NCBI GenBank assembly: GCA_963675755.2
Contig: CAXXMD010000002.1
Coordinates: forward strand, 1,984,001-2,048,000
Direction of reading: 5' to 3'
Source of the DNA: a bacterium
GTDB taxonomy: Bacteria; Zhuqueibacterota; Zhuqueibacteria; Residuimicrobiales; Krinioviventaceae
DNA length: 64,000 nt
The position numbers were made by a program, and so were the translations under genes. This document shows positions 1 through 64,000 of this stretch, piece by piece. Below the pieces are notes generated by a model. The model was not told the DNA's origin, did no database searches, and worked only from the letters and a program-made list of their open reading frames with translations. Each line of letters begins with the position of its first letter. The first letter of the stretch is position 1.

Positions 1-1786
1 CCTGGTAGGTCTTTGCCAATCCTCGAAAAGCCTCCGCATTTACCGGATCAATTGCAAGCGCACGATTATAGAATTTCATTGCCTCCTGATATTGTCCCGA
101 GCCTGCATTTACCATTCCCAATGTAACACAGATTGGCGCTAATCCGGAATTCAGTTCATAAGCCTTTTTACATGCTGTTTTGGCCTTGTCTACCCAGTCC
201 GGGTTCTTGCTGATTTCATACTTTAACCAGTATGCTTCACCCAGACCGGCAAAAGCCAGTGCATAATTTTTATCCAGTTCTATTGCATGATTGAACAGAT
301 TCAATGCAGATTCCAGACTTTCAGAATCCTGATATCGCTTTAAATATCCATACCCCTGTAAATAAAATTCATAAGCACCGGGAACATCCGTAACACCGGT
401 CTTGATCTCGGCTTCTGCACGGGTATCAATATTCAAATTCAACATTTGCATGACCTGTTTTACCGATTCTTCCTGCAACAGGATCGCATTTTGTTTTTCT
501 ACATCAACCACCGCAGAATTTAATTGCCGCATCTTGCCCGCATCTACCAGGTTCAATAGCAATCGGTAATGATCACCAAGCTGCTGTAAACTTCCGGTTA
601 CCACAATATTTGATCCAAATATTTTTTTGGCTTCACCGGGACTGCTGATTTGCTGTTTTCGTACTTCACTTGAAGGCACAACCCAAAGCGATTCATGATA
701 TTTTTCCAACTGTGACAACTTGCTGGAAATAATCTCCTGCAAACCGTCACAAAAAGCAGCAAGTTGATGATCATCACCAATATTGGTAAAGGGTAATATC
801 GTCAAATGCTGCTGCGAGTTGTTCCCATCCATCATGGATTTTAAAGGAGTTAAATACCATAAACCCAGGATCACAACCAAAGCGGCAGCTGCCATACCCC
901 AATAGGCATATTGGGGTATACGCTCTCTAAATACTGTTTTGGATTTTTGTTCATCTTCAGGATTGAATTTTTCCTGCACCTGAGGCAAAAGGTCATCCAG
1001 TATTTCAACAGCCGAGGCATAACGATGATTCAGGTCTTTTTGCAGACATTTCAAAATTACTGCCTCTAATCCGTCATCAATATGATTTGTAATGGGCAGC
1101 GGTTCATCGTTCATAATGGAGTAGATAATAGCCTGTTCATAAGCGCCGTCAAAAGGCATGTGTTTGCAGAACATCTCGTACAATACAACTCCCAAAGACC
1201 ATAAATCAGATTGTTCACCAATCTCATTGCCCATGGCCTGTTCGGGACTCATATAGGCTACCGTCCCCAGAGTTGTACCTGCATGTACTACATCAGCTTT
1301 ATCATGGATTTTTGCCAATCCAAAATCCATGATCTTGATCTGCCCCTCACGCGTCACCATAATATTTGTGCTCTTGATATCACGATGCACAATCCCTCTG
1401 CTGTGTGCTGCCTTTAATCCTTCAGCAATTTGTATTGCATAGGATCGGAAAGGGATCGTACCGGTATCAATCAAACCGGGATCCTGGATAATATCTTTTA
1501 ATTCATAGCCATCAATAAATTCCATAACAATAAAAGCGGTATCCTGCATCTCTTCAATGGAATAAACCGTAGCAATATTGGGATGGTTAAGTGCAGCGAC
1601 TGCCCGGGCCTCGTTCAGAAAGCGATCTTTTTGTTCTTTGTCAGCAGACAAATGCGCAGATAAAAATTTAATTGCCACGTACCTGTCCAGTTTACGGTCA
1701 TGGGCTTTGTAAACCACACCCATACCGCCCTGACCGAGCTTTTCTACAATGGTATAATGGCCAATTTCTTTTCCGGGTACTATCAT
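1..1786 (-). CDS. Ser/Thr protein kinase with TM segment, TolB-N-like domain and TPR repeats (3' end runs off the window)
   Basis: Translated by hand from ATG 1786: MIVPGKEIGHYTIVEKLGQGGMGVVYKAHD..VAIKFL, HRDIKSTN, DFGLAK, GTVAYMSPEQ, SDLWSLGV; then a hydrophobic segment, LTILPFTNIG and TPR-like helices (AYEFYLQG..ALAFAGLGEAY). Absent from the ORF track because no stop lies in the window. Confidence 0.9.
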   Translation of the reverse strand, partial: MIVPGKEIGHYTIVEKLGQGGMGVVYKAHDRKLDRYVAIKFLSAHLSADKEQKDRFLNEARAVAALNHPNIATVYSIEEMQDTAFIVMEFIDGYELKDIIQDPGLIDTGTIPFRSYAIQIAEGLKAAHSRGIVHRDIKSTNIMVTREGQIKIMDFGLAKIHDKADVVHAGTTLGTVAYMSPEQAMGNEIGEQSDLWSLGVVLYEMFCKHMPFDGAYEQAIIYSIMNDEPLPITNHIDDGLEAVILKCLQKDLNHRYASAVEILDDLLPQVQEKFNPEDEQKSKTVFRERIPQYAYWGMAAAALVVILGLWYLTPLKSMMDGNNSQQHLTILPFTNIGDDHQLAAFCDGLQEIISSKLSQLEKYHESLWVVPSSEVRKQQISSPGEAKKIFGSNIVVTGSLQQLGDHYRLLLNLVDAGKMRQLNSAVVDVEKQNAILLQEESVKQVMQMLNLNIDTRAEAEIKTGVTDVPGAYEFYLQGYGYLKRYQDSESLESALNLFNHAIELDKNYALAFAGLGEAYWLKYEISKNPDWVDKAKTACKKAYELNSGLAPICVTLGMVNAGSGQYQEAMKFYNRALAIDPVNAEAFRGLAKTYQ

Positions 1787-1853
1787 AAATTTCCAGGCTT
1801 AATTTATCCATACCCACACCCCAGGCACATTCCCTTAACACATGGATTTATTG

Positions 1854-3143
1854 TTATTGACGTTTAATGACTACCAGGGTCATATCATCCATTTGCGGTT
1901 CATTTTGCACAAATGCATTTACAGATTGAAAAATAATATCCACAAGCTCTTTTGCTGAACGGTGCTTATTTTCTGCAACGACTTTTTCCAACCGGGGTTC
2001 ATCATATTCTTCCCGTTTCCTGTTCATCGCTTCGGTAATTCCGTCTGAAAACAGAACAAATACATCACCGGGATCAATTCTTACTCGGGCCTCTTCATAT
2101 ACACTTCGGGCCATAAAACCAACAACCAGCCCACCCTTGTCAAGCTTTTCCAGTTTATCCTTTTTGAATAACATGGGAAGATTATGTCCCCCATTACAAT
2201 AGGAAATGGTGTTATTTTCAGGGTCCAATATACCATAAAACAATGTGGCAAATTTATTTTCATCTGTACTGTGATACATGAGGGTATTGGTGGCCGCAAC
2301 GCAGGTGCTGCAATCGGAATATACAGCAGACTGCCCTCGCAGGGTTGCCTGTAAATTGGCCATCAATAAAGACGCGGGCATACCCTTGCCTGAAATATCT
2401 CCCAGGCAAAATGCAAGGGTACCGTTTGGTTTTTCAATATAATCAAAATAATCACCCCCAACCTCTTTGGCAGATACGCTTTTACCGGTAATTTCGTATC
2501 CGGGTATTGAGGGATCTTTGACAGGCAGTAATCGCTTTTGAATCTGACTGGCCATACGCATATCTTCCTGATATCGCATCAAGGCCTTTTCTTCTTCATA
2601 CAAACGCGCATTCTCTATGATTTGTGAGGATTGAGAAGCAATGATAGACAACAAACGTTGGTCATTCGGGGTAAAGCCGCTGCCATCCATCTTGTTAAAT
2701 ACAGTGATCAGGCCAATCATTTTCCCTTTGGCCATCATGGGTACAGTGAGCAATGTATGCACAGGGAACTCGGGCTCGGGTACCCAATTGATGCGGTCAT
2801 CCGTTTCCAGATTATTAATCAGCAGAGGCACTTTATGTTTCAACATCCAGCCGGTTAACTGGGTGTCCAAACGATAAGGAAGTCCATTAACCTGAGAGTC
2901 CTGCTTGCGGACCATGGTTTGAAACGGATTTTCTTCATTTTTTTCATCCAGCAATTGCACGGCGCATTGTTCAATCTGAAAATGCTTTACACAATTCTGC
3001 ACAATCATATCTACAATACTGTCAACAGATTGTGTTGAAGTTATTGCCGTTGCAATATCATTCAATACTGATAACTCTTTGACAGCAATTTTCAATTGCC
3101 GGTTTTCACTTTCAATCCGGTCAATGCTTGACTGATCAATCAA
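1854..3143 (-). CDS. GAF + PP2C/SpoIIE (RsbU-like) serine phosphatase
   Basis: GAF domain followed by VGGDYFD, GDISGKG, FSDGITEA and DDMTLVV motifs. Start moved to TTG 3143 behind an AAGGGG RBS (track ORF starts at 3260). Confidence 0.9.
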   Translation of the reverse strand: MIDQSSIDRIESENRQLKIAVKELSVLNDIATAITSTQSVDSIVDMIVQNCVKHFQIEQCAVQLLDEKNEENPFQTMVRKQDSQVNGLPYRLDTQLTGWMLKHKVPLLINNLETDDRINWVPEPEFPVHTLLTVPMMAKGKMIGLITVFNKMDGSGFTPNDQRLLSIIASQSSQIIENARLYEEEKALMRYQEDMRMASQIQKRLLPVKDPSIPGYEITGKSVSAKEVGGDYFDYIEKPNGTLAFCLGDISGKGMPASLLMANLQATLRGQSAVYSDCSTCVAATNTLMYHSTDENKFATLFYGILDPENNTISYCNGGHNLPMLFKKDKLEKLDKGGLVVGFMARSVYEEARVRIDPGDVFVLFSDGITEAMNRKREEYDEPRLEKVVAENKHRSAKELVDIIFQSVNAFVQNEPQMDDMTLVVIKRQ

Positions 3144-3622
3144 AATATACCCTTTGGCCTGTTTTATTGAATACAATTCATCAACATGAAATAGAACAAA
3201 GCTTTGGGGTATATTCATTCCTGAATGTAGAGATAAGTATATGGGTGGTGTGAAATACAAAAAAGAGATTATTTCATTTCCGGGTAAACTTTTTGAGGAT
3301 TAAATTGTCTAATATTATAGAAAACTTGTAACCTTGTTGAACAATTAGAGTTTTAAATAAAAAAGTTACTATTACTTTGAATATTTTTTATATTGAGGTT
3401 TATCAATATCAAGAACACCTTTTTCACAGTCGACAATTTTTAACAGAATATAAAAAAATTTACCAGATATTGGAACGAATCAACAGGAATTGTGGTTATA
3501 TATAATAATCCACTCGAAGCAACATTTCTGTCACGGGCCGATATATTTAAATAGCTGAAAATTAAAAGCATTGATTTATTTTAATAGCAATTAGCCAATT
3601 GCTATTTCAGCCGGAGAAGTCC

Positions 3623-3805
3623 ATGAAACCCATTACTCGCCAACAGGCGGAGAAACTGTTTGATCAGGCACAGGTCAAAACCCACAAAATTGAACAAAGC
3701 AAAAAAGAACTAACCATATGTATAGCACTGGACAATGACAGATCCATATTTGTGGTATATGATAATAAGGAACATGAAGAAAAATATTTCTTCAAGGGGA
3801 ACTAG
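3623..3805 (+). CDS. small hypothetical protein (60 aa)
   Basis: ATG 3623 with GGAG RBS, protein-like composition, followed by a hairpin at about 3827-3858. Confidence 0.6.
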   Translation: MKPITRQQAEKLFDQAQVKTHKIEQSKKELTICIALDNDRSIFVVYDNKEHEEKYFFKGN

Positions 3806-3826
3806 ATAAATTCTACGATAATGATA

Positions 3827-3858
3827 TAACCTTTCGGGCAAAATACCCGAAAGGTTAC
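3827..3858. terminator. hairpin between convergent genes
   Basis: TAACCTTTCGGG-caaaata-CCCGAAAGGTTA inverted repeat. Confidence 0.55.
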
Positions 3859-3863
3859 AAGGT

Positions 3864-6287
3864 TTATGATACTTTTTTATATTTATTTACTTGTGTCAGT
3901 TTAAATGAAGTTACCAGTGCCTCAAGCTCACTGGCCTGACTCGCAAGCTCTTCGGAAGAGGTTGCAGATTCTTCGGAACTGGCAGAATTCTGCTGGGTTA
4001 CCAGATTCACTTCTTCTACCATACCACTCAACTCTTTAATACCCCCACGCTGCTGCTCAAAGATCCCAACAATATTAGTCAAAACATTTGAAAGCTTGTT
4101 GATATGATCGTCCATGGTATCAAAGTTTTCAGAAACCGTGCTGTTCATTTTCACAACATCTTCGGCTTTTTTAATTACATCGGCAATCATATCAGCCGTA
4201 GACCCCGCGGCTTCAGCGCTTCTCATTGCAAGGTTTCGTACTTCTTCCGCAACCACGGCAAATCCTTTACCGCTTTCTCCTGCTCTTGCAGCTTCTACCG
4301 CCGCATTCAGGGCAAGCAGATTGGTTTGAAAGGCTATTTCATCAATGGTATTGATGATTTTTGAAGTTTTGTCTGAAGAATCTTTGATATCTTTAACCGA
4401 TCTGGAGAGCATTTTCATATTATCCAGACCCATTTGCACATTACTGTTACATGTAGAGATCATATTATTAGATGCCTGAATTGTATCAACATTCTTGTTA
4501 ACCAGATCTGCCATGGCTAATAAATTACTGCTCATATTCTCTATGGATGCTGCCTGTTCGGCTGCACCATTGGCCAGATTTTGACTTCCCATACTAATAT
4601 GATCTGAAGCGCTTGCAACCTGTATACTGGAAGCGGCAACCTGGGTAAAGCCCTGCTCCAGATTTAACAAGGTAGTATTTAAAGCATTTTTGATCCGGGC
4701 ATGGTCACCAACATAATCCCCATGCATTCGTGGAGTCAGGTCTTTGTTTGCCAGCAAATCAAGTACACCTATTGCTTCTTCAATGGGTGTTAGTATATTT
4801 TGAATTGCATCGTTAAAACTGTTGATCAAATCCAGATACACACCCTGTGCATTTTCTGAACTGGCACGCGATTTCAGATCACCGGTTTTGATTGAATCAG
4901 CAACCTGTTTTACCTGTTCCAATGCCCGCTGCGAATTTCTTATTTCAGATTGGATTTTTTCGTTACTGCTTTTCAGATTATCAACCATGGTTCTGTATGC
5001 ATTGGCCAATGTACCTATTTCATCATTTTGATAAATGTCAATTTCCTGGTCCAGATCGCCCTGTGCAATTCGCTCAGAGATCCGGGTCAGTCGAATAACC
5101 GGTGCAGTTAATCTGTTTCCGGCAATTAATGAAATGGCTACCCCGGCAAATAACAGAACCAGTCCTACGCCTGCAAAGGTGTATAAAAGCTGATTTAAAG
5201 AACTATGAACAACCTGTTGTGTTGTTAAAAAATCATCTTCATAAACACTTGCACCAATGACCCAATCCCATGGCTCAAAATAAGCAAGTGCTGCAATTTT
5301 TTTACGAGCCGTTTTTTCATTCACATTTCTCCAATAGTATTCCTGAAATGCGATCTGCCTTTTATCAAGAGCAAGCGCGGTGTTGATCATATTCTTTACA
5401 AAAAACTCTCCGTTTGCATCCTGAGAGTTTAATACATTTTCACCGTCACGTGTACCTCCATCAGAAATAATGTAATTCCCCTGGTTCATGCCACTGCCTT
5501 CCAGAGCAAAGACATATCCGGTTTTTCCTACTGTAATATCCATAATACCCTGGCGAAGATTTTCAACAGCATCCTGCTTGACACCTACATACAACATGCC
5601 TATAATTTCACCACTGCTATTTTTGACAGGTTTATAGACTGTCAGATACCAGTCATTCACAACAAATGCTCGTCCATGAAAAGTTTCACCACGCAGGATA
5701 GTAGACACAACCGGATTTGCAGCCCCATCCGGATTTACAGCCGGGATATACGTACCAATGGCCCGCGAACCGTCTTTTTTCTCAACATTGGTGCAGATTC
5801 GCAGCATGTCTCCTTTGCTGTTCATGCGTTGAAAAATCGTGCAGGTTCCACCCACCAGATCCTTAACCTTGTCAACCAGAGGTGACTCTGTTGTCATTTC
5901 GTAATTTTTCCCCAGCCACTTTTCACCAATTTCAAATTGAGGCAACTCTACCTGTACAGATGTACGGGTATACTGGTTTATCGCATTCCAGCTTGTGGTT
6001 TTATTATTATTCTCCCTCAACTTGCCCATGGATTGCAATTGAAATTCTGCAACATTTAAATTTTTGTTTAATTGATCTTTGATAATTTCATGTGATGTTT
6101 GACAATAGTTGTAAACATCTTTAGTGATTTGGGCAATATTTTGCTCTTTAAGCAAATCCAATTGACTCATCATTACAGAGTCCACGTCATGTTGCTTGTT
6201 AAATGTTAACAAGAAAAGAACCAGTATAGTACCGAAAATAGAAATTACAGGTAAAGCAATAACTTTTTGTTTAATGGATAATTGCAT
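3864..6287 (-). CDS. methyl-accepting chemotaxis protein (Cache sensor domains, HAMP, MCP signal domain)
   Basis: Two TM segments, Cache-like periplasmic region, HAMP (DEIGTLA), and the signature [37 protein letters not shown]. Confidence 0.95.
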
Positions 6288-6864
6288 AATCTACTCCTTG
6301 TCTGCAATATTCACACTATCATTTCACTGTTTTATTATGAATATCCAATACCCCTACAAATGATTTTTCACACAAATTACAGCTGGATTGACGGGAATCC
6401 CCCATTGATTATATGCAAATTAAAGCAGGAGTTAAATTAGCATATAAACAAAATAGTGGATTTGAATCGAGTTCAATTACAATTCCGTATCTACAAAAAC
6501 CGAACCAAACCCACAATACTTGAATTTTGACAAGAAAAATAAACCTTTGTTTTTAAGTACCTTACAATATTAACATAAAATTAATACATGAAAAATTACA
6601 AAAACTGACTGTACAATCGTTAAAAACCAGAAAATTGTAGAGAAAAGCGGGAAAAAATTACTCGTGTAAGTAATGAATTTTTAATCACAGAACAAGTGCT
6701 AATATTAGCTTGCCATTATAGGGGTGTAATATTGCTGTGGTTTAATCATCCATTAAAATTTGGGAGTACTTTGGTTATCTGACATATTGCCAAAATCCCT
6801 CAGGATTATTATATTATTTATCTGTGTTAATACTGACAAAAGAGAGTAAAAAACTGAGGAAATT

Positions 6865-7698
6865 ATGAGTATTCAATCCATATCAGACAAAACAACACTG
6901 AACAATGGCGTAAAAATGCCCTGGTTTGGGCTGGGTGTTTTCGAATCCCGCGAAGGTGGAGAGATTGAAAACGCCATACATACTGCTTTTGAACATGGAT
7001 ACCGTAGTATTGATACCGCATCCTTTTATCAAAATGAACGGGGCGTGGGCAAAGCAATACAGGAAAGCAACGTACCCCGTGAAGAAATATTTGTAACCAC
7101 AAAAATCTGGAATGATGATGTTCGCGCCGGTCGGACAAAGCAGGCGTTTGAAAAGAGCCTTGAAAAACTGAAACTCGACTATATCGACCTGTACCTCATC
7201 CATTGGCCGGTGGGTGGACATTTTGTTCAGGCCTGGAAAGATTTAAAAGAGATCTACCAATCAGGTCTTGTCAAAGCTATTGGTCTTAGTAACTTTATGA
7301 TACACCATTTGCAGGAATTGATGGACAGCAGCGAAATTATACCTACAGTAAACCAGGTGGAATTTCATCCACGGCTGGTGCAGCCCAAACTGCGACAATT
7401 CTGCAAAGAGAATAAAATCCAGTTTGAAGCCTGGAGCCCGCTCATGCGTGGAGAGATCTTTAGCATACCGCAAATCAACAATCTGGCAAAAAAATATAAT
7501 AAAACTGAAGCGCAAATTGTACTGCGTTGGGATTTGCAGCACGAGGTTGTTACTATTCCCAAATCTGCCAAACCGGAACGTATTATTGCAAATGCTCAAA
7601 TTTTTGATTTTGAACTGCAACCGGAAGAAATGGACCTGCTGGATGGTCTTGACAATGCAACCCGAACCGGTCCGGACCCCAATAATTTCAACTTTTAA
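6865..7698 (+). CDS. aldo/keto reductase (2,5-DKG reductase/glyoxal reductase-like)
   Basis: GYRSIDTASFY, FVTTKIWN, IDLYLIHWP, AIGLSNF, IPKS motifs. Confidence 0.95.
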   Translation: MSIQSISDKTTLNNGVKMPWFGLGVFESREGGEIENAIHTAFEHGYRSIDTASFYQNERGVGKAIQESNVPREEIFVTTKIWNDDVRAGRTKQAFEKSLEKLKLDYIDLYLIHWPVGGHFVQAWKDLKEIYQSGLVKAIGLSNFMIHHLQELMDSSEIIPTVNQVEFHPRLVQPKLRQFCKENKIQFEAWSPLMRGEIFSIPQINNLAKKYNKTEAQIVLRWDLQHEVVTIPKSAKPERIIANAQIFDFELQPEEMDLLDGLDNATRTGPDPNNFNF

Positions 7699-7702
7699 TA
7701 AA

Positions 7703-7737
7703 GGTTCCTCCGGTCCCCCCTATATTACCGGAGGAAC
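7703..7737. terminator. hairpin between convergent genes
   Basis: GTTCCTCCGGT...ACCGGAGGAAC inverted repeat. Confidence 0.55.
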
Positions 7738-7743
7738 AATTTC

Positions 7744-9675
7744 TCACCGTATCAATACCATTTTACGGGTATCTGAAAACTCTTTTGAACGGATGGTATA
7801 ATAATAAACTCCTGATGCAGCCTGGTTGCCAGATGCATCGGTCCCATTCCACATGACCTCATAATGCCCGGCAGGCCTGTCTTCATCAATCAGGGTAGCC
7901 AGTTTTTCGCCCTTAACATTGTAAACACCAAGCTCTACAAAACCGTGTTCCTGCAATTCAAATGAAATCCGTGTTACAGGATTAAAGGGATTGGGATAAT
8001 TTTGATACAACCGGTATTGGTTGGGAGTGTGGGTATTTAAATCCACTGCAGTATAGGTAGTTGTATTTTCCACCAGTTGCGCGTCTGTTTCCAATGTAAG
8101 CGAATCTCCCATTGTAGGATAAAGGGTTAATCTCAATCCATAAAATCCGGGAGTTAAACCCTGTGTATTCCACAAGGCCAACAGACCATTTTCAACAGGT
8201 TGCTTGTGCATACCATCAGTATCCCGCCAAATTGTACTGCTGTCTCTGATTCCGGCTGCATATTCAATCTTGTATTGCTTGAACTCGAGCGGATTATCAG
8301 GACCGCTAAGAATTCTGGCCGATCCAACAACAGGCACCTGCTCATTTATCTTGTTGTCAACCCAACCGATTTTTTCCTCAAACAAGAGTGCGCCGCCATG
8401 TGCTTCAGGAACAGCCAGGTAGCCGGTATTTAAAAGCGCTATGGCTGCAGATTCGTCAGCATCTATTTCCGTACCCAACAAAGATGACATGGCAGCAACC
8501 AGAATTCCGGTCTCTCGCGCAATGGTTTGTGACATGTTCAATGTACGGTAAAGTATCATTTCACTCCTGGCAAAAGCACCTATGTACCCTCCACTGCCAT
8601 CGCACACACTGTTGTCAACAACTACGTGGGAACTGTCCATAGACAGTATTTCACCAAACACACAATTTTCAATGGTCAGTTTTGCTTCTTTTGACGCGTA
8701 AAAATTCCAGGTTTCTACCTCTGTATTTATCATACGCATATTACGGTCAGGAACATCCAGCACCTTGTCAGAATATTTATAACCATTGGTCAAATTGGAT
8801 ATTGTTACAGAATCCGGAATATCCACATACAATCCCGCTGCGCGTAATTTTGTATCTCTGAATATTACATCACATCCACTAATGGCAATTGTTCCCCACC
8901 AAACATTTGTACAACTATCTACGGATACAGCATAATCAATGCCTGTTACACCGGGTGTTTCCTCTGAAAACTCGAAACCTACTACCATTGAATCCGCAGG
9001 TAGAGTCATATCTACTTTACTGTTTTCCGGTAAAACAAACCAGAACAACAGAGAATCACATTGGCTGAAATTTATTGTGTTTTGATTAAAACAAAGATAC
9101 TCACCCGGAAGAATGCTTCTGGCTATGTCGGCGCTGCTGTTTTCCATCATTGCCGTTGTGATAAATCCTTTGGAAATATGAGAATCATGAATTTCAAGAT
9201 ATGCTTCGTTGGTCATACCAATATCCCAACTTTGATTGGAGGATGTAAAATTCACCCCGTTCATCAAAAACCTGCCATTCTCAATAATCAGAGATTCGTG
9301 CTCATAAATATATTCTTGAACAATAGTAAAATTACCGCCCCGAACATCCAGAGTACCATTCCCCATGATATAAATATCACCATCGATATAAAAATCAGCA
9401 TTATCCAATAACAATATGCCATTATTTACAATGGCAAGATCACCATCCAGATGATAACTACCGGTAATTGTAAGCGTTTCATTGGGATCAGGATATCCTA
9501 CAATGAGTTCAGCGTCATTCGTTTTCTTTTGTTTCTTTAATTGTGGTAAAGAATGGAGCGATCTGGCAAAGGATTTTGCCTGTGCCGACGGAATTACCAA
9601 TAACGAATCCTGCGCTAAAGTTTTCCCCGATATGATAAAACTGATAATAATAGCAATCAAACTCAAATTTCTCAT
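7744..9675 (-). CDS. secreted beta-helix-like protein with C-terminal T9SS-type/FlgD-Ig sorting domain
   Basis: Signal peptide, beta-rich repetitive body, C-terminal LYQNYPNPFNPVTRISF...WNGTDASGNQAASGVYYY..KMVLIR. ATG 9675 has an AGGAG RBS. Confidence 0.75.
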   Translation of the reverse strand: MRNLSLIAIIISFIISGKTLAQDSLLVIPSAQAKSFARSLHSLPQLKKQKKTNDAELIVGYPDPNETLTITGSYHLDGDLAIVNNGILLLDNADFYIDGDIYIMGNGTLDVRGGNFTIVQEYIYEHESLIIENGRFLMNGVNFTSSNQSWDIGMTNEAYLEIHDSHISKGFITTAMMENSSADIARSILPGEYLCFNQNTINFSQCDSLLFWFVLPENSKVDMTLPADSMVVGFEFSEETPGVTGIDYAVSVDSCTNVWWGTIAISGCDVIFRDTKLRAAGLYVDIPDSVTISNLTNGYKYSDKVLDVPDRNMRMINTEVETWNFYASKEAKLTIENCVFGEILSMDSSHVVVDNSVCDGSGGYIGAFARSEMILYRTLNMSQTIARETGILVAAMSSLLGTEIDADESAAIALLNTGYLAVPEAHGGALLFEEKIGWVDNKINEQVPVVGSARILSGPDNPLEFKQYKIEYAAGIRDSSTIWRDTDGMHKQPVENGLLALWNTQGLTPGFYGLRLTLYPTMGDSLTLETDAQLVENTTTYTAVDLNTHTPNQYRLYQNYPNPFNPVTRISFELQEHGFVELGVYNVKGEKLATLIDEDRPAGHYEVMWNGTDASGNQAASGVYYYTIRSKEFSDTRKMVLIR

Positions 9676-9758
9676 GCGTATCAACTCCTGATTTTTTTCT
9701 AATTTATATTACGAAAAATAACAGTTTTAGCGTGTGACCTTACGCACAGAGATATAAT

Positions 9759-12700
9759 TTATTGGTGTGGATATTGATAAGTTATATCAAAACGTGTACC
9801 TGTTGAATTTGACACCTCAATGTTACCACCCAGCTGCCCCACCAGGCTGTTGACAAGGCGCAGTCCTAATGATTTTACACTGGTAAAATCTATCTTGGTA
9901 TCCAATCCAACACCTTCATCCCAAATGGAGAGACTATGCTTTAAGCAATTTTCATGATCAAGATGACACTTTTCAACACGCAGTTCAAGATGAATATCTC
10001 CCTCACCTTCAGGATATGCATATTTAAAAGCATTTGTCATTAATTCATTAACAATCAAACCACAAGGTATTGAACGATCAATATCGAGTCCCACATCTTC
10101 AGGAATGTCTACAATAACATTCACGTTACTTGCCTGCTCTTTAAAAAGATAGGAAATATGGTCAACAATTCCCTGCATATAAGACTTGAAATCAATTTTT
10201 GACAGATCGTTCGTTTGGTACAACCTCTCATGTACCAACGCAATGGTTTTCACCCTGTTACGGCTCTCTTCTATAACGTTCTGTACATTATCTTCAGGGT
10301 GATTTCGTCCCTGCAAATAGAGCAGGCTTGAAATAATTTGAAGATTATTTTTAACCCTGTGATGTATTTCTTTTAATAAAACTTCTTTTTCATTCAATGA
10401 TTTTTTCAATTCATTTTCAAATAAAATCTGGGCCGTAACTTCCATACCGTAAATATTGAAATATGTTTCACCAGAAATGGGTGCAATGGTCAACTTGTAA
10501 TAATAATCATCATGACACTGTTCGATATACTCTTGCACTGTGTGCTCTTTTTTCGCAGTATCAATAATTGTTAAAATATGATCGGGGACTGTATTGCCTA
10601 TTTTCGCATCCCATTGTGATAAAAGTTGAAACGAAGACTCGTTAGCAAACAATATCACACCCATCTCATCAATTCTAATTACAGGACTAGGATTTTCATT
10701 TGGAAAGCGAGCCATACTTGCAATATTGATTTGAGCTTCTTTTATAGCAGTCAACTGGTTTTCCAACAATTTGTTGATATTGGCAAGTTCCATGTTTTTA
10801 TTATCTACCAGTTTTTTGGCTTGCATCAACTCTTTATTCCGGGTTTCAAGCATTACATTATTTTTTAAATTTCTAAAAATCAAGAATGTGATCACCAGCA
10901 ATAACGTCATCATCATTCCTATAAACCAGTTTTGCTTCCAAATTGAAGGTAAAACATGAAAATGGATCTTTGCAGGAGTAGGATCAACATTCAGATCATC
11001 ATTCATAGAACGAATTTGTATTGTATGCATACCCGGTGACAGCATCAGAAAAACATTATTGGTTTCAGGCGTATATGGAGACCAGTTACCATCATCCAAC
11101 TGGTATGAATATAATAACCAATTATCATTTTGGGGCTGCCAATGGTCGTTCCCTTCCCATTTAACCACAACATTACCCGGGCTTGCAACTTTATCAATTG
11201 AAGAAAAGATAGTTGTTTCCGGAATATTCTTTTCAAAAAATACACCCACACTAAATATTTTATACATATCAAGATCAAATTTGGGGTATTCCGGATTGGG
11301 CTGTAAAAACCAAAATTCATTAAAAAAATTCAACCAAAGTTTTGAATCACTTTCTTTATAAAAATAGATATAATCTTTAATGTCCAAATCAAATGGAAAT
11401 TCCAATTCAAACCATTGTGTCATTTCAATATCTTTTACATTCATGATACCGTAATTAATTCCTGTTTTGGTAGATATTACTACTCGGTTATTACTCAGGA
11501 ATACGACATCACGAATATTATTATCAATCAAACCATGTGAGGCATCCAAAATCTTCCAATTTTGTCCATCATATACAACAATTCCATAGCCCCTGCTACA
11601 AAACCACAATCTGCCATCAGGATCAAGGACTATATTATCAAACTTTGCTTTTTCAAGTCCGGGTACTTTGATATCCTGCCAGCTCTGATCATCAAACACT
11701 TTGATCCCATAATATCCGCAACTCCAAACGCGACCATCAGGAGACTGTTCAAGTCCATATGAAACGTCCGGTGCGTTGGGTTCCAAGTGATGGTACCATT
11801 CCCCCCCGGTCTGATCATCAGGAATAAACTCTAATAACCCACCCTTGAAATTTTCATCATATTCAAAATCAACAGCTCCGGACAACCACAAATGACCATT
11901 CCGATCTTCAAGGATAGTATTATATCCTATTGACCAGGAAAGGTTTGAATGAATTGTACGTTTCCATTTATTATTTTCATAAAATGCAGTTGCGGCAACA
12001 CCATGATGAGAACCTATAGCCCACACTTGACCATTTTTCAGGCCAAAAAGATGTTGCGGGTGACTCATTAAACCTTCTTTGATACCAAAGCGGGTTTGCA
12101 TATTCTGCTTTGCCTGAATTACATCATTATTATTATCAATATACCAGTTTGCTCCCATTTCATCTTTAAATTGGAGTACACCATTATTCCAAAACGCTTC
12201 ATTCTTGCTTGCATTCACAAATCTGGAGACAAACTGATTTTCACCACACAGCCATACATCACCGTTAAAATCTATCAGTCCGAACGTTCGATTACTGGGC
12301 ACTTTATTTTTAAGAGATGAATAGGTATAAATTTTTATTTCATCATTTTTTAAAACATGAAATGACTGGCTCCCGGTAATCCATATCTCGTCATCTGTCT
12401 CAATCAAATCAGAATTTCGGTTAAACCCGCCAAGGTTTGTGAGATCGATATATCTCCACTTTTCGTTCTCAAAAATATTTACACCACTTTTTTTATCTTC
12501 ACTTAATACCCAAATAGCTCCATCTTTGGTCTGAAACAAATATGGAGTCTCACCAGGAACCAAGCCATCTTGTTCAGTATAAAAAGCATCAAATAATTCA
12601 ACTTTACCCTTGTCATCTGTAATTTCAAACCATCCAACATTACCATTCTGAACAGCATACCAAATACGTTGATTAAAAACATCAAAAACTAGATTTCGGG

Positions 12701-13385
12701 GTTGAAACAAATCTTTATATTGTAAATCTATAATATCAAGATTCAACTCTACCGTATAAAGTGTGTTTGAAAATGTAATTTTCTGATCAGATTCAAAAGA
12801 ATCCAAATGAAATGATTGTCCATTTTGAAAAGAAACTGAACGATTAGTATTCTCTTCAAAATCAAATATATTATCAGACGTTGCGTATAAATAGAATTCA
12901 TTTTTATACCAACGCAAGACTCCAAACCGTGTAGGAATCAATAGACTACTGTCTGGTGCTTGGATAATATCATAATCAAGCCAGAAAAAGTCTGAAAATA
13001 AAAAAAGTGGAGTTAAAACATCATTATCCACCAAATATAATCCGGTTGTAGAACCTGCAATTAACCGGCCATCCGACATTGTTAGCAATGTTACAATTTT
13101 ATTGGCAGGTTCTCCCATGCAAGAGTCTATTTTTACCCATTTCAAGCCATTATAGCTTACAAGCCCCTGGTTTACACCAAACCACATGGTACTGTCCGGA
13201 GTTTGTTCCATGCAATTTACACCCAAACCATCCAGACCATTAAACTTTTGCCAAAATGAAATATTATTTACAGGATCATTTTCAAAAGGTTGGAAAAATA
13301 ATACAGGCAAGGCTATGCTATGATATAAAAACAAAACCATCACCACCCCGAACAAAACTACGCCCCGACGCCACCTGGAATCCAT
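9759..13385 (-). CDS. sensor histidine kinase: periplasmic beta-propeller (Reg_prop), Y_Y_Y domain, TM, PAS-like domain, HisKA_2/HATPase
   Basis: Propeller repeats (DPDGRLWF), YSYQLDDGNWS, TM helix, LLKEIHHRVKNNLQIISSLL, NELMTNAFKYA, DEGVG, SLGLRLV. Confidence 0.9.
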   Translation of the reverse strand: MDSRWRRGVVLFGVVMVLFLYHSIALPVLFFQPFENDPVNNISFWQKFNGLDGLGVNCMEQTPDSTMWFGVNQGLVSYNGLKWVKIDSCMGEPANKIVTLLTMSDGRLIAGSTTGLYLVDNDVLTPLFLFSDFFWLDYDIIQAPDSSLLIPTRFGVLRWYKNEFYLYATSDNIFDFEENTNRSVSFQNGQSFHLDSFESDQKITFSNTLYTVELNLDIIDLQYKDLFQPRNLVFDVFNQRIWYAVQNGNVGWFEITDDKGKVELFDAFYTEQDGLVPGETPYLFQTKDGAIWVLSEDKKSGVNIFENEKWRYIDLTNLGGFNRNSDLIETDDEIWITGSQSFHVLKNDEIKIYTYSSLKNKVPSNRTFGLIDFNGDVWLCGENQFVSRFVNASKNEAFWNNGVLQFKDEMGANWYIDNNNDVIQAKQNMQTRFGIKEGLMSHPQHLFGLKNGQVWAIGSHHGVAATAFYENNKWKRTIHSNLSWSIGYNTILEDRNGHLWLSGAVDFEYDENFKGGLLEFIPDDQTGGEWYHHLEPNAPDVSYGLEQSPDGRVWSCGYYGIKVFDDQSWQDIKVPGLEKAKFDNIVLDPDGRLWFCSRGYGIVVYDGQNWKILDASHGLIDNNIRDVVFLSNNRVVISTKTGINYGIMNVKDIEMTQWFELEFPFDLDIKDYIYFYKESDSKLWLNFFNEFWFLQPNPEYPKFDLDMYKIFSVGVFFEKNIPETTIFSSIDKVASPGNVVVKWEGNDHWQPQNDNWLLYSYQLDDGNWSPYTPETNNVFLMLSPGMHTIQIRSMNDDLNVDPTPAKIHFHVLPSIWKQNWFIGMMMTLLLVITFLIFRNLKNNVMLETRNKELMQAKKLVDNKNMELANINKLLENQLTAIKEAQINIASMARFPNENPSPVIRIDEMGVILFANESSFQLLSQWDAKIGNTVPDHILTIIDTAKKEHTVQEYIEQCHDDYYYKLTIAPISGETYFNIYGMEVTAQILFENELKKSLNEKEVLLKEIHHRVKNNLQIISSLLYLQGRNHPEDNVQNVIEESRNRVKTIALVHERLYQTNDLSKIDFKSYMQGIVDHISYLFKEQASNVNVIVDIPEDVGLDIDRSIPCGLIVNELMTNAFKYAYPEGEGDIHLELRVEKCHLDHENCLKHSLSIWDEGVGLDTKIDFTSVKSLGLRLVNSLVGQLGGNIEVSNSTGTRFDITYQYPHQ

Positions 13386-13604
13386 CTAGCTTCTATACCT
13401 TATAATTCAGAGCAATTCATGAAAAACATCATGAATCATATTCAATAAAGAATTTAATAAAATTATACTTAACCACAAAGTATAAAATAAAATTCTTTTA
13501 ATACACCAAATATAATGTAACAATATTTATGCCGAACACATTAACATAAATACTTGAAAAGATAAAAAGAAACAGAAAACCCCTGGCAGGCAGCAAAAAC
13601 CAGA

Positions 13605-16600
13605 TTAAATAATTTTTTTGGGATACTTGTATGAAATATCAAACCTTGTTCCGTTATCAACGGAAATATTAATTTCACCATCTAACTGATCAACAAGATT
13701 CTGAACCAGGCGTAATCCCAATGTATTCATATTCTGATAATCAATATCGTTGTTGATACCTACACCTTCATCCCAAACGGAAAGTACATGTTTTGTAAAA
13801 TCATCTGATCCGTTACCTTTATCATTTACATTTAATTTTAAATATACAACTCCCTTTTTCTCAGGATATGCATATTTGAAAGCATTGGTAACCAATTCAT
13901 TTACAATTAATCCGCAGGGTATGGATCGATCCAGATCAAGTTTTACATTCTCAGGTATATCTACAACTACATTTATACCTTTTACTTTATCTTTAAACAG
14001 ATAACCGATATGATCAACAATTCCCCTCATATAGATCTTGAAATCGATTTTAGATAAATCATTAGATTGATACAATCGCTCATGAACCAAAGCTATAGTC
14101 TTGACGCGGTTGCGGCTTTCTTCAATTATATTTTGTACCTCTTCATTAGAATTATTTCTTGCCTGAAGATACAATAAACTGGAAATTATCTGTAAATTAT
14201 TTTTTACCCGGTGGTGGATTTCTTTGAGCAGCACTTCTTTTTCACCAAGCGATTTTTTAAGTTGATCTTCAAAAACAATCTGAGCTGTAATTTCCATTCC
14301 ATAGATGTTATAATATTGTTCACCATAGATCGGAGTTATGGATAATTTATAAAAAATATCTTTGCCGCAACGTTCTATATATTCCTGTACTTTATTCTCG
14401 ACATTGGCTTTACGCATTAAATCTAAAATATGATCAGGAACCCGATTCCCCAACTGCACGTTCCATTGAGCCAACAAATGTACAGATGACTCGTTTGCGA
14501 ATAATATCGTTCCCTGTTCATCAATACGCAATACAGGGCTGGGATTTTCATTCGGGAATTTTGCCATGCTGGCAATATTGCTTTGGGCTTCTTTGATCGT
14601 TTTCAACTGCTTTTTCTGGATCTCATTCTGTTTAGCCAGTTCAATATTTTTTCTAAAAATACTGGATATCAATAAAAGAATAATGGAAATAAAAGTAATT
14701 AACAAGGTTAGAAACCAACCCTGTTTCCAAATGGAAGGCAAAACTTTGAATTCAATAACAGCCGGAGTAGGATCAATATTTAAATCCTGATTCATAGAAC
14801 GGACCTGGATTTTGTGTTTTCCCGGTTCCAGCATGTAAAAAGTTTGAGAACGCTGTCTGGAAAACAATGACCAGGGACCATCATCAATTCGATAGGAAAA
14901 ATAAATATTATCGTTTGCTTCCGGTTTTCCGGGTTCAACACCTCTCCAGTTTACGATAAAGCTCGTTTTATAAGATATTTCATCAAATTTTGTAACAATA
15001 AACGTTTCAGGAAACAAATTTTTAAAAGTCAATCGTTGTGCGTTAGGTTTTTGAATGACATGACCTATATTCTTATAATGCGGATGATTTTTCAAAATCC
15101 ACTGTTCAGAATATCTATTAATCCAAAAACTGTTATCATTCTCTTTAACCAGATAATTGAAATCTTTTGACGTGAGTTCTTCAGGCGTCAACAAGGGAAA
15201 CCACTGTATTGTTTCATAATCACTTGCATCGCATCTTGCAAGATTAATACCTGTAATTGTAGATACCAGCACCTTGTGATTATCCATAAACAAAATATCA
15301 CGAATCGTATTATCTGAAAGTCCGTTAAGAATATCTATATTATACCAGGTGTTACCATCGTAAATAAAAATACCATATCCACGGGTTCCTACCCACAAAT
15401 TCCCGTGTGGATCGGTTTCAATTGCATCAACTCGAACGACAGTATCTGGTGGTAAATTAAACTTTTTCCAATCTCCATTTTCATAAACACGTATACCAAA
15501 CAAACCACCAATCCAAATTCGTCCATCTGGAGTTTGAGTAATACTGTAAGCTACTTTTTCAGTAGCTTTTATATCAAGATGTTTAACCCATTTACCCTTG
15601 TTTTTATCCTGAGGTATATACTCTAAAATACCTCCTTTATAATTACTGCTTATGCGGAAATCAACAGCACCAGACATCCACAAGTGATCATCTTTGTCTA
15701 CAAATAAACTGTTCATCTCAATTGACCAGGAAGTATCTCCGTGATCCGTTCGTTCCCACTTGCCGTTTCTAAAAACTGCGGTTGCAGCCCGTCCATAATG
15801 AGAACCAGCAACCCAAACATTTCCATTCTTTTGCTGCACCATTTTAACAGGATCGCTCATGACACTATCTTTAACACCATATCGTTTCCAGGTGTTGTTC
15901 TTGAATGCAAGTAGATAACCATCATCATGAATATACCAGTCTGTACTGTCCGCATCAGTGAATTGGAATATGGAATGATCATAATATACTTTACTCTCAT
16001 CCTGTTTGTCAAATCGCACAACAAACTGGTCTTCACCGGCAAACCAGATATTTTTACTATTGTCTTGAAAAATTGAAGTTTTGTTGCCCGGCACCCGTCC
16101 ATCGAACCGGGAGAAAGGATAAATTTTCCATTTATTATTCTGGAGTATATGCAGGTAATGAGTGCCAGAAATCCAAACCTCATCATCAATTTCCAATAAT
16201 TGACAATTATTATCATACCCACCCAAATCACCCAGTTTGAAATGTTCCCAGCGATTGTTCCGGTATGTATTTACACCGCTCGAGTTGTCATCAGTTATGC
16301 CCCAAATACTGCCGTCACGGGTTTGTCTTAAACGTGTCAATTTACCGGGTACAAGACCATCTTTACGAGTAAACAGTTTGTAATCAAAATCCTTTCCCGC
16401 CAGACAATTTTTAAAATCAATATAACCAATATTTCCATCGGTCATAGTAAACCAGATAAGGTCTCGCTGTTTATCATATATAATCTCACGTGGTTTGAGT
16501 TTTTCATTGAATGCTTCTTCAACCTGGTCAATTTTGATAATCTTAACAAGTGTTGAAGAAAAAGGATCGTTCAAAAATACCTTGTCGTTTGTTTTTATGG

Positions 16601-17216
16601 TATCTTTTTGAGAGTCATATAACTCTCCATTATCAAAAAAGATTTGATTATTATCTCTTCTTAAATATTCTCTAATTCTATTTTCAGTTGTGAATAACCG
16701 GATTTCATCATGAGTGATTTGTATAAACCCAAATTGTATGGGAATCCATAAAGTATGGTCAGGCGCTTCTAATATATCATAATAATACCAGAATATATCT
16801 GGTAGTGCTAAATAAGGCTGCCAGGTGTTATTATTAAACAGCGTTATACCTGAATTGTTTGCAGCAAAAAACTCCCCATTACTACATGATAAAAAAGTAA
16901 CTATTTCTAAATTTCTTATTCCTAACGAGTTATTATGCAAGACCCAGTTAATTCCATCATAACTGACAGCACCCTTGTCTGTACCAAACCACATGGTACT
17001 GTCACAAGATTGCCCCATACAGTTCAACCCATAACCGCTCAGCTCTTTAAAGGAATTCCAACGGGTTACATTACTAAACGGATCTTCCGTTATTGGCTGA
17101 TCATATTCAATGGAAAAAGAAAGGCATGAATAAAGTAATATAAATACTACTATTCCTTTGAAAAGAATTGTATCCAAATCATACTTGTAATTCTTCACCG
17201 ACAACCCCTTATTCAA
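13605..17216 (-). CDS. sensor histidine kinase, paralog of 9759-13385 with the same architecture
   Basis: Same motifs: FSYRIDDGPWS, FPNENPSPVLRIDE, LLKEIHHRVKNNLQIISSLL, NELVTNAFKYA. Exact start uncertain. Confidence 0.9.
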   Translation of the reverse strand: MNKGLSVKNYKYDLDTILFKGIVVFILLYSCLSFSIEYDQPITEDPFSNVTRWNSFKELSGYGLNCMGQSCDSTMWFGTDKGAVSYDGINWVLHNNSLGIRNLEIVTFLSCSNGEFFAANNSGITLFNNNTWQPYLALPDIFWYYYDILEAPDHTLWIPIQFGFIQITHDEIRLFTTENRIREYLRRDNNQIFFDNGELYDSQKDTIKTNDKVFLNDPFSSTLVKIIKIDQVEEAFNEKLKPREIIYDKQRDLIWFTMTDGNIGYIDFKNCLAGKDFDYKLFTRKDGLVPGKLTRLRQTRDGSIWGITDDNSSGVNTYRNNRWEHFKLGDLGGYDNNCQLLEIDDEVWISGTHYLHILQNNKWKIYPFSRFDGRVPGNKTSIFQDNSKNIWFAGEDQFVVRFDKQDESKVYYDHSIFQFTDADSTDWYIHDDGYLLAFKNNTWKRYGVKDSVMSDPVKMVQQKNGNVWVAGSHYGRAATAVFRNGKWERTDHGDTSWSIEMNSLFVDKDDHLWMSGAVDFRISSNYKGGILEYIPQDKNKGKWVKHLDIKATEKVAYSITQTPDGRIWIGGLFGIRVYENGDWKKFNLPPDTVVRVDAIETDPHGNLWVGTRGYGIFIYDGNTWYNIDILNGLSDNTIRDILFMDNHKVLVSTITGINLARCDASDYETIQWFPLLTPEELTSKDFNYLVKENDNSFWINRYSEQWILKNHPHYKNIGHVIQKPNAQRLTFKNLFPETFIVTKFDEISYKTSFIVNWRGVEPGKPEANDNIYFSYRIDDGPWSLFSRQRSQTFYMLEPGKHKIQVRSMNQDLNIDPTPAVIEFKVLPSIWKQGWFLTLLITFISIILLLISSIFRKNIELAKQNEIQKKQLKTIKEAQSNIASMAKFPNENPSPVLRIDEQGTILFANESSVHLLAQWNVQLGNRVPDHILDLMRKANVENKVQEYIERCGKDIFYKLSITPIYGEQYYNIYGMEITAQIVFEDQLKKSLGEKEVLLKEIHHRVKNNLQIISSLLYLQARNNSNEEVQNIIEESRNRVKTIALVHERLYQSNDLSKIDFKIYMRGIVDHIGYLFKDKVKGINVVVDIPENVKLDLDRSIPCGLIVNELVTNAFKYAYPEKKGVVYLKLNVNDKGNGSDDFTKHVLSVWDEGVGINNDIDYQNMNTLGLRLVQNLVDQLDGEINISVDNGTRFDISYKYPKKII

Positions 17217-17389
17217 AATGGCACTATGGAATAAAAGTATAATTGTTTAAATAATTTTAGAACATACTACAAATATAATTAAAAATCAATTATCATCACT
17301 GCAAAATTAAATTTTTTATGTATTTTTTCCTGTATTTGTTTTCATTTCCTTTTTTTGTATATTTTAAAATGAATAATCAAGGTTGGACA

Positions 17390-18937
17390 ATGATCAAAAA
17401 TAATGAAAATTTCGGTTTCTATATTGTTTTTTTTACAATCATGTTACTGCATGTACTCTTGATGGCTTTTACCCGCCTGCTGCCTGCTGTTGATGCCCCC
17501 ATGCATTTGGCATCCGCAACCATTTATCGGGAATTTGGTAATTCTGCCAATGGCTTTCAAAACTGGTTTGTTTTAAAAAACATGGTTATGCAGCCAAATT
17601 CAATCCATCATTTCTTTTGCGGCTGGCCGATTTTCCCTTCAGTAGAATTTGCCAACACGGTCTATTTCATGTTGTATATGATTATCTTTCCCTTGTCTCT
17701 GCTACTTGTAATACGCAAATTCGGTGGTCACCCGGCATACGCGTTATTGGGATTCCTGGTGCTGTACAATAACAACTTTATCTGGGGCTTTATGGGATTT
17801 TTCATGTCCGTTCCCTTTGTACTTTTATTTCTTGTAATACTATCGGATTACTTTTTCAAAGCCCGCAAGCGAGATGCCCTGTTTATTATTCTCATGTTTA
17901 TTGTCCTTTTTATTATGCACGGCATTACCACCCTGCTGACTATTGGATTTTTTGGTCTAGCACTTTTATGGCGTTACTGGAAAACCCCCAAGACTCTGAT
18001 TGCCAAAAGTCTGGTACTGGTGCCCGTACTCTTGTTGCTTGCCAGATTTTTTACCACCCAGGGCGAAGAAGGCGGCAATGCCGGCGGTAAAAGTTTTCTC
18101 AAAGAACTTTATTACTATTACAGAGATGATTACCTGGCAACATTGTTTAACCGCATTGGCATGCTTTACCGCAACAACTGGTTGTTCAACGAAGGTAAAT
18201 GGGCCATGCTGCTGGCAGCCTCGTTTTCCATATTGCTCCTTTTCATCATCATTTTGAATTTAAAATTCAGCAAACAAATTTTTAAAGCAGCCAGTCCGTC
18301 AAAGGCAACGTACATCCCCATATTGTTTGCCGCTGCGGTTACCCTGTTGTGGATTATCATTCCCGCACCCAAGCGCTTTATCAGTTTTTCGTATGAACGT
18401 ATTGATGTCTTTGTGTTCCTTGCTCTCATTTTGTTTGCCAGCTTGTTTTTCAAAAAACCATTCAGCAAACCTGTGCTGTATGGAATTGCTGTGGTGTGTT
18501 TGATCCATTTTGTTATGTGGATGGATTTTTATCGGGATTTTAACAAAGAAAACCAAAACCTGAACGCCGGGTTTTTCCCCAAAGCGGATACTCACCATGT
18601 GCTTACCGGATTAATTTACGATGCCGAGTTCAGGGGGCACCCCATGTATATCCATTTCCCCAACTATTATATTGTATGGAACAAGGGTATTGCTACTCCC
18701 CGCTTTACAGATTTAGGACTCACCTGGCGTGTTGGCAGAAAAGACGATCTGCCCGAGTACAGCGAATGGCTCTACCGGCGTATTCCACGCGAGATGGAAT
18801 ACTATGCCGAATATGAAAACGTTTCGTATTTGCTGGTGCGCGGAAAAATGACTGACCGGGCCGCCGCCTTTTTCGACGATTTTCAACTCGTTAACAGCGC
18901 CAGCAAATGGGAGCTGTGGGAGCGGGTGACAGAGTAG
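17390..18937 (+). CDS. polytopic membrane protein, possibly GT-C-fold glycosyltransferase-like
   Basis: About 11-12 hydrophobic segments, an acidic D-x-P-x-H motif in the first loop (VDAPMHLA) and a soluble C-terminal domain. Function is inferred only. Confidence 0.5.
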   Translation: MIKNNENFGFYIVFFTIMLLHVLLMAFTRLLPAVDAPMHLASATIYREFGNSANGFQNWFVLKNMVMQPNSIHHFFCGWPIFPSVEFANTVYFMLYMIIFPLSLLLVIRKFGGHPAYALLGFLVLYNNNFIWGFMGFFMSVPFVLLFLVILSDYFFKARKRDALFIILMFIVLFIMHGITTLLTIGFFGLALLWRYWKTPKTLIAKSLVLVPVLLLLARFFTTQGEEGGNAGGKSFLKELYYYYRDDYLATLFNRIGMLYRNNWLFNEGKWAMLLAASFSILLLFIIILNLKFSKQIFKAASPSKATYIPILFAAAVTLLWIIIPAPKRFISFSYERIDVFVFLALILFASLFFKKPFSKPVLYGIAVVCLIHFVMWMDFYRDFNKENQNLNAGFFPKADTHHVLTGLIYDAEFRGHPMYIHFPNYYIVWNKGIATPRFTDLGLTWRVGRKDDLPEYSEWLYRRIPREMEYYAEYENVSYLLVRGKMTDRAAAFFDDFQLVNSASKWELWERVTE

Positions 18938-19057
18938 AAAACAATTTATTGCAAAGTCATATTAGAAATTTGTTTAGAATTTTGCATTGCATTTTACTAA
19001 ATTCTTTTTATTTTTTATCTAGCGGGAATTTTATTCAACCACCAGCAAGGGGCATTC

Positions 19058-22000
19058 ATGGAACCATTAAACCTGAAAGCATCACACAAGGTTGTTAAAG
19101 ATTATTATGCCGAAATAGAAAACCTCACTTCCATGCATTTGTTTTCAGAGGGCAATGTCTCTCCTGCTTTTGCAAACTTGTTAAGACACTGTGCCAGACA
19201 ATACAACTGGACACTGGCAGAACAATATCCACTGACTGTTAAAAACAAAAATATTCGTCCTGATGGCGCATTGATTGACCAGTTTGAACTGGTTCATGGA
19301 TTATGGGAAGCCAAAGACAGCCAGGACGATCTTGCGCTTGAAGTCAAAAAAAAATTCGACAAAGGTTACCCCAAAGAGAACATTCTTTTTCAGGAACCTG
19401 AACGTGCCATTATATGGCAAAACGGTGTTCAGGTTTTTGACGAGCCCCTGAAAAACCCCGACAATCTCATTGCCTGTATAGATATCTTTGTTCGTTTCCG
19501 TCCGCCTGAAATTGAGGAATGGGAACAAGCAGTTGAAGAATTTAAACTCAAAGTACCCGAACTGGGTGCATCTCTGCTAAACATTATTGAACAAGAGCGT
19601 AAACAGAACAAGGCTTTTGTAAGGGCCTTGCAAGACTTTATGGAACTGTGCCGGGCCGCCATTAATCCCAATCTCTCTGAAAAAGCTGTTGAAGAAATGC
19701 TTATTCAACACCTTCTTACGGAACGGATTTTCCGTAATGTCTTTAACAACCCGGATTTTGCCAACCGCAACATAATTGCACATGAAATTGAAAAAGTGAT
19801 TCAGGCACTAACCTCACGCTCGTTCAGCAAGCACGAGTTTTTAAAAAAACTGGACCGCTTTTATACAGCAATTGAACTGACTGCAAGCACCATTGATGAT
19901 TATACCCGAAAACAGGCCTTTTTAAACACGGTTTACGAAAACTTTTTTCAGGGATTTTCTGTCAAAGTGGCTGACACTCACGGCATAGTTTATACCCCGC
20001 AGCCTGTTGTGCATTTTATGGTCAATTCTGTTGAAGCCGTCTTGAACAAAGAATTTAACCGCTCACTATCAGATAAAAATGTGCACATTCTAGACCCCTT
20101 TGTGGGAACGGGTAACTTTATAATTAATGTAATGCGCAAGATGAAAAAGACCAGCCTGGCACACAAATTCAGACACGAGCTGCACTGTAACGAAGTCATG
20201 CTGCTACCCTATTACATAGCCAGCATGAACATTGAGCACGAATATTATGAACTGACCGGTGAATATGTGCCCTTTGACGGCATCTGCCTGGTAGACACCT
20301 TTGAACTGGCAGAAGATAAACAGTTTAGCCTGTTTACTGCCGAAAACACCGAGCGCGTGCAGAAACAGATGGAAACCCCCATTTTTGTTGTCATTGGCAA
20401 CCCGCCCTATAACGCGGGCCAGGTAAACGAAAACGACAATAACAAAAACCGAAAATACCCGGTAATAGACCAACGCGTAAGAGACACCTATACCCGGGAT
20501 TCAAATGCCACCAACAAAAACGCCCTGTCTGACGTTTATGTCAAAGCCATACGCTGGGCCTCTGACCGTGTGCTGAAAAACGGTGAAGGCATTGTAGCTT
20601 TAATCACAAATAACAGCTATATAGATGATTTTGCATTTGACGGAATGAGAAAACATTTACATGAAGATTTTGACGATCTATATATTATTGATCTAAAAGG
20701 CAATGTCAGAAAAGACTCTATGCGTGACGGTATTCCATTAGGTGAAAAGCATACTATTTTTGGTTTATCTGCAATGGTGGGAATTTCAATAGCAGTACTT
20801 GTTAAACACAAGAAACCGAAAAAAAAGCAGATCGATTATTTTTCTGTGGATTTTAGGGCCACAAGAGATGAAAAATTGGATATACTTGAAAAAGCAGAAA
20901 ATATATTTAATCTTCAATACAAAAATATTTTACCCGATGCAAAACACAACTGGCTGACCGAAGGTATGCGGCAAGAGTTTGACGGGTTTGTGCCGTTGGG
21001 AACTAAAGATGCAAAACATAATTTAGAAAAGTCAATATTCCATACATATAGTAGAGGTGTAGCCACTTGCCGTGATGCATGGGCATACAACTTTTGCCAG
21101 ACAGAATTGATTGAAAACATAACAAACATGATTGATTATTATAATGAACATGTTTATAAATGGTCAAAAATGTTAACAAAACCTGAAATAAATAGTTTTG
21201 TTGATAACGATGATAAAAAAATTAGTTGGAGTCGTGATCTAAAACAGGATATGGTCAGAGAAAGAACAGCCCAATACCATGATAATAAATTAAAGCCGGC
21301 ACTTTATCGACCGTTTAGTAAACAATATCTGTTTTTCGATCGAATAATTAATGAAGAAATTTACCAATTTCATCATTATTACCCATTAAATCAAGAGAAC
21401 AAGATCATTGGATTATCTGCCCCCGGCAACACAAAACCCTTTCACTGCATTATGACCGATATCATAGCGGATCTACACCTGACAGGTGATTCACAATGCT
21501 TCCCCTTTTACACCTATGATGAAGATGGCAGTAACCAACGTGAAAACATTTCAGACTGGGCATTGGATGAATTCCGCAGCCAATACAATGATAAAACGAT
21601 AACCAAATGGGACATTTTCTATTACGTTTACGGCCTGCTGCACCATCCACAATACCGGGAAACATACCAGGCCAACCTGCGCCGTGAATTGCCGCGCCTG
21701 CCCTGGGCACCCGACTTTTGGGCGTTCAGCCATACCGGCAAGCAGCTCGGCGATCTGCATGTTCACTATGAACAACAGGATGAATATCCGCTCGATATGG
21801 TGGAAACACCGGAAATGCCCCTTGATTGGCGCGTTGAAAAGATGAGGCTTACGCCGGACAAGTCCCAGCTCATCTATAACGATTTTCTCACCCTTGCCGG
21901 TATTCCGCAAGAGGTGTTTGAATACCGGTTGGGCAACCGCTCTGCCCTGGACTGGATCATTGACCAGTACCGGGTCAAAACCGACAAACGCAGCGGCATT

Positions 22001-22117
22001 GTTAACGATCCAAACCGTCCTGACGATCCTGAATATATAGTTCGGCTTGTCAAACAGATCATTACTGTTAGCCTGAAAACCGTAGAGATTGTCAAGGGGC
22101 TGCCAAAAATAAAATAA
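19058..22117 (+). CDS. single-polypeptide restriction-modification enzyme (N6-adenine MTase + PD-(D/E)xK nuclease + type ISP-like C-terminal specificity domain, no helicase)
   Basis: N-terminal IRPDG...WEAKD, motif I LDPFVGTGNF, motif IV IGNPPY, C-terminal YRPF / IFYYVYGLLH / ELPRLP / YRLGNRSALDWIIDQY typical of the type ISP C-terminus. Confidence 0.85.
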   Translation: MEPLNLKASHKVVKDYYAEIENLTSMHLFSEGNVSPAFANLLRHCARQYNWTLAEQYPLTVKNKNIRPDGALIDQFELVHGLWEAKDSQDDLALEVKKKFDKGYPKENILFQEPERAIIWQNGVQVFDEPLKNPDNLIACIDIFVRFRPPEIEEWEQAVEEFKLKVPELGASLLNIIEQERKQNKAFVRALQDFMELCRAAINPNLSEKAVEEMLIQHLLTERIFRNVFNNPDFANRNIIAHEIEKVIQALTSRSFSKHEFLKKLDRFYTAIELTASTIDDYTRKQAFLNTVYENFFQGFSVKVADTHGIVYTPQPVVHFMVNSVEAVLNKEFNRSLSDKNVHILDPFVGTGNFIINVMRKMKKTSLAHKFRHELHCNEVMLLPYYIASMNIEHEYYELTGEYVPFDGICLVDTFELAEDKQFSLFTAENTERVQKQMETPIFVVIGNPPYNAGQVNENDNNKNRKYPVIDQRVRDTYTRDSNATNKNALSDVYVKAIRWASDRVLKNGEGIVALITNNSYIDDFAFDGMRKHLHEDFDDLYIIDLKGNVRKDSMRDGIPLGEKHTIFGLSAMVGISIAVLVKHKKPKKKQIDYFSVDFRATRDEKLDILEKAENIFNLQYKNILPDAKHNWLTEGMRQEFDGFVPLGTKDAKHNLEKSIFHTYSRGVATCRDAWAYNFCQTELIENITNMIDYYNEHVYKWSKMLTKPEINSFVDNDDKKISWSRDLKQDMVRERTAQYHDNKLKPALYRPFSKQYLFFDRIINEEIYQFHHYYPLNQENKIIGLSAPGNTKPFHCIMTDIIADLHLTGDSQCFPFYTYDEDGSNQRENISDWALDEFRSQYNDKTITKWDIFYYVYGLLHHPQYRETYQANLRRELPRLPWAPDFWAFSHTGKQLGDLHVHYEQQDEYPLDMVETPEMPLDWRVEKMRLTPDKSQLIYNDFLTLAGIPQEVFEYRLGNRSALDWIIDQYRVKTDKRSGIVNDPNRPDDPEYIVRLVKQIITVSLKTVEIVKGLPKIK

Positions 22118-22166
22118 CAAAAAATGTTTAACCCAAATCCCTAAACTATTAATAAGAATCTAGTAT

Positions 22167-22844
22167 ATGAACAAATGCTTGCTTAACAGTAAATGGATAT
22201 ACTTTTTATTGCTTTTCCCTGCTGTCTCTGCCATACTGGCTTTGAACCATTTTGGTTTTGTTTTCAAATCGGGCACGGCAGGTTCCGGTATCATCATCCT
22301 GTTGCTTTTATCAATAAAACAGTCGCATTCTCAAGATATGTTTATGCTGATGGCTGCGTTTGCGTTTTCCATTGTTGGCGACTGGTTTTTGTCCAACATG
22401 CATGGAAATGCCAACATGTTTGTTACAGGAATCGCGTTCTATTTCTTTGCGCATCTGGGATATTTGTTTTACGCGTTGATGAATGGAAACATAACCAGGA
22501 AATTCACTATCTTTTTACTTTTGGCATATTTGATCTTTTTTTATATCGAGCTTTATCCCGCGTTCAACAATATCATACTCATGTGGGCAGCGCTGATTTA
22601 TCTGATCGTCTCCTGTATCTCTCTGGGGGCGGCAATGGGTTTGCGGGGCACGTCTGTTACAAAATGGACTTTTGTATTCGGTATCTTTTTAATCCTTTTT
22701 TCCGATACTATTATAGCCTATAAAGAATTTGTAGGTTTTAACAAGCTCAATTTCCTCATTTTACCCACCTACTATCTGGCACATATGAGTATTATTTTTT
22801 CTGTTATGAAAAGACATTTGGATAAAACTAAACCGGGCTTGTAA
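22167..22844 (+). CDS. YhhN/lysoplasmalogenase family membrane protein
   Basis: FSIVGDWFL, YFFAHLGY, LFSDTII, LPTYYLAH motifs; multiple TM helices. Confidence 0.8.
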   Translation: MNKCLLNSKWIYFLLLFPAVSAILALNHFGFVFKSGTAGSGIIILLLLSIKQSHSQDMFMLMAAFAFSIVGDWFLSNMHGNANMFVTGIAFYFFAHLGYLFYALMNGNITRKFTIFLLLAYLIFFYIELYPAFNNIILMWAALIYLIVSCISLGAAMGLRGTSVTKWTFVFGIFLILFSDTIIAYKEFVGFNKLNFLILPTYYLAHMSIIFSVMKRHLDKTKPGL

Positions 22845-22888
22845 CCACATCAAAACAATTCTGTTAAAACGCGAAAGTAAATCTTGAT

Positions 22889-23422
22889 CTAATTATCATT
22901 CCTGGCAGAGGCAATTCGTTCATTCAATATTTTGACAAATTCCTGCTCATTAGCAGGTGAAATTCCATACTTTTTGCTGCTTGTCTCTATCAGGATAACA
23001 TCCTTGAGCATGCTGGTAGAGTACATCTTAACATTTCCTTTATCCGTGTAATACACAGTAAACAAGGTATATCCCGGCAGCTTGAATCCTGTTGATGTAA
23101 TGGAATATGCCAAATCCGTTTTAACATAATTTATCATTTCAGCAAAATCAATTTCATCTTTGAATGGACCGCATTGTAATATCAAAGCATTGCTGGTTAT
23201 TGTATAACGCATTGTGGGGTAAATAATTAAGAAAAAGAATGATATAATAAATACAGCACCCATCAAAAACACAGTAAAAATATTTAATACGATAATTTCT
23301 GCAGAATTCCAATCTACAACAGAAATATAAAAAACAATGTGTGATATGAAAAACACAGGGACCAGGATTATTAAAAACCACCCCATAATGGATATTCGAG
23401 GTTTGAAAACATTATTATTCAT
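22889..23422 (-). CDS. membrane protein with bacterial PH domain
   Basis: Two TM helices, then YTITSNALIL..G and VILIET..KYGISP pattern. Confidence 0.7.
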   Translation of the reverse strand: MNNNVFKPRISIMGWFLIILVPVFFISHIVFYISVVDWNSAEIIVLNIFTVFLMGAVFIISFFFLIIYPTMRYTITSNALILQCGPFKDEIDFAEMINYVKTDLAYSITSTGFKLPGYTLFTVYYTDKGNVKMYSTSMLKDVILIETSSKKYGISPANEQEFVKILNERIASARNDN

Positions 23423-23443
23423 ATTTTTAATTGACCAATTTTT

Positions 23444-24016
23444 TCAATTCAACCGATCAGAGATATCAAACTTTTTACTGATCTCTTGTAATTCCTGCTC
23501 GGTAATGGCATTCTCATTTAAAAGCCAGTTTAATCGCTTCAACTCTGCAGCATTATCTTTTTGGGGATCGATATAAAAATACTGATCACGAAGATATTGC
23601 CGCTTATGTTCATAGATTTGTTCTATAAATGCATTTACTGCATTTTCATTCGGTTTGTTCTTGAACATAAACAATCCTGTACCGTTATTTAGCATTATAA
23701 TCTTGTAACGTTTTTTAGTGATTTGATAAAATGCACCAATAATAACGGTCATAATGATCCAAAATCCCAATGGCCTTAGATTCGCTCCGGTAATCATTTC
23801 GTACGCTATGCCAATCACAGAAAACACAGCAAAAGATAGTGTGATATAAAACAGACGCGCACTTTTATCATACTGGTTACGAATATTTTGGGTAATATCC
23901 TCGTAGCTGACAAAATACTCGGAATCACCACTGGCATCCTTGGAGTGACATTGAATACCATTTTTTTTCAATACAAAAGATCTTTTTTCGAATAACGTTT
24001 TTTGTTTGAATTCCAT
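23444..24016 (-). CDS. hypothetical membrane protein
   Basis: GAGGGG RBS, two TM helices, SHOCT-like C-terminus (LNWLLNENAITEQE). Confidence 0.65.
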   Translation of the reverse strand: MEFKQKTLFEKRSFVLKKNGIQCHSKDASGDSEYFVSYEDITQNIRNQYDKSARLFYITLSFAVFSVIGIAYEMITGANLRPLGFWIIMTVIIGAFYQITKKRYKIIMLNNGTGLFMFKNKPNENAVNAFIEQIYEHKRQYLRDQYFYIDPQKDNAAELKRLNWLLNENAITEQELQEISKKFDISDRLN

Positions 24017-24382
24017 ATCTTGCCCCTCAAATTATAAATCACATCAAATGTATTTAACCGTTATTACATCTGTTTTTCGAAAAATTCAGTACGAAATAAA
24101 ACTTTGATTTAAAAACTTGAAATAAAACCCCAGCTATTATAAGCAATAATCAATTAATGAAATAAAAAATAAAGATGCAACAGGAATATGCAGAGCAGCC
24201 AGAGGAATTTCTATCGAAACACCAAAGCCCTTTGATATGCCTCAAGAGGTCGCATTCCATTTCAGGCAATACCAAAGGGCTCGTCCCATGTGGTATATTA
24301 TAACATATATGCCCGGCTTTTCGATACATCCCGATCCACCCGCTGGCGGACGGGATTCACTGGGCCCGGTCTTTTACACTAT

Positions 24383-24892
24383 TTAAGCCGGAGTAAAATA
24401 ACTCCGTATATCATCATCAGATTTTTCCAGTCCCCAAAAAATATATCCCTTTTCCACAATCTTGTCCACCAACGGAGCAGGATAAAACGGAGTAGTCAAT
24501 TCCAAAATCTGGCCCGGTAGCAGATCTTTAACTTCAGTAGTCACCAAACCCAGCGGATGTTCGCCTTTATCCAGCATGGGACGCGCATCAATACGTTTCA
24601 CAATGGTTCCGGTTTTGAACCAGACCGGGGGTTCATCCTGATTTTTGTTTATATTTTTAACATCAACAGGCTCCTGTCCCGCTTTGATTCGCAAAGCATT
24701 CAACAAAGTATACAATTCGATCTTGCCAACCAAAGCAGCCTGGTTCACAGATGTAACTCTGGCAACGGTTCGTTTCAACATGGGATTCTTTAATTTTTTA
24801 AATGCCGGAGCCAATTCTATCAATGTATCTTCAAGTTGGGGGAATTCATCCAGCATTTCCCCGATTTTGGTGTTGGGTCTTATATCTAACAT
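24383..24892 (-). CDS. DUF1858 domain protein (with DUF2249-like C-terminal part)
   Basis: IRPNTKIGEMLDEFPQL..FKKLKNP; IDARPMLDKGEHP..F.PAPL. Start at ATG 24892, 4 nt after the upstream stop. Confidence 0.8.
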   Translation of the reverse strand: MLDIRPNTKIGEMLDEFPQLEDTLIELAPAFKKLKNPMLKRTVARVTSVNQAALVGKIELYTLLNALRIKAGQEPVDVKNINKNQDEPPVWFKTGTIVKRIDARPMLDKGEHPLGLVTTEVKDLLPGQILELTTPFYPAPLVDKIVEKGYIFWGLEKSDDDIRSYFTPA

Positions 24893-24896
24893 AATA

Positions 24897-26129
24897 CTAC
24901 TCCTTGTCAGTTTCATAAGATAACAAACGTTGTTCTCCTTCCAGGGCACGATAACCCGAAAGGTCTTGTGAGACTTCTAACGTGCCTAAATAGTCGCCCT
25001 TTTCATTACGCACTGCAAAATATTCAATATGGATAAATTTTCCGCCCATATTGATCCAAAAGGGTGCATGACTCTGTCTGCCGCTTTTAAAATCATCCAG
25101 AATCTGATCTACAATATGCACACTGCCTGGAGGATGACACATTTGCACTTTACGATTCAGAATGGTCCTGTTTCGGTCAAATATGCGATGACTGCCTTGT
25201 GAAAAGTATTTCACATTATCATCCTTGTCTACAAATGTCATATCCACTGGCAGTGTATTGAGCATGCTCACCAGTTCTTCATTGGTAAAACTACCGCTTG
25301 GGAATTGAATGCGATCAGACACAACCTGCTGCTCTGCAGGTTGTATTTCAATATTCTCCGGCTGCCATTTTTCCTGCGGATCATACAAACAAAATCCGAT
25401 CTCTATACTGGCATTGTAAATTTCCAACCAGTCCGCATCAGTCAAACGTTCGGCACACATGGGCAGCAGAATTTTCTCTTCCTTATAAACCATCTCTTCC
25501 AAGGCCGTTGTAGCGGGTATAATGAGAAATTCGACAACCGATTCCAGATCCTCTTTACTTAGTTCTCCTTCAACAGATAATCCTTCATGCACTGCTTTGA
25601 GCTGCTCGCGTATCTCGTCATGTTTTCCCCACATAACTGTGGGAGGACCGGTAATACCCAGTTTTTCCAAAAACGGGAACAATAGATTTTCTTTCCGACG
25701 ATAATGCTTGTCCACATCCATAAGATTATTAAAATGTTGTTTGTATTGCAAGAGCAGTTCAGTTGGTTTTGTGCTGGCGATCTTTTTATGAATCGCTTCA
25801 AGTTCAGCAATTTCCAGTTGTATAGCGCGGTTCTCCTGCACAAAGGTATGAATGGGGTGACCAGGGGGAACATCCAGCGAGTTATCTTCTGAAACAACAC
25901 CCTTTAATGCCTGGGAATGCACATCACACAGTTTAATAACCTCTTCCTGCGGCAAACCCTCGGCAATTAATTCCTGTTCAACTTCTACCACTTCACCATA
26001 GGGCACCTGTCCCAGCATGTCCAGCAACTGGTTCCTTACAACATCTACTTCTTTACCTTCATGCAATTGCAAGATCATATGCTTTAACAATTGCTTACGC
26101 TTGTCCATATTATTTATCAATTCACTCAT
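24897..26129 (-). CDS. DUF438 / hemerythrin-like / PAS domain protein
   Basis: EVEQELI..LCDVH, GHPIHTF..EN, HYRRKENLLFP, VMWGKHD, C-terminal PAS (LPVDMTFVD..CHPP). Confidence 0.9.
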   Translation of the reverse strand: MSELINNMDKRKQLLKHMILQLHEGKEVDVVRNQLLDMLGQVPYGEVVEVEQELIAEGLPQEEVIKLCDVHSQALKGVVSEDNSLDVPPGHPIHTFVQENRAIQLEIAELEAIHKKIASTKPTELLLQYKQHFNNLMDVDKHYRRKENLLFPFLEKLGITGPPTVMWGKHDEIREQLKAVHEGLSVEGELSKEDLESVVEFLIIPATTALEEMVYKEEKILLPMCAERLTDADWLEIYNASIEIGFCLYDPQEKWQPENIEIQPAEQQVVSDRIQFPSGSFTNEELVSMLNTLPVDMTFVDKDDNVKYFSQGSHRIFDRNRTILNRKVQMCHPPGSVHIVDQILDDFKSGRQSHAPFWINMGGKFIHIEYFAVRNEKGDYLGTLEVSQDLSGYRALEGEQRLLSYETDKE

Positions 26130-26198
26130 GATCTATTCCTTTCAGATATAATTATCCTTTTTACATGATAAATATAATACAGAATCGGTCTAAAATCA

Positions 26199-26212
26199 TT
26201 GATTCACATCAA
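26199..26212. promoter_or_regulatory. CRP/FNR-family binding site
   Basis: TTGAT-TCAC-ATCAA is a perfect FNR consensus, 70 bp upstream of the DUF438 start, with a minus-strand TATATT -10 at 26176-26171. Confidence 0.75.
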
Positions 26213-26252
26213 GCGAATTGCAGATAAATGATAAAATTAGTTAAGAAAGGCA

Positions 26253-26279
26253 AAAAACCTCCGCCAGGCAGCGGAGGTC
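26253..26279 (-). terminator. intrinsic terminator of the metallophosphoesterase gene
   Basis: ACCTCCGC-caggca-GCGGAGGT stem, with an A-run on + (U-tract on -). Confidence 0.65.
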
Positions 26280-26297
26280 ATAAGATAAAAAATTTAA

Positions 26298-27242
26298 TTA
26301 TTCAAACACCGGTACCACATTGCGAATACCAATCTCACCACCCTTGGCCGGTAATGTGATCAGCTTGCCGCCCGTTGGCCAGGCCCATTTGGTAGATTCA
26401 CCCGTAATGTATCCATACGCCAGGATGATTCCGCCGGTATATTCTCCCCAATAACTATTATAATGATCATGGCCGCAAAAGGTAGCGCGAATGTTCCCTA
26501 CCTCTACAAATGCATCATACACACTGCCATCGTCTTCTTCATAATAGACTTTTTCCTTACTTTCACCCTGTTTGGGGATGCTGGTATCGTTCCACAAGTC
26601 CTGATACTGTTTTAACGGAATGTGAAAAAACGCGATTGCAGGATCATCATACTTTTTCGACATGTCCCGGTACCAGTCCAACTGGTCCGCTTTAATGGAT
26701 TTAAATCCCTTTTGCGAACCGGAATCAAAATTCCAGAGCTGCCAGGCGGTTTTATCACCGGATTTCACCTCGATTACATAATCATATTTCTTGCTGTCGC
26801 CATTGCCATGGTAACCCAACATACCCCATTGAGAGCATTCAAACACCTGTGCAATTGAGTCTCTGCCGAATCCGCCTTCGGGGTCATGGTTACCGTAAAT
26901 GAACAACCAGGGACGTTCAAAAGCGTCGAAAACATTTACAACTGATGATACCATCAAATGGCCCTCGTTTTCCCAGCCGGTCATAATATCACCGGTCAAT
27001 GCAATTATGTGGGGATCATACATTTCCACCAGTTTGCGGACACGTTGAAAGGTAACAAGATCTTTTTTCCATCTTTCCGTATGCCCCAGGTGCATATCGG
27101 TAAACTGTAAAATCCGTATGGAATCCGCGCAATCACAGACGGTTACCTCAAAGCGATCGGTATCAGTTTGAACGGGTTTGATCTGCGCAAATCCCAGCAT
27201 GCTGGTAAACAATATGAGTAATACAGTAAAATTTCTTTTCAT
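26298..27242 (-). CDS. secreted calcineurin-like metallophosphoesterase (DCR2/PAP29-like)
   Basis: Signal peptide; QFTDMH, LTGD, GNHD, AFFHIPL, CGHDH motifs. Confidence 0.9.
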   Translation of the reverse strand: MKRNFTVLLILFTSMLGFAQIKPVQTDTDRFEVTVCDCADSIRILQFTDMHLGHTERWKKDLVTFQRVRKLVEMYDPHIIALTGDIMTGWENEGHLMVSSVVNVFDAFERPWLFIYGNHDPEGGFGRDSIAQVFECSQWGMLGYHGNGDSKKYDYVIEVKSGDKTAWQLWNFDSGSQKGFKSIKADQLDWYRDMSKKYDDPAIAFFHIPLKQYQDLWNDTSIPKQGESKEKVYYEEDDGSVYDAFVEVGNIRATFCGHDHYNSYWGEYTGGIILAYGYITGESTKWAWPTGGKLITLPAKGGEIGIRNVVPVFE

Positions 27243-27452
27243 TCATTTCTCCAAATCAGATAACGGTTAATCATTTACAGAAGCTAATTTAACATATATC
27301 ATGATTCATTACAACGAATAATTTCCCGCTTTTGCGCCGGTACCAACGGAAACCAGCGCAGTTTTTTCTTGATTGCTTGGATTCATTTTCATACATTTTC
27401 ACGTGGGGATTTTCCCAAAATCCAAAACAATTTCGAACACACGAGGAACACG

Positions 27453-29210
27453 ATGACTCTGCGCACTCTATTTCCAACAATCGTCCTGTTACTGCTATTG
27501 GGGACAACTGTTACGTTTTCAGCGGATAAAGTATTAGAACAGTATAAGCAATTAATTAATAAACTTGAAAAGTACAAAACACAAAAGCTCGACCAGGCCG
27601 AAATTAAAAAAATCCGTTCTGAATTAATAAACATTCAATCACAATATAATAATTCTATAAACTCACAAAATTCAAAAACAGTTTATACAGACAGTACGGC
27701 ATATGAATCGGATGATATTATCATTTCTGATCTACTGATAGAAGATTCAGGCTTTGGTTTATATCAAGTAAAAGGATTTGTTAAGAATAAATCACATCAA
27801 TGTTTTGATCATCTCATAATAAACTTGCATATTTTCCAAAATGACTCCCTTGTACATACAACACCTTTATTTATACAAAAATATTCATATTCATATTTCG
27901 GTTTTTTACCATTCTCAACATCAAAGATCTGGATGTTAATGGAAAAAGTAGAATTTACAAGTTTACAATTGGATATCGATTACTCTAAAGTTGTACCCGC
28001 TGCAGGTGATAAATTTTTATGTGATCAGCTTCTTGTATTAAAAGATAATAATTTTGAAGAACTGGAAATGTTCTATTCGCGTTGGTTAAACTGGTCCGGC
28101 TGCATTGTAAATGCTTATAATTATTTTATTTCTTATCCGGAAATTGAAGCAATTATGTACAAAAACAATCAAATTGTAGATACGTTTCCTGTATATCTTG
28201 ATATGCCTTGTCAATTATCAGAAAAAGTTGCTATCAGTATAGTCACTCAAAAACCGGACGAATGGGAGGTAATTTATTTAACCAACTGTGCAAATCAACC
28301 CATTGATATTTCAGGTTGGACTTTGGGAAATAGCATCACACCCAAAGCATACAGAATCCCTCAAAATACTACAATAAATCCATCCGTGGGTCTTTATTTT
28401 GATGATTTGAATTTTAGCATTCTGGATGAAAATGAAACCATCTATTTACACGACAACGAAGGAAACCTGGTTTGCACTTGGATTGATACAATTGATTATT
28501 ACGCATTGGCACCTGGGAATAATATATGTTTTATGAATGGTATGTTTACTAAAAATGATTTTGATAATGTACAGTATGAAATCTATTATGATGTTCAGTC
28601 TTTAACCGGCTCGGGTAATATTCCGCCCAATCTGCCGAAAACAGATAAACTCGCATATCACGCACAAGCAGGTACAGAACTACCGGTTGAATTCTTTATG
28701 ATAGATTATAATAACGATGACATGGAGCTTACCATTGATTGGGGAGACGGGACCGACTTCACAACCCAGTCCGGTATTGCATCCCGCTCTTTTCCACAGT
28801 TCACTCATACCTATACGGATACGGGAACTTTCTATATCAGCGCCAAAGCATCGGACGACAGCTCGGAAACACAATGGAGTTTTGGAATACCGGTTTTTGT
28901 ATCCGGAGCAACCACCTCTATCGATCCTGAGAATGCTGCAAATCCTATTACCTTTGCGTTGCAGCAGAATTACCCCAATCCATTTAATCCCTCTACCACC
29001 ATCAGCTATACGGTAGCGGAGAAAAGTAATGTGAGTCTTGAAATCTTTGATATCAACGGCAGGTTGGTCACAACCCTGACCGACGCCGAGCACCAGCCAG
29101 GCTCGTATCAACTGGACTGGAACGCCGCCACCCACAGCAGCGGAGTATACCTCTGCCGTATGACCGCGGGCAGTTATACAAATGTAAGAAAAATGTTATT
29201 GATCAAATAA
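27453..29210 (+). CDS. secreted protein with lamin-tail-like, PKD-like and C-terminal sorting domains
   Basis: Signal peptide after GAGGA RBS; IYLTN..PIDISGWTL (LTD), IDWGDG..HTYTDTGTF (PKD), LQQNYPNPFNPSTTI. Confidence 0.8.
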   Translation: MTLRTLFPTIVLLLLLGTTVTFSADKVLEQYKQLINKLEKYKTQKLDQAEIKKIRSELINIQSQYNNSINSQNSKTVYTDSTAYESDDIIISDLLIEDSGFGLYQVKGFVKNKSHQCFDHLIINLHIFQNDSLVHTTPLFIQKYSYSYFGFLPFSTSKIWMLMEKVEFTSLQLDIDYSKVVPAAGDKFLCDQLLVLKDNNFEELEMFYSRWLNWSGCIVNAYNYFISYPEIEAIMYKNNQIVDTFPVYLDMPCQLSEKVAISIVTQKPDEWEVIYLTNCANQPIDISGWTLGNSITPKAYRIPQNTTINPSVGLYFDDLNFSILDENETIYLHDNEGNLVCTWIDTIDYYALAPGNNICFMNGMFTKNDFDNVQYEIYYDVQSLTGSGNIPPNLPKTDKLAYHAQAGTELPVEFFMIDYNNDDMELTIDWGDGTDFTTQSGIASRSFPQFTHTYTDTGTFYISAKASDDSSETQWSFGIPVFVSGATTSIDPENAANPITFALQQNYPNPFNPSTTISYTVAEKSNVSLEIFDINGRLVTTLTDAEHQPGSYQLDWNAATHSSGVYLCRMTAGSYTNVRKMLLIK

Positions 29211-29220
29211 AAAATCAGTT

Positions 29221-29251
29221 ACTCCCCGAATGTCAATAATTCGGGGAGTTT
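29221..29251 (+). terminator. intrinsic terminator
   Basis: ACTCCCCGAAT...ATTCGGGGAGT followed by T's. Confidence 0.65.
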
Positions 29252-29330
29252 ACCTCACTTTAAATCCAATTTCATATTGACACTGTGCCGTATTTTCTCT
29301 ATTTTATAAAAGTAAATCAAGAGGGATAAA

Positions 29331-31067
29331 ATGGGGCAAAACATATCCATCATTATCATGCTGCTTGTATTCGCCGGGATATCAACTGCGGCAGATTCAT
29401 ATCCGAATTGCATTCAAAATTCAAAAAATATTAAAGATCTGCATGTACAAAAGCACGTCTCTCAAACAAGTCCGGAAACCGGCACTGACAATCTTGTCAC
29501 CTATACACATGAGATTGATCTGGAAACCATTAATCATAACCAGGACATCTATGAATGCGGAGATCTGGTTATCACGAATCTCATGTTCGCGCATATTTTT
29601 GACACCATTCAGCGTGTTACATGCCGTTCAAAAAGTATTTCTCATCAGTATCTGGACAATGTCGTCATTAGAATCAATTACTATCTCGATGACGAGTTGA
29701 TGTATACCTATCCGTTTCTGGTTTACGACTATACATTCAATTGGCAGGGCATGCTCCCCTATTCCGGATCAATTCTCATGACGGCAACAAACGCATTGTC
29801 CTATAATCGTATCGAGTTGTTTGTCCAATATGAAATTGCAAGCCCCCAAGAAGATGATTTCTTTATGTGCGATCAATTGCTGTCCTGGTCTGAAAACTCG
29901 TTTGAACTTGCAAAAACCAACGCCAATAACGATTCATGGAAATGGCTGGGATGTATTATCAATTCGTCCAATTATCCGATACTTTCACCCGCTATCAGAA
30001 CTGATTTTTTCCTTAATAACCAGTTTGTACAAACGTCAAGGCCCTTTCTTTTTCCTGAATGTGAAAACTCGGATAATATAAAAATAAGAGATGTTTACCA
30101 GGCACCCGATTCTCTGATCTGGATCGAATTATCAAATTGCAGCGATGAAAACCAGGATTACTCTGGCTGGTCACTGGGAAACAGCACCAATCCCAAAGCA
30201 TATACCTTTCCCGAAAACAATTACATGTACAGAAAAACCATTATATGGTTATCCTCCGCTGATCTCAATTTTCAGGTTCTGGATGAGAATGGAGCGGTAT
30301 ATTTGTACGATAACACCGGAACATTGATTTCCACATGGGATGAAAATTCAAATAATCTACTGTTTCAACCGGAACAACATGTTTGTTTTGATGATTATAT
30401 CGTAACGAAATTGGGAGTTGATCGTTTCCAATTTTCTTTAACATACGAGCCCCAACCCCTTGAAGGCACTGGCAATATTCCGCCCAACCTCCCGCAAATG
30501 GAAAAACTCTTCTATGAAACAGAGGTAGGAGATGCATTATCGATTGAATTTTTTATAATCGATTACAATAACGATGACATGGAGCTCACCATTGATTGGG
30601 GAGACGGGACCAATTTTACAACCCTATCTGGTGTGGCTTCACGCTCGTTTCCGCAGTTCATCCACACCTATGCGGATACGGGAACGTTCTATATCAGCGC
30701 CAAAGCCTCAGACGACAGCTCGGAAACACAATGGAGTTTTGGCGTGCCGGTATATGTTTCAGGAACCCCTACAGCAATCGACCAGGAAAATGCTGCAAAT
30801 CCCGTAACCTTTGCGTTGCAGCAGAATTACCCCAATCCCTTCAATCCATCTACCACTATCAGTTATACGGTAGCGGAGAAAAGTACTGTACTTCTTGAAA
30901 TCTTTGACGTTAATGGCAGGCTGGTCAACACCCTGACCAACACCGAGCACCAGCCAGGATCATATCAACTGGACTGGAACGCCGCAACCCACAGCAGCGG
31001 AGTATACCTCTGTCGCATGACCGCAGGTAGTTATACAAGCGTCAGGAAAATGTTGTTGATCAAATAA
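29331..31067 (+). CDS. secreted LTD/PKD/sorting-domain protein, paralog of 27453-29210
   Basis: Same architecture; the C-terminal 200 or so residues are nearly identical to the upstream paralog. Confidence 0.8.
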   Translation: MGQNISIIIMLLVFAGISTAADSYPNCIQNSKNIKDLHVQKHVSQTSPETGTDNLVTYTHEIDLETINHNQDIYECGDLVITNLMFAHIFDTIQRVTCRSKSISHQYLDNVVIRINYYLDDELMYTYPFLVYDYTFNWQGMLPYSGSILMTATNALSYNRIELFVQYEIASPQEDDFFMCDQLLSWSENSFELAKTNANNDSWKWLGCIINSSNYPILSPAIRTDFFLNNQFVQTSRPFLFPECENSDNIKIRDVYQAPDSLIWIELSNCSDENQDYSGWSLGNSTNPKAYTFPENNYMYRKTIIWLSSADLNFQVLDENGAVYLYDNTGTLISTWDENSNNLLFQPEQHVCFDDYIVTKLGVDRFQFSLTYEPQPLEGTGNIPPNLPQMEKLFYETEVGDALSIEFFIIDYNNDDMELTIDWGDGTNFTTLSGVASRSFPQFIHTYADTGTFYISAKASDDSSETQWSFGVPVYVSGTPTAIDQENAANPVTFALQQNYPNPFNPSTTISYTVAEKSTVLLEIFDVNGRLVNTLTNTEHQPGSYQLDWNAATHSSGVYLCRMTAGSYTSVRKMLLIK

Positions 31068-31073
31068 ATCTCC

Positions 31074-31109
31074 AACTTGCAGTCCTAAAATAAAAGGACT
31101 GCAAGTTTT
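31074..31109. terminator. terminator hairpin between convergent genes
   Basis: AACTTGCAGTCCT-aaaataaa-AGGACTGCAAGTT followed by T's. Confidence 0.7.
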
Positions 31110-31140
31110 AAACGATCTCCAATTATTTCTTCATTCAAAT

Positions 31141-32559
31141 TCATACAGATGGCTTTATATTTTGATTTACATGAAACAGATTCTTTGGATCATATTTATT
31201 TTTGATCTTTACGAGTCTATCATAATTCATTTTATACGATGCTTTTACCCGGTCCTCTCCTTCTTCCATCATAAAATTCACATAAGCGCCACCAGCAGAA
31301 TAGGGATGGAGTGCATCATAATAATCTTTTGTCCATTTGGTTATTTTTCCATTATTTACCGGATCAGGATCTACTCCAACAATCACCTGCGACCAGGTTG
31401 CATCCCGATAACTCCAGGGTGTATCAGTCGCTCCAACTTTATGGGCCGCTCTATCAATAGGATAAAGATGCATTGTAGAATGACCGGTAGGCAATTGTTC
31501 GCTGAATTTTGCATGCTGTTTCACCGCATCATCACTCAATTCATTTACAAAATCTGCCCGCCAGTACCATTGTAATCCTGATGGATAGAAAACATCAAAC
31601 ATGCTCTGCAATGCCGGATAAGGAACAGGACCTACATGCTGAAAATCAGGGGGACCGAATTCCAGAATGGGTTTAAATTCTTTTTCAGCATTGTCCATAG
31701 AGCCCATATAATTCCATATAACACCGCACATCTTTTTACCATGCAAATGTTCCGGAAAAGGAGGCCCCGGTACAGTTAACGTGGCAAAAAATCCATACAA
31801 ATCATCAGAAGTATTTACAATAAAATCCCTATACCATTTCAAGACTTTTTCGGTTTTAGAGATATCCCATAGAGTGGGACCAGCATATACAGTATGAACC
31901 GGATGGGCCTGAAACAAAAAAGATGTGACAACGCCAAAATTGCCTCCACCTCCCCGAACAGCCCAAAACAGATCCTTGTTTTCTTTTGCATTCGCAACAA
32001 CAAATGAACCGTCGGCAAGAACCATTTCCACTTCTTTCAGATTGTCAATTGTCAGTCCATATTTTCGGGTCAGATAACCCAGTCCACCGCCAAGTGTAAG
32101 GCCCCCAACACCTGTAGTAGAAATAATCCCCGCAGGTACGGCCAATCCAAATGGATGGGTTGCATGGTCTACATCTCCCCATTTACATCCCCCTCCCACA
32201 CGTACGGTTTGGTTCTTTTTATCAATATGAGTATAACTGATATGTGACAAATCAATAACCAATCCATGATCACAAATCCCCAATCCCGCCGCATTATGCC
32301 CACCTCCACGAATGGATAACAAGAGATTGTTATTCCTGCCAAAGTTAACCGCAGTAATTACATCCGCAACATCCGCACAATACGCAATCATTGCAGGACG
32401 TTTATGAATCATACCATTATAAACCTTGCAGGCATTTTCATATTCGGGATCCCCTTCAACAACCAATTCTCCTCTCAAGCTCTCTCTAAACTCGTTTATC
32501 AAGATACTTTTAAGCATTGCTTTTCCACCTAATGCCGTAATTACAGAAAGATCTAACAT
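31141..32559 (-). CDS. FAD-linked oxidoreductase (FAD_binding_4 + BBE domain)
   Basis: IRGGGHN, TGVGGLTLGGGLG, DLFWAVRGGGGNFGVVT, YVNF..KYDPKNLF. ATG 32559 has a GGAGG RBS. Confidence 0.92.
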   Translation of the reverse strand: MLDLSVITALGGKAMLKSILINEFRESLRGELVVEGDPEYENACKVYNGMIHKRPAMIAYCADVADVITAVNFGRNNNLLLSIRGGGHNAAGLGICDHGLVIDLSHISYTHIDKKNQTVRVGGGCKWGDVDHATHPFGLAVPAGIISTTGVGGLTLGGGLGYLTRKYGLTIDNLKEVEMVLADGSFVVANAKENKDLFWAVRGGGGNFGVVTSFLFQAHPVHTVYAGPTLWDISKTEKVLKWYRDFIVNTSDDLYGFFATLTVPGPPFPEHLHGKKMCGVIWNYMGSMDNAEKEFKPILEFGPPDFQHVGPVPYPALQSMFDVFYPSGLQWYWRADFVNELSDDAVKQHAKFSEQLPTGHSTMHLYPIDRAAHKVGATDTPWSYRDATWSQVIVGVDPDPVNNGKITKWTKDYYDALHPYSAGGAYVNFMMEEGEDRVKASYKMNYDRLVKIKNKYDPKNLFHVNQNIKPSV

Positions 32560-32606
32560 AGTTACCTCCGTAATATTATATACAAGAAATAAACAGATCC
32601 ATACTA

Positions 32607-33518
32607 TCATTTATTGATTTTAAATTGAAAAACATCAGGCCTGTTATAGTGGCCTGCCGCATCAAACATCCTTTTCGATACCGTTATCAAATCAAGATCA
32701 ATTTCAGCATAGAGTATTTCTTCTTTTTCTCCAACCGGACCCGCAATGATTTCTCCTTGTGGATTGATGATACAGCTGTTTCCTGCATTAATCCAATCTC
32801 TTCCTTCCGGATACAAGGATTTAAAATCATACCGGTCTGGAATATCATCTATTTGCAAAGCCATACAACAGCTAATAACAAACAAACCTCCTTCCCGTGC
32901 TATATACTGCATGGCTAAAAGCCAATTATTACTCTTGTCCCATGTTGGTGCAGCTAAAATTTGAGTTCCTGCCTGGTACATTGACATTCTTGCCAACGGC
33001 ATAAAATTCTCCCAACAGATCAAACCACCCAGCCTGGCAAAAGATGTATCAAATGCATGTAAAGTTGAGCCATCTCCCTGGGCCCATATAAGCCGTTCTC
33101 CTCCCGTTGGCATCAATTTCCTATGTTTACCCATGATCTCTCCCTTGTCATCGATAAACAACATTGTATTATAAAGACTTGAATTACTGGATTCGCTGTT
33201 ACGCTCGTTTATCCCCATAACCACATATATACCGGCCTTTTTTGCAGCTTTACAGAGTTGTTCCGTGGAATTGTCCGGAATACTGACAGCATTATTTATC
33301 AATTCCTTGTACAATTCATTTAAAACAGCACCTTTGCTGTTTGGCACAAGCCAAACCCAATCCGGATAACCAGCAATAAATGCTTCGGGAAAAACGATCA
33401 GTTTGGCTCCCTGTTGACCTGCTTTTTCAATAATATCGCATGCTTTATTAACCGTTTCAGTCTTATTCAAAAAAACCGGGGACACTTGGGCGGCTGCCAC
33501 TAGAATCTTTTCGTTCAT
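32607..33518 (-). CDS. nitrilase (carbon-nitrogen hydrolase)
   Basis: Catalytic triad FPEA / HRKLMPT / ICWEN, and GHYNRPDVF. An alternative upstream start exists at 33581. Confidence 0.92.
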   Translation of the reverse strand: MNEKILVAAAQVSPVFLNKTETVNKACDIIEKAGQQGAKLIVFPEAFIAGYPDWVWLVPNSKGAVLNELYKELINNAVSIPDNSTEQLCKAAKKAGIYVVMGINERNSESSNSSLYNTMLFIDDKGEIMGKHRKLMPTGGERLIWAQGDGSTLHAFDTSFARLGGLICWENFMPLARMSMYQAGTQILAAPTWDKSNNWLLAMQYIAREGGLFVISCCMALQIDDIPDRYDFKSLYPEGRDWINAGNSCIINPQGEIIAGPVGEKEEILYAEIDLDLITVSKRMFDAAGHYNRPDVFQFKINK

Positions 33519-33943
33519 AGAAACTCCTTTTGCAGAGTACAAGAAAACAATTACAATAAAGACAAATTGCAACCGATGCATTACAAACTCCTTATCATTC
33601 AGGTTAAAATGATGAATCATCTGTTTACAATTAAACTGTGCGGATATTTTTATTTTTTAAATTTAAATTATGCTGTTTTGAAGAAAAGAAGATTGAAAGG
33701 AATAAAACAACTTTTAGGAATCAACAAAATGCACTCAAACAGCATCAAACAAAGACCAAAAACATTCAATCCAAGAACTGAATTCAATTCAGGACAGGGT
33801 ATAGTTAACAGCGGCAAATAACAAATTATTCTCACACTATGGATATAATATTAAATAGTTGCAAAATAAGCAGAGTTTAAGATTGAATAATGGATTAACA
33901 AAATGGATTCTACAGGTGCAGTTATTATGGGTTGGAATTTTTG

Positions 33944-33977
33944 ACCCACCGGGAGATTTGCTCTCCCGGTAGGTTTT
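33944..33977. terminator. hairpin at the end of the phage-like operon
   Basis: ACCGGGAGA-tttgc-TCTCCCGGT directly after the last gene's stop. The T-tract is on the + strand, so orientation is uncertain. Confidence 0.55.
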
Positions 33978-33980
33978 ATA

Positions 33981-34256
33981 TCAGTCCCCATCCACATTGG
34001 CCAGCGGCACTTTGAATTCACCGGCAACGGATTCGATTACGGATTTTACCGCGCTTACGGCGGCATCGTCCAGTTCTGTTCCTGAACGCTCGCTGAGCGG
34101 CTCCAACTCCGCATCCACAACAGGATAAAGCGTTGCAAGTGCAACAGCACCATGCTCGGGTTCACGCTCCATTAATGATTGCAGGAGCGGTTTTAACACC
34201 TGTTCCAATGCCAGTTTAATCACCGGTGCCAGCAAATTCAACAATTGTTCTTTCAT
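33981..34256 (-). CDS. small helical protein at the end of the phage-like operon (possible lysis accessory)
   Basis: Strong AAGGGGAG RBS, 91 aa with an amphipathic N-terminus. Function inferred from position only. Confidence 0.55.
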   Translation of the reverse strand: MKEQLLNLLAPVIKLALEQVLKPLLQSLMEREPEHGAVALATLYPVVDAELEPLSERSGTELDDAAVSAVKSVIESVAGEFKVPLANVDGD

Positions 34257-34318
34257 GTGTTCTCCCCTTTACGAGTTGATTAATCACTATGAGGATTCCC
34301 CCCTTGTGAGGTACACCA

Positions 34319-34540
34319 TCATTTTTTATGTACCGACTTTAATCTCGTCAGCATCTGTTTTTCTCTTACCAGCGCGTCACCCCCTTCTTTTAACCGGCCC
34401 CGCTTTTCCCCCAATCCAAAAGTCATCCACACAAAACCGGCTTTGCACAACCAGGGCGATATCGTTTGTCCCGCCCCCGGAATAAAATTCACCGCTCCCC
34501 CCAAGCCCAAAAGCAGCAATCCCGTCAACGTTTTTGGCAA
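34319..34540 (-). CDS. holin-like small membrane protein
   Basis: AGGAGG RBS with TTG start, two hydrophobic segments, basic C-terminus, position after the tail genes. Confidence 0.45.
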   Translation of the reverse strand: MPKTLTGLLLLGLGGAVNFIPGAGQTISPWLCKAGFVWMTFGLGEKRGRLKEGGDALVREKQMLTRLKSVHKK

Positions 34541-34556
34541 ATCTCCTCCTTTCTTT

Positions 34557-34940
34557 TTATTGTTCTACAAATTTCAATTCTATATCCCGTTTGGCTTCAT
34601 CCAATCCCCCTGTATAATATTCAGGTATTTCACACGCCATTCTCACAGCAATATTTACAGATTCCCCCTTAACATTGCAATATTGCAACTGCATCAGCTC
34701 GTCGTTACCCGCAAGCTTTGCCAGTTTATCAAACGTTGATCGTCTTGCGGTCCGAATGGAACAAGTATAAACATCATATGCCTGCCCATATCGCAGAATG
34801 AATGGCCTGCGATTCTGCAGCCGTTTCAATGTAAACGGTTGAATGATTCTGACTTTTAGGGACCGTACTTCATCCGAATAAAAAGTTAATGTGACAGATT
34901 CCCCTCCACCGGGTACGGTTATATACAATGCTTCTGTCAT
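34557..34940 (-). CDS. distal tail (Dit)-like protein, paralog of 37936-38319
   Basis: 127 aa, ATGA-coupled to the hub gene; shares FY.DEVR and a C-terminal L.(F/L).E with 37936-38319. Confidence 0.5.
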   Translation of the reverse strand: MTEALYITVPGGGESVTLTFYSDEVRSLKVRIIQPFTLKRLQNRRPFILRYGQAYDVYTCSIRTARRSTFDKLAKLAGNDELMQLQYCNVKGESVNIAVRMACEIPEYYTGGLDEAKRDIELKFVEQ

Positions 34941-37900
34941 ATTGATATCTCCTGCTCATGGGTAATATCATATCCCTTCAACAGCACTTCAATCCCATCA
35001 GTAAATGATATCTGTTTACCGGTAACCCGAATATATCGATCCAATTCAGGTTTTTCACTCTGTACATGCAGCACATCACCAATCTCGATGGGGATTCCCT
35101 GCAAGTTCAACCGACACTGAATCACCAGTACCCCAAAAGCCCACATTTCATATAATTCCGAGACCAGCAAAGCAACGGATTCCGATGCAAAATAACCCGG
35201 CAGATCAAGTTGAGCGCTTTGCAGCAAACCGGATTGCAATTGGCTGAAAGGAATATCCGTTGGGCCGGTATATATAGATCTGAAAAAATAGGTATTGTTA
35301 TCATAATCATATCCATAGCGCAATTGCCATGAATTCACCCGTTCCCTAGAACCCATTTCCGTCCCGGGTAATAAATTGGTATCCCCACTTGTATCTACGA
35401 CTGGTGCCTCACAACGACGATGCACAAATAACCGTTCAACACCCCAGTTATCATTATACAAGAATCCATTCAAATGCTGTGCAACACATTCCAATGCCTG
35501 CAAAACAGACATGTCCCGCTCTAACGATAAACTGATATGCAATCCATTATCCTCACACCAGAGATATTCACGATCAAAATTATAATTGGGGTCAGGCAGG
35601 TCCCTTTTTTTGATATAAACATCACTTCCACACGTCAAATCCTCACCAAAAGGATTATTAACAGATACCCGAATACATGGAGGATATGATGCCTGAACAT
35701 CGTTGCCAGAGGCAATAACAAACTCCAGTCCCCCAATTATTAAAATTTCTCCGGTTTGTATTTTCACAGGTGCCGTTACCGCAACATTTATCTCTGTATT
35801 GCCTGCATCAACATCCTCAGCCAACACTCCAATTCGCTTTTGTTCAAAAAAGGATGAAGCCGCAATTAAATGCTGAGGTGTCTCTGCATGTTCACGTAAC
35901 AATTGATAGATAACAGAAACCGGATTAACATCCACCCAGATTCTACCTGTTTTGAATGAAACCTTGTTCCCGCTTCGGGTGGTCCCGTTCCAGGCTGATG
36001 CCAGAATAACAAGCTGATCACCGCCCTGTACCGTATCAAAAGAAAAACCCAGTCTGTAAATCGTCAATCCATCACGTTCCATTATATATGCATATTCACC
36101 ATCCATGGCAATGGCATTGGCATTTCTCAGATAAAAGGGGCCATCCGCTCCACGTATGGTTTCAATCAACCTGGCATTGAATGGATCAGAAATATCAATT
36201 ACACTCAACGCATGATTGATGGAAGACACACTGAACAACCGGTCTCCCTCAATCGTAAACGCCATTCCCGAGCTGTACCAGGGGGAGCCGGCACTGCCAA
36301 ATTCTGTTGCGGTAAAAGGATTTTCAATATCACTGATATCGATCACTAATATTCTACCGTATCGTCCTTTAACAAAGGCATAGTTTCCGGATATTCTCAC
36401 AGAATAGCCGCCTTCGTCAATGGCGAGTGTGGTCACCAGCACCGGATTACCCGGTGCGTCAATATCAATGATCACAAGACGATTATCATGACTTGAAACT
36501 GTCAAAAGATAGTGGTCCGTAATATCAAAATCCCACAAACCCTGCATATAATTTGGTGATCCCATTCCTCCAAATCTTGATAAATATTGAATATTGAACG
36601 GATCATCGACATCGAACACACATACCGTATCTTGTCCCTGCACATATAAAAAATGGCCGTTCAATTTGCATTTCACCGCAAAAAAATCTTCCGGCACTCC
36701 TTCAGTCCCGGCGGTTTTGGTATCAATCAACACAGGATTATAAGGATCTGAAACATAAAAACACTTTAATTTGCCAATAAACGATCCACTGTTGATATCA
36801 ACGTATGCAACATACACATTATTGGATATTTTCTCTACTGCTGCATAAATACAGCTATCAGCAAATGAAATAGATGAACATTGTACAGGACTTGCAGGAT
36901 CACTCACATCCAGAATGACCAGTTTGCCTGTTTCCACAACCGGAGTGAAAACCCAATCCAGATCTTTAACCAGGTCCCATGCAAAACCCATATCATTATC
37001 CGGGCCGTTATACCTCCCGGTCATTCCATAATATCTGTCATAAACACGCCCATCCATTCCGGGCCCGGATAATGTATATTTTGTATTTGTGATAAAATCC
37101 AGCTGCCATTTACCTGGACGGCAGCCCGCTTGTGGGAAAATGGATTCACGCTCCAGATCGCATGATGCGTCATCATTCCAACGGATGCTAGAAGCGCCGG
37201 AATGCTCTCCACTCACGCACAATAATCGTGATGTTTCGTCCGAATCTACACCCACCAGTGCTCTGTCCAGCTTGCTTTTCCGCGAATCTACCAGAACCAT
37301 CCGAATAGCCCCGGCCAAAACTTCGGGCACTTTGAGTATCCGTCCCCGGAACAAAACCATGGGCTGCGCTGCACCCGCAAGATGCAGTCTGACCTGCACC
37401 TCTGTATTCTCTGGCATTTGCGAAAACAGATAGCCTCCCCGGGGCATATAAAAAGCCAGTGGCTCGGCAAGTGTGATCCTGTCCGTATGATTGTCGGCAG
37501 TATAACTCAATATTTCTACAATTTGCTGTTGCACCGAACCATAAAAATAATCTTCACCATACAGTACAATGCGTTCTCCCGATGCGTAGGTTACGCCTTC
37601 CTGATGCTGAATCAAAAGTTCGGAACTCCCGAATTCAGCAGCTTCCGCAACAATACTTTTGGCATGATGAAACGGGCTGGCTGGATTTATGGGTGACAGC
37701 GAGCCATCAGGATCAGCAATCTCTATCTCTACATCCCGCAAAACAGAACGTCCACCCCATTGCGGATCCATATCTCTGCTATTATCAAGAGGACTGATAT
37801 GGACGATACTGTTTTGTCCATCAATAACAATTCCCCTCTCTTCAGGGTCAACCAACAGGTCCAGATAATATTGCTGTCCTGCTGCATTTTCCAGTTCCTG

Positions 37901-37945
37901 CTGCCAGTCCAAAGGTAAGGTTTTATAATCCGGCATTATTCGCAC
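34937..37945 (-). CDS. tail tip/hub protein with an inserted LVIVD-repeat beta-propeller
   Basis: N-terminal hub-like LFRGRILKVP..IRMVLVD; central LVILDVSDP / LVIIDIDAP / ILVIDISD / LSVIDISDP repeats; C-terminal VNSWQLRYGYD..IEIGDVLHV..RVTG resembling phage tail/host-specificity domains. Confidence 0.65.
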   Translation of the reverse strand: MRIMPDYKTLPLDWQQELENAAGQQYYLDLLVDPEERGIVIDGQNSIVHISPLDNSRDMDPQWGGRSVLRDVEIEIADPDGSLSPINPASPFHHAKSIVAEAAEFGSSELLIQHQEGVTYASGERIVLYGEDYFYGSVQQQIVEILSYTADNHTDRITLAEPLAFYMPRGGYLFSQMPENTEVQVRLHLAGAAQPMVLFRGRILKVPEVLAGAIRMVLVDSRKSKLDRALVGVDSDETSRLLCVSGEHSGASSIRWNDDASCDLERESIFPQAGCRPGKWQLDFITNTKYTLSGPGMDGRVYDRYYGMTGRYNGPDNDMGFAWDLVKDLDWVFTPVVETGKLVILDVSDPASPVQCSSISFADSCIYAAVEKISNNVYVAYVDINSGSFIGKLKCFYVSDPYNPVLIDTKTAGTEGVPEDFFAVKCKLNGHFLYVQGQDTVCVFDVDDPFNIQYLSRFGGMGSPNYMQGLWDFDITDHYLLTVSSHDNRLVIIDIDAPGNPVLVTTLAIDEGGYSVRISGNYAFVKGRYGRILVIDISDIENPFTATEFGSAGSPWYSSGMAFTIEGDRLFSVSSINHALSVIDISDPFNARLIETIRGADGPFYLRNANAIAMDGEYAYIMERDGLTIYRLGFSFDTVQGGDQLVILASAWNGTTRSGNKVSFKTGRIWVDVNPVSVIYQLLREHAETPQHLIAASSFFEQKRIGVLAEDVDAGNTEINVAVTAPVKIQTGEILIIGGLEFVIASGNDVQASYPPCIRVSVNNPFGEDLTCGSDVYIKKRDLPDPNYNFDREYLWCEDNGLHISLSLERDMSVLQALECVAQHLNGFLYNDNWGVERLFVHRRCEAPVVDTSGDTNLLPGTEMGSRERVNSWQLRYGYDYDNNTYFFRSIYTGPTDIPFSQLQSGLLQSAQLDLPGYFASESVALLVSELYEMWAFGVLVIQCRLNLQGIPIEIGDVLHVQSEKPELDRYIRVTGKQISFTDGIEVLLKGYDITHEQEISI

Positions 37946-38319
37946 TCCAACAAGGTCAATACAGTTTCTGATTTTGCCGCGGATTGATGCCCAAACAAAA
38001 TCGTTTTTTCAAATTCAGGATACAGAATGCATTTCAGCTCAAGATCAGGATTTTTCCCAACAGCATAATGGACTGTCATCACATCCCTGATTGCCGTCAA
38101 TGTTTGGATACGCTCTGCCGAATCAGCATATATATCACAAATACGCATTTGAAGCGTATTCCATACGCCCCCTTCTGTCTCAATACCTGGGACCGTATTG
38201 CCATTTTCACGGACCTGTTGAAAGCGCAGAGGTTGTTTAATCACATCCCGTACCTCATCCCGATAAAATTGAATGGTATTTTCACCATACGCTACAGTGA
38301 CTGCCACATCCCTGCTCAT
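37936..38319 (-). CDS. distal tail (Dit)-like protein
   Basis: 127 aa, immediately before the hub gene, in the canonical Dit position. Confidence 0.5.
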   Translation of the reverse strand: MSRDVAVTVAYGENTIQFYRDEVRDVIKQPLRFQQVRENGNTVPGIETEGGVWNTLQMRICDIYADSAERIQTLTAIRDVMTVHYAVGKNPDLELKCILYPEFEKTILFGHQSAAKSETVLTLLECE

Positions 38320-38489
38320 GCGAACGGTCCCGCTGGTGGTTCAAAATAGCGTTCACGATATTTTATTCGCTGATAAACCCTGTCATCAATCCAGCTTTCA
38401 CGGTCTCTGTTTTGTTTATGCTCCAGAGAAGAGGTAACACCAGGAACAATTCTGGAATCCAATCCCAATGGCTGCTTTATTACGTTCAT
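38316..38489 (-). CDS. 57-aa protein in the tape-measure position
   Basis: Translated by hand: MNVIKQPLGLDSRIVPGVTSSLEHKQNRDRESWIDDRVYQRIKYRERYFEPPAGPFA. GGGGG RBS; ATGA overlaps with both neighbours; below the ORF-track cutoff. Confidence 0.65.
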   Translation of the reverse strand: MNVIKQPLGLDSRIVPGVTSSLEHKQNRDRESWIDDRVYQRIKYRERYFEPPAGPFA

Positions 38490-39295
38490 ATTTCCCCCTG
38501 TTCAGCAATAAATTTTCCATATACAACACGTATATCTGCATTTACCAGTGGAGCAGTATCGAACGCCAGTGCCTGCCCGTTCAACTCTATTCCGTCAGTC
38601 ACATATCTGCCCCAAGTACCTCCCGGCGTTGTTATTACCAGAGCCGCAATCGCCGGATGCGGCCAGCTTTCCGGAATATCAATATCCGGATTCAACAATT
38701 CAACTGGTTGCGTGGATAATTGAAATACCGTGGATGTACCATCCCCCGTAAACCGGTCCGTTCGCAATTCCACTCCCGCGGGAATCCGAAACGGCATCCG
38801 GGTTGATGTAAAGGGAATATCCATAAAATTACATCCATCTACAACCAACGTCCCGGGACTCTCGAGTACAATTTCCGGAAAAACGAAACTGAACTTGTGC
38901 TGCAACGTCTCTGTTCGATATACAGCCTCTAATGCTCCGGCTAGTCGATTATTCATAGTCATGGGAAACAGGAAGGGACCACTGGCAGCCAGCTCCAATC
39001 CAAGCGCAGCATCGAGCAGCTCACCCGCGCAGCTTGACAACATCCGGATTGCACCCCGGTATGCGTAATCAAACCCCAGTGGATGCGGTTCTTCATCATC
39101 CACTCCAAACACCTGCCTGACCTCTGCGGCGGCATAGGGATCCGTTTTCACACGCTCAACACCCTGCAAGTACAAGGGAGCAACGGGTATTGCCGAATCT
39201 CCAAGAGCCGGATGAAATCGAAACAATACATCTTTGCCCTGTAAACATTGTTGCGGTCCTGGTGCTGGTAACCGTTCAGTTAATGACATAATCAT
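38486..39295 (-). CDS. probable major tail (tube) protein with a C-terminal accessory domain
   Basis: Follows the terminator-like gene; beta-rich; C-terminal DRFTGDGTSTVFQLS motif common in phage tail proteins. Confidence 0.55.
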   Translation of the reverse strand: MIMSLTERLPAPGPQQCLQGKDVLFRFHPALGDSAIPVAPLYLQGVERVKTDPYAAAEVRQVFGVDDEEPHPLGFDYAYRGAIRMLSSCAGELLDAALGLELAASGPFLFPMTMNNRLAGALEAVYRTETLQHKFSFVFPEIVLESPGTLVVDGCNFMDIPFTSTRMPFRIPAGVELRTDRFTGDGTSTVFQLSTQPVELLNPDIDIPESWPHPAIAALVITTPGGTWGRYVTDGIELNGQALAFDTAPLVNADIRVVYGKFIAEQGEI

Positions 39296-39789
39296 TCCCC
39301 CTGCCTGACATTCAACTCAATTCTGAATTTACTGTGGATCATATCCCGATTTGCATTATGTTCACACACAGGCCCCTCAGATCCTTTTATCTGGATCCCG
39401 TGTGTTGTCAATGTTTGTGCACTGTGTAATACACCTTTTAGCTCCACATTGAATGTCCGTGTATGCAAATCAAAAGGATTGGTAAAACAGGATAAAAGCT
39501 CGCTCAAAATCACCTGGTGCTCATCAATCCCCCCGCTTGCTGGATCATTCCACACGCCAATTGTCAACTCGAACAACAATAACGGTTCGCAGCCCAGATA
39601 ATTTTCTTGTCCGTTTAAAACCGGTGTATTTACATAAATAACCGGATGTTCTACATGGTCCTGTATATTTTTATGATTATAACCGGGTTCAATTCTACAT
39701 CCCCTCAATACAGCCGAATCCAGCGCAACTGCATTTAGCAGTGCCATAAAACACGATTGTATTTCTGTCAAAACTCTGTCTCTGTTCAT
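39292..39789 (-). CDS. probable tail terminator/completion protein
   Basis: Position between neck and tube genes; HPVIYV..FELTIGVW pattern; ATG 39789 with an AGGAG RBS. Confidence 0.5.
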   Translation of the reverse strand: MNRDRVLTEIQSCFMALLNAVALDSAVLRGCRIEPGYNHKNIQDHVEHPVIYVNTPVLNGQENYLGCEPLLLFELTIGVWNDPASGGIDEHQVILSELLSCFTNPFDLHTRTFNVELKGVLHSAQTLTTHGIQIKGSEGPVCEHNANRDMIHSKFRIELNVRQGE

Positions 39790-39793
39790 ATGC

Positions 39794-40258
39794 CTACTCC
39801 TGACCCTGTATTTGACGAAGAATTGCAAACTGGGCCACTTTTTCATCCGATGACAAAATCTCACTTTGCTTTAACCGATACCGGCAGCCATTGTACACAA
39901 AATAATCATTCAACAGGTCCAGTGTATTTAAATCCAGAAAAGTACCATCCTCTTCATTCACCGTTCCAATGATCATCATGTCCCGGGCAGTTACATTGCC
40001 CACAACCTGAAACTGTACAAAGGTTTTCACCATGGTATAGTTGAATACAAAGGCCTTTATGGACAATTCAGAAACGACAGTCCCTGTCCGCCCAACACCC
40101 TCGCAATCCGTATCAACAGGATGATTGCGATGCCATTCAGGCGAGTATACCCCGGTCTTTTCCGCACAGGGACAATTACTGCCGCCCCCATGTCGGACCA
40201 GCGTTAATCCGGTACCATAACGCAACACATCCTGACAAAATAATTGATGGTCAGTCAT
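39794..40258 (-). CDS. probable head-closure (stopper) protein
   Basis: Position after the adaptor; CPC..C motif; C-terminal DYFVYNGCRYRL typical of head-closure proteins. Confidence 0.55.
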   Translation of the reverse strand: MTDHQLFCQDVLRYGTGLTLVRHGGGSNCPCAEKTGVYSPEWHRNHPVDTDCEGVGRTGTVVSELSIKAFVFNYTMVKTFVQFQVVGNVTARDMMIIGTVNEEDGTFLDLNTLDLLNDYFVYNGCRYRLKQSEILSSDEKVAQFAILRQIQGQE

Positions 40259-40655
40259 ATTTGCTTCCCCCAAACGATCCGCTCCACCACGGCCCATGTT
40301 CTGAACATCCCAGCAAATTCAGATATTGCTGCCATTCCTCCATCAGCGTTTGACAGATTTGTGCCTTTTCCTGTGCGGAAACCGGTTTGATCTCTACAGG
40401 ACCGCTTTTACTGCCTCTGACCGGAGCCGAACTGACAACCTTGTGCGCAACAAAAGCAACCTGTGCCGCTTTTGCCAGCACCAGCTCTGATGCAGTCAAT
40501 CCTGCCAAGTCCAATCCGTTTTTATCCAGAACCAATTCCAACCAGGCATCCCCAGCTGGAATAAATGCGGTACCCGCAAGTTCCTGATCCGACACTTCCA
40601 GCTCCGTCATTGTCCGTAACCTTGCTCTTACATCCGCTGCTGTAATATTTGCCAT
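40251..40655 (-). CDS. probable head-tail adaptor protein
   Basis: ITAADVRARL helical N-terminus, KSGPVEI hairpin, position directly after the capsid gene. Confidence 0.6.
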   Translation of the reverse strand: MANITAADVRARLRTMTELEVSDQELAGTAFIPAGDAWLELVLDKNGLDLAGLTASELVLAKAAQVAFVAHKVVSSAPVRGSKSGPVEIKPVSAQEKAQICQTLMEEWQQYLNLLGCSEHGPWWSGSFGGSKYD

Positions 40656-40667
40656 ATTTTCACCTGT

Positions 40668-40700
40668 TTAAAAACAGGGGCGATTGACCGCCCCTGTAAA
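40668..40700 (-). terminator. intrinsic terminator after the capsid gene
   Basis: ACAGGGGCG-attgac-CGCCCCTGT stem; on the minus strand it is followed by TTTT. Confidence 0.75.
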
Positions 40701-40709
40701 ATGAAAGAA

Positions 40710-41795
40710 CTAACTGTGCTCAACCTCAAGACATCCAATAGCCTGTGGATCGATCACATCAAATGCACTTCGTTTCGATACCACAGTCCTTACCTGCTGC
40801 TTGGCGATGATTCGCTCGGTTTCGGTCAGATTCATGCTGTCATTGGTCACATACCCAATTGCATGTGCGGTATCGACTCCCACCAGTTTGTCCGAAGGAA
40901 CAATGTCCCGGTCCCATTCCACACCCCGTGGCAGAATCATACCGGTTTGTCCCCATTGCGCAACCGGATTCTGCATATCAGACAATGCATCCCTGAAATC
41001 GATCATATTGCTCTTGCGGCCCACAAACGCGTTCAAAGCATAAGGCTGCGGCAATGTGGATGCAAAGGTAATGATATCCTTTTTTACAATACTTCCGCTG
41101 GTAGCCGTCTGGCAGGTCTGCTCAGCTTTTAAACCATTATTGTTACCATCGCCGTTCAGCAGCGCATTCACAAGCGCGTCCGACTCATCAAGACCAATCT
41201 GTTTCCCGATACGTTGCAATGCCACCGCGTAAATATTGATTGGCGTTGCATAGATCACTTCATAATCGAACAAAATATTGCGACCAAATTTCGCCAGCGA
41301 GATGCTCTGCTTGCCGGCTTTGATCTGGGTCTGTGGAAACTCTGCGCCCCTCGCCGTTTTTTTCAACTCTCGTGATGCCTGGCTGTCTTCAAGATACAAT
41401 TTGCGGAAATCCAGCCCTGTAATAACCGAAGTTACCGCGACGAACTCGGGTACAATCGATGCCGACAACGCCCCCGCGTAAACGCGATTTGAAATAAATT
41501 CCGGAAACAGTACGCTGGTATCCGCACTCTGGAAAAATTTTTCCACCCGGTCAGTATGCATGCCAAACGCTTTGATATCGTGCGCCTGCAATGCCATCTC
41601 AAATGCCGACAACGGCGGGTCTTCTCCTTTGCGAAGGTATGAGAGCCGCTTTAATTCCTTTTCATAGTTGGCAAGTCCCCAATACTCGCTTGGCTGCTCA
41701 CCCTTTTCTACGCGGTACTCTTCAAGCCATTCACCAAAGGATTTACCCCGCCGTGCGGCTTCATCGTACATCCCGATTTCCAGTTTAAATGCCAT
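40710..41795 (-). CDS. major capsid protein (HK97-fold type)
   Basis: VEKFF..VLFPEFI, ARGAEFP, ISLAKFGRNILFDYEVI, E.ERII.KQ; size and position after protease and decoration genes; GGGGAG RBS before ATG 41795. Confidence 0.85.
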   Translation of the reverse strand: MAFKLEIGMYDEAARRGKSFGEWLEEYRVEKGEQPSEYWGLANYEKELKRLSYLRKGEDPPLSAFEMALQAHDIKAFGMHTDRVEKFFQSADTSVLFPEFISNRVYAGALSASIVPEFVAVTSVITGLDFRKLYLEDSQASRELKKTARGAEFPQTQIKAGKQSISLAKFGRNILFDYEVIYATPINIYAVALQRIGKQIGLDESDALVNALLNGDGNNNGLKAEQTCQTATSGSIVKKDIITFASTLPQPYALNAFVGRKSNMIDFRDALSDMQNPVAQWGQTGMILPRGVEWDRDIVPSDKLVGVDTAHAIGYVTNDSMNLTETERIIAKQQVRTVVSKRSAFDVIDPQAIGCLEVEHS

Positions 41796-41820
41796 GTAAA
41801 TTCTCCCCAATTTGATTTAA

Positions 41821-42270
41821 TTAAAACAAAACATCCACAGTTAACGTGTCCTGATGTTTGGCAACAATGGCTCCCCATCCGCCGGTACCGCCATCCGCCA
41901 TATACGTATAGTCATCTCCGGTAATCGCTACTGCGTCTTTCAAGCCAACAAGTCCTGAATATTTCAGGTTTTTAACCAGAACAGGTGTATGATGACCACC
42001 CACATCATCTGTGTAATGGAACATTCTCACACCCAGCAGATACCCAAATTCATTGTCTTTTTCGCAGGTAATGATCTCACCATCCGCAACATCGCCGCTT
42101 GCAGGACTCGTAACTTCGTAATTGTTCAACCAGGTCAGTTTTACCAGTCTGCCCTCTACATTTTCATTGTTTGCCATCAGAGCGGTAATCTCGTCCTTAA
42201 AGGTGCTGTCGGGCACACAGCTAAGCTCTAAAAAGTTTCCGGTGTCTCCCCCGCCTATTCCTCTCATCAT
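41821..42270 (-). CDS. probable capsid decoration/cement protein
   Basis: 149 aa, Gly-rich beta protein between protease and capsid genes; AGGAGG RBS; ends TVDVLF. Confidence 0.55.
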   Translation of the reverse strand: MMRGIGGGDTGNFLELSCVPDSTFKDEITALMANNENVEGRLVKLTWLNNYEVTSPASGDVADGEIITCEKDNEFGYLLGVRMFHYTDDVGGHHTPVLVKNLKYSGLVGLKDAVAITGDDYTYMADGGTGGWGAIVAKHQDTLTVDVLF

Positions 42271-42288
42271 GTTCCTCCTTGTTTAAAA

Positions 42289-43461
42289 TTAGGATTGTAT
42301 GCTGACTGGTGCCCGAAAAGACCGACTATGCTTTTGGGCCAAATCAGTATCGTTTTGTTTAAACTCCCGCAAATCCTCTGTCAATATCTGTTGATGAGGA
42401 TGTTTTTCATCAAATGCTTTTCTGGAATCCGATACGAGTATCTTTAGCTCCTCCAGAGAAAGCAATTCCAGATTTTGTTTCTCTGCTTCAATACAATCGG
42501 GATTGTCTTTAATCTCCCCCGCAAGACAACCGAATTTAACCGCCTCATTGACCAGCAATTGTCTTTCAGGATCTTTCATTTGTGCACCCTTATCCGGTGT
42601 TCTTTCTGCATCTCTCTTTGCAGCGATTGATTTTCGTGTCCGTGCACCATACTGTGCTCCCAGAAACACATGCGAGCCTTCAAGCGCTTCGGCTTGCCGG
42701 TTTTCTGTGTTACGGTATTCCCACCACAAGATCTTGTCCCCATTACCCGACTTTACAGGTGCCAGTTCCGGAGCACGGAAACCAATACTCATGTCTGAAA
42801 TGATCCCCGAATCGATTTTACGGATTTTCTCAACATCATCCGCCAGCAGATAATAGCTGGCAACCAGCCAATACAAACCATTGTCCTTTTCCGAAATCTG
42901 TTTGTACTGTTCCTTCAGATCTGCACTGCAATGCGGTCCCGCAAGGTTCATCATTTCATCGATGCCAACCTTTTGCAATCGCGATTTGAAATAACGCCCT
43001 TCACCGGTTCCTTCCCAGTCATGCCCGGTCAACACCGCCTTGCCAATAATGGTTTTCTCAAAGGATTGTAATACATCCTTGCTGAACCGTTCCCCGTCCC
43101 GGTCTACAACATTGTGACACAGCCAGGCTTCGTAAACGCGAAAATCTTTGCGATCAAAGGATGACGCGTTTACCATCAGCTTGCACATTGCATCCCAATC
43201 CTCATCACCAATCTCTACCGATTTGGTATGCACACTGAATTGTTTTTGAATACCAGCCAGCCTGTCAAAAGATTTCACCCGGCTCAACCGGTCAAAACGC
43301 TGTTCACAATCCGCCCAGCTCCCATATGCTTTGGCAGGAAACCTCACTTCGGTCAGCCCTGTGTCGGGATGTTTACGACAGTCCAGCAATCCCGCCGGGA
43401 TCTGTTCCGTCTCATCCAAAACACCATAATAATACAACCTGCTTTTTCTTAGAAATTGCAT
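42289..43461 (-). CDS. prohead protease with C-terminal scaffold region
   Basis: HNVVDRDGERFS..GKAVLTGHDW, IDSGIISDMSIGF, EGSHVFLGAQ match HK97-type maturation protease motifs; charged helical C-terminus. Confidence 0.75.
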   Translation of the reverse strand: MQFLRKSRLYYYGVLDETEQIPAGLLDCRKHPDTGLTEVRFPAKAYGSWADCEQRFDRLSRVKSFDRLAGIQKQFSVHTKSVEIGDEDWDAMCKLMVNASSFDRKDFRVYEAWLCHNVVDRDGERFSKDVLQSFEKTIIGKAVLTGHDWEGTGEGRYFKSRLQKVGIDEMMNLAGPHCSADLKEQYKQISEKDNGLYWLVASYYLLADDVEKIRKIDSGIISDMSIGFRAPELAPVKSGNGDKILWWEYRNTENRQAEALEGSHVFLGAQYGARTRKSIAAKRDAERTPDKGAQMKDPERQLLVNEAVKFGCLAGEIKDNPDCIEAEKQNLELLSLEELKILVSDSRKAFDEKHPHQQILTEDLREFKQNDTDLAQKHSRSFRAPVSIQS

Positions 43462-43479
43462 ATCCCCTCTTTTTATTTA

Positions 43480-43743
43480 TTAAAAATTTGCTAAATCACT
43501 TTTCATGCTAAAACAATTTTCAATGAATTGGAGTGCATCGCCTTTATGCGCTTGACCGCCTACTGGCGGTATGCGGCGAGTCGCAGACTCGCTAAAATTC
43601 ACACTTTTTCTCACCTTTCCCTTGACGCCTTCTACACCCATCTCTTTGAATCGCTGTTTTCCATCATTACAATGGACTTTGCCAATTCTCTCCAATCGCC
43701 CGGATTTATGGTTTCTCGGATTAATTACTTTTTGATTTTGCAT
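43480..43743 (-). CDS. small basic ORF, possible remnant of a minor head (MuF/gp7-like) gene
   Basis: AAGGGGA RBS; RLERIGKVHCNDGKQRFKEMGV loosely resembles the MuF core; the 3' part crosses palindromes. Confidence 0.3.
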   Translation of the reverse strand: MQNQKVINPRNHKSGRLERIGKVHCNDGKQRFKEMGVEGVKGKVRKSVNFSESATRRIPPVGGQAHKGDALQFIENCFSMKSDLANF

Positions 43744-43782
43744 AAAACATCCCCTTGATTTAATTGATTATCCACTGGACGG

Positions 43783-45144
43783 TTACGAATTCAACAGTAT
43801 CTGCCTTGCTTCTTTTACAGCACCATTTGCCTTACTGTCATTGGCAATCCGGTTCAATACCTCCTCTGCACGCGTCACCCCCTGTAACGTTTTCCCCGGA
43901 AAAAAGGGACCGCTTCGCACCAGATGTACAAACTCTTCATCATCAATCATCCCCATATCATACATCCGCTCAAAAGCGCACAGTTCTTTATCCAGCGCTT
44001 GCGCGTTCAAGAGTCTGGCACGGGCCTGCTCGGTCTTGTCCATTAAATTGACTTCTCGCCATTCCAGGTTCCATTGTGCCCCCGCCTCACCTTGTAATAC
44101 CAGAAACGTATTGATCACCCGTCTCAAAATCGGTTCAACCTTGGTCCGGTACGCGTTAATATTCGCCACAATCATATCATTCTGGTTATTGCTCATACGC
44201 TCGGTAGTGGTCCATTTGTACAAGCCAAACATAAATGGCGGCAGCCCGGTCTTGGTAATGATCTCTTCCTGCATTACATGTACCGGTACCTGTAGATTCA
44301 GCACAGGTTCCTGTCCCCCCAATACCTGTACATCAATCCCGGCGCCTTCCGGCACTGCCGCTGCAACATCCCGCACATGCCCCTGTTTGCGGTCCTGAAA
44401 AACACGGGTAATATCGCTTTGCAATCCTTCTGCTGCCTGTTTAACCCGATTAAAATCGCTGCCCCTTCCTCCGCTAACTTTGACCAGAAATGTAGGGTCC
44501 CCAACCCGCCATACCTGGTTCTCAATGGCCTGCTGTATGCGCAAAAAAATCTTGACCACAAAGGGCAGCGAGTAAAACAGACTGTACCCCTGCGGGTGCC
44601 CGTCACGCTGGTCAAAACACAGATAATAGATAAATTCCGGATCATCAAACGGCAGAATATTCAACTCGGAATCCGTCAACTGTCCCAGTTTCAACGTCCC
44701 GTCACGCTCCACAAAACGAAAACTATTGGCGCGCGCAATTTTCAATCGGTCCACACCATTATAATCCGTGTTCGGCACCAATTCTCCAAACCCCATCCCT
44801 TTGGCTAATGCGGAATCACAAATCTGGTCCACCCAGGTATTCAGTCCCCGGTTAAAATGATTAACCTTGACATCTCCCTTGAATGTATTCAGCAGTTTTT
44901 CGATACGTGGATTCGGTGAAGATAGCCGAAAATCCCCAATCAACCGAACCAGTTTGATCACCGCCACATCCAGTATTGGTACAGCTTCTCGCATTAGATC
45001 GTATAAATCCATATTGAATTGCAACGGTTGGTAACCCCTCAGCGCAGTCGCAAAAGGCCCCTCCCATGCGTCACGTGTTTGCGCCCGACTGATCCTGACC
45101 TGCTGTGTATCCCCACCAAACCATACTTTAAACAGATTTTTCAT
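43783..45144 (-). CDS. portal protein
   Basis: 453 aa, first gene of the head module; LYDLMREAVPILDVAV, GMGFGELV, HPQGYSLFYSLPF, ITKTGLPPFMFGL; GAGGGGAG RBS. Confidence 0.8.
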   Translation of the reverse strand: MKNLFKVWFGGDTQQVRISRAQTRDAWEGPFATALRGYQPLQFNMDLYDLMREAVPILDVAVIKLVRLIGDFRLSSPNPRIEKLLNTFKGDVKVNHFNRGLNTWVDQICDSALAKGMGFGELVPNTDYNGVDRLKIARANSFRFVERDGTLKLGQLTDSELNILPFDDPEFIYYLCFDQRDGHPQGYSLFYSLPFVVKIFLRIQQAIENQVWRVGDPTFLVKVSGGRGSDFNRVKQAAEGLQSDITRVFQDRKQGHVRDVAAAVPEGAGIDVQVLGGQEPVLNLQVPVHVMQEEIITKTGLPPFMFGLYKWTTTERMSNNQNDMIVANINAYRTKVEPILRRVINTFLVLQGEAGAQWNLEWREVNLMDKTEQARARLLNAQALDKELCAFERMYDMGMIDDEEFVHLVRSGPFFPGKTLQGVTRAEEVLNRIANDSKANGAVKEARQILLNS

Positions 45145-45250
45145 TTCATCTCCCCTCTGTAAATCACAACCAAAAGATAAACGAAAATCCTGAAAATCAA
45201 AGCAACATTGGGTAACTTACACAACGCAGAAACAAAAAAAAGCTCTTATC

Positions 45251-45695
45251 CTACGGGCGGACCTATGTGTCTGCACCCATCTCTGCCCCTTCGTAAGGGC
45301 GGACCTGTGTGTCCGCCCCCATCTCTGCCCCTTCGTAAGGACGGACCTGTGTGTCTGCACCCATCTCTGCCACATCGTACGAGCGGACCTGCGTGTCCGC
45401 CCCCATCTCTGCCCCTTCGTAAGGACGGACCTGTGTGTCCGCCCCCAGCTCTGCCCCATCGTAAGGGCGGACCTGTGTGTCTGCCTCCATCTCTGCCCCT
45501 TCGTAAGGGCGGACCTGTGTGTCCGCTCCCATCTCTGCCCCATCGTAAGGGCGGACCTATGTGTCCGCCCCCAGCTCTGGCCATCGTAAGGACGGACCTG
45601 TGTGTCCGCTCCCATCTCTGCCCCTTCGTAAGGGCGGACCTGTGTGTCCGCCTCCATCTCTGCCCCTTCGTAAGGGCGGACCTGTGTGTCCGCCC
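45251..45695 (+). repeat. tandem array of 11 REP-like palindromes, 42-bp period
   Basis: Unit GTAA-GGGCGGAC-CTGTGT-GTCCGCCC-ccatctctgccccttc, starting at 45251, 45293, 45335, 45377, 45419, 45461, 45503, 45545 (41 bp), 45586, 45628 and 45670. Confidence 0.92.
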
Positions 45696-45737
45696 TGGAA
45701 CCCTTTTTTCACATAACTGTAAATATCAAAAAAATCC

Positions 45738-45799
45738 TTGACAAATGTTCAAAAAATTACTATGTTCATTATAAATGAACATTCAAAAATATTGAACAT
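45738..45799 (+). promoter_or_regulatory. sigma70 promoter overlapped by a nested inverted-repeat operator
   Basis: TTGACA (45738)-17 bp-TATGTT (45761); ATGTTCA at 45745 and 45762, TGAACAT at 45776 and 45793. Confidence 0.75.
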
Positions 45800-45800
45800 T

Positions 45801-46787
45801 GTGCAAAAATTACAAAACATCATACAAAATCTAAACACTATCTTTGCCCATGGCATTGAACTCAGGCTGGTAGAAAACAATAATACCCCGCAATTGGATT
45901 TGATCATCAATCAAAAACCTATAAGATTTTCAATCGAATTCAAAACGACTATTAACCGCTCACTGATCACAATATTAAAACATCAAAAGCAGCAACACCA
46001 AACACCGTTTCTGCTCATAACCCCCTATGTCAATCCCGTACTGGCAAAAGAATTAAAACAACAGGAAATACAGTTTATGGATACTGCGGGCAATGCATAT
46101 ATTAACCAAACACCGCTCTATATTTATATACAGGGCAACAAATTGCCAAATTTACCCAACACTACCACAAAGCGGTTATTCAAACCTGCAGGCCTCAAAG
46201 TCCTCTTTGCCCTTTTGACCGTATCTGAACTAGTGAATAAACCTTATCGTGAAATAGCAAAAACTGCTAAAGTTTCTTTAGGCACATTAACCTGGGTAAT
46301 GAACGATCTTGTTGAATTGGGCTATCTCGTTGATTTGGGCAAAAAGGGTAAAAAACTGGTCAACATGCAAACACTAGTGGAAAAATGGTGTTCAGAATAC
46401 AATCATACCCTCAAACCCAGGCTCATAATTGATAGATTTAATGGTCCTGAAAACTGGTGGCAGCAGTTTAATCCGGTTCAACATAATGCACAATGGGGTG
46501 GCGAGGTAGCAGCAGCATTACTGACCCAGTATCTGAAACCTGTAAACACCTTGCTGTATCTTAACGACATGAATTACAGCAAGATCATACAACAGAATCA
46601 CTTACATCAGGATAAAAATGGGAATACGCTTTTCATCCAGTATCCCATTAACATCCAACCTGTTGATAAAACGGTTCACCCGTTATTAATCTATGCGGAT
46701 CTGTTGGATACAACCGATCCCAGAAGTATGGAAACCGCAAAGGTAATCTATGACCAGTACATCGTTCAACTTGTCGGGGAAAATTGA
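45801..46787 (+). CDS. type IV toxin-antitoxin antitoxin, AbiEi family
   Basis: FMDTAGNAYI, HTH (YREIAKTAKVSLGTL), WGGEVAA, VHPLLIYADLL. Start uncertain (ATG 45762 or GTG 45801). Confidence 0.85.
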   Translation: MQKLQNIIQNLNTIFAHGIELRLVENNNTPQLDLIINQKPIRFSIEFKTTINRSLITILKHQKQQHQTPFLLITPYVNPVLAKELKQQEIQFMDTAGNAYINQTPLYIYIQGNKLPNLPNTTTKRLFKPAGLKVLFALLTVSELVNKPYREIAKTAKVSLGTLTWVMNDLVELGYLVDLGKKGKKLVNMQTLVEKWCSEYNHTLKPRLIIDRFNGPENWWQQFNPVQHNAQWGGEVAAALLTQYLKPVNTLLYLNDMNYSKIIQQNHLHQDKNGNTLFIQYPINIQPVDKTVHPLLIYADLLDTTDPRSMETAKVIYDQYIVQLVGEN

Positions 46788-47595
46788 TCCCGAGATACTG
46801 ACTGTTATCCAACATATTAAATCAATCACAGAAAAAATAAACATACCGTTTTTCATTGTTGGAGCAATTGCAAGGGATTTTATCTTTAAATATTGGCAAA
46901 TTGAATCCCCAAGAATGACTATGGACATTGATATTGCCATCCGTATACCCAATTGGGACCGGTTTCACGAGTTAGAAAAAGCATTCCTGGAATCAGGTTT
47001 TTTTGAAAAGGATAGAGAATCCCAACGGTTTCTCTATGATAATTTTATTGTGGATATAATTCCCTTTGGTGACATTGCACAAAACCAGGTCATCAACTGG
47101 CCACCGGATTTTAATATTGCAATGTCAGTTGTAGGATTTGATCAGGCATGGGACTATTCAAGTATCGTCAGATTAAATAATGATCCTGAACTGGATGTTC
47201 GCATTCCCACACTTCCGGGAATGGCGTTAATGAAACTACTCTCCTGGCATACGGCATACCCTGAACGGAATAAAGATGCAAAGGATTTCTGGTTCATTAT
47301 GAATCATTATGAATTTGCAGGCATTGCGGACAGATTGTATAAAACTGAATTCTCTTTATTTGAAAAAGAAAATTACAATCTTCTGCATGCAGGATATGTT
47401 CTGCTGGGTAAAGATATTGCAGCTATATGTAACAAAGAAACAAAAGCGTTGGTCAAACAAATCCTGGCAGATGAAATCGACCAAAATTCAAGCAACAAAT
47501 TGATATTACAAATGCTTACACCTCAGGATCAATTTGAAAAAATATTCAAGGGGCTTGAAAAATTAAAATACGGGTTTATTAGCCAGATTGCTTAA
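46750..47595 (+). CDS. type IV toxin, AbiEii-family nucleotidyltransferase
   Basis: FFIVGAIARD, RMTMDIDIA, VDIIPFG, MKLLSW..KDAKD; overlaps the antitoxin gene. Confidence 0.88.
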   Translation: MTSTSFNLSGKIDPEILTVIQHIKSITEKINIPFFIVGAIARDFIFKYWQIESPRMTMDIDIAIRIPNWDRFHELEKAFLESGFFEKDRESQRFLYDNFIVDIIPFGDIAQNQVINWPPDFNIAMSVVGFDQAWDYSSIVRLNNDPELDVRIPTLPGMALMKLLSWHTAYPERNKDAKDFWFIMNHYEFAGIADRLYKTEFSLFEKENYNLLHAGYVLLGKDIAAICNKETKALVKQILADEIDQNSSNKLILQMLTPQDQFEKIFKGLEKLKYGFISQIA

Positions 47596-47702
47596 TATAT
47601 AAATATTACCCCCCTATTCTTAACCTGTAAAAAGTGATGTTTTACCTGCCAAATCTTACTTTCGCTGGTTCAAATCTCGAGTTTATCTCAAATCCCCATC
47701 AA

Positions 47703-48401
47703 TTACTCTTTAACCCCGCCAAAAACTTTTTTCAACTCTCCATAGGGTAAAGAAATATTAAAGTATATTTCATATTCTTTGCCATCTTGAGTTTTTGCGC
47801 GCATGACATCAAAATCATATACACCCTCATGAGACAACCATTGTTCCAAATGCTGCATTTGGAAATGCTCCAGAATAATATACTCTTCATCAGTAGATAT
47901 CACTAAAAATGCCGTTTTGGGCGATTTGCCATCACCAGATGCAATAATAGAATGGATCAATCCATCATAAATATTATAATGCAGATTTGAATTTTCATCA
48001 TCCCCAATTTTCCGATAGATATAACCGCAATACAAATGCGTGTTAATATCCACAAAATTCTTGGTAAATATCGAATCCGCTATCATCAGCGCTTCCGAAT
48101 ATTTTTCATCATCCATGAGTTCACGCATTCGGGCATGCCGCTTGCTGGTAGATCGGTCATACGGCGAATACAACTCGGATTTGGTAAAAGCCATTCTCAG
48201 ACTAAAAAAATCATCAAACTGATTTTCAATTAATTTTTGCAGCATCTCTTTAAAATCGTCCGGTTCAAAAGAATTGATATATTCAAAGAAATGGTAATTT
48301 GAATCCGGAACCTGCGTCGTATCAGACATTGTTGGAACCTGATCATTTTGCGCAAACAATCGTATCGCAATAAACAGCACAATAAAGATATACCTTTTCA
48401 C
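47703..48401 (-). CDS. secreted DUF4919-like protein
   Basis: Signal peptide from GTG 48401; SIIASGDGKSPKTAFLVISTDEEY and YFNIS motifs. Confidence 0.7.
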   Translation of the reverse strand: MKRYIFIVLFIAIRLFAQNDQVPTMSDTTQVPDSNYHFFEYINSFEPDDFKEMLQKLIENQFDDFFSLRMAFTKSELYSPYDRSTSKRHARMRELMDDEKYSEALMIADSIFTKNFVDINTHLYCGYIYRKIGDDENSNLHYNIYDGLIHSIIASGDGKSPKTAFLVISTDEEYIILEHFQMQHLEQWLSHEGVYDFDVMRAKTQDGKEYEIYFNISLPYGELKKVFGGVKE

Positions 48402-48563
48402 GATTCTTTCTTCTCCCGTTTTCCTGAATAAAATAACATCAAGCCCAAAATAACAAATAAAGCACCATAAATCAACCCTTAACACATATTTATGAATTTT
48501 ACTTGCATTTCTTTACCGCTTGTTTTATTATAAACTGTTGTTGGATTGAAACAGGATTTAATT

Positions 48564-50246
48564 ATGAAGAAAATGTATCTACTGTTATTACTGATCGCTG
48601 TCACCTCAAATGCAGCAGACAGGCTCGTCGGCAGAAATTTCTCCACACGTTCCGAAACTATAGCGCAAAATGGTATGGCCTGTACCAGTCAACCTCTTGC
48701 CACCCAGGCCGCAATCGATATTCTTAAAAAAGGCGGTAACGCAATCGATGCTGCCATTGCAGCCAACGCTGTCAATTCTGTGGTCGAACCTATGAACTGT
48801 GGTATTGGAGGCGATTTATTCGCTATTGTTTGGCATGAGGACTCGAAAAAACTATACGGACTCAATGCCAGCGGCAGGTCACCAAAATCGTTGACTCTCC
48901 AAGCTATGCAAGAAATGGGACTCACAAAAGTACCGGTCAAAGGCCCTTTACCCGTATCCACACCCGGCTGTGTCGATGGTTGGTTCGAGCTCCACAAAAA
49001 GTTCGGCAAACTGCCTATGGAAACCATCCTTGAACCTGCAATCTATTATGCGGAAAACGGATTTCCGGTTACTGAAATCATTGCCTATTATTGGCAGGGA
49101 GACGTCCCCGATTTCATCGACGTACCCGGCTTTGCCGAAACCTTTTTGATCGATGGTAAAGCCCCGCTAAAAGGACAAATATTCAAAAATCCGGCACTTG
49201 CCAATACCTTGCGCCAGATCCAAAAAGACGGACGAAACGCCTTTTACAATGGCAGTATTGCACAGGAAATAGAAACATTTATGAAAAAACATGGCGGTTA
49301 CCTCAAAGCCTCTGACCTGGCTGCACATACATCAACCTGGGTTGAACCGGATTCCACCAATTACCGCGGGTACGATGTCTGGGAACTGCCGCCTAACGGA
49401 CAGGGAATTGCCGTGCTGCAAATGTTAAACATCATGGAAGCATGGGATATCCAATCCATGGGATTCGGTAGTCCGGAATACCTGCATCTCTTGATCGAAG
49501 CCAAAAAGCTCGCATTTGAAGACCGCGCCCGGTTTTATGCGGACCCGGATTTCAATACGCTTCCCGTTGAACAATTGATCTCTAAACCCTATGCTCAAAA
49601 TCGTGGAAAACGAATCAATCCGGCAAAAGCTGCGCCATCTTATCCCCCTGGTCTGCCTGAAAAAGGAGATACCATCTATTTAACAGTTGCAGATAAAGAG
49701 GGCAATATGGTCAGTCTTATCCAGAGCTTGTATTGGGGATTCGGATCGGGTATGACGCCTCCCAAATTAGGGTTTCCTTTGCAAAATCGAGGTGAATTGT
49801 TTACTTTTGAAAATGGCCATCTTAACCAATACGCCCCGGAAAAACGACCATTTCACACCATTATTCCCGCGTTTGTCACCAAAGACGGAGAGCCCTACAT
49901 GAGTTTTGGAGTGATGGGTGGTCCCATGCAGCCGCAGGGACATGTGCAGATTCTGGTAAACATGATCGATTTCGGTATGTCGCTCCAGGAAGCGGGAGAC
50001 GCTCCACGTATCCGCCATACCGGTTCGTCACAACCTACCGGGTCTATCATGACCGATGGTGGCAAAATTAATTTTGAATCCGGATTCCCAATGGAAACGC
50101 TCAGGTCCTTGAAGGAAAAAGGACACAATCTGAATGTCAATGTGGGTGGATATGGGGGTTATCAGGCTATTCTGGTTGATCGTAAAAACCATGTCTACTT
50201 TGGTGCATCAGAATCCAGAAAAGATGGACAGGCGCAGGGCTACTAG
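48564..50246 (+). CDS. ggt: gamma-glutamyltransferase
   Basis: Signal peptide; GGNAIDAAIA, GIGGD, PPNGQG, DTIYLTVAD (catalytic Thr), RPFHTIIP, GGPMQPQG. Confidence 0.95.
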   Translation: MKKMYLLLLLIAVTSNAADRLVGRNFSTRSETIAQNGMACTSQPLATQAAIDILKKGGNAIDAAIAANAVNSVVEPMNCGIGGDLFAIVWHEDSKKLYGLNASGRSPKSLTLQAMQEMGLTKVPVKGPLPVSTPGCVDGWFELHKKFGKLPMETILEPAIYYAENGFPVTEIIAYYWQGDVPDFIDVPGFAETFLIDGKAPLKGQIFKNPALANTLRQIQKDGRNAFYNGSIAQEIETFMKKHGGYLKASDLAAHTSTWVEPDSTNYRGYDVWELPPNGQGIAVLQMLNIMEAWDIQSMGFGSPEYLHLLIEAKKLAFEDRARFYADPDFNTLPVEQLISKPYAQNRGKRINPAKAAPSYPPGLPEKGDTIYLTVADKEGNMVSLIQSLYWGFGSGMTPPKLGFPLQNRGELFTFENGHLNQYAPEKRPFHTIIPAFVTKDGEPYMSFGVMGGPMQPQGHVQILVNMIDFGMSLQEAGDAPRIRHTGSSQPTGSIMTDGGKINFESGFPMETLRSLKEKGHNLNVNVGGYGGYQAILVDRKNHVYFGASESRKDGQAQGY

Positions 50247-50258
50247 ACTGTATAAAAA

Positions 50259-50296
50259 CAAAAAGCAGGATGCATATTAGTTGCACCCTGCTTTTC
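50259..50296. terminator. bidirectional terminator
   Basis: AAAAGCAGGATGCA-tattagt-TGCACCCTGCTTTT between convergent genes. Confidence 0.7.
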
Positions 50297-50319
50297 TGAT
50301 TGGAACCATGATGTTTCTA

Positions 50320-53300
50320 TTATTTAAATACAACCGGAATGCGTTTGACAGGCACAACATCACTGCTAGTTTCAGTACATTCACCTGCCTTTTCTGCCTT
50401 GAGTAATGGCCGTTCAGCTAAATCAGATGTAATAAACACCTTTTCAATATCTATATTTTTACCCTGCACTTCCAGATCCAGCGTATTGATACCGGCTTCG
50501 AGCTTGACCTCACCCATGCTATACCATCTGAAATAACGATGATGACCTTCATTTTTTCGGGCCTTTATCCACAATTGGCAGTCCATATTAGATTGTGCGT
50601 CAATGGCAAATACCTGTCTGGAAGTATCCGTATTTACTGCCTCTTTTTCAACGGTCTGACCACCATATATATACAATTCCTCATTATTTCCCAATGTAAA
50701 TATCGGTTTACGCCAGGATGCAGGAACAAAGGGTCCATCCAATACGGTTTCACTCTTGCCCCATGCGTTCACTGCGGTAATAGTTATAAAAACCGGTTTT
50801 TCATTATCCAATCCCTCTATAATCGCCTGGTTTACTGTACCCAAAAGCAGGCGATTGCTCAATCGTGTACTTTCCGTACCCCATTTCAATTCGTAACCGG
50901 TTGCTTTTTCTGAAGGATTGAAATTCACAACCAGCATTCCATTCCAATTCTCAACAGTCGTAATCTCGGGTTTAGCCGGTATTTCTTTGTCAAATGCATT
51001 GGGGGACAACTCAGCCACCATCTCTTTTGACTGACCGCCATTCACCTTAACGGAATATCTTTTTTCTCCCCGCTTGTCCTGAATCTTGATCTTGATCAAA
51101 TGCTGTGCCTGGTCATATATCCAGCCTTGCTGAGTAGAGGTAAAATCACTCATTTCTACCTGAGGTACTGTTTTATCATTTACAGTAACAGAGCCGGGTT
51201 CGTCTCCAAACAATACAACTCCAAACTTTTGCTCAGGTTTTGTGATATTTAAAATCATATTCTCTTTATCACGTTTTGCAAGGATACTGACAGTTTTACC
51301 TTCTTCCCGCAAATCAAACCTGGTATCTTTACAATCGTAAAGCATGAAACACAATCGCAGCAATTCTTTTTCCGACTGATCAAATGCGCCGCCAATATCC
51401 ATGGTTTCGTTCAATGCCAAAGGAACAATTGAATTCGATTTAATAAAGACTGGAATCCGGTTCAAGGGACAGGTATAATTAATCTCTTGTTCTCCATCAA
51501 ACCGTTCATATGTCCAAAAATCCACCCACTCACCGTTGGGTAAATATATATTTCGTGGAAATCCGGGGTCTAACACAGGTGCAACCAGCATCTCTTCACC
51601 CAGCATATATTCATCATCAATATCTTTGGTTGCAGTATCCTGGGGATAATGCAGAAACAGGGTCCGCATCAATGGCAGTCCTTTTTCATTTGCCTGTATC
51701 AAATAGTGATACAAAAACGGAAGCAGATTATATCTCACCCTGGCATAAAACCGATAATTGTCCCAGCCATAAGGATCTTGCTCCCATGGAGCAGGTGCAC
51801 TGCCATGATCATGAAAAGAAGGCCCGAATGTGGAATACTGTACACCGCGAATGTAAACCTCGCGGTCATGCTCGTCATTACCACCCCTGTATCCCGCTAT
51901 ATCATGTCCAATCAGCGGTACTCCGCAGATAGAGATCGCTAACGATGCGTCAACAGTACCCTTGAGCTGCTGAAAATTCCGTCCGCGGTCTCCACCCCAG
52001 CAATAGCCCGCCTTTTGTAATCCCAGTCCGCCGCCCCGGATCCAGATAACGCCACCATTCGGTTTTATACTCTGTATCCAGTTATAAATCTCTTCGCCAA
52101 ACATAACCGCATGGAGATTGGTTATCCCCTTAACCGGACGATGCAGCATTTTCGGATCATAGTCCCGTGGAAACATTTCACTAAAATCAATTTTGATTCC
52201 ATCCAGGTTCTTGTGTTCCGGTACGGATCGGTCACCTTGACCTGTCAAATATTCCGCATACAGGTTTTCTTTCCACCAGTCCATAGCTTCAGGGTTTGTC
52301 ACATCCAGATAAACCGAGTTCATCCGTACCCCACCAATAGCAAAAGTACTGTCTGCCCGTCTTACAAAATATTCAGGTTTACCTTCTTTAATTACAGGAC
52401 TGTTGGGTGCTACTTGTCCTGTGGGTGACCAAAAAACGGTCTTAATCCCAATACCATGCCACTTGTCTACAAGATCGTTCATACTGGGTGTCATATCACG
52501 GTTAAACATGGTCCGAACACCTTCCCACAAAATGATACCCAGTGGAAACTTTTCCCGCATCAGCATATCAATGTCCGCGTTGGCATAGGCGGTATTACTC
52601 CACCCTGTCATTCTACGTCGGCTTAACCAGGTCCCCAGAGACCATCGGGGTATAACCGGTGTACGCCCGGTAATTGCAGTATTTTGCTCAATTACCTTCA
52701 ATGGATCAGGATTACAATACACAAACACATTCATTTCCGAGTCTGGTACCTCAACGCTGAAGCGATCATTAACCAGATCACCCATGTGGAACACAACCGG
52801 TAAACCGGTATTTACCAGTAAACCAAAACGCTTTGATGATAGAAAAAACGGAATGGACTTGTACGTACCGCCATCAATAGACATGTAAGCATCAGAAATT
52901 ATCATATCCACCCGATTACCACGCTGATCCAGTCCGTCAAATTTCTCTCCAAATCCATATACACTTTCAGTGGAATCCAACGCACTGCTAAAACCTATGG
53001 TTTGCAAACTGTCATCATCTACCCACTCTATTCCATCCAGAGTATTGAATATAATTTCACCATCCCGTTCAATTGCAATATCTAACGGCGATTTATCAAT
53101 AATCACTTTAATATCACCACTCAAAAGTACCAGGGTACTGTCAAAATCATTCCATTGAAATTTATTCAATTCCGCATAAACCGACTCTTGTTTTTCAATA
53201 CCAGCTTGAATATTTACAACATCTTTAAAAGGGAATGCAATACGAACACTCAATTCCTGTCCGGTTTTCTGATCTTGCCCGCTGATTTCAAAAATATTTC

Positions 53301-53433
53301 CGTGCGCTGTAAATTGTTCAACCAAAAATGGATTCTTTGTTTGTTCAACACTGTCTGCAGCCGTCGCTAAAGTAAAAAGAATTAAAGAGACAATAAAATT
53401 AATAAATATAACTCGGCGGTAACACAAAGGCAT
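50320..53433 (-). CDS. secreted glycoside hydrolase family 31 with C-terminal FN3-like domain
   Basis: YGFGEKF, YKSIPFF, DVTNPEA..WW, GIKIDFSE (nucleophile), WGGD (acid/base), GHDIAGY, PLMRTL, LVAPV. Confidence 0.9.
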   Translation of the reverse strand: MPLCYRRVIFINFIVSLILFTLATAADSVEQTKNPFLVEQFTAHGNIFEISGQDQKTGQELSVRIAFPFKDVVNIQAGIEKQESVYAELNKFQWNDFDSTLVLLSGDIKVIIDKSPLDIAIERDGEIIFNTLDGIEWVDDDSLQTIGFSSALDSTESVYGFGEKFDGLDQRGNRVDMIISDAYMSIDGGTYKSIPFFLSSKRFGLLVNTGLPVVFHMGDLVNDRFSVEVPDSEMNVFVYCNPDPLKVIEQNTAITGRTPVIPRWSLGTWLSRRRMTGWSNTAYANADIDMLMREKFPLGIILWEGVRTMFNRDMTPSMNDLVDKWHGIGIKTVFWSPTGQVAPNSPVIKEGKPEYFVRRADSTFAIGGVRMNSVYLDVTNPEAMDWWKENLYAEYLTGQGDRSVPEHKNLDGIKIDFSEMFPRDYDPKMLHRPVKGITNLHAVMFGEEIYNWIQSIKPNGGVIWIRGGGLGLQKAGYCWGGDRGRNFQQLKGTVDASLAISICGVPLIGHDIAGYRGGNDEHDREVYIRGVQYSTFGPSFHDHGSAPAPWEQDPYGWDNYRFYARVRYNLLPFLYHYLIQANEKGLPLMRTLFLHYPQDTATKDIDDEYMLGEEMLVAPVLDPGFPRNIYLPNGEWVDFWTYERFDGEQEINYTCPLNRIPVFIKSNSIVPLALNETMDIGGAFDQSEKELLRLCFMLYDCKDTRFDLREEGKTVSILAKRDKENMILNITKPEQKFGVVLFGDEPGSVTVNDKTVPQVEMSDFTSTQQGWIYDQAQHLIKIKIQDKRGEKRYSVKVNGGQSKEMVAELSPNAFDKEIPAKPEITTVENWNGMLVVNFNPSEKATGYELKWGTESTRLSNRLLLGTVNQAIIEGLDNEKPVFITITAVNAWGKSETVLDGPFVPASWRKPIFTLGNNEELYIYGGQTVEKEAVNTDTSRQVFAIDAQSNMDCQLWIKARKNEGHHRYFRWYSMGEVKLEAGINTLDLEVQGKNIDIEKVFITSDLAERPLLKAEKAGECTETSSDVVPVKRIPVVFK

Positions 53434-53619
53434 AAAATAACTCCTTGATGGATATTGAAATTTGTTCATATATTTATTTCTGACGAAAAAATAAAATAAC
53501 GAGGCAAAATACCACGCTTTTCAAAATAAACTCTTTCACAGCAATTTCCAAGGGAAAAACCAAAGTTTACAATCTAATACATTTATTTTAGTGATAATTT
53601 ATTTCTGACTGTAAATAAA

Positions 53620-54408
53620 TCAAACGCGGGTTGCGCGGGTAGCTATAAAGCAGTCAATATTTCCATACAAAGGATTTTCATCATCGTGGTGCGGATCTTC
53701 ATAAAACCCATCAATCACAAAACCGGCTTTGATCTGCTCACCAATCTGATCGGTTAACGTATGTCCGAATTCAAAAGCATGGCCATCCCTGGCATATAAC
53801 TCTTTTTGTTCCGGCGTCAGGGTTTCCAAATCAGAATAAGGGATTTTCTGCACCTTTGTCAAATCTATTTTCCACTCGGGTGCCGTTTCTGCAAAAAGAT
53901 ACAAAATGGGATTACAAAATCCTGCCATCAAAATCCCCTCTTTACGAATTACACGTGCACACTCTTTCCAGACCGGTTTTACATCGGCAACAAAACAGTT
54001 CGAGACAGGATGAAAGATAATATCAAACGATGCATCCGCAAATGCACTCAGGTCTGCCATATCTCCCATGATTGTGGTTATATCCAGGCTTTCACGTTCG
54101 GCTACCATTTGGTCTTGCTCGAGTTGTTTGGGAGAAAGATCATATACCGTCACTTTTGCTCCTGCTGCTGCAAAAACAGGCCCTTGCTGTCCACCTGCAC
54201 TCGCAAGGCAAAGCACATCCTTGCCCCGAATATCTCCAAACCATTTTCTTGGGACAGGTGTTTGCGGAGTCAACACAACCTCCCATTTGCCCTTGCGTGC
54301 ATCAGCAATTACCTGAGAAGATACCGGTTGGGTCCATCGATTTTCCAGCCTAACATAAGTGTCCCAGGTTTTCTGGTTATGTTTCAGATAAGAGGCATCA
54401 TTACTCAT
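53620..54408 (-). CDS. class I SAM-dependent methyltransferase
   Basis: VLCLASAGGQQ, VTVYDLS, FDIIFHPVS motifs. Confidence 0.9.
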   Translation of the reverse strand: MSNDASYLKHNQKTWDTYVRLENRWTQPVSSQVIADARKGKWEVVLTPQTPVPRKWFGDIRGKDVLCLASAGGQQGPVFAAAGAKVTVYDLSPKQLEQDQMVAERESLDITTIMGDMADLSAFADASFDIIFHPVSNCFVADVKPVWKECARVIRKEGILMAGFCNPILYLFAETAPEWKIDLTKVQKIPYSDLETLTPEQKELYARDGHAFEFGHTLTDQIGEQIKAGFVIDGFYEDPHHDDENPLYGNIDCFIATRATRV

Positions 54409-54995
54409 TGTTCTTTATGCTCCCGCTGCAAGATCATTTCAATAAACTGAGGAAACGCCATGGAATATTTACCCATAAAAAACTCTCTTTTGGGAAAACG
54501 GATCAATTGAGATTTTCGTACAAATGCAGACTCTGCCTCTCGCCCCTGCCCTGTACCCTCCAGAGCAAAACTCCACCAATGCTGTTCCCCAACAGTAATA
54601 CCGCTCAATTCCAGTTGATACCCGGCATGTCCTTCAGCTTCCGGTACAATCAACAGTAATCTTCTTTTATGGATATCCAGCCATTTCTGAGAAGCTCCAA
54701 CCATCTGCTCATAATCCGTCCCGGCATCAAGCTTGAAACTCCATTTCGTCCATGCATCTACCATTCCCGAGGTATAAGGTCCCAAATCCTGTATACCTAA
54801 TTCCTTTTGCCGCTCTTTGATCTCTATAAATCCGTCACGCAGTTTAATGCTCATAGCCTCACTGACTGTGGTAAAATATCGATCAGTCCGCTCTTCTATC
54901 AACGGCATCTCTTGCGACATACCTGCAAACCATTCCGTAATCTCAAAGGGAATTCCTCCCTCCAAAAACCAACGTACTTCAATTGTAGAATACAT
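54405..54995 (-). CDS. CYTH-like (triphosphate tunnel) protein
   Basis: IEVRWF, RTDRYF, IKLRDG..EIK, HKRR, ELS..LE pattern; ATGA-coupled to the methyltransferase. Confidence 0.55.
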   Translation of the reverse strand: MYSTIEVRWFLEGGIPFEITEWFAGMSQEMPLIEERTDRYFTTVSEAMSIKLRDGFIEIKERQKELGIQDLGPYTSGMVDAWTKWSFKLDAGTDYEQMVGASQKWLDIHKRRLLLIVPEAEGHAGYQLELSGITVGEQHWWSFALEGTGQGREAESAFVRKSQLIRFPKREFFMGKYSMAFPQFIEMILQREHKEQ

Positions 54996-55146
54996 AAACC
55001 CACCTGCTGGATTCACAAACATTTCACTATACATAAATATTTAAGAATTTGCAAATAAAAATTTAGTATTCAATACATAAAAAAAAAGCCGAGCCATAAT
55101 CGGCCCGACTTTCTCATCATGGGGGGTATGAAATATAAATAATATT

Positions 55147-55836
55147 CTAGTTATCAGTAAGATTTTCTCCATAAACCAGGCTAACCCGTTCAATGCCTTC
55201 CAAAGCACTCAGGTCCTGAACCAACTCCTGGTGTCCGACATTTTTCCGGAATCGGATATTAAACGTTAATTCTAAAAATTCTCCCAATCTCGCAGATCGA
55301 ATGTTCACCAAAGAATGCACTGTCAGGTATTTTTTAAACACATCCATATATACAGGCTGATCAGAGTGTTGTGGGATGGACCAGAAACGCAGTACCATCT
55401 CTTCCTGTACCGCGGCGCCATATTTGGTAAAATGCAATACCACAACAAATAACGCAACACTCACACATCCAATAATACCAATCACATGATTTCCTGATCC
55501 CGCTGCCATTCCCGCGGCAAGCGAGAAAAACACAAACGCGATATCTATGGAATCTTTAACCGCAGTTCTAAACCGGATTATCGACATGGCACCAACAAGA
55601 CCAAAAGCCCGCGCAAGATTATTACCAATAACCATAATCACAATCGTAGTTACCATGGTTATAATAATCAACGTATTTACAAATGTTACCGAATACGCGT
55701 ATCCTTTATATGTCAGCTTGTATACAAGTGTTATCAACAATCCCAGACACAATGATAAAGCAATGTTGAAAAACACATCAAAAATAGTTATTGTAGCACT
55801 GTCTGCCAACAGGCTGTTAAATACCAATTCCTGCAC
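55147..55836 (-). CDS. DUF4956 membrane protein
   Basis: IGNNLARAFGLVGAMSIIRFRTAVKD signature; start at GTG 55836. Confidence 0.88.
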   Translation of the reverse strand: MQELVFNSLLADSATITIFDVFFNIALSLCLGLLITLVYKLTYKGYAYSVTFVNTLIIITMVTTIVIMVIGNNLARAFGLVGAMSIIRFRTAVKDSIDIAFVFFSLAAGMAAGSGNHVIGIIGCVSVALFVVVLHFTKYGAAVQEEMVLRFWSIPQHSDQPVYMDVFKKYLTVHSLVNIRSARLGEFLELTFNIRFRKNVGHQELVQDLSALEGIERVSLVYGENLTDN

Positions 55837-56584
55837 GATAGGTCCCTTTATTATTATTAAAATGTCCTTCAATCCCCATCGAATATTTCGATATGGATTC
55901 AGGACGCACTTGAATCACTTGCACCAAACGCCTCATCCATTTGGGCATAAATTCATCAAACTTTAATTCCAAAATACAGCTATTGTCTGTAACCGGCATC
56001 AAACATTCGTTGGTAAATAGATCCGTTAAACGCGGAGCATAAAGTGTTCTCACATTATAATCAATGGTTAAACGAACACGTTCATTGTACATATCCATAT
56101 AAGCGTCACGGTCATACAGCACCAACAGCGAAGGTTCTAGATTCAAAGAAACCAGATTAAAAACAAATCGGTCAAGAGATATATCATTACCGTTCGTAAC
56201 TCTGTTTTTTTGTATAAAATCAAATGGCGAGTTTATTATATCATCCAGACTGCAAATTTTAAATTTTGAACGCTCTTTTACAACATTATTATTGTACCGT
56301 CGTTTAATTTCCAAGAATCCAATACTATCGTCCTGATATTCATTATAAGTGCGTATGCGCAATTTCTTTCTTACTTTTAAGCCATCTGCTTTTTCATAAT
56401 AAAAATCAAGTTGTGGAGTATCAAAATAAAGGCTGCGTACAAGATATCGGTTATCCGGAACATTAACCGCATGGGGATCCAGCTCAACATATGGCCTAAT
56501 AAACGCTTTCAGCGCATCAATACGGTCTTTGGGAACATAATATTTAATCTCAAATCTGGATATGTGGTTTACATTTCCTGCCAT
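55817..56584 (-). CDS. VTC domain (polyphosphate polymerase-like) protein
   Basis: RFEIKY, VRSLYFDT, RKKLRIRTY, LEIK, RLTID, ILELKF, SKY motifs. Confidence 0.9.
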   Translation of the reverse strand: MAGNVNHISRFEIKYYVPKDRIDALKAFIRPYVELDPHAVNVPDNRYLVRSLYFDTPQLDFYYEKADGLKVRKKLRIRTYNEYQDDSIGFLEIKRRYNNNVVKERSKFKICSLDDIINSPFDFIQKNRVTNGNDISLDRFVFNLVSLNLEPSLLVLYDRDAYMDMYNERVRLTIDYNVRTLYAPRLTDLFTNECLMPVTDNSCILELKFDEFMPKWMRRLVQVIQVRPESISKYSMGIEGHFNNNKGTYRAGIGI

Positions 56585-56608
56585 CTTATTTTCCTCAAAT
56601 CATGTTAA

Positions 56609-57694
56609 TCATTTTAAAAATGCCAGTTTTCTATATTTGTAATTATTCCAATGGCTTGTTATTTGTTTATACAATGATGATTCTCCATAATGGATCTTGG
56701 CATATCCTGTAGAACCATTGAATAATATTTTGTTTGTATTCGCCAGGTTGCAGTATATAATAAACATGGATTGACCATTTATAAAATAAGCCTGGTTGCC
56801 AATTCGAACAATTCTGCACTCCAGCTGTTCATAGTGCGAATGAGGCAAAATGATCTCAACTTTTTGTCCTGGTTTTAATTGATGCAAATATTCCTCAGTT
56901 ACCGGTATTTGTACTATCAGGGTATCAATCTTGTTGATCTGGCAAACTACACCCGCCTCATTGCAATCCCCAACAATACCGGAAATAGGCGTAACAAGTG
57001 CTTCTGCTTTTTTCTTGTTCAAAAGCAATCCAAATTGAGCTTCAAGTCCTGCCAATTCTTTTTTCACATAATCGATCTGTTCCTGTTTTTCTCCGGATTC
57101 GGCTGCTTTTAATCTGGCCTTTTGTAATGAAACATTGATCTTGTAGAGATTGTTTTCAGCTTCCGCAAGTTCCAGATCTTGCTGGCTGATCAGGTTTTTC
57201 TCCAATAGATCTTTTTTACGATCAAGTTGTGGTTGGTACGCTTCAAGTTGGGCCTGAGCATAAAGCAGAGCTTGCTTTGCTTCTTCTCTTACTTCTTTTT
57301 TCTCTCCGGTTGATAATAATTCCAATTCCGCCTGCACCGTTTCAATTTCTGTCTTCAGAGATTCAAAACGATAAGCATCCTCTTGTGAATGGATATTGGC
57401 AACAATCTTCCCGGCATCAAGATATCTGCCAACAGCGACATCAGGCTCAACCTCAAACCGGATCAAATCAGGACGACTGAAATGATAACAGTCGAATCGC
57501 TCCAGGGTGTTCTTGTCATTCCGCTTAAATTCCACATAGACCTTTTCAGGATCGTCAACATGAACAGACCATTCAGCCTGACTTATAAATCGACAGGGAA
57601 ATTTGACGGTATGACGAGTTGTAATAAATCCTGATAAAATAAAAAGAATAATTACAACTATAGACAACATGATGATGGTATATTTTTTTCTCAA
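56609..57694 (-). CDS. HlyD-family membrane fusion/periplasmic adaptor protein
   Basis: N-terminal TM anchor, long coiled coil, TPISGIV, LKPGQKVEI, GSTGYAKI. Confidence 0.75.
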   Translation of the reverse strand: MRKKYTIIMLSIVVIILFILSGFITTRHTVKFPCRFISQAEWSVHVDDPEKVYVEFKRNDKNTLERFDCYHFSRPDLIRFEVEPDVAVGRYLDAGKIVANIHSQEDAYRFESLKTEIETVQAELELLSTGEKKEVREEAKQALLYAQAQLEAYQPQLDRKKDLLEKNLISQQDLELAEAENNLYKINVSLQKARLKAAESGEKQEQIDYVKKELAGLEAQFGLLLNKKKAEALVTPISGIVGDCNEAGVVCQINKIDTLIVQIPVTEEYLHQLKPGQKVEIILPHSHYEQLECRIVRIGNQAYFINGQSMFIIYCNLANTNKILFNGSTGYAKIHYGESSLYKQITSHWNNYKYRKLAFLK

Positions 57695-57776
57695 GTGAAC
57701 ACCGCTTATTATTTGAGTATATCTGTCTTATTTTCCCATTAGACAATAATGAATGCGGTTTCATTCCTACCCCTAT

Positions 57777-57819
57777 AAAAAAAAAGGCCGGTTTAATGAA
57801 TACCGGCCCGTTTTTTTTA
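57777..57819 (-). terminator. intrinsic terminator
   Basis: A-run, GGCCGGT...ACCGGCC stem, T-run. Confidence 0.65.
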
Positions 57820-60800
57820 TTTGATCAAAATCATCTTTTTCATATCTATAAAATCACCCGCCTTGATCTTGAAATAATACAATCCGCTGGAATGATTCAC
57901 ACCATTCCAATTGATCTGATGGGTGCCTGCGTTTCGATTTTCTGAAATCAACCGATCTACCAACTGACCATTACTGTTGTATACCGATAATTCCACAAAA
58001 GCAGATTTTGGTAAATCAAAACTAATATGAGTAGTCGGATTAAATGGATTCGGATAATTCTGGTATAAATTAAACCGGGTTGGCAACGCGCCCGTATCTT
58101 CAATACCTGTAGGATGATCTACAACAATCAGCTTTTCTTTAATCATCGTATCACTTCCACCAGGTCCGGCTACTGTCAACGAAACAGTAAATGAATCCGC
58201 TGTTGTATATTCGTGCAGTGGATTCTGGTCGTCACTGCTACTGCCATCACCAAAATCCCATAACCACTCGGTTATAACACCGCTGGAACTGTCAGAAAAC
58301 TGTACAGTAAATGGATAAGCACCAGCAGTAGAATCAACTGCAAACGCAGCAATGGGAGCAGGTTCTATTACAATAATATAATTTGTTTTAACGCATGTAT
58401 CTGATCCACCCGGCCCGGATACAGATAAAGAGACTGAAAAAGTATCAGCAACTGTATAGGTATGTTCCGGATTTTGCTCATCACTGGTTTCTCCATCACC
58501 AAAATCCCATGACCATTCAGTTATCGTTCCGGTAGAACTGTCAGCAAACTGTACGGTCAATGGTGCAATACCTCCGGTTGTATCAGCCGCAAAAACAGCT
58601 ACCGGTTGCGCTTCATTAACAACAATATAATTTTCCTTTACTAATGTATTTAAACCGTCCGGTCCTTCTACCGTTAATGATACAGAAAAAGAATCTGCTG
58701 TTTCATAAACATGCAGAGGATTCTGTTCAGTACTTGAATTGCCATCACCAAAATCCCATAACCATTCAGAAATATAACCGGTAGACAGATCCTGAAATTC
58801 TACCTGCAAAGGTGAAATCCCGTTTGTGGGCTCTGCTATAAAATTAGCTATCGGTTCAACACTCATGAACGAGGTGTTTTGGTAATTGCAGCCCAATTTA
58901 GGCCAGGGACTGTCAGCCAAGCCATAGCTCTCGGTCTGTAAACAATAAAAGTTACCATCGTTGGATCCAATATACAATTTACCATTCATATCCAATGAAG
59001 GTGAAGAAACAATCTCTCCGCTAGTAGCATATTTCCAATTCAGTGTCCCATCAGGATGAATAGCGTATACATTCTTGTCAGATGAGCCCACATAAATCAT
59101 ACCATCATATCCAACAGTAGGAGAAGATTCAATCGCAGCACCGGTTTCATACTGCCATTTTAATGTACCATCATTATTCAAAGCATACAAATTCTGGTCT
59201 AATGAGCCCACATAAATTGTACTGTCCGCACCAATCGATGGAGATGAGGTAACATTATCACCGGTTTGATATTTCCATTTCACAGTTCCATCAGAATTTA
59301 ATGCATACAAATTGCCATCATTTGATCCAAAATAAATTGTGCCATCATAATCAATCGCTGCTGAAGATCTCACATACTTGCCGGTATCATATTTCCATTT
59401 CACTGAGCCATCCGGATTAACTGCATACAAAATACCATCGTTCGATCCAAAATAAATTGTTCCATCTTGAGCGATTGAAGGAGTTGTATAAATTCGTCCA
59501 CCTGCCGGGACCGTCCACTTTCGTGACCCATCAGGATTTAACGCAAATAAATAACGACCTTCACTGGTAATATAAATTGTACTGTCTTTACCAATAGAAG
59601 CTGAACCTCTTAAATTTCCGGACAGATATGCATTCCAAACTTCTTGTCCATTATTATCGATTTTGTACAAACGGCCTGAACCTGCCGGTATATACAATTC
59701 ATTGTCAGGGCCAATAGTATTTGACGCTAAAACATACCCAAATTCATCGGTTTGCCAGTTCAACTCACCATCAGAGTCGAATGAATAACTATTTCCAATT
59801 GTAGATCCAATATAAACCTTACCATCATAATCTAAAGATGCCGAAGCTGAAATTTCACTAAAAGTATAAAATGTCCAGCTTATTGGGCCATAATAAGCAT
59901 TCATAACATCAGCAGATACTAAATTTTCCTGATTACGAACAGTGACTGCAAATTTATAATTTCCAAAATCATTACTATCAAATGATACTGTGGTAATACT
60001 TGAGGTTGAATCAGCAATAGTGACAGCACTATTTTCCGGTTTTTCAAGAACTCTCCAACTAAAACTCAATTCACTACCATTGGGGTCAAAAGATTGACTC
60101 GCATCAAGTCTTAAACTATTACCACTCGAAACATACTTTTGTATTTCATCAAAACCAACTTGAGGACTGTCAGTATTATAACTATTACTTGTACAGCTTG
60201 CATTTTTATGGCTTTTCGGCCAGGGGCTGTCCGCTAACCCATAACTCTCGGTTTGGAACGCATACAGTTCTGACTTTTGATTGGGATAGGTACCCGTAAC
60301 ACTATTAGCAATTAACAACCCTGTGTTTGTTATAGTGCTAATATTCATCATTCCATTAGATTTATATTTCCATTTTTCAGTTCCGTCAAAATTTATTGCA
60401 TATATGTACCAATCTGTCGAACCAATATAAATAGTACTGTCTGCTCCAATAATGAGGGGACGTGCGGAGCCACCATGAGTTTGATATTTCCAGATTTCAT
60501 TTCCGTCACGATCTAATGAATAAACATATTGATCTCGAGCATACAAATATAATCTTCCGGCAGGTCCAATTACTACAGACGCACCGGTAGTGTTCATTTC
60601 ATCAATATGCCATTTAATAGAACCATCTGGATTAACTGCAAAAATCCCATTAGTATTAGTAGCAACATAAATCGTACCGTCTGAATCTATAGTTGGTGTT
60701 GAAATATATTCTGCATCAAGTTCAATTCTCCATTTCAACTCTCCACCTGGCGATAATGCATACAAAATACTTTCCAGTGTACTAAAATAAATGGTACCAT

Positions 60801-61296
60801 CTGGCCCTATAGAAGGTGAATCCTCTATAAAACCAACTGCAGTATACTGCCATTTCAAGGTACCATCTGGATTAATTGCATACATGATCCCGTTACCTTC
60901 ACCTATATAAATGGTTCCGTCATCTGCTAACGCAGGTGTATGCATAAAAGCATTTTCACACAAAAATTTCCATTTTTCGGTACCATCAGGATTCAATGCA
61001 TAAAGATATGAATCCTGGTTACCTATATAAATAGTACCATCAGGCGCAACACAAGGTGCATCGCTAAATTCTTCTAATCCCGGGGTAAACTCCCATAACA
61101 AGTTACCGTCAAAATCAATAGCATATGCGGTTCCAATCTGAGAAGCCCAATAGAGTATATTTTCGCTACCTATAGCTACATCCCGATAAGTTGTTCCTCC
61201 AAAATCCTTTTTCCAAACAAGCTCTCCATCACTTTGCGCAAAACCAGCTGCTGTCATTATCATAATCATGAATACCGTTATCAGACGTACCTTCAT
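57817..61296 (-). CDS. secreted protein with two PQQ-like beta-propellers, PKD repeats and a C-terminal sorting domain
   Basis: Repeats of SSP.I..DGTIY.GS.D..LYALNPDG..KW; three WDFGDG..QNP.H.Y PKD repeats; LYQNYPNPFNPTT. Confidence 0.9.
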   Translation of the reverse strand: MKVRLITVFMIMIMTAAGFAQSDGELVWKKDFGGTTYRDVAIGSENILYWASQIGTAYAIDFDGNLLWEFTPGLEEFSDAPCVAPDGTIYIGNQDSYLYALNPDGTEKWKFLCENAFMHTPALADDGTIYIGEGNGIMYAINPDGTLKWQYTAVGFIEDSPSIGPDGTIYFSTLESILYALSPGGELKWRIELDAEYISTPTIDSDGTIYVATNTNGIFAVNPDGSIKWHIDEMNTTGASVVIGPAGRLYLYARDQYVYSLDRDGNEIWKYQTHGGSARPLIIGADSTIYIGSTDWYIYAINFDGTEKWKYKSNGMMNISTITNTGLLIANSVTGTYPNQKSELYAFQTESYGLADSPWPKSHKNASCTSNSYNTDSPQVGFDEIQKYVSSGNSLRLDASQSFDPNGSELSFSWRVLEKPENSAVTIADSTSSITTVSFDSNDFGNYKFAVTVRNQENLVSADVMNAYYGPISWTFYTFSEISASASLDYDGKVYIGSTIGNSYSFDSDGELNWQTDEFGYVLASNTIGPDNELYIPAGSGRLYKIDNNGQEVWNAYLSGNLRGSASIGKDSTIYITSEGRYLFALNPDGSRKWTVPAGGRIYTTPSIAQDGTIYFGSNDGILYAVNPDGSVKWKYDTGKYVRSSAAIDYDGTIYFGSNDGNLYALNSDGTVKWKYQTGDNVTSSPSIGADSTIYVGSLDQNLYALNNDGTLKWQYETGAAIESSPTVGYDGMIYVGSSDKNVYAIHPDGTLNWKYATSGEIVSSPSLDMNGKLYIGSNDGNFYCLQTESYGLADSPWPKLGCNYQNTSFMSVEPIANFIAEPTNGISPLQVEFQDLSTGYISEWLWDFGDGNSSTEQNPLHVYETADSFSVSLTVEGPDGLNTLVKENYIVVNEAQPVAVFAADTTGGIAPLTVQFADSSTGTITEWSWDFGDGETSDEQNPEHTYTVADTFSVSLSVSGPGGSDTCVKTNYIIVIEPAPIAAFAVDSTAGAYPFTVQFSDSSSGVITEWLWDFGDGSSSDDQNPLHEYTTADSFTVSLTVAGPGGSDTMIKEKLIVVDHPTGIEDTGALPTRFNLYQNYPNPFNPTTHISFDLPKSAFVELSVYNSNGQLVDRLISENRNAGTHQINWNGVNHSSGLYYFKIKAGDFIDMKKMILIK

Positions 61297-61567
61297 CGTT
61301 CCTCCTGTTTTTGGGTTAAAATTTGGAAAGCATTCTCCACCAATGCCACCCCGTTCTGTTTAACAGGCTACAATTCCAAAAGTTAAAAAATTCAATATAA
61401 TGCACTAGCACAAGATATTTTTTAACAATAACTTGCAACCAAATTAAACAATAGTACTAGAATCATACTTGTTACAAAACAATCTTGGTTTGAAACACGA
61501 GTATTACCCCTTGAATCGTCCCACCTCTAAAAGTAATAATATTTTTTCAAATAAAAAAACTTTTTCC

Positions 61568-61608
61568 AAAAAAAAAGCCCCGATCATCAATTATGATAAT
61601 CGGGGCTC
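61568..61608 (-). terminator. terminator of the cold-shock gene
   Basis: A-run, then AGCCCCGAT...ATCGGGGCT stem. Confidence 0.7.
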
Positions 61609-61625
61609 AAAGTCAATCTGGCACT

Positions 61626-61826
61626 CTATAGCTTTGAAACCTTGATTGCTTGCAAACCTTTACGGCCCTGTTCAACCTCGAACTGGACCTGCACACCTTC
61701 TTCTAATGTTTTATACCCATCCCCGTCGATTGCTTTATAGTGCACAAACACATCATCACCGGATTCTCTGGTTATGAATCCATAACCTTTTGCTCCATCA
61801 AACCATTTTACAGTTCCTGTTTCCAT
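61626..61826 (-). CDS. csp: cold-shock protein (CspA family)
   Basis: [29 protein letters not shown]. Confidence 0.95.
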
Positions 61827-62311
61827 ACAAATCACCCTTTATTATTACAATTAAAGTACTACAGTATTACAACTTGCCGGATAAAAAAAAATCATCTTGA
61901 TTGCTGTGACAGGATACATCAGCATTCTTGACGATTATCTTAAACAGTTATTACTATATGAATTATCCTTGCTTCCGGGATTAATAGATGTAATCGAGTA
62001 CCATGTGTTAATATTTCAAGGTAAACATTACCCTGATACAATGCAACAAAAAAAAACATAAACTTTTACAATTTAACACAAAATTAACCCATATCGCCTT
62101 ATTTTGCCCCATTCAACCAAAAATCACACAACCAATCGTTTGTTTTAAAATCAATATATTTTACATATTACACGTCAGGATTGTTAAAAGCCTATATTTT
62201 TCAAAATAAACCAATTCCATCCTGTAATTTCACTCAATCGATATGCAATTAATAAAAAAGCCCCAGACAGATAGTAATGCCCGGGGCCCTGAATTAGTAA
62301 TGATGCCACAA

Positions 62312-63628
62312 TTAGTACTGTACTCTACCGGTAGCCTGTTCCCAATCAAAATAAGCGGCAAGGTAATCATACACTGCGGAATAATATCCCAACTGTGCCT
62401 GATCAAACATCAACCTTGCGTCTTTTAATTCCAACTGGGTAGACAATCCCGATTCTGTTGTAGTTTCTGTAATATGAAAGGCTTTCTCTGCTGTTTCCCA
62501 GGTAGCCTTTGCAGAAGCGATACGTTGATTTGCTTCCTTTAAACGTAAATACACATTCGATACTTCATTGGTAATATCTTCACGGGTTTTATCCATTTGC
62601 AGTCTTGTTTTTTCCAGCTCAACCTGTGCTTTTTGTACTTCTGCAAGCCGGTAACCACCCGTAAAAATGGGCAGCGATAAATTTAAACCGGCAAATAACA
62701 ACTTGTTCTCTTCATCGAATTTATAATAATTGGATTGAGAAGTATATGCATAAGCAACTTGACCAGTCAAAGTTGGTAAAAACGCTCCTTTTTTAGCACC
62801 CACATTTGTGGTGCGCAGCTTTTCTTCCCATTTCAGAGCATTCATATCCGGTCTTTTATCAAAAACCACAGACAATTCCTGCATTTCCGGAATTGGAGGA
62901 ACCGTTTCCAGGTTTCCCGTCAACTCAATTTCAGATTTAACATCAATTCCCGCAAAATTCTTGAGCGTATTCATTACAATCTTTTGATTTCGTCTGGCTT
63001 GCTCACTTTGCGGCACGGCACTGCGCCAGCGGGTTTCAGCTTGCAACAAGTCCAGCTCAGAGATTTGTCCATTGTCAAAACGCAGCTTCATAGTATTATA
63101 ATTCTCTAAAGCATTTGCCTCGGCTGCCTCACTTACTATTTTTACCTTTTCCAATAATAAACACTGGTAAAACAACTGTTTTGCTCCGGTAATAATAGCC
63201 TGATTACTGGCTTTGTAAATGTATTCTGTCAATTCTTCATACTGCCTGGCAGCCTTGATTGCACTGCCAACAGAAGGACTAAACAGAGTCTGCTGTAATG
63301 CCAGGGTAGCACTGTATTCATTATCGCGTTTAATCGGTGCCTTAATCACTCCACCGGCTCCCGGCATTAGAGAACCTGCGTCAAAATACATATAATAATC
63401 AGTTAAATTTCGAACATATCCGGCTTCGGCAGCTACTATTGGAAGCGCTTGAGAAATTGCTTCTTTTTTTTGAACGTCTGCCAGCTCCCGGTCTTTATCT
63501 GCCAATTTCAAATCTTTACTGTGCTCTTTAACAACTTCCAGATAGGCGTCAAGATCAAGCGTCTCTGCCAACAGTAACTGAAATCCGCACAATACCAGTA
63601 AAGTCATATATATGAAAATATTTTTCAT
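62312..63628 (-). CDS. TolC-family outer membrane efflux protein
   Basis: Signal peptide, two OEP repeats, RPD, LSLPIFTGG; downstream of the RND gene. Confidence 0.9.
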   Translation of the reverse strand: MKNIFIYMTLLVLCGFQLLLAETLDLDAYLEVVKEHSKDLKLADKDRELADVQKKEAISQALPIVAAEAGYVRNLTDYYMYFDAGSLMPGAGGVIKAPIKRDNEYSATLALQQTLFSPSVGSAIKAARQYEELTEYIYKASNQAIITGAKQLFYQCLLLEKVKIVSEAAEANALENYNTMKLRFDNGQISELDLLQAETRWRSAVPQSEQARRNQKIVMNTLKNFAGIDVKSEIELTGNLETVPPIPEMQELSVVFDKRPDMNALKWEEKLRTTNVGAKKGAFLPTLTGQVAYAYTSQSNYYKFDEENKLLFAGLNLSLPIFTGGYRLAEVQKAQVELEKTRLQMDKTREDITNEVSNVYLRLKEANQRIASAKATWETAEKAFHITETTTESGLSTQLELKDARLMFDQAQLGYYSAVYDYLAAYFDWEQATGRVQY

Positions 63629-63668
63629 TAAAATTATCTCCTTTGGTCCATTTCAACGAGCGAATACT

Positions 63669-64000
63669 TTACGCCTGCTTTTTCACCTTTTGTTTACTAG
63701 TCAAATAATAAAGTGTGGGTATTACAATCAAGGCCAACACTGTTGAAATCAGCAGACCACCAATACTAACAACACCCATAGGTTGACGAAATTCTCGTCC
63801 CGATGCCCCCATACCCAAAGCCATGGGCAGCATACCCAGAATAATAGCAATAGAAGACATGAGAATCGGTTTCAATTTTGTAGGACAAGCTTCTACCAAT
63901 GCGTCATGCACATTGTATCCTTTTTGACGGACCAACAGGTTTGTATAGTCCAGTAACAAAATTGCATTATTCACTACAATACCCAAAAGCATAATAATTG
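63669..64000 (-). CDS. RND efflux permease (AcrB family), C-terminal fragment
   Basis: GIVVNNAILLLD, KLKPILMS, PMGVVSIGGL; 5' part lies outside the window. Confidence 0.92.
   Translation of the reverse strand, partial: IIMLLGIVVNNAILLLDYTNLLVRQKGYNVHDALVEACPTKLKPILMSSIAIILGMLPMALGMGASGREFRQPMGVVSIGGLLISTVLALIVIPTLYYLTSKQKVKKQA

What the first reader, a model, noticed from the sequence alone, without database searches (positions are those of the whole stretch)
33981..45144. Candidate new gene-transfer-agent-like system: streamlined, intact head-tail operon without phage life-cycle genes
Seen: about 15 co-oriented genes in 11.2 kb in canonical order (portal, protease/scaffold, decoration, capsid, adaptor, stopper, terminator, tube, mini-ORF, Dit, hub, Dit, two small genes). 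They have strong RBSs, ATGA coupling, an internal terminator and no visible frameshifts in the main genes. The flanks are a nitrilase and an AbiE pair; no integrase, repressor, replication, terminase or endolysin gene and no att repeat was recognised. Established: GTAs such as RcGTA are compact structural clusters with accessory genes elsewhere. From memory, not a search, the portal, protease and capsid motifs resemble conserved phage-like clusters in Clostridia. Inference: a domesticated particle in an FCB-type host. A decayed prophage is the alternative.
Basis: partly seen in the sequence, partly recalled or inferred. Interest (0 to 1): 0.9.

Follow-up and report, generated by a model that had tools for sequence, protein, structure and literature searches.

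The report
Split, domesticated phage particle gene set
This gene cluster is the head-and-tail half of an old phage that has become a fixed, inherited part of its bacterial host, with its DNA-packaging and lysis genes kept at a second site, so it looks like a new candidate gene-transfer-agent-like particle system.

Summary
Window 33981-45144 (minus strand) carries 14 believable, intact, translationally coupled head-tail genes; a 15th ORF, g02, is doubtful. Nitrilase and AbiE genes flank it, and no integrase or att repeat lies nearby.

- The terminase and endolysin exist, about 133 kb away in the same contig. That second locus holds a CI-like S24 repressor, a RecE/YqaJ exonuclease, a 115-aa ORF, an HTH protein, TerL, a 60-aa ORF and an endolysin.
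- The "mini-ORF" g10 is the C-terminal relic of a tape measure protein. I found no full tape measure or tail chaperone in the genome.
- Complete siphovirus prophages of the same lineage exist in related genomes.

Both loci are syntenic in the sister species. dN/dS is 0.01-0.37 and dS is host-like (rpoB 0.36). Both loci also recur, intact, in the nearest genus. Capsid identity tracks rpoB identity in four pairwise comparisons. In the capsid and portal trees the reduced elements form one clade that follows the host genera, with much shorter branches than the phages.

Best reading: a vertically inherited, selection-maintained, two-locus phage-derived particle system, GTA-like or PBSX-like, with a ruler-less tail. 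No particles or DNA transfer have been shown.

The parts
45197..45223 (-). Conserved dyad-bearing block TGTGTAAnTTACCCAAnnTTGCTTkGA, about 55-80 nt upstream of the portal ATG. Candidate regulator site overlapping a -33-like TTTG.
   Evidence: Invariant in 5 of 5 aligned upstream regions from two genera, while the neighbouring intergenic DNA has diverged. It is the only close match in the G000 genome: all other hits carry 2 mismatches to the 16-nt core. Among the 78 loci held it occurs only upstream of portals of the reduced element.
45172..45179 (-). TATCTTTT box, a candidate -7 promoter element of the Bacteroidota type (TAnnTTTG; consensus recalled from memory).
   Evidence: Alignment A7: T.TCTT is conserved in 5 of 5 sequences. 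Function is inferred.
43783..45144 (-). g01, portal protein (453 aa).
   Evidence: phrog_30703 E 1.6e-66. 98% identical in G001, dN/dS 0.028.
43462..43782 (-). Spacer holding the doubtful ORF g02 (43480-43743). Probably the scar of a deletion of the minor-head-protein genes found here in full phage relatives.
   Evidence: g02 is not found in genus g5 and has dN/dS 0.63. Full relatives carry minor head genes between portal and protease.
42289..43461 (-). g03, prohead protease with a C-terminal helical (scaffold-like) region (390 aa).
   Evidence: Foldseek BFVD top hit 'Prohead serine protease', E 2.7e-9. Model pLDDT 65. dN/dS 0.13.
41821..42270 (-). g04, 149 aa, in the position of a head decoration or accessory protein.
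   Evidence: Position only; no family match. Conserved in all relatives. dN/dS 0.08.
40710..41810 (-). g05, HK97-type major capsid protein. The likely true start is the ATG at 41795, giving 361 aa.
   Evidence: PF05065 E 1.6e-12; phrog_3922 E 1.8e-53. dN/dS 0.017. The database cluster representative is 361 aa.
40251..40655 (-). g06, 134 aa, in the head-tail adaptor position.
   Evidence: Position only. Conserved in full and reduced relatives. dN/dS 0.125.
39794..40297 (-). g07, head-tail connector position. Alignments with relatives begin at residue 14.
   Evidence: dN/dS 0.16.
39292..39864 (-). g08, tail terminator or neck position. Alignments with relatives begin near residue 20-26.
   Evidence: dN/dS 0.18.
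38486..39295 (-). g09, major tail (tube) protein with a C-terminal Ig-like part (269 aa).
   Evidence: Model pLDDT 74. Foldseek PDB matches are tail tube/Hcp chains with best E 2.2e-3; they include a siphophage tube (prob 1.00) and the RcGTA virion entry 6tba. There is weak Ig light-chain likeness at residues 180-215.
38316..38489 (-). g10, 57-aa relic of the tape measure protein (its C-terminal ~35 aa). It keeps ATGA coupling to both neighbours.
   Evidence: A profile of 5 orthologues was searched against 9,476 ORFs. The only non-self hits are the extreme C-termini of the tape measures of two full relatives, E 4.9e-6 and 0.027. dN/dS 0.20.
37936..38319 (-). g11, 127 aa, distal-tail (Dit) position. 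Paralogue of g13.
   Evidence: Position. The g13 query also matches the g11 locus in L014 and L015, E about 4e-5. Alignment A4. No PDB sequence match.
34937..37945 (-). g12, 1002 aa, in the tail hub / receptor-binding position, with a central LVIVD beta-propeller.
   Evidence: PF08309 E 2.5e-13. Conserved at 33-90% identity in relatives. No PDB sequence match. The Atlas lead to viral tail proteins scores 0.83-0.86 and is a lead only.
34557..34940 (-). g13, 127 aa, paralogue of g11.
   Evidence: dN/dS 0.37.
34319..34540 (-). g14, 73 aa, with two hydrophobic stretches and a charged C-terminus. Holin-like by inspection.
   Evidence: Sequence, read by eye with no predictor run. 97% identical in G001 and 66-70% in g5. 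dN/dS 0.10.
33981..34256 (-). g15, 91 aa, acidic and helical by eye, unknown role. Last gene of the locus.
   Evidence: dN/dS 0.05.
33948..33970 (.). GC-rich hairpin directly after g15, a terminator candidate.
   Evidence: The same stem with a different loop is present in G001.

Best explanation
The cluster is the structural locus (locus B: portal, protease, capsid, connectors, tube, tail tip, holin-like gene) of a two-locus, chromosomally fixed element derived from a siphovirus.

Its partner, locus A, lies about 133 kb away in the same contig (G000:C2, about 1,880,428-1,885,398). It encodes, divergently, a CI-like HTH+S24 repressor and an operon of a RecE/YqaJ exonuclease, a 115-aa protein, a 146-aa HTH protein (in the small-terminase position), TerL, a 60-aa protein and an endolysin.

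The element has lost the integrase, replication genes, minor head genes, tail chaperones and almost the whole tape measure. It cannot move as a phage. It has been inherited vertically since before the two host genera split, under purifying selection on all 14 believable structural genes.

Likely working (inferred): DNA damage makes the repressor cleave itself. Locus A is then transcribed, and a locus-A product or a host factor switches on the portal operon through its conserved dyad and promoter. Capsids assemble and TerL fills them with DNA by the headful. A tail with only a 57-82-aa tape measure remnant, so probably very short, is attached. The holin-like g14 and the endolysin then release the particles.

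Because the two loci lie about 100-130 kb apart, no single head could carry the whole gene set. The particles would therefore carry mostly host DNA, as GTAs and PBSX do.

The confidence of 0.6 is for this statement as a whole. I put the domesticated, vertically inherited, selection-maintained part alone at about 0.75, and actual DNA transfer between cells at about 0.3.
For: Shown:
1. Second locus. A TerL homologue, 57.6% identical to the TerL of a full relative, lies in the same contig. Its neighbours are a repressor (phrog_4 4.2e-28; PF00717 7.7e-22), a RecE-like exonuclease (phrog_434 1.1e-89), TerL (phrog_2 1.3e-30) and an endolysin (phrog_7 2.9e-25; PF00959 2.8e-17).
2. Locus A is syntenic in G001 at 88-99% aa identity. 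It has the same gene order in G014, of another genus, at 52-73%.
3. Locus B is syntenic in G001 on the AbiE side. It is intact with the same reduced layout in G017 and in the G014-like contig L066.
4. dN/dS between G000 and G001: 0.017-0.37 for the 14 locus-B genes other than g02, and 0.009-0.22 for 6 locus-A genes. dS is 0.10-0.70 (g10 1.5), against 0.12-0.73 for 7 flanking host genes and 0.364 for rpoB. Between G017 and G014, dN/dS is 0.05-0.28 for 13 of 14 genes, with dS saturated.
5. Capsid versus rpoB aa identity: 98.4/98.6, 83/83.5, 82/83.6 and 89/86.5 for the four pairs. By rpoB, genus g5 is the nearest of the 10 other genera in the family.
6. In both the capsid and portal trees the 5 reduced elements form one clade (support 92/97 and 100/99). 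The topology is ((G000,G001),(L066,(G017,L065))). Branches are several-fold shorter than those of full phage relatives.
7. Both loci share raised GC1/GC2/GC3: 0.55/0.39/0.45 and 0.56/0.39/0.53. The 29 neighbouring ORFs have 0.48/0.34/0.38 and a related full prophage 0.48/0.36/0.34. Slow evolution and raised GC are reported for RcGTA-like clusters (PMC7360931, passages).
8. The gene content is complementary, with no duplication between the loci. The closest full phages are the same for TerL, portal and capsid.
9. The repressor keeps the AG site, the GDSM serine and the lysine (motif names recalled). TerL keeps its motif-bearing blocks, shared with the phage TerLs.
10. A promoter block is conserved upstream of the portal in 5 of 5 sequences.
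Against: - There is no tape measure protein. phrog_28 is found in 0 of 3 carriers (G000, G014, G017), although it is found in the positive control G001. tblastn with three relatives' tape measures finds nothing in G000. A siphovirus tail without a ruler or chaperones may not assemble or eject DNA.
- In G017, neither TerL nor the exonuclease was found. That assembly is 95% complete in 180 contigs, so coupling of the two loci is shown in only 3 of 4 carrier genomes.
- The distribution is narrow: 4 of 19 genomes of the family, none beyond it in the reduced form, and G005 of genus g5 lacks it.
- Co-divergence rests on only two genera.
- The portal-promoter dyad has no counterpart in locus A, so co-regulation is not shown.
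- GC3 is raised as well, unlike RcGTA, where only GC1 and GC2 are (PMC7360931, passage).
- There are no expression or particle data. All genomes are uncultured MAGs.
Confidence: 0.6

Rival explanations
1. Domesticated for a role other than gene transfer. The particles or their parts might serve as a killing particle (PBSX-like). Alternatively they might act as a defence that poisons assembly of infecting relatives, for example through the truncated tape measure or mismatched tail parts.
For: The same conservation evidence applies as for the main reading. The tape measure relic makes DNA delivery doubtful. Complete relatives of the same phage lineage circulate in these hosts: one in G001 and three in G004. 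The locus lies next to an AbiE pair in G000 and G001.
Against: The strongest constraint is on the portal, capsid and TerL (dN/dS 0.017-0.07). This points to filled heads as the selected product. The AbiE neighbourhood is not shared by genus g5.
Confidence: 0.2
2. A dead prophage torn in two by rearrangement and on its way to loss, with the intact ORFs surviving by chance.
For: The missing half sits elsewhere in the genome. Many phage genes have been deleted and the tape measure is truncated. g02 looks like a decaying remnant. The distribution in the family is patchy, 4 of 19 genomes.
Against: All 14 believable locus-B genes and all 7 locus-A genes are open in G000 and G001. Locus B is open in G017, L066 and L065 as far as each contig runs, although synonymous sites are saturated between genera. 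dN/dS is 0.009-0.37. The same deletions and the same split are shared by both genera. A non-coding promoter block is conserved.
Confidence: 0.08
3. A helper-dependent mobile element (satellite-like) that borrows the tape measure, chaperones and other functions from an infecting or resident full phage of the same lineage.
For: The missing functions (tape measure, chaperones, minor head protein) are exactly those encoded by the full relatives, and G001 carries such a prophage.
Against: There is no integrase within 225 kb and no end repeats. Synteny and dS are host-like. The two loci are too far apart to be packaged together. G000, G014 and G017 each show a single capsid match, so they hold no resident helper.
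Confidence: 0.05

Closest known systems
RcGTA-type gene transfer agents (Rhodogtaviriformidae) of Alphaproteobacteria
   Same: Both are phage-derived head-tail clusters fixed in the chromosome, with further genes at other loci. Both are inherited vertically, evolve more slowly than their viral homologues and have higher GC than the host (PMC9662315 and PMC7360931, passages; here). The g09 model also matches the tube chain of the RcGTA virion entry 6tba, weakly.
   Different: There is no sequence kinship beyond the shared HK97, portal and tube folds. Here TerL is not in the structural cluster. The control gene is a CI-type S24 repressor. GC3 is raised as well. The tape measure is reduced to a 57-82-aa relic. 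The host is a MAG lineage whose relative is labelled candidate division KSB1. No particles or transfer have been shown.
VSH-1 / BhGTA of Brachyspira (Brachygtaviriformidae)
   Same: Its GTA 'genome' is likely dispersed across multiple loci (PMC9662315, passage; the title of Stanton et al. 2009, 'divided genome', was seen only in the reference list of PMC11841831).
   Different: The lineage and host phylum are unrelated. I did not compare sequences. Details of VSH-1 gene order are recalled, not checked.
PBSX-type defective prophages of Bacillus (recalled, not searched)
   Same: Both are chromosomally fixed, repressor-controlled, lytic particle producers whose heads carry host DNA. One BFVD fold match of g03 is annotated 'PBSX protein XkdF' (E 3.9e-3).
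   Different: PBSX is a single locus with a contractile tail and a full tape measure (recalled). There is no detectable sequence kinship here.
Complete siphovirus prophages of the same lineage (G001 second copy L015/L016; G004 L017-L019; metagenome contig L067)
   Same: The gene order is the same and every structural gene from portal to g13 has a homologue, at 23-59% identity. TerL is 55-58% identical.
   Different: The full phages have TerL directly beside the portal, minor head genes, two chaperone-position ORFs, a 1559-1653-aa tape measure, a methyltransferase and many small genes. Their GC is host-like and their tree branches are long.

Membership tests
Gene transfer agent / viriform (attributes listed in PMC9662315, Introduction passage) | Genes fully endogenised in the host genome, often across several loci | tested here: met
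   Two loci lie about 133 kb apart in G000 and about 98 kb apart in G001. There are no end repeats. The nearest tyrosine recombinase is 225 kb away.
Gene transfer agent / viriform | The gene set cannot be packaged whole into one particle | not testable with these tools
   The head capacity is unknown. By inference only, a separation of 98-133 kb exceeds what an ordinary HK97-type head of this protein size would hold.
Gene transfer agent / viriform | Mostly vertical inheritance and co-diversification with hosts | tested here: met
   There is synteny in the sister species. dS is host-like: element 0.10-0.70, rpoB 0.364. The capsid and portal trees split by host genus. Capsid identity tracks rpoB identity in 4 of 4 pairs. 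The sample is small: 4 genomes and 1 independent contig.
Gene transfer agent / viriform | Slower evolution than viral homologues | tested here: met
   Terminal plus internal branches of the reduced clade are 0.01-0.27. Full phage relatives have 0.37-1.24.
Gene transfer agent / viriform | Particles carry host DNA and deliver it to other cells | not testable with these tools
   The organisms are uncultured MAGs. No RNA run was listed. This needs particle isolation and sequencing.
Functional temperate siphovirus prophage | Integrase and att sites, TerL beside the portal, a full tape measure with chaperones, all in one locus | tested here: not met
   All these features are present in the full relatives.
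Decaying (cryptic) prophage | Frameshifts, stops and dN/dS drifting toward 1 | tested here: not met
   Each gene gives a single full-length tblastn match in G001, G017 and L066. dN/dS is 0.009-0.37, apart from the doubtful g02 at 0.63.
HK97-type head module | Portal, prohead protease and HK97-fold capsid protein | tested here: met
Siphovirus-type long non-contractile tail | Tube protein plus a tape measure ruler with chaperones | tested here: not met
   The tube fold is supported weakly. The ruler is reduced to its C-terminal relic, and no chaperone homologue was found.

The most novel reading that the evidence does not exclude
This is an independently domesticated GTA (viriform) family, as far as my searches show the first outside Proteobacteria, Spirochaetes and Archaea. 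It sits in a KSB1/FCB-type lineage. Its gene set is deliberately divided into a regulatory-packaging-lysis locus and a structural locus. Its siphovirus tail has been re-engineered by evolution to work without a tape measure ruler, giving short-tailed particles that ferry host DNA.
Probability: 0.3. Interest if true: 0.85.

Novelty: new variant of a known kind. Interest (0 to 1): 0.72.

Why it matters
Only a handful of independent GTA lineages are known, and reviews ask for more and more diverse ones (PMC11841831, passages). This candidate comes with its phage ancestors still circulating in the same host family. The steps of domestication can therefore be read directly: loss of the integrase, replication genes, minor head genes, chaperones and the ruler, and division into two loci.

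A tail module kept under selection for a long time without a tape measure challenges the textbook view that the ruler is indispensable. It also predicts a particle shape that can be tested.

The case further shows that a 'structural cluster without terminase' should prompt a whole-genome search before it is called either a remnant or a GTA.

Tried and rejected
- Pfam, PHROGs and NCBIfam gave nothing for g04, g06-g08, g11, g13-g15, the 115-aa protein or (in PHROGs and NCBIfam; it was not scanned in Pfam) the 60-aa protein.
- Profile searches of PDB sequences with g03, g09, g12 and g11/g13 gave no meaningful match.
- Foldseek of the g03 model against PDB gave nothing.
- Complex prediction with g12(1-270) x3 and g10 x3 gave no verdict. 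It says nothing either way.
- The look-up of sequencing runs listed no RNA holder. I did not lay reads.
- Rfam found no family in the window or in L021.
- The two host proteins chosen to gauge host divergence (GH31, GGT) turned out to be accessory genes with no orthologue in genus g5, and GGT has none even in G001. I used rpoB instead.
- I tried GC-rich islands as a way to find further loci and dropped it. The genome has 76 islands of 3.5 kb or more with GC above 0.45, so GC alone marks nothing.
- I first read G014 as having the cluster scattered over three contigs. I rejected this: the metagenome contig L066 is 100% identical to all three pieces and contiguous, and the breaks fall at two copies of a short repeat.
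- One search repeated at family level and added only the family size (19).
- Literature: 'KSB1' with 'gene transfer agent' gave 0 papers. 'gene transfer agent / Bacteroidetes / domesticated' listed nothing relevant to this phylum. One search found nothing useful. The statement that no such element is in print rests on these three searches only. Table S1 of PMC7360931 might refine the GC comparison.

Full report
WHAT IS IN THE WINDOW

The window is G000:C2:1984001-2048000, in a 6.48-Mb assembly of three contigs that is 98% complete. From 45144 down to 33981 the minus strand is filled by 15 co-oriented ORFs. Several junctions overlap by 4 bp in the ATGA manner.

What I could test of the gene labels:
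- The portal (phrog_30703, E 1.6e-66) and the HK97-type capsid protein (PF05065, 1.6e-12; phrog_3922, 1.8e-53) are secure.
- g03 is a prohead protease with a helical tail. This rests on fold comparison with viral models (best E 2.7e-9, 14 matches at 1e-3 or better). The model is only moderate (pLDDT 65) and PDB gave nothing.
- g09 has the tail-tube/Hcp fold, on weak but thematically uniform matches (best E 2.2e-3; model pLDDT 74).
- g12 carries LVIVD beta-propeller repeats.
- g02 is probably not a gene.

The flanks are a nitrilase and an FAD/BBE oxidase on one side and an AbiEi/AbiEii pair on the other. There is no tRNA. No end repeat exceeds chance. No tyrosine recombinase lies nearer than 225 kb.

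THE OTHER HALF

A tblastn of proteins from a complete relative against the whole genome found one TerL (57.6% identity, full length) at C2:1,881,260-1,882,732. Around it (locus L021) lie:
- a CI-like repressor (HTH plus peptidase S24; phrog_4 4.2e-28), transcribed divergently from the rest;
- a RecE/YqaJ-type exonuclease (phrog_434, 1.1e-89);
- a 115-aa ORF;
- a 146-aa HTH protein that stands where a small terminase would (weak Terminase_5 match, E 1e-4);
- TerL (phrog_2, 1.3e-30);
- a conserved 60-aa ORF followed by a hairpin;
- an endolysin (phrog_7 2.9e-25; PF00959 2.8e-17).

This 5-kb 'locus A' lies about 133 kb from the head-tail 'locus B'. The two are complementary. TerL stands without a portal, and the portal without TerL. 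The endolysin is at one site and a small two-helix membrane protein (g14, holin-like by eye) at the other. Nothing is duplicated between them.

WHAT HAS BEEN LOST

Related genomes hold complete siphovirus prophages of the same lineage: a second copy in G001, three in G004, and the metagenome contig L067. In these, TerL abuts the portal. Minor head genes sit between the portal and the protease. Two chaperone-position ORFs and a 1559-1653-aa tape measure sit between the tube and g11.

In the window, the tube is followed by the 57-aa g10. A profile of five g10 orthologues, searched against 9,476 ORFs of all loci held, hit only the last ~35 residues of two of those tape measures (E 4.9e-6 and 0.027). 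g10 is therefore the C-terminal stump of the ruler.

No full tape measure was found in G000 with three relatives' proteins. PHROG family 28 found none in G000, G014 or G017, but did find the one in G001's full prophage.

CONSERVATION AND DESCENT

The capsid query found matches in 6 of 61 related genomes, counting G000, and in 5 of the 19 genomes of the family at E<=1e-20. Four genomes carry the reduced form (G000, G001, G014, G017). G001 also has a full prophage, and G004 and G029 have full phages only.

In the sister species G001, a single 6.5-Mb contig, both loci are syntenic with G000. Nei-Gojobori estimates between the two species give:
- dN/dS 0.017 (capsid), 0.028 (portal) and 0.05-0.37 for the other 12 believable structural genes;
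- dN/dS 0.009 (repressor) to 0.22 (endolysin) in locus A;
- dS 0.10-0.70 for the element, against 0.12-0.73 for seven flanking host genes and 0.364 for rpoB.

By rpoB identity (84%, against 74-80% for the rest), genus g5 is the nearest genus. Two of its three genomes carry the reduced locus B with the same stump of the ruler. G014 carries locus A in the same order on another contig. In G017, neither TerL nor the exonuclease was found; that assembly is 95% complete in 180 contigs.

Between G014 and G017 synonymous sites are saturated, yet all genes are open and dN/dS is 0.05-0.28.

Capsid identity matches rpoB identity in all four pairwise comparisons: 98.4/98.6, 83/83.5, 82/83.6 and 89/86.5.

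In maximum-likelihood trees of the capsid (17 rows) and the portal (15 rows), the five reduced elements form one clade (support 92/97 and 100/99). The clade splits by host genus and has far shorter branches than the full phages.

A metagenome scan added one independent contig of the reduced type (L065) and a fragment (L069). L064 and L066 belong to the G014 organism. In the 5.8-billion-protein collection only four 90%-clusters are 82% or more identical to the capsid. The next is at 62%.

COMPOSITION AND REGULATION

Both loci have higher GC than their surroundings in every carrier. In G000 this holds at all three codon positions, against 29 neighbouring ORFs and against the related full prophage. 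Many other GC-rich islands exist in the genome, so this is a shared trait of the two loci and not proof of anything. Raised GC and slow evolution are reported for RcGTA-like clusters, there through GC1 and GC2 only (PMC7360931, passages read).

Upstream of the portal, a 27-nt block containing an imperfect dyad is invariant in five sequences from both genera. A TATCTT box and the ribosome-binding site follow it. The block has no other close match in the genome and occurs in none of the full-phage or locus-A loci held. Locus B therefore has its own conserved promoter. What binds it is unknown.

The repressor keeps an Ala-Gly site, the GDSM serine and a lysine (motif meanings recalled). This fits RecA-stimulated self-cleavage. 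TerL shares its conserved blocks with the phage enzymes.

INTERPRETATION

The data fit a phage-derived element that can no longer move. It has been inherited with the chromosome since before the two genera parted, and it is kept by selection as a whole: head, packaging motor, tail, lysis and repressor.

This matches four of the attributes used to define GTAs (PMC9662315, passage): endogenised over several loci, vertical descent with co-diversification, slower evolution than viruses, and, by inference from the 98-133-kb separation, inability to package its own gene set. The decisive attribute, delivery of host DNA by particles, cannot be tested here.

The ruler-less tail is the main difficulty. 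The tail genes have stayed under purifying selection long after the ruler was lost. Some tail structure is therefore still needed, probably a very short one, since tail length scales with ruler length (established for lambda; recalled). Whether it can inject DNA is open. For that reason I keep a PBSX-like or defensive role as a live rival.

A plain decaying prophage and a helper-dependent satellite are both poorly supported.

LIMITS

- All genomes are uncultured MAGs.
- The co-divergence argument rests on two genera.
- One carrier lacks a detectable locus A.
- Several gene labels are positional.
- The fold matches for the tube are weak.
- No expression data were available (no RNA holder listed).

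Noticed in passing
window 45255-45695: A 42-bp unit, each copy with a GGGCGGAC...GTCCGCCC hairpin, is repeated 10.5 times between AbiEi and the portal promoter. G001 has only two separated copies at the same place. About ten single copies lie elsewhere in G000. Read in frame it gives spurious 90-180-aa repeat ORFs on both strands.
   Followed up: partly
window 31141-33620 and 47703-50246: The nitrilase plus FAD/BBE oxidase pair and the DUF4919 plus gamma-glutamyltranspeptidase pair are missing from the otherwise syntenic G001 region. The element sits in an indel-rich neighbourhood.
   Followed up: partly
L066 about 7871-8157 and 13467-13752: Two inverted copies (about 82% alike) of a 190-290-bp repeat sit exactly in the two deletion scars of the G014-type element, the portal-protease spacer and the tube-g10 spacer. 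G014's contigs switch at them, which made the cluster look scattered. They could mediate inversion of the g03-g09 segment.
   Followed up: partly
L021 9073-9255 and 8849-9072 (G000:C2, outside the window): A basic 60-aa ORF directly after TerL is conserved in G000, G001 and G014 (weak phrog_31329 match, E 2.7e-4). A hairpin follows it, then a ~40-nt non-coding stretch conserved across genera ahead of the endolysin. Function unknown.
   Followed up: partly
L021 11584-12531 (G000:C2, outside the window): A RecE/YqaJ-type exonuclease, with no recognisable annealing partner, is the first gene of the locus-A operon. It is under strong constraint (dN/dS 0.057). I cannot explain why a particle system that no longer replicates keeps it.
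   Followed up: no
L021 2099-5395 (G000:C2, outside the window): A 1098-aa secreted protein with a type IX sorting tail beside locus A matches the Pfam Binary_toxB calcium-binding domain (E 2e-12) and a laminin-G-like domain. It is one of many Por_Secre_tail proteins around both loci.
   Followed up: no
G004:C3:66461-67087, C3:111921-112547, C9:148951-149577: Besides three full relatives, G004 holds three truncated portal fragments. Each matches residues 18-226 within a 243-aa open frame.
   Followed up: no
L055-L061 (genome contigs): The next relatives of the capsid outside this family (28-33% identity) lie in Oscillospiraceae, Acutalibacteraceae and Ruminococcus MAGs.
   Followed up: no
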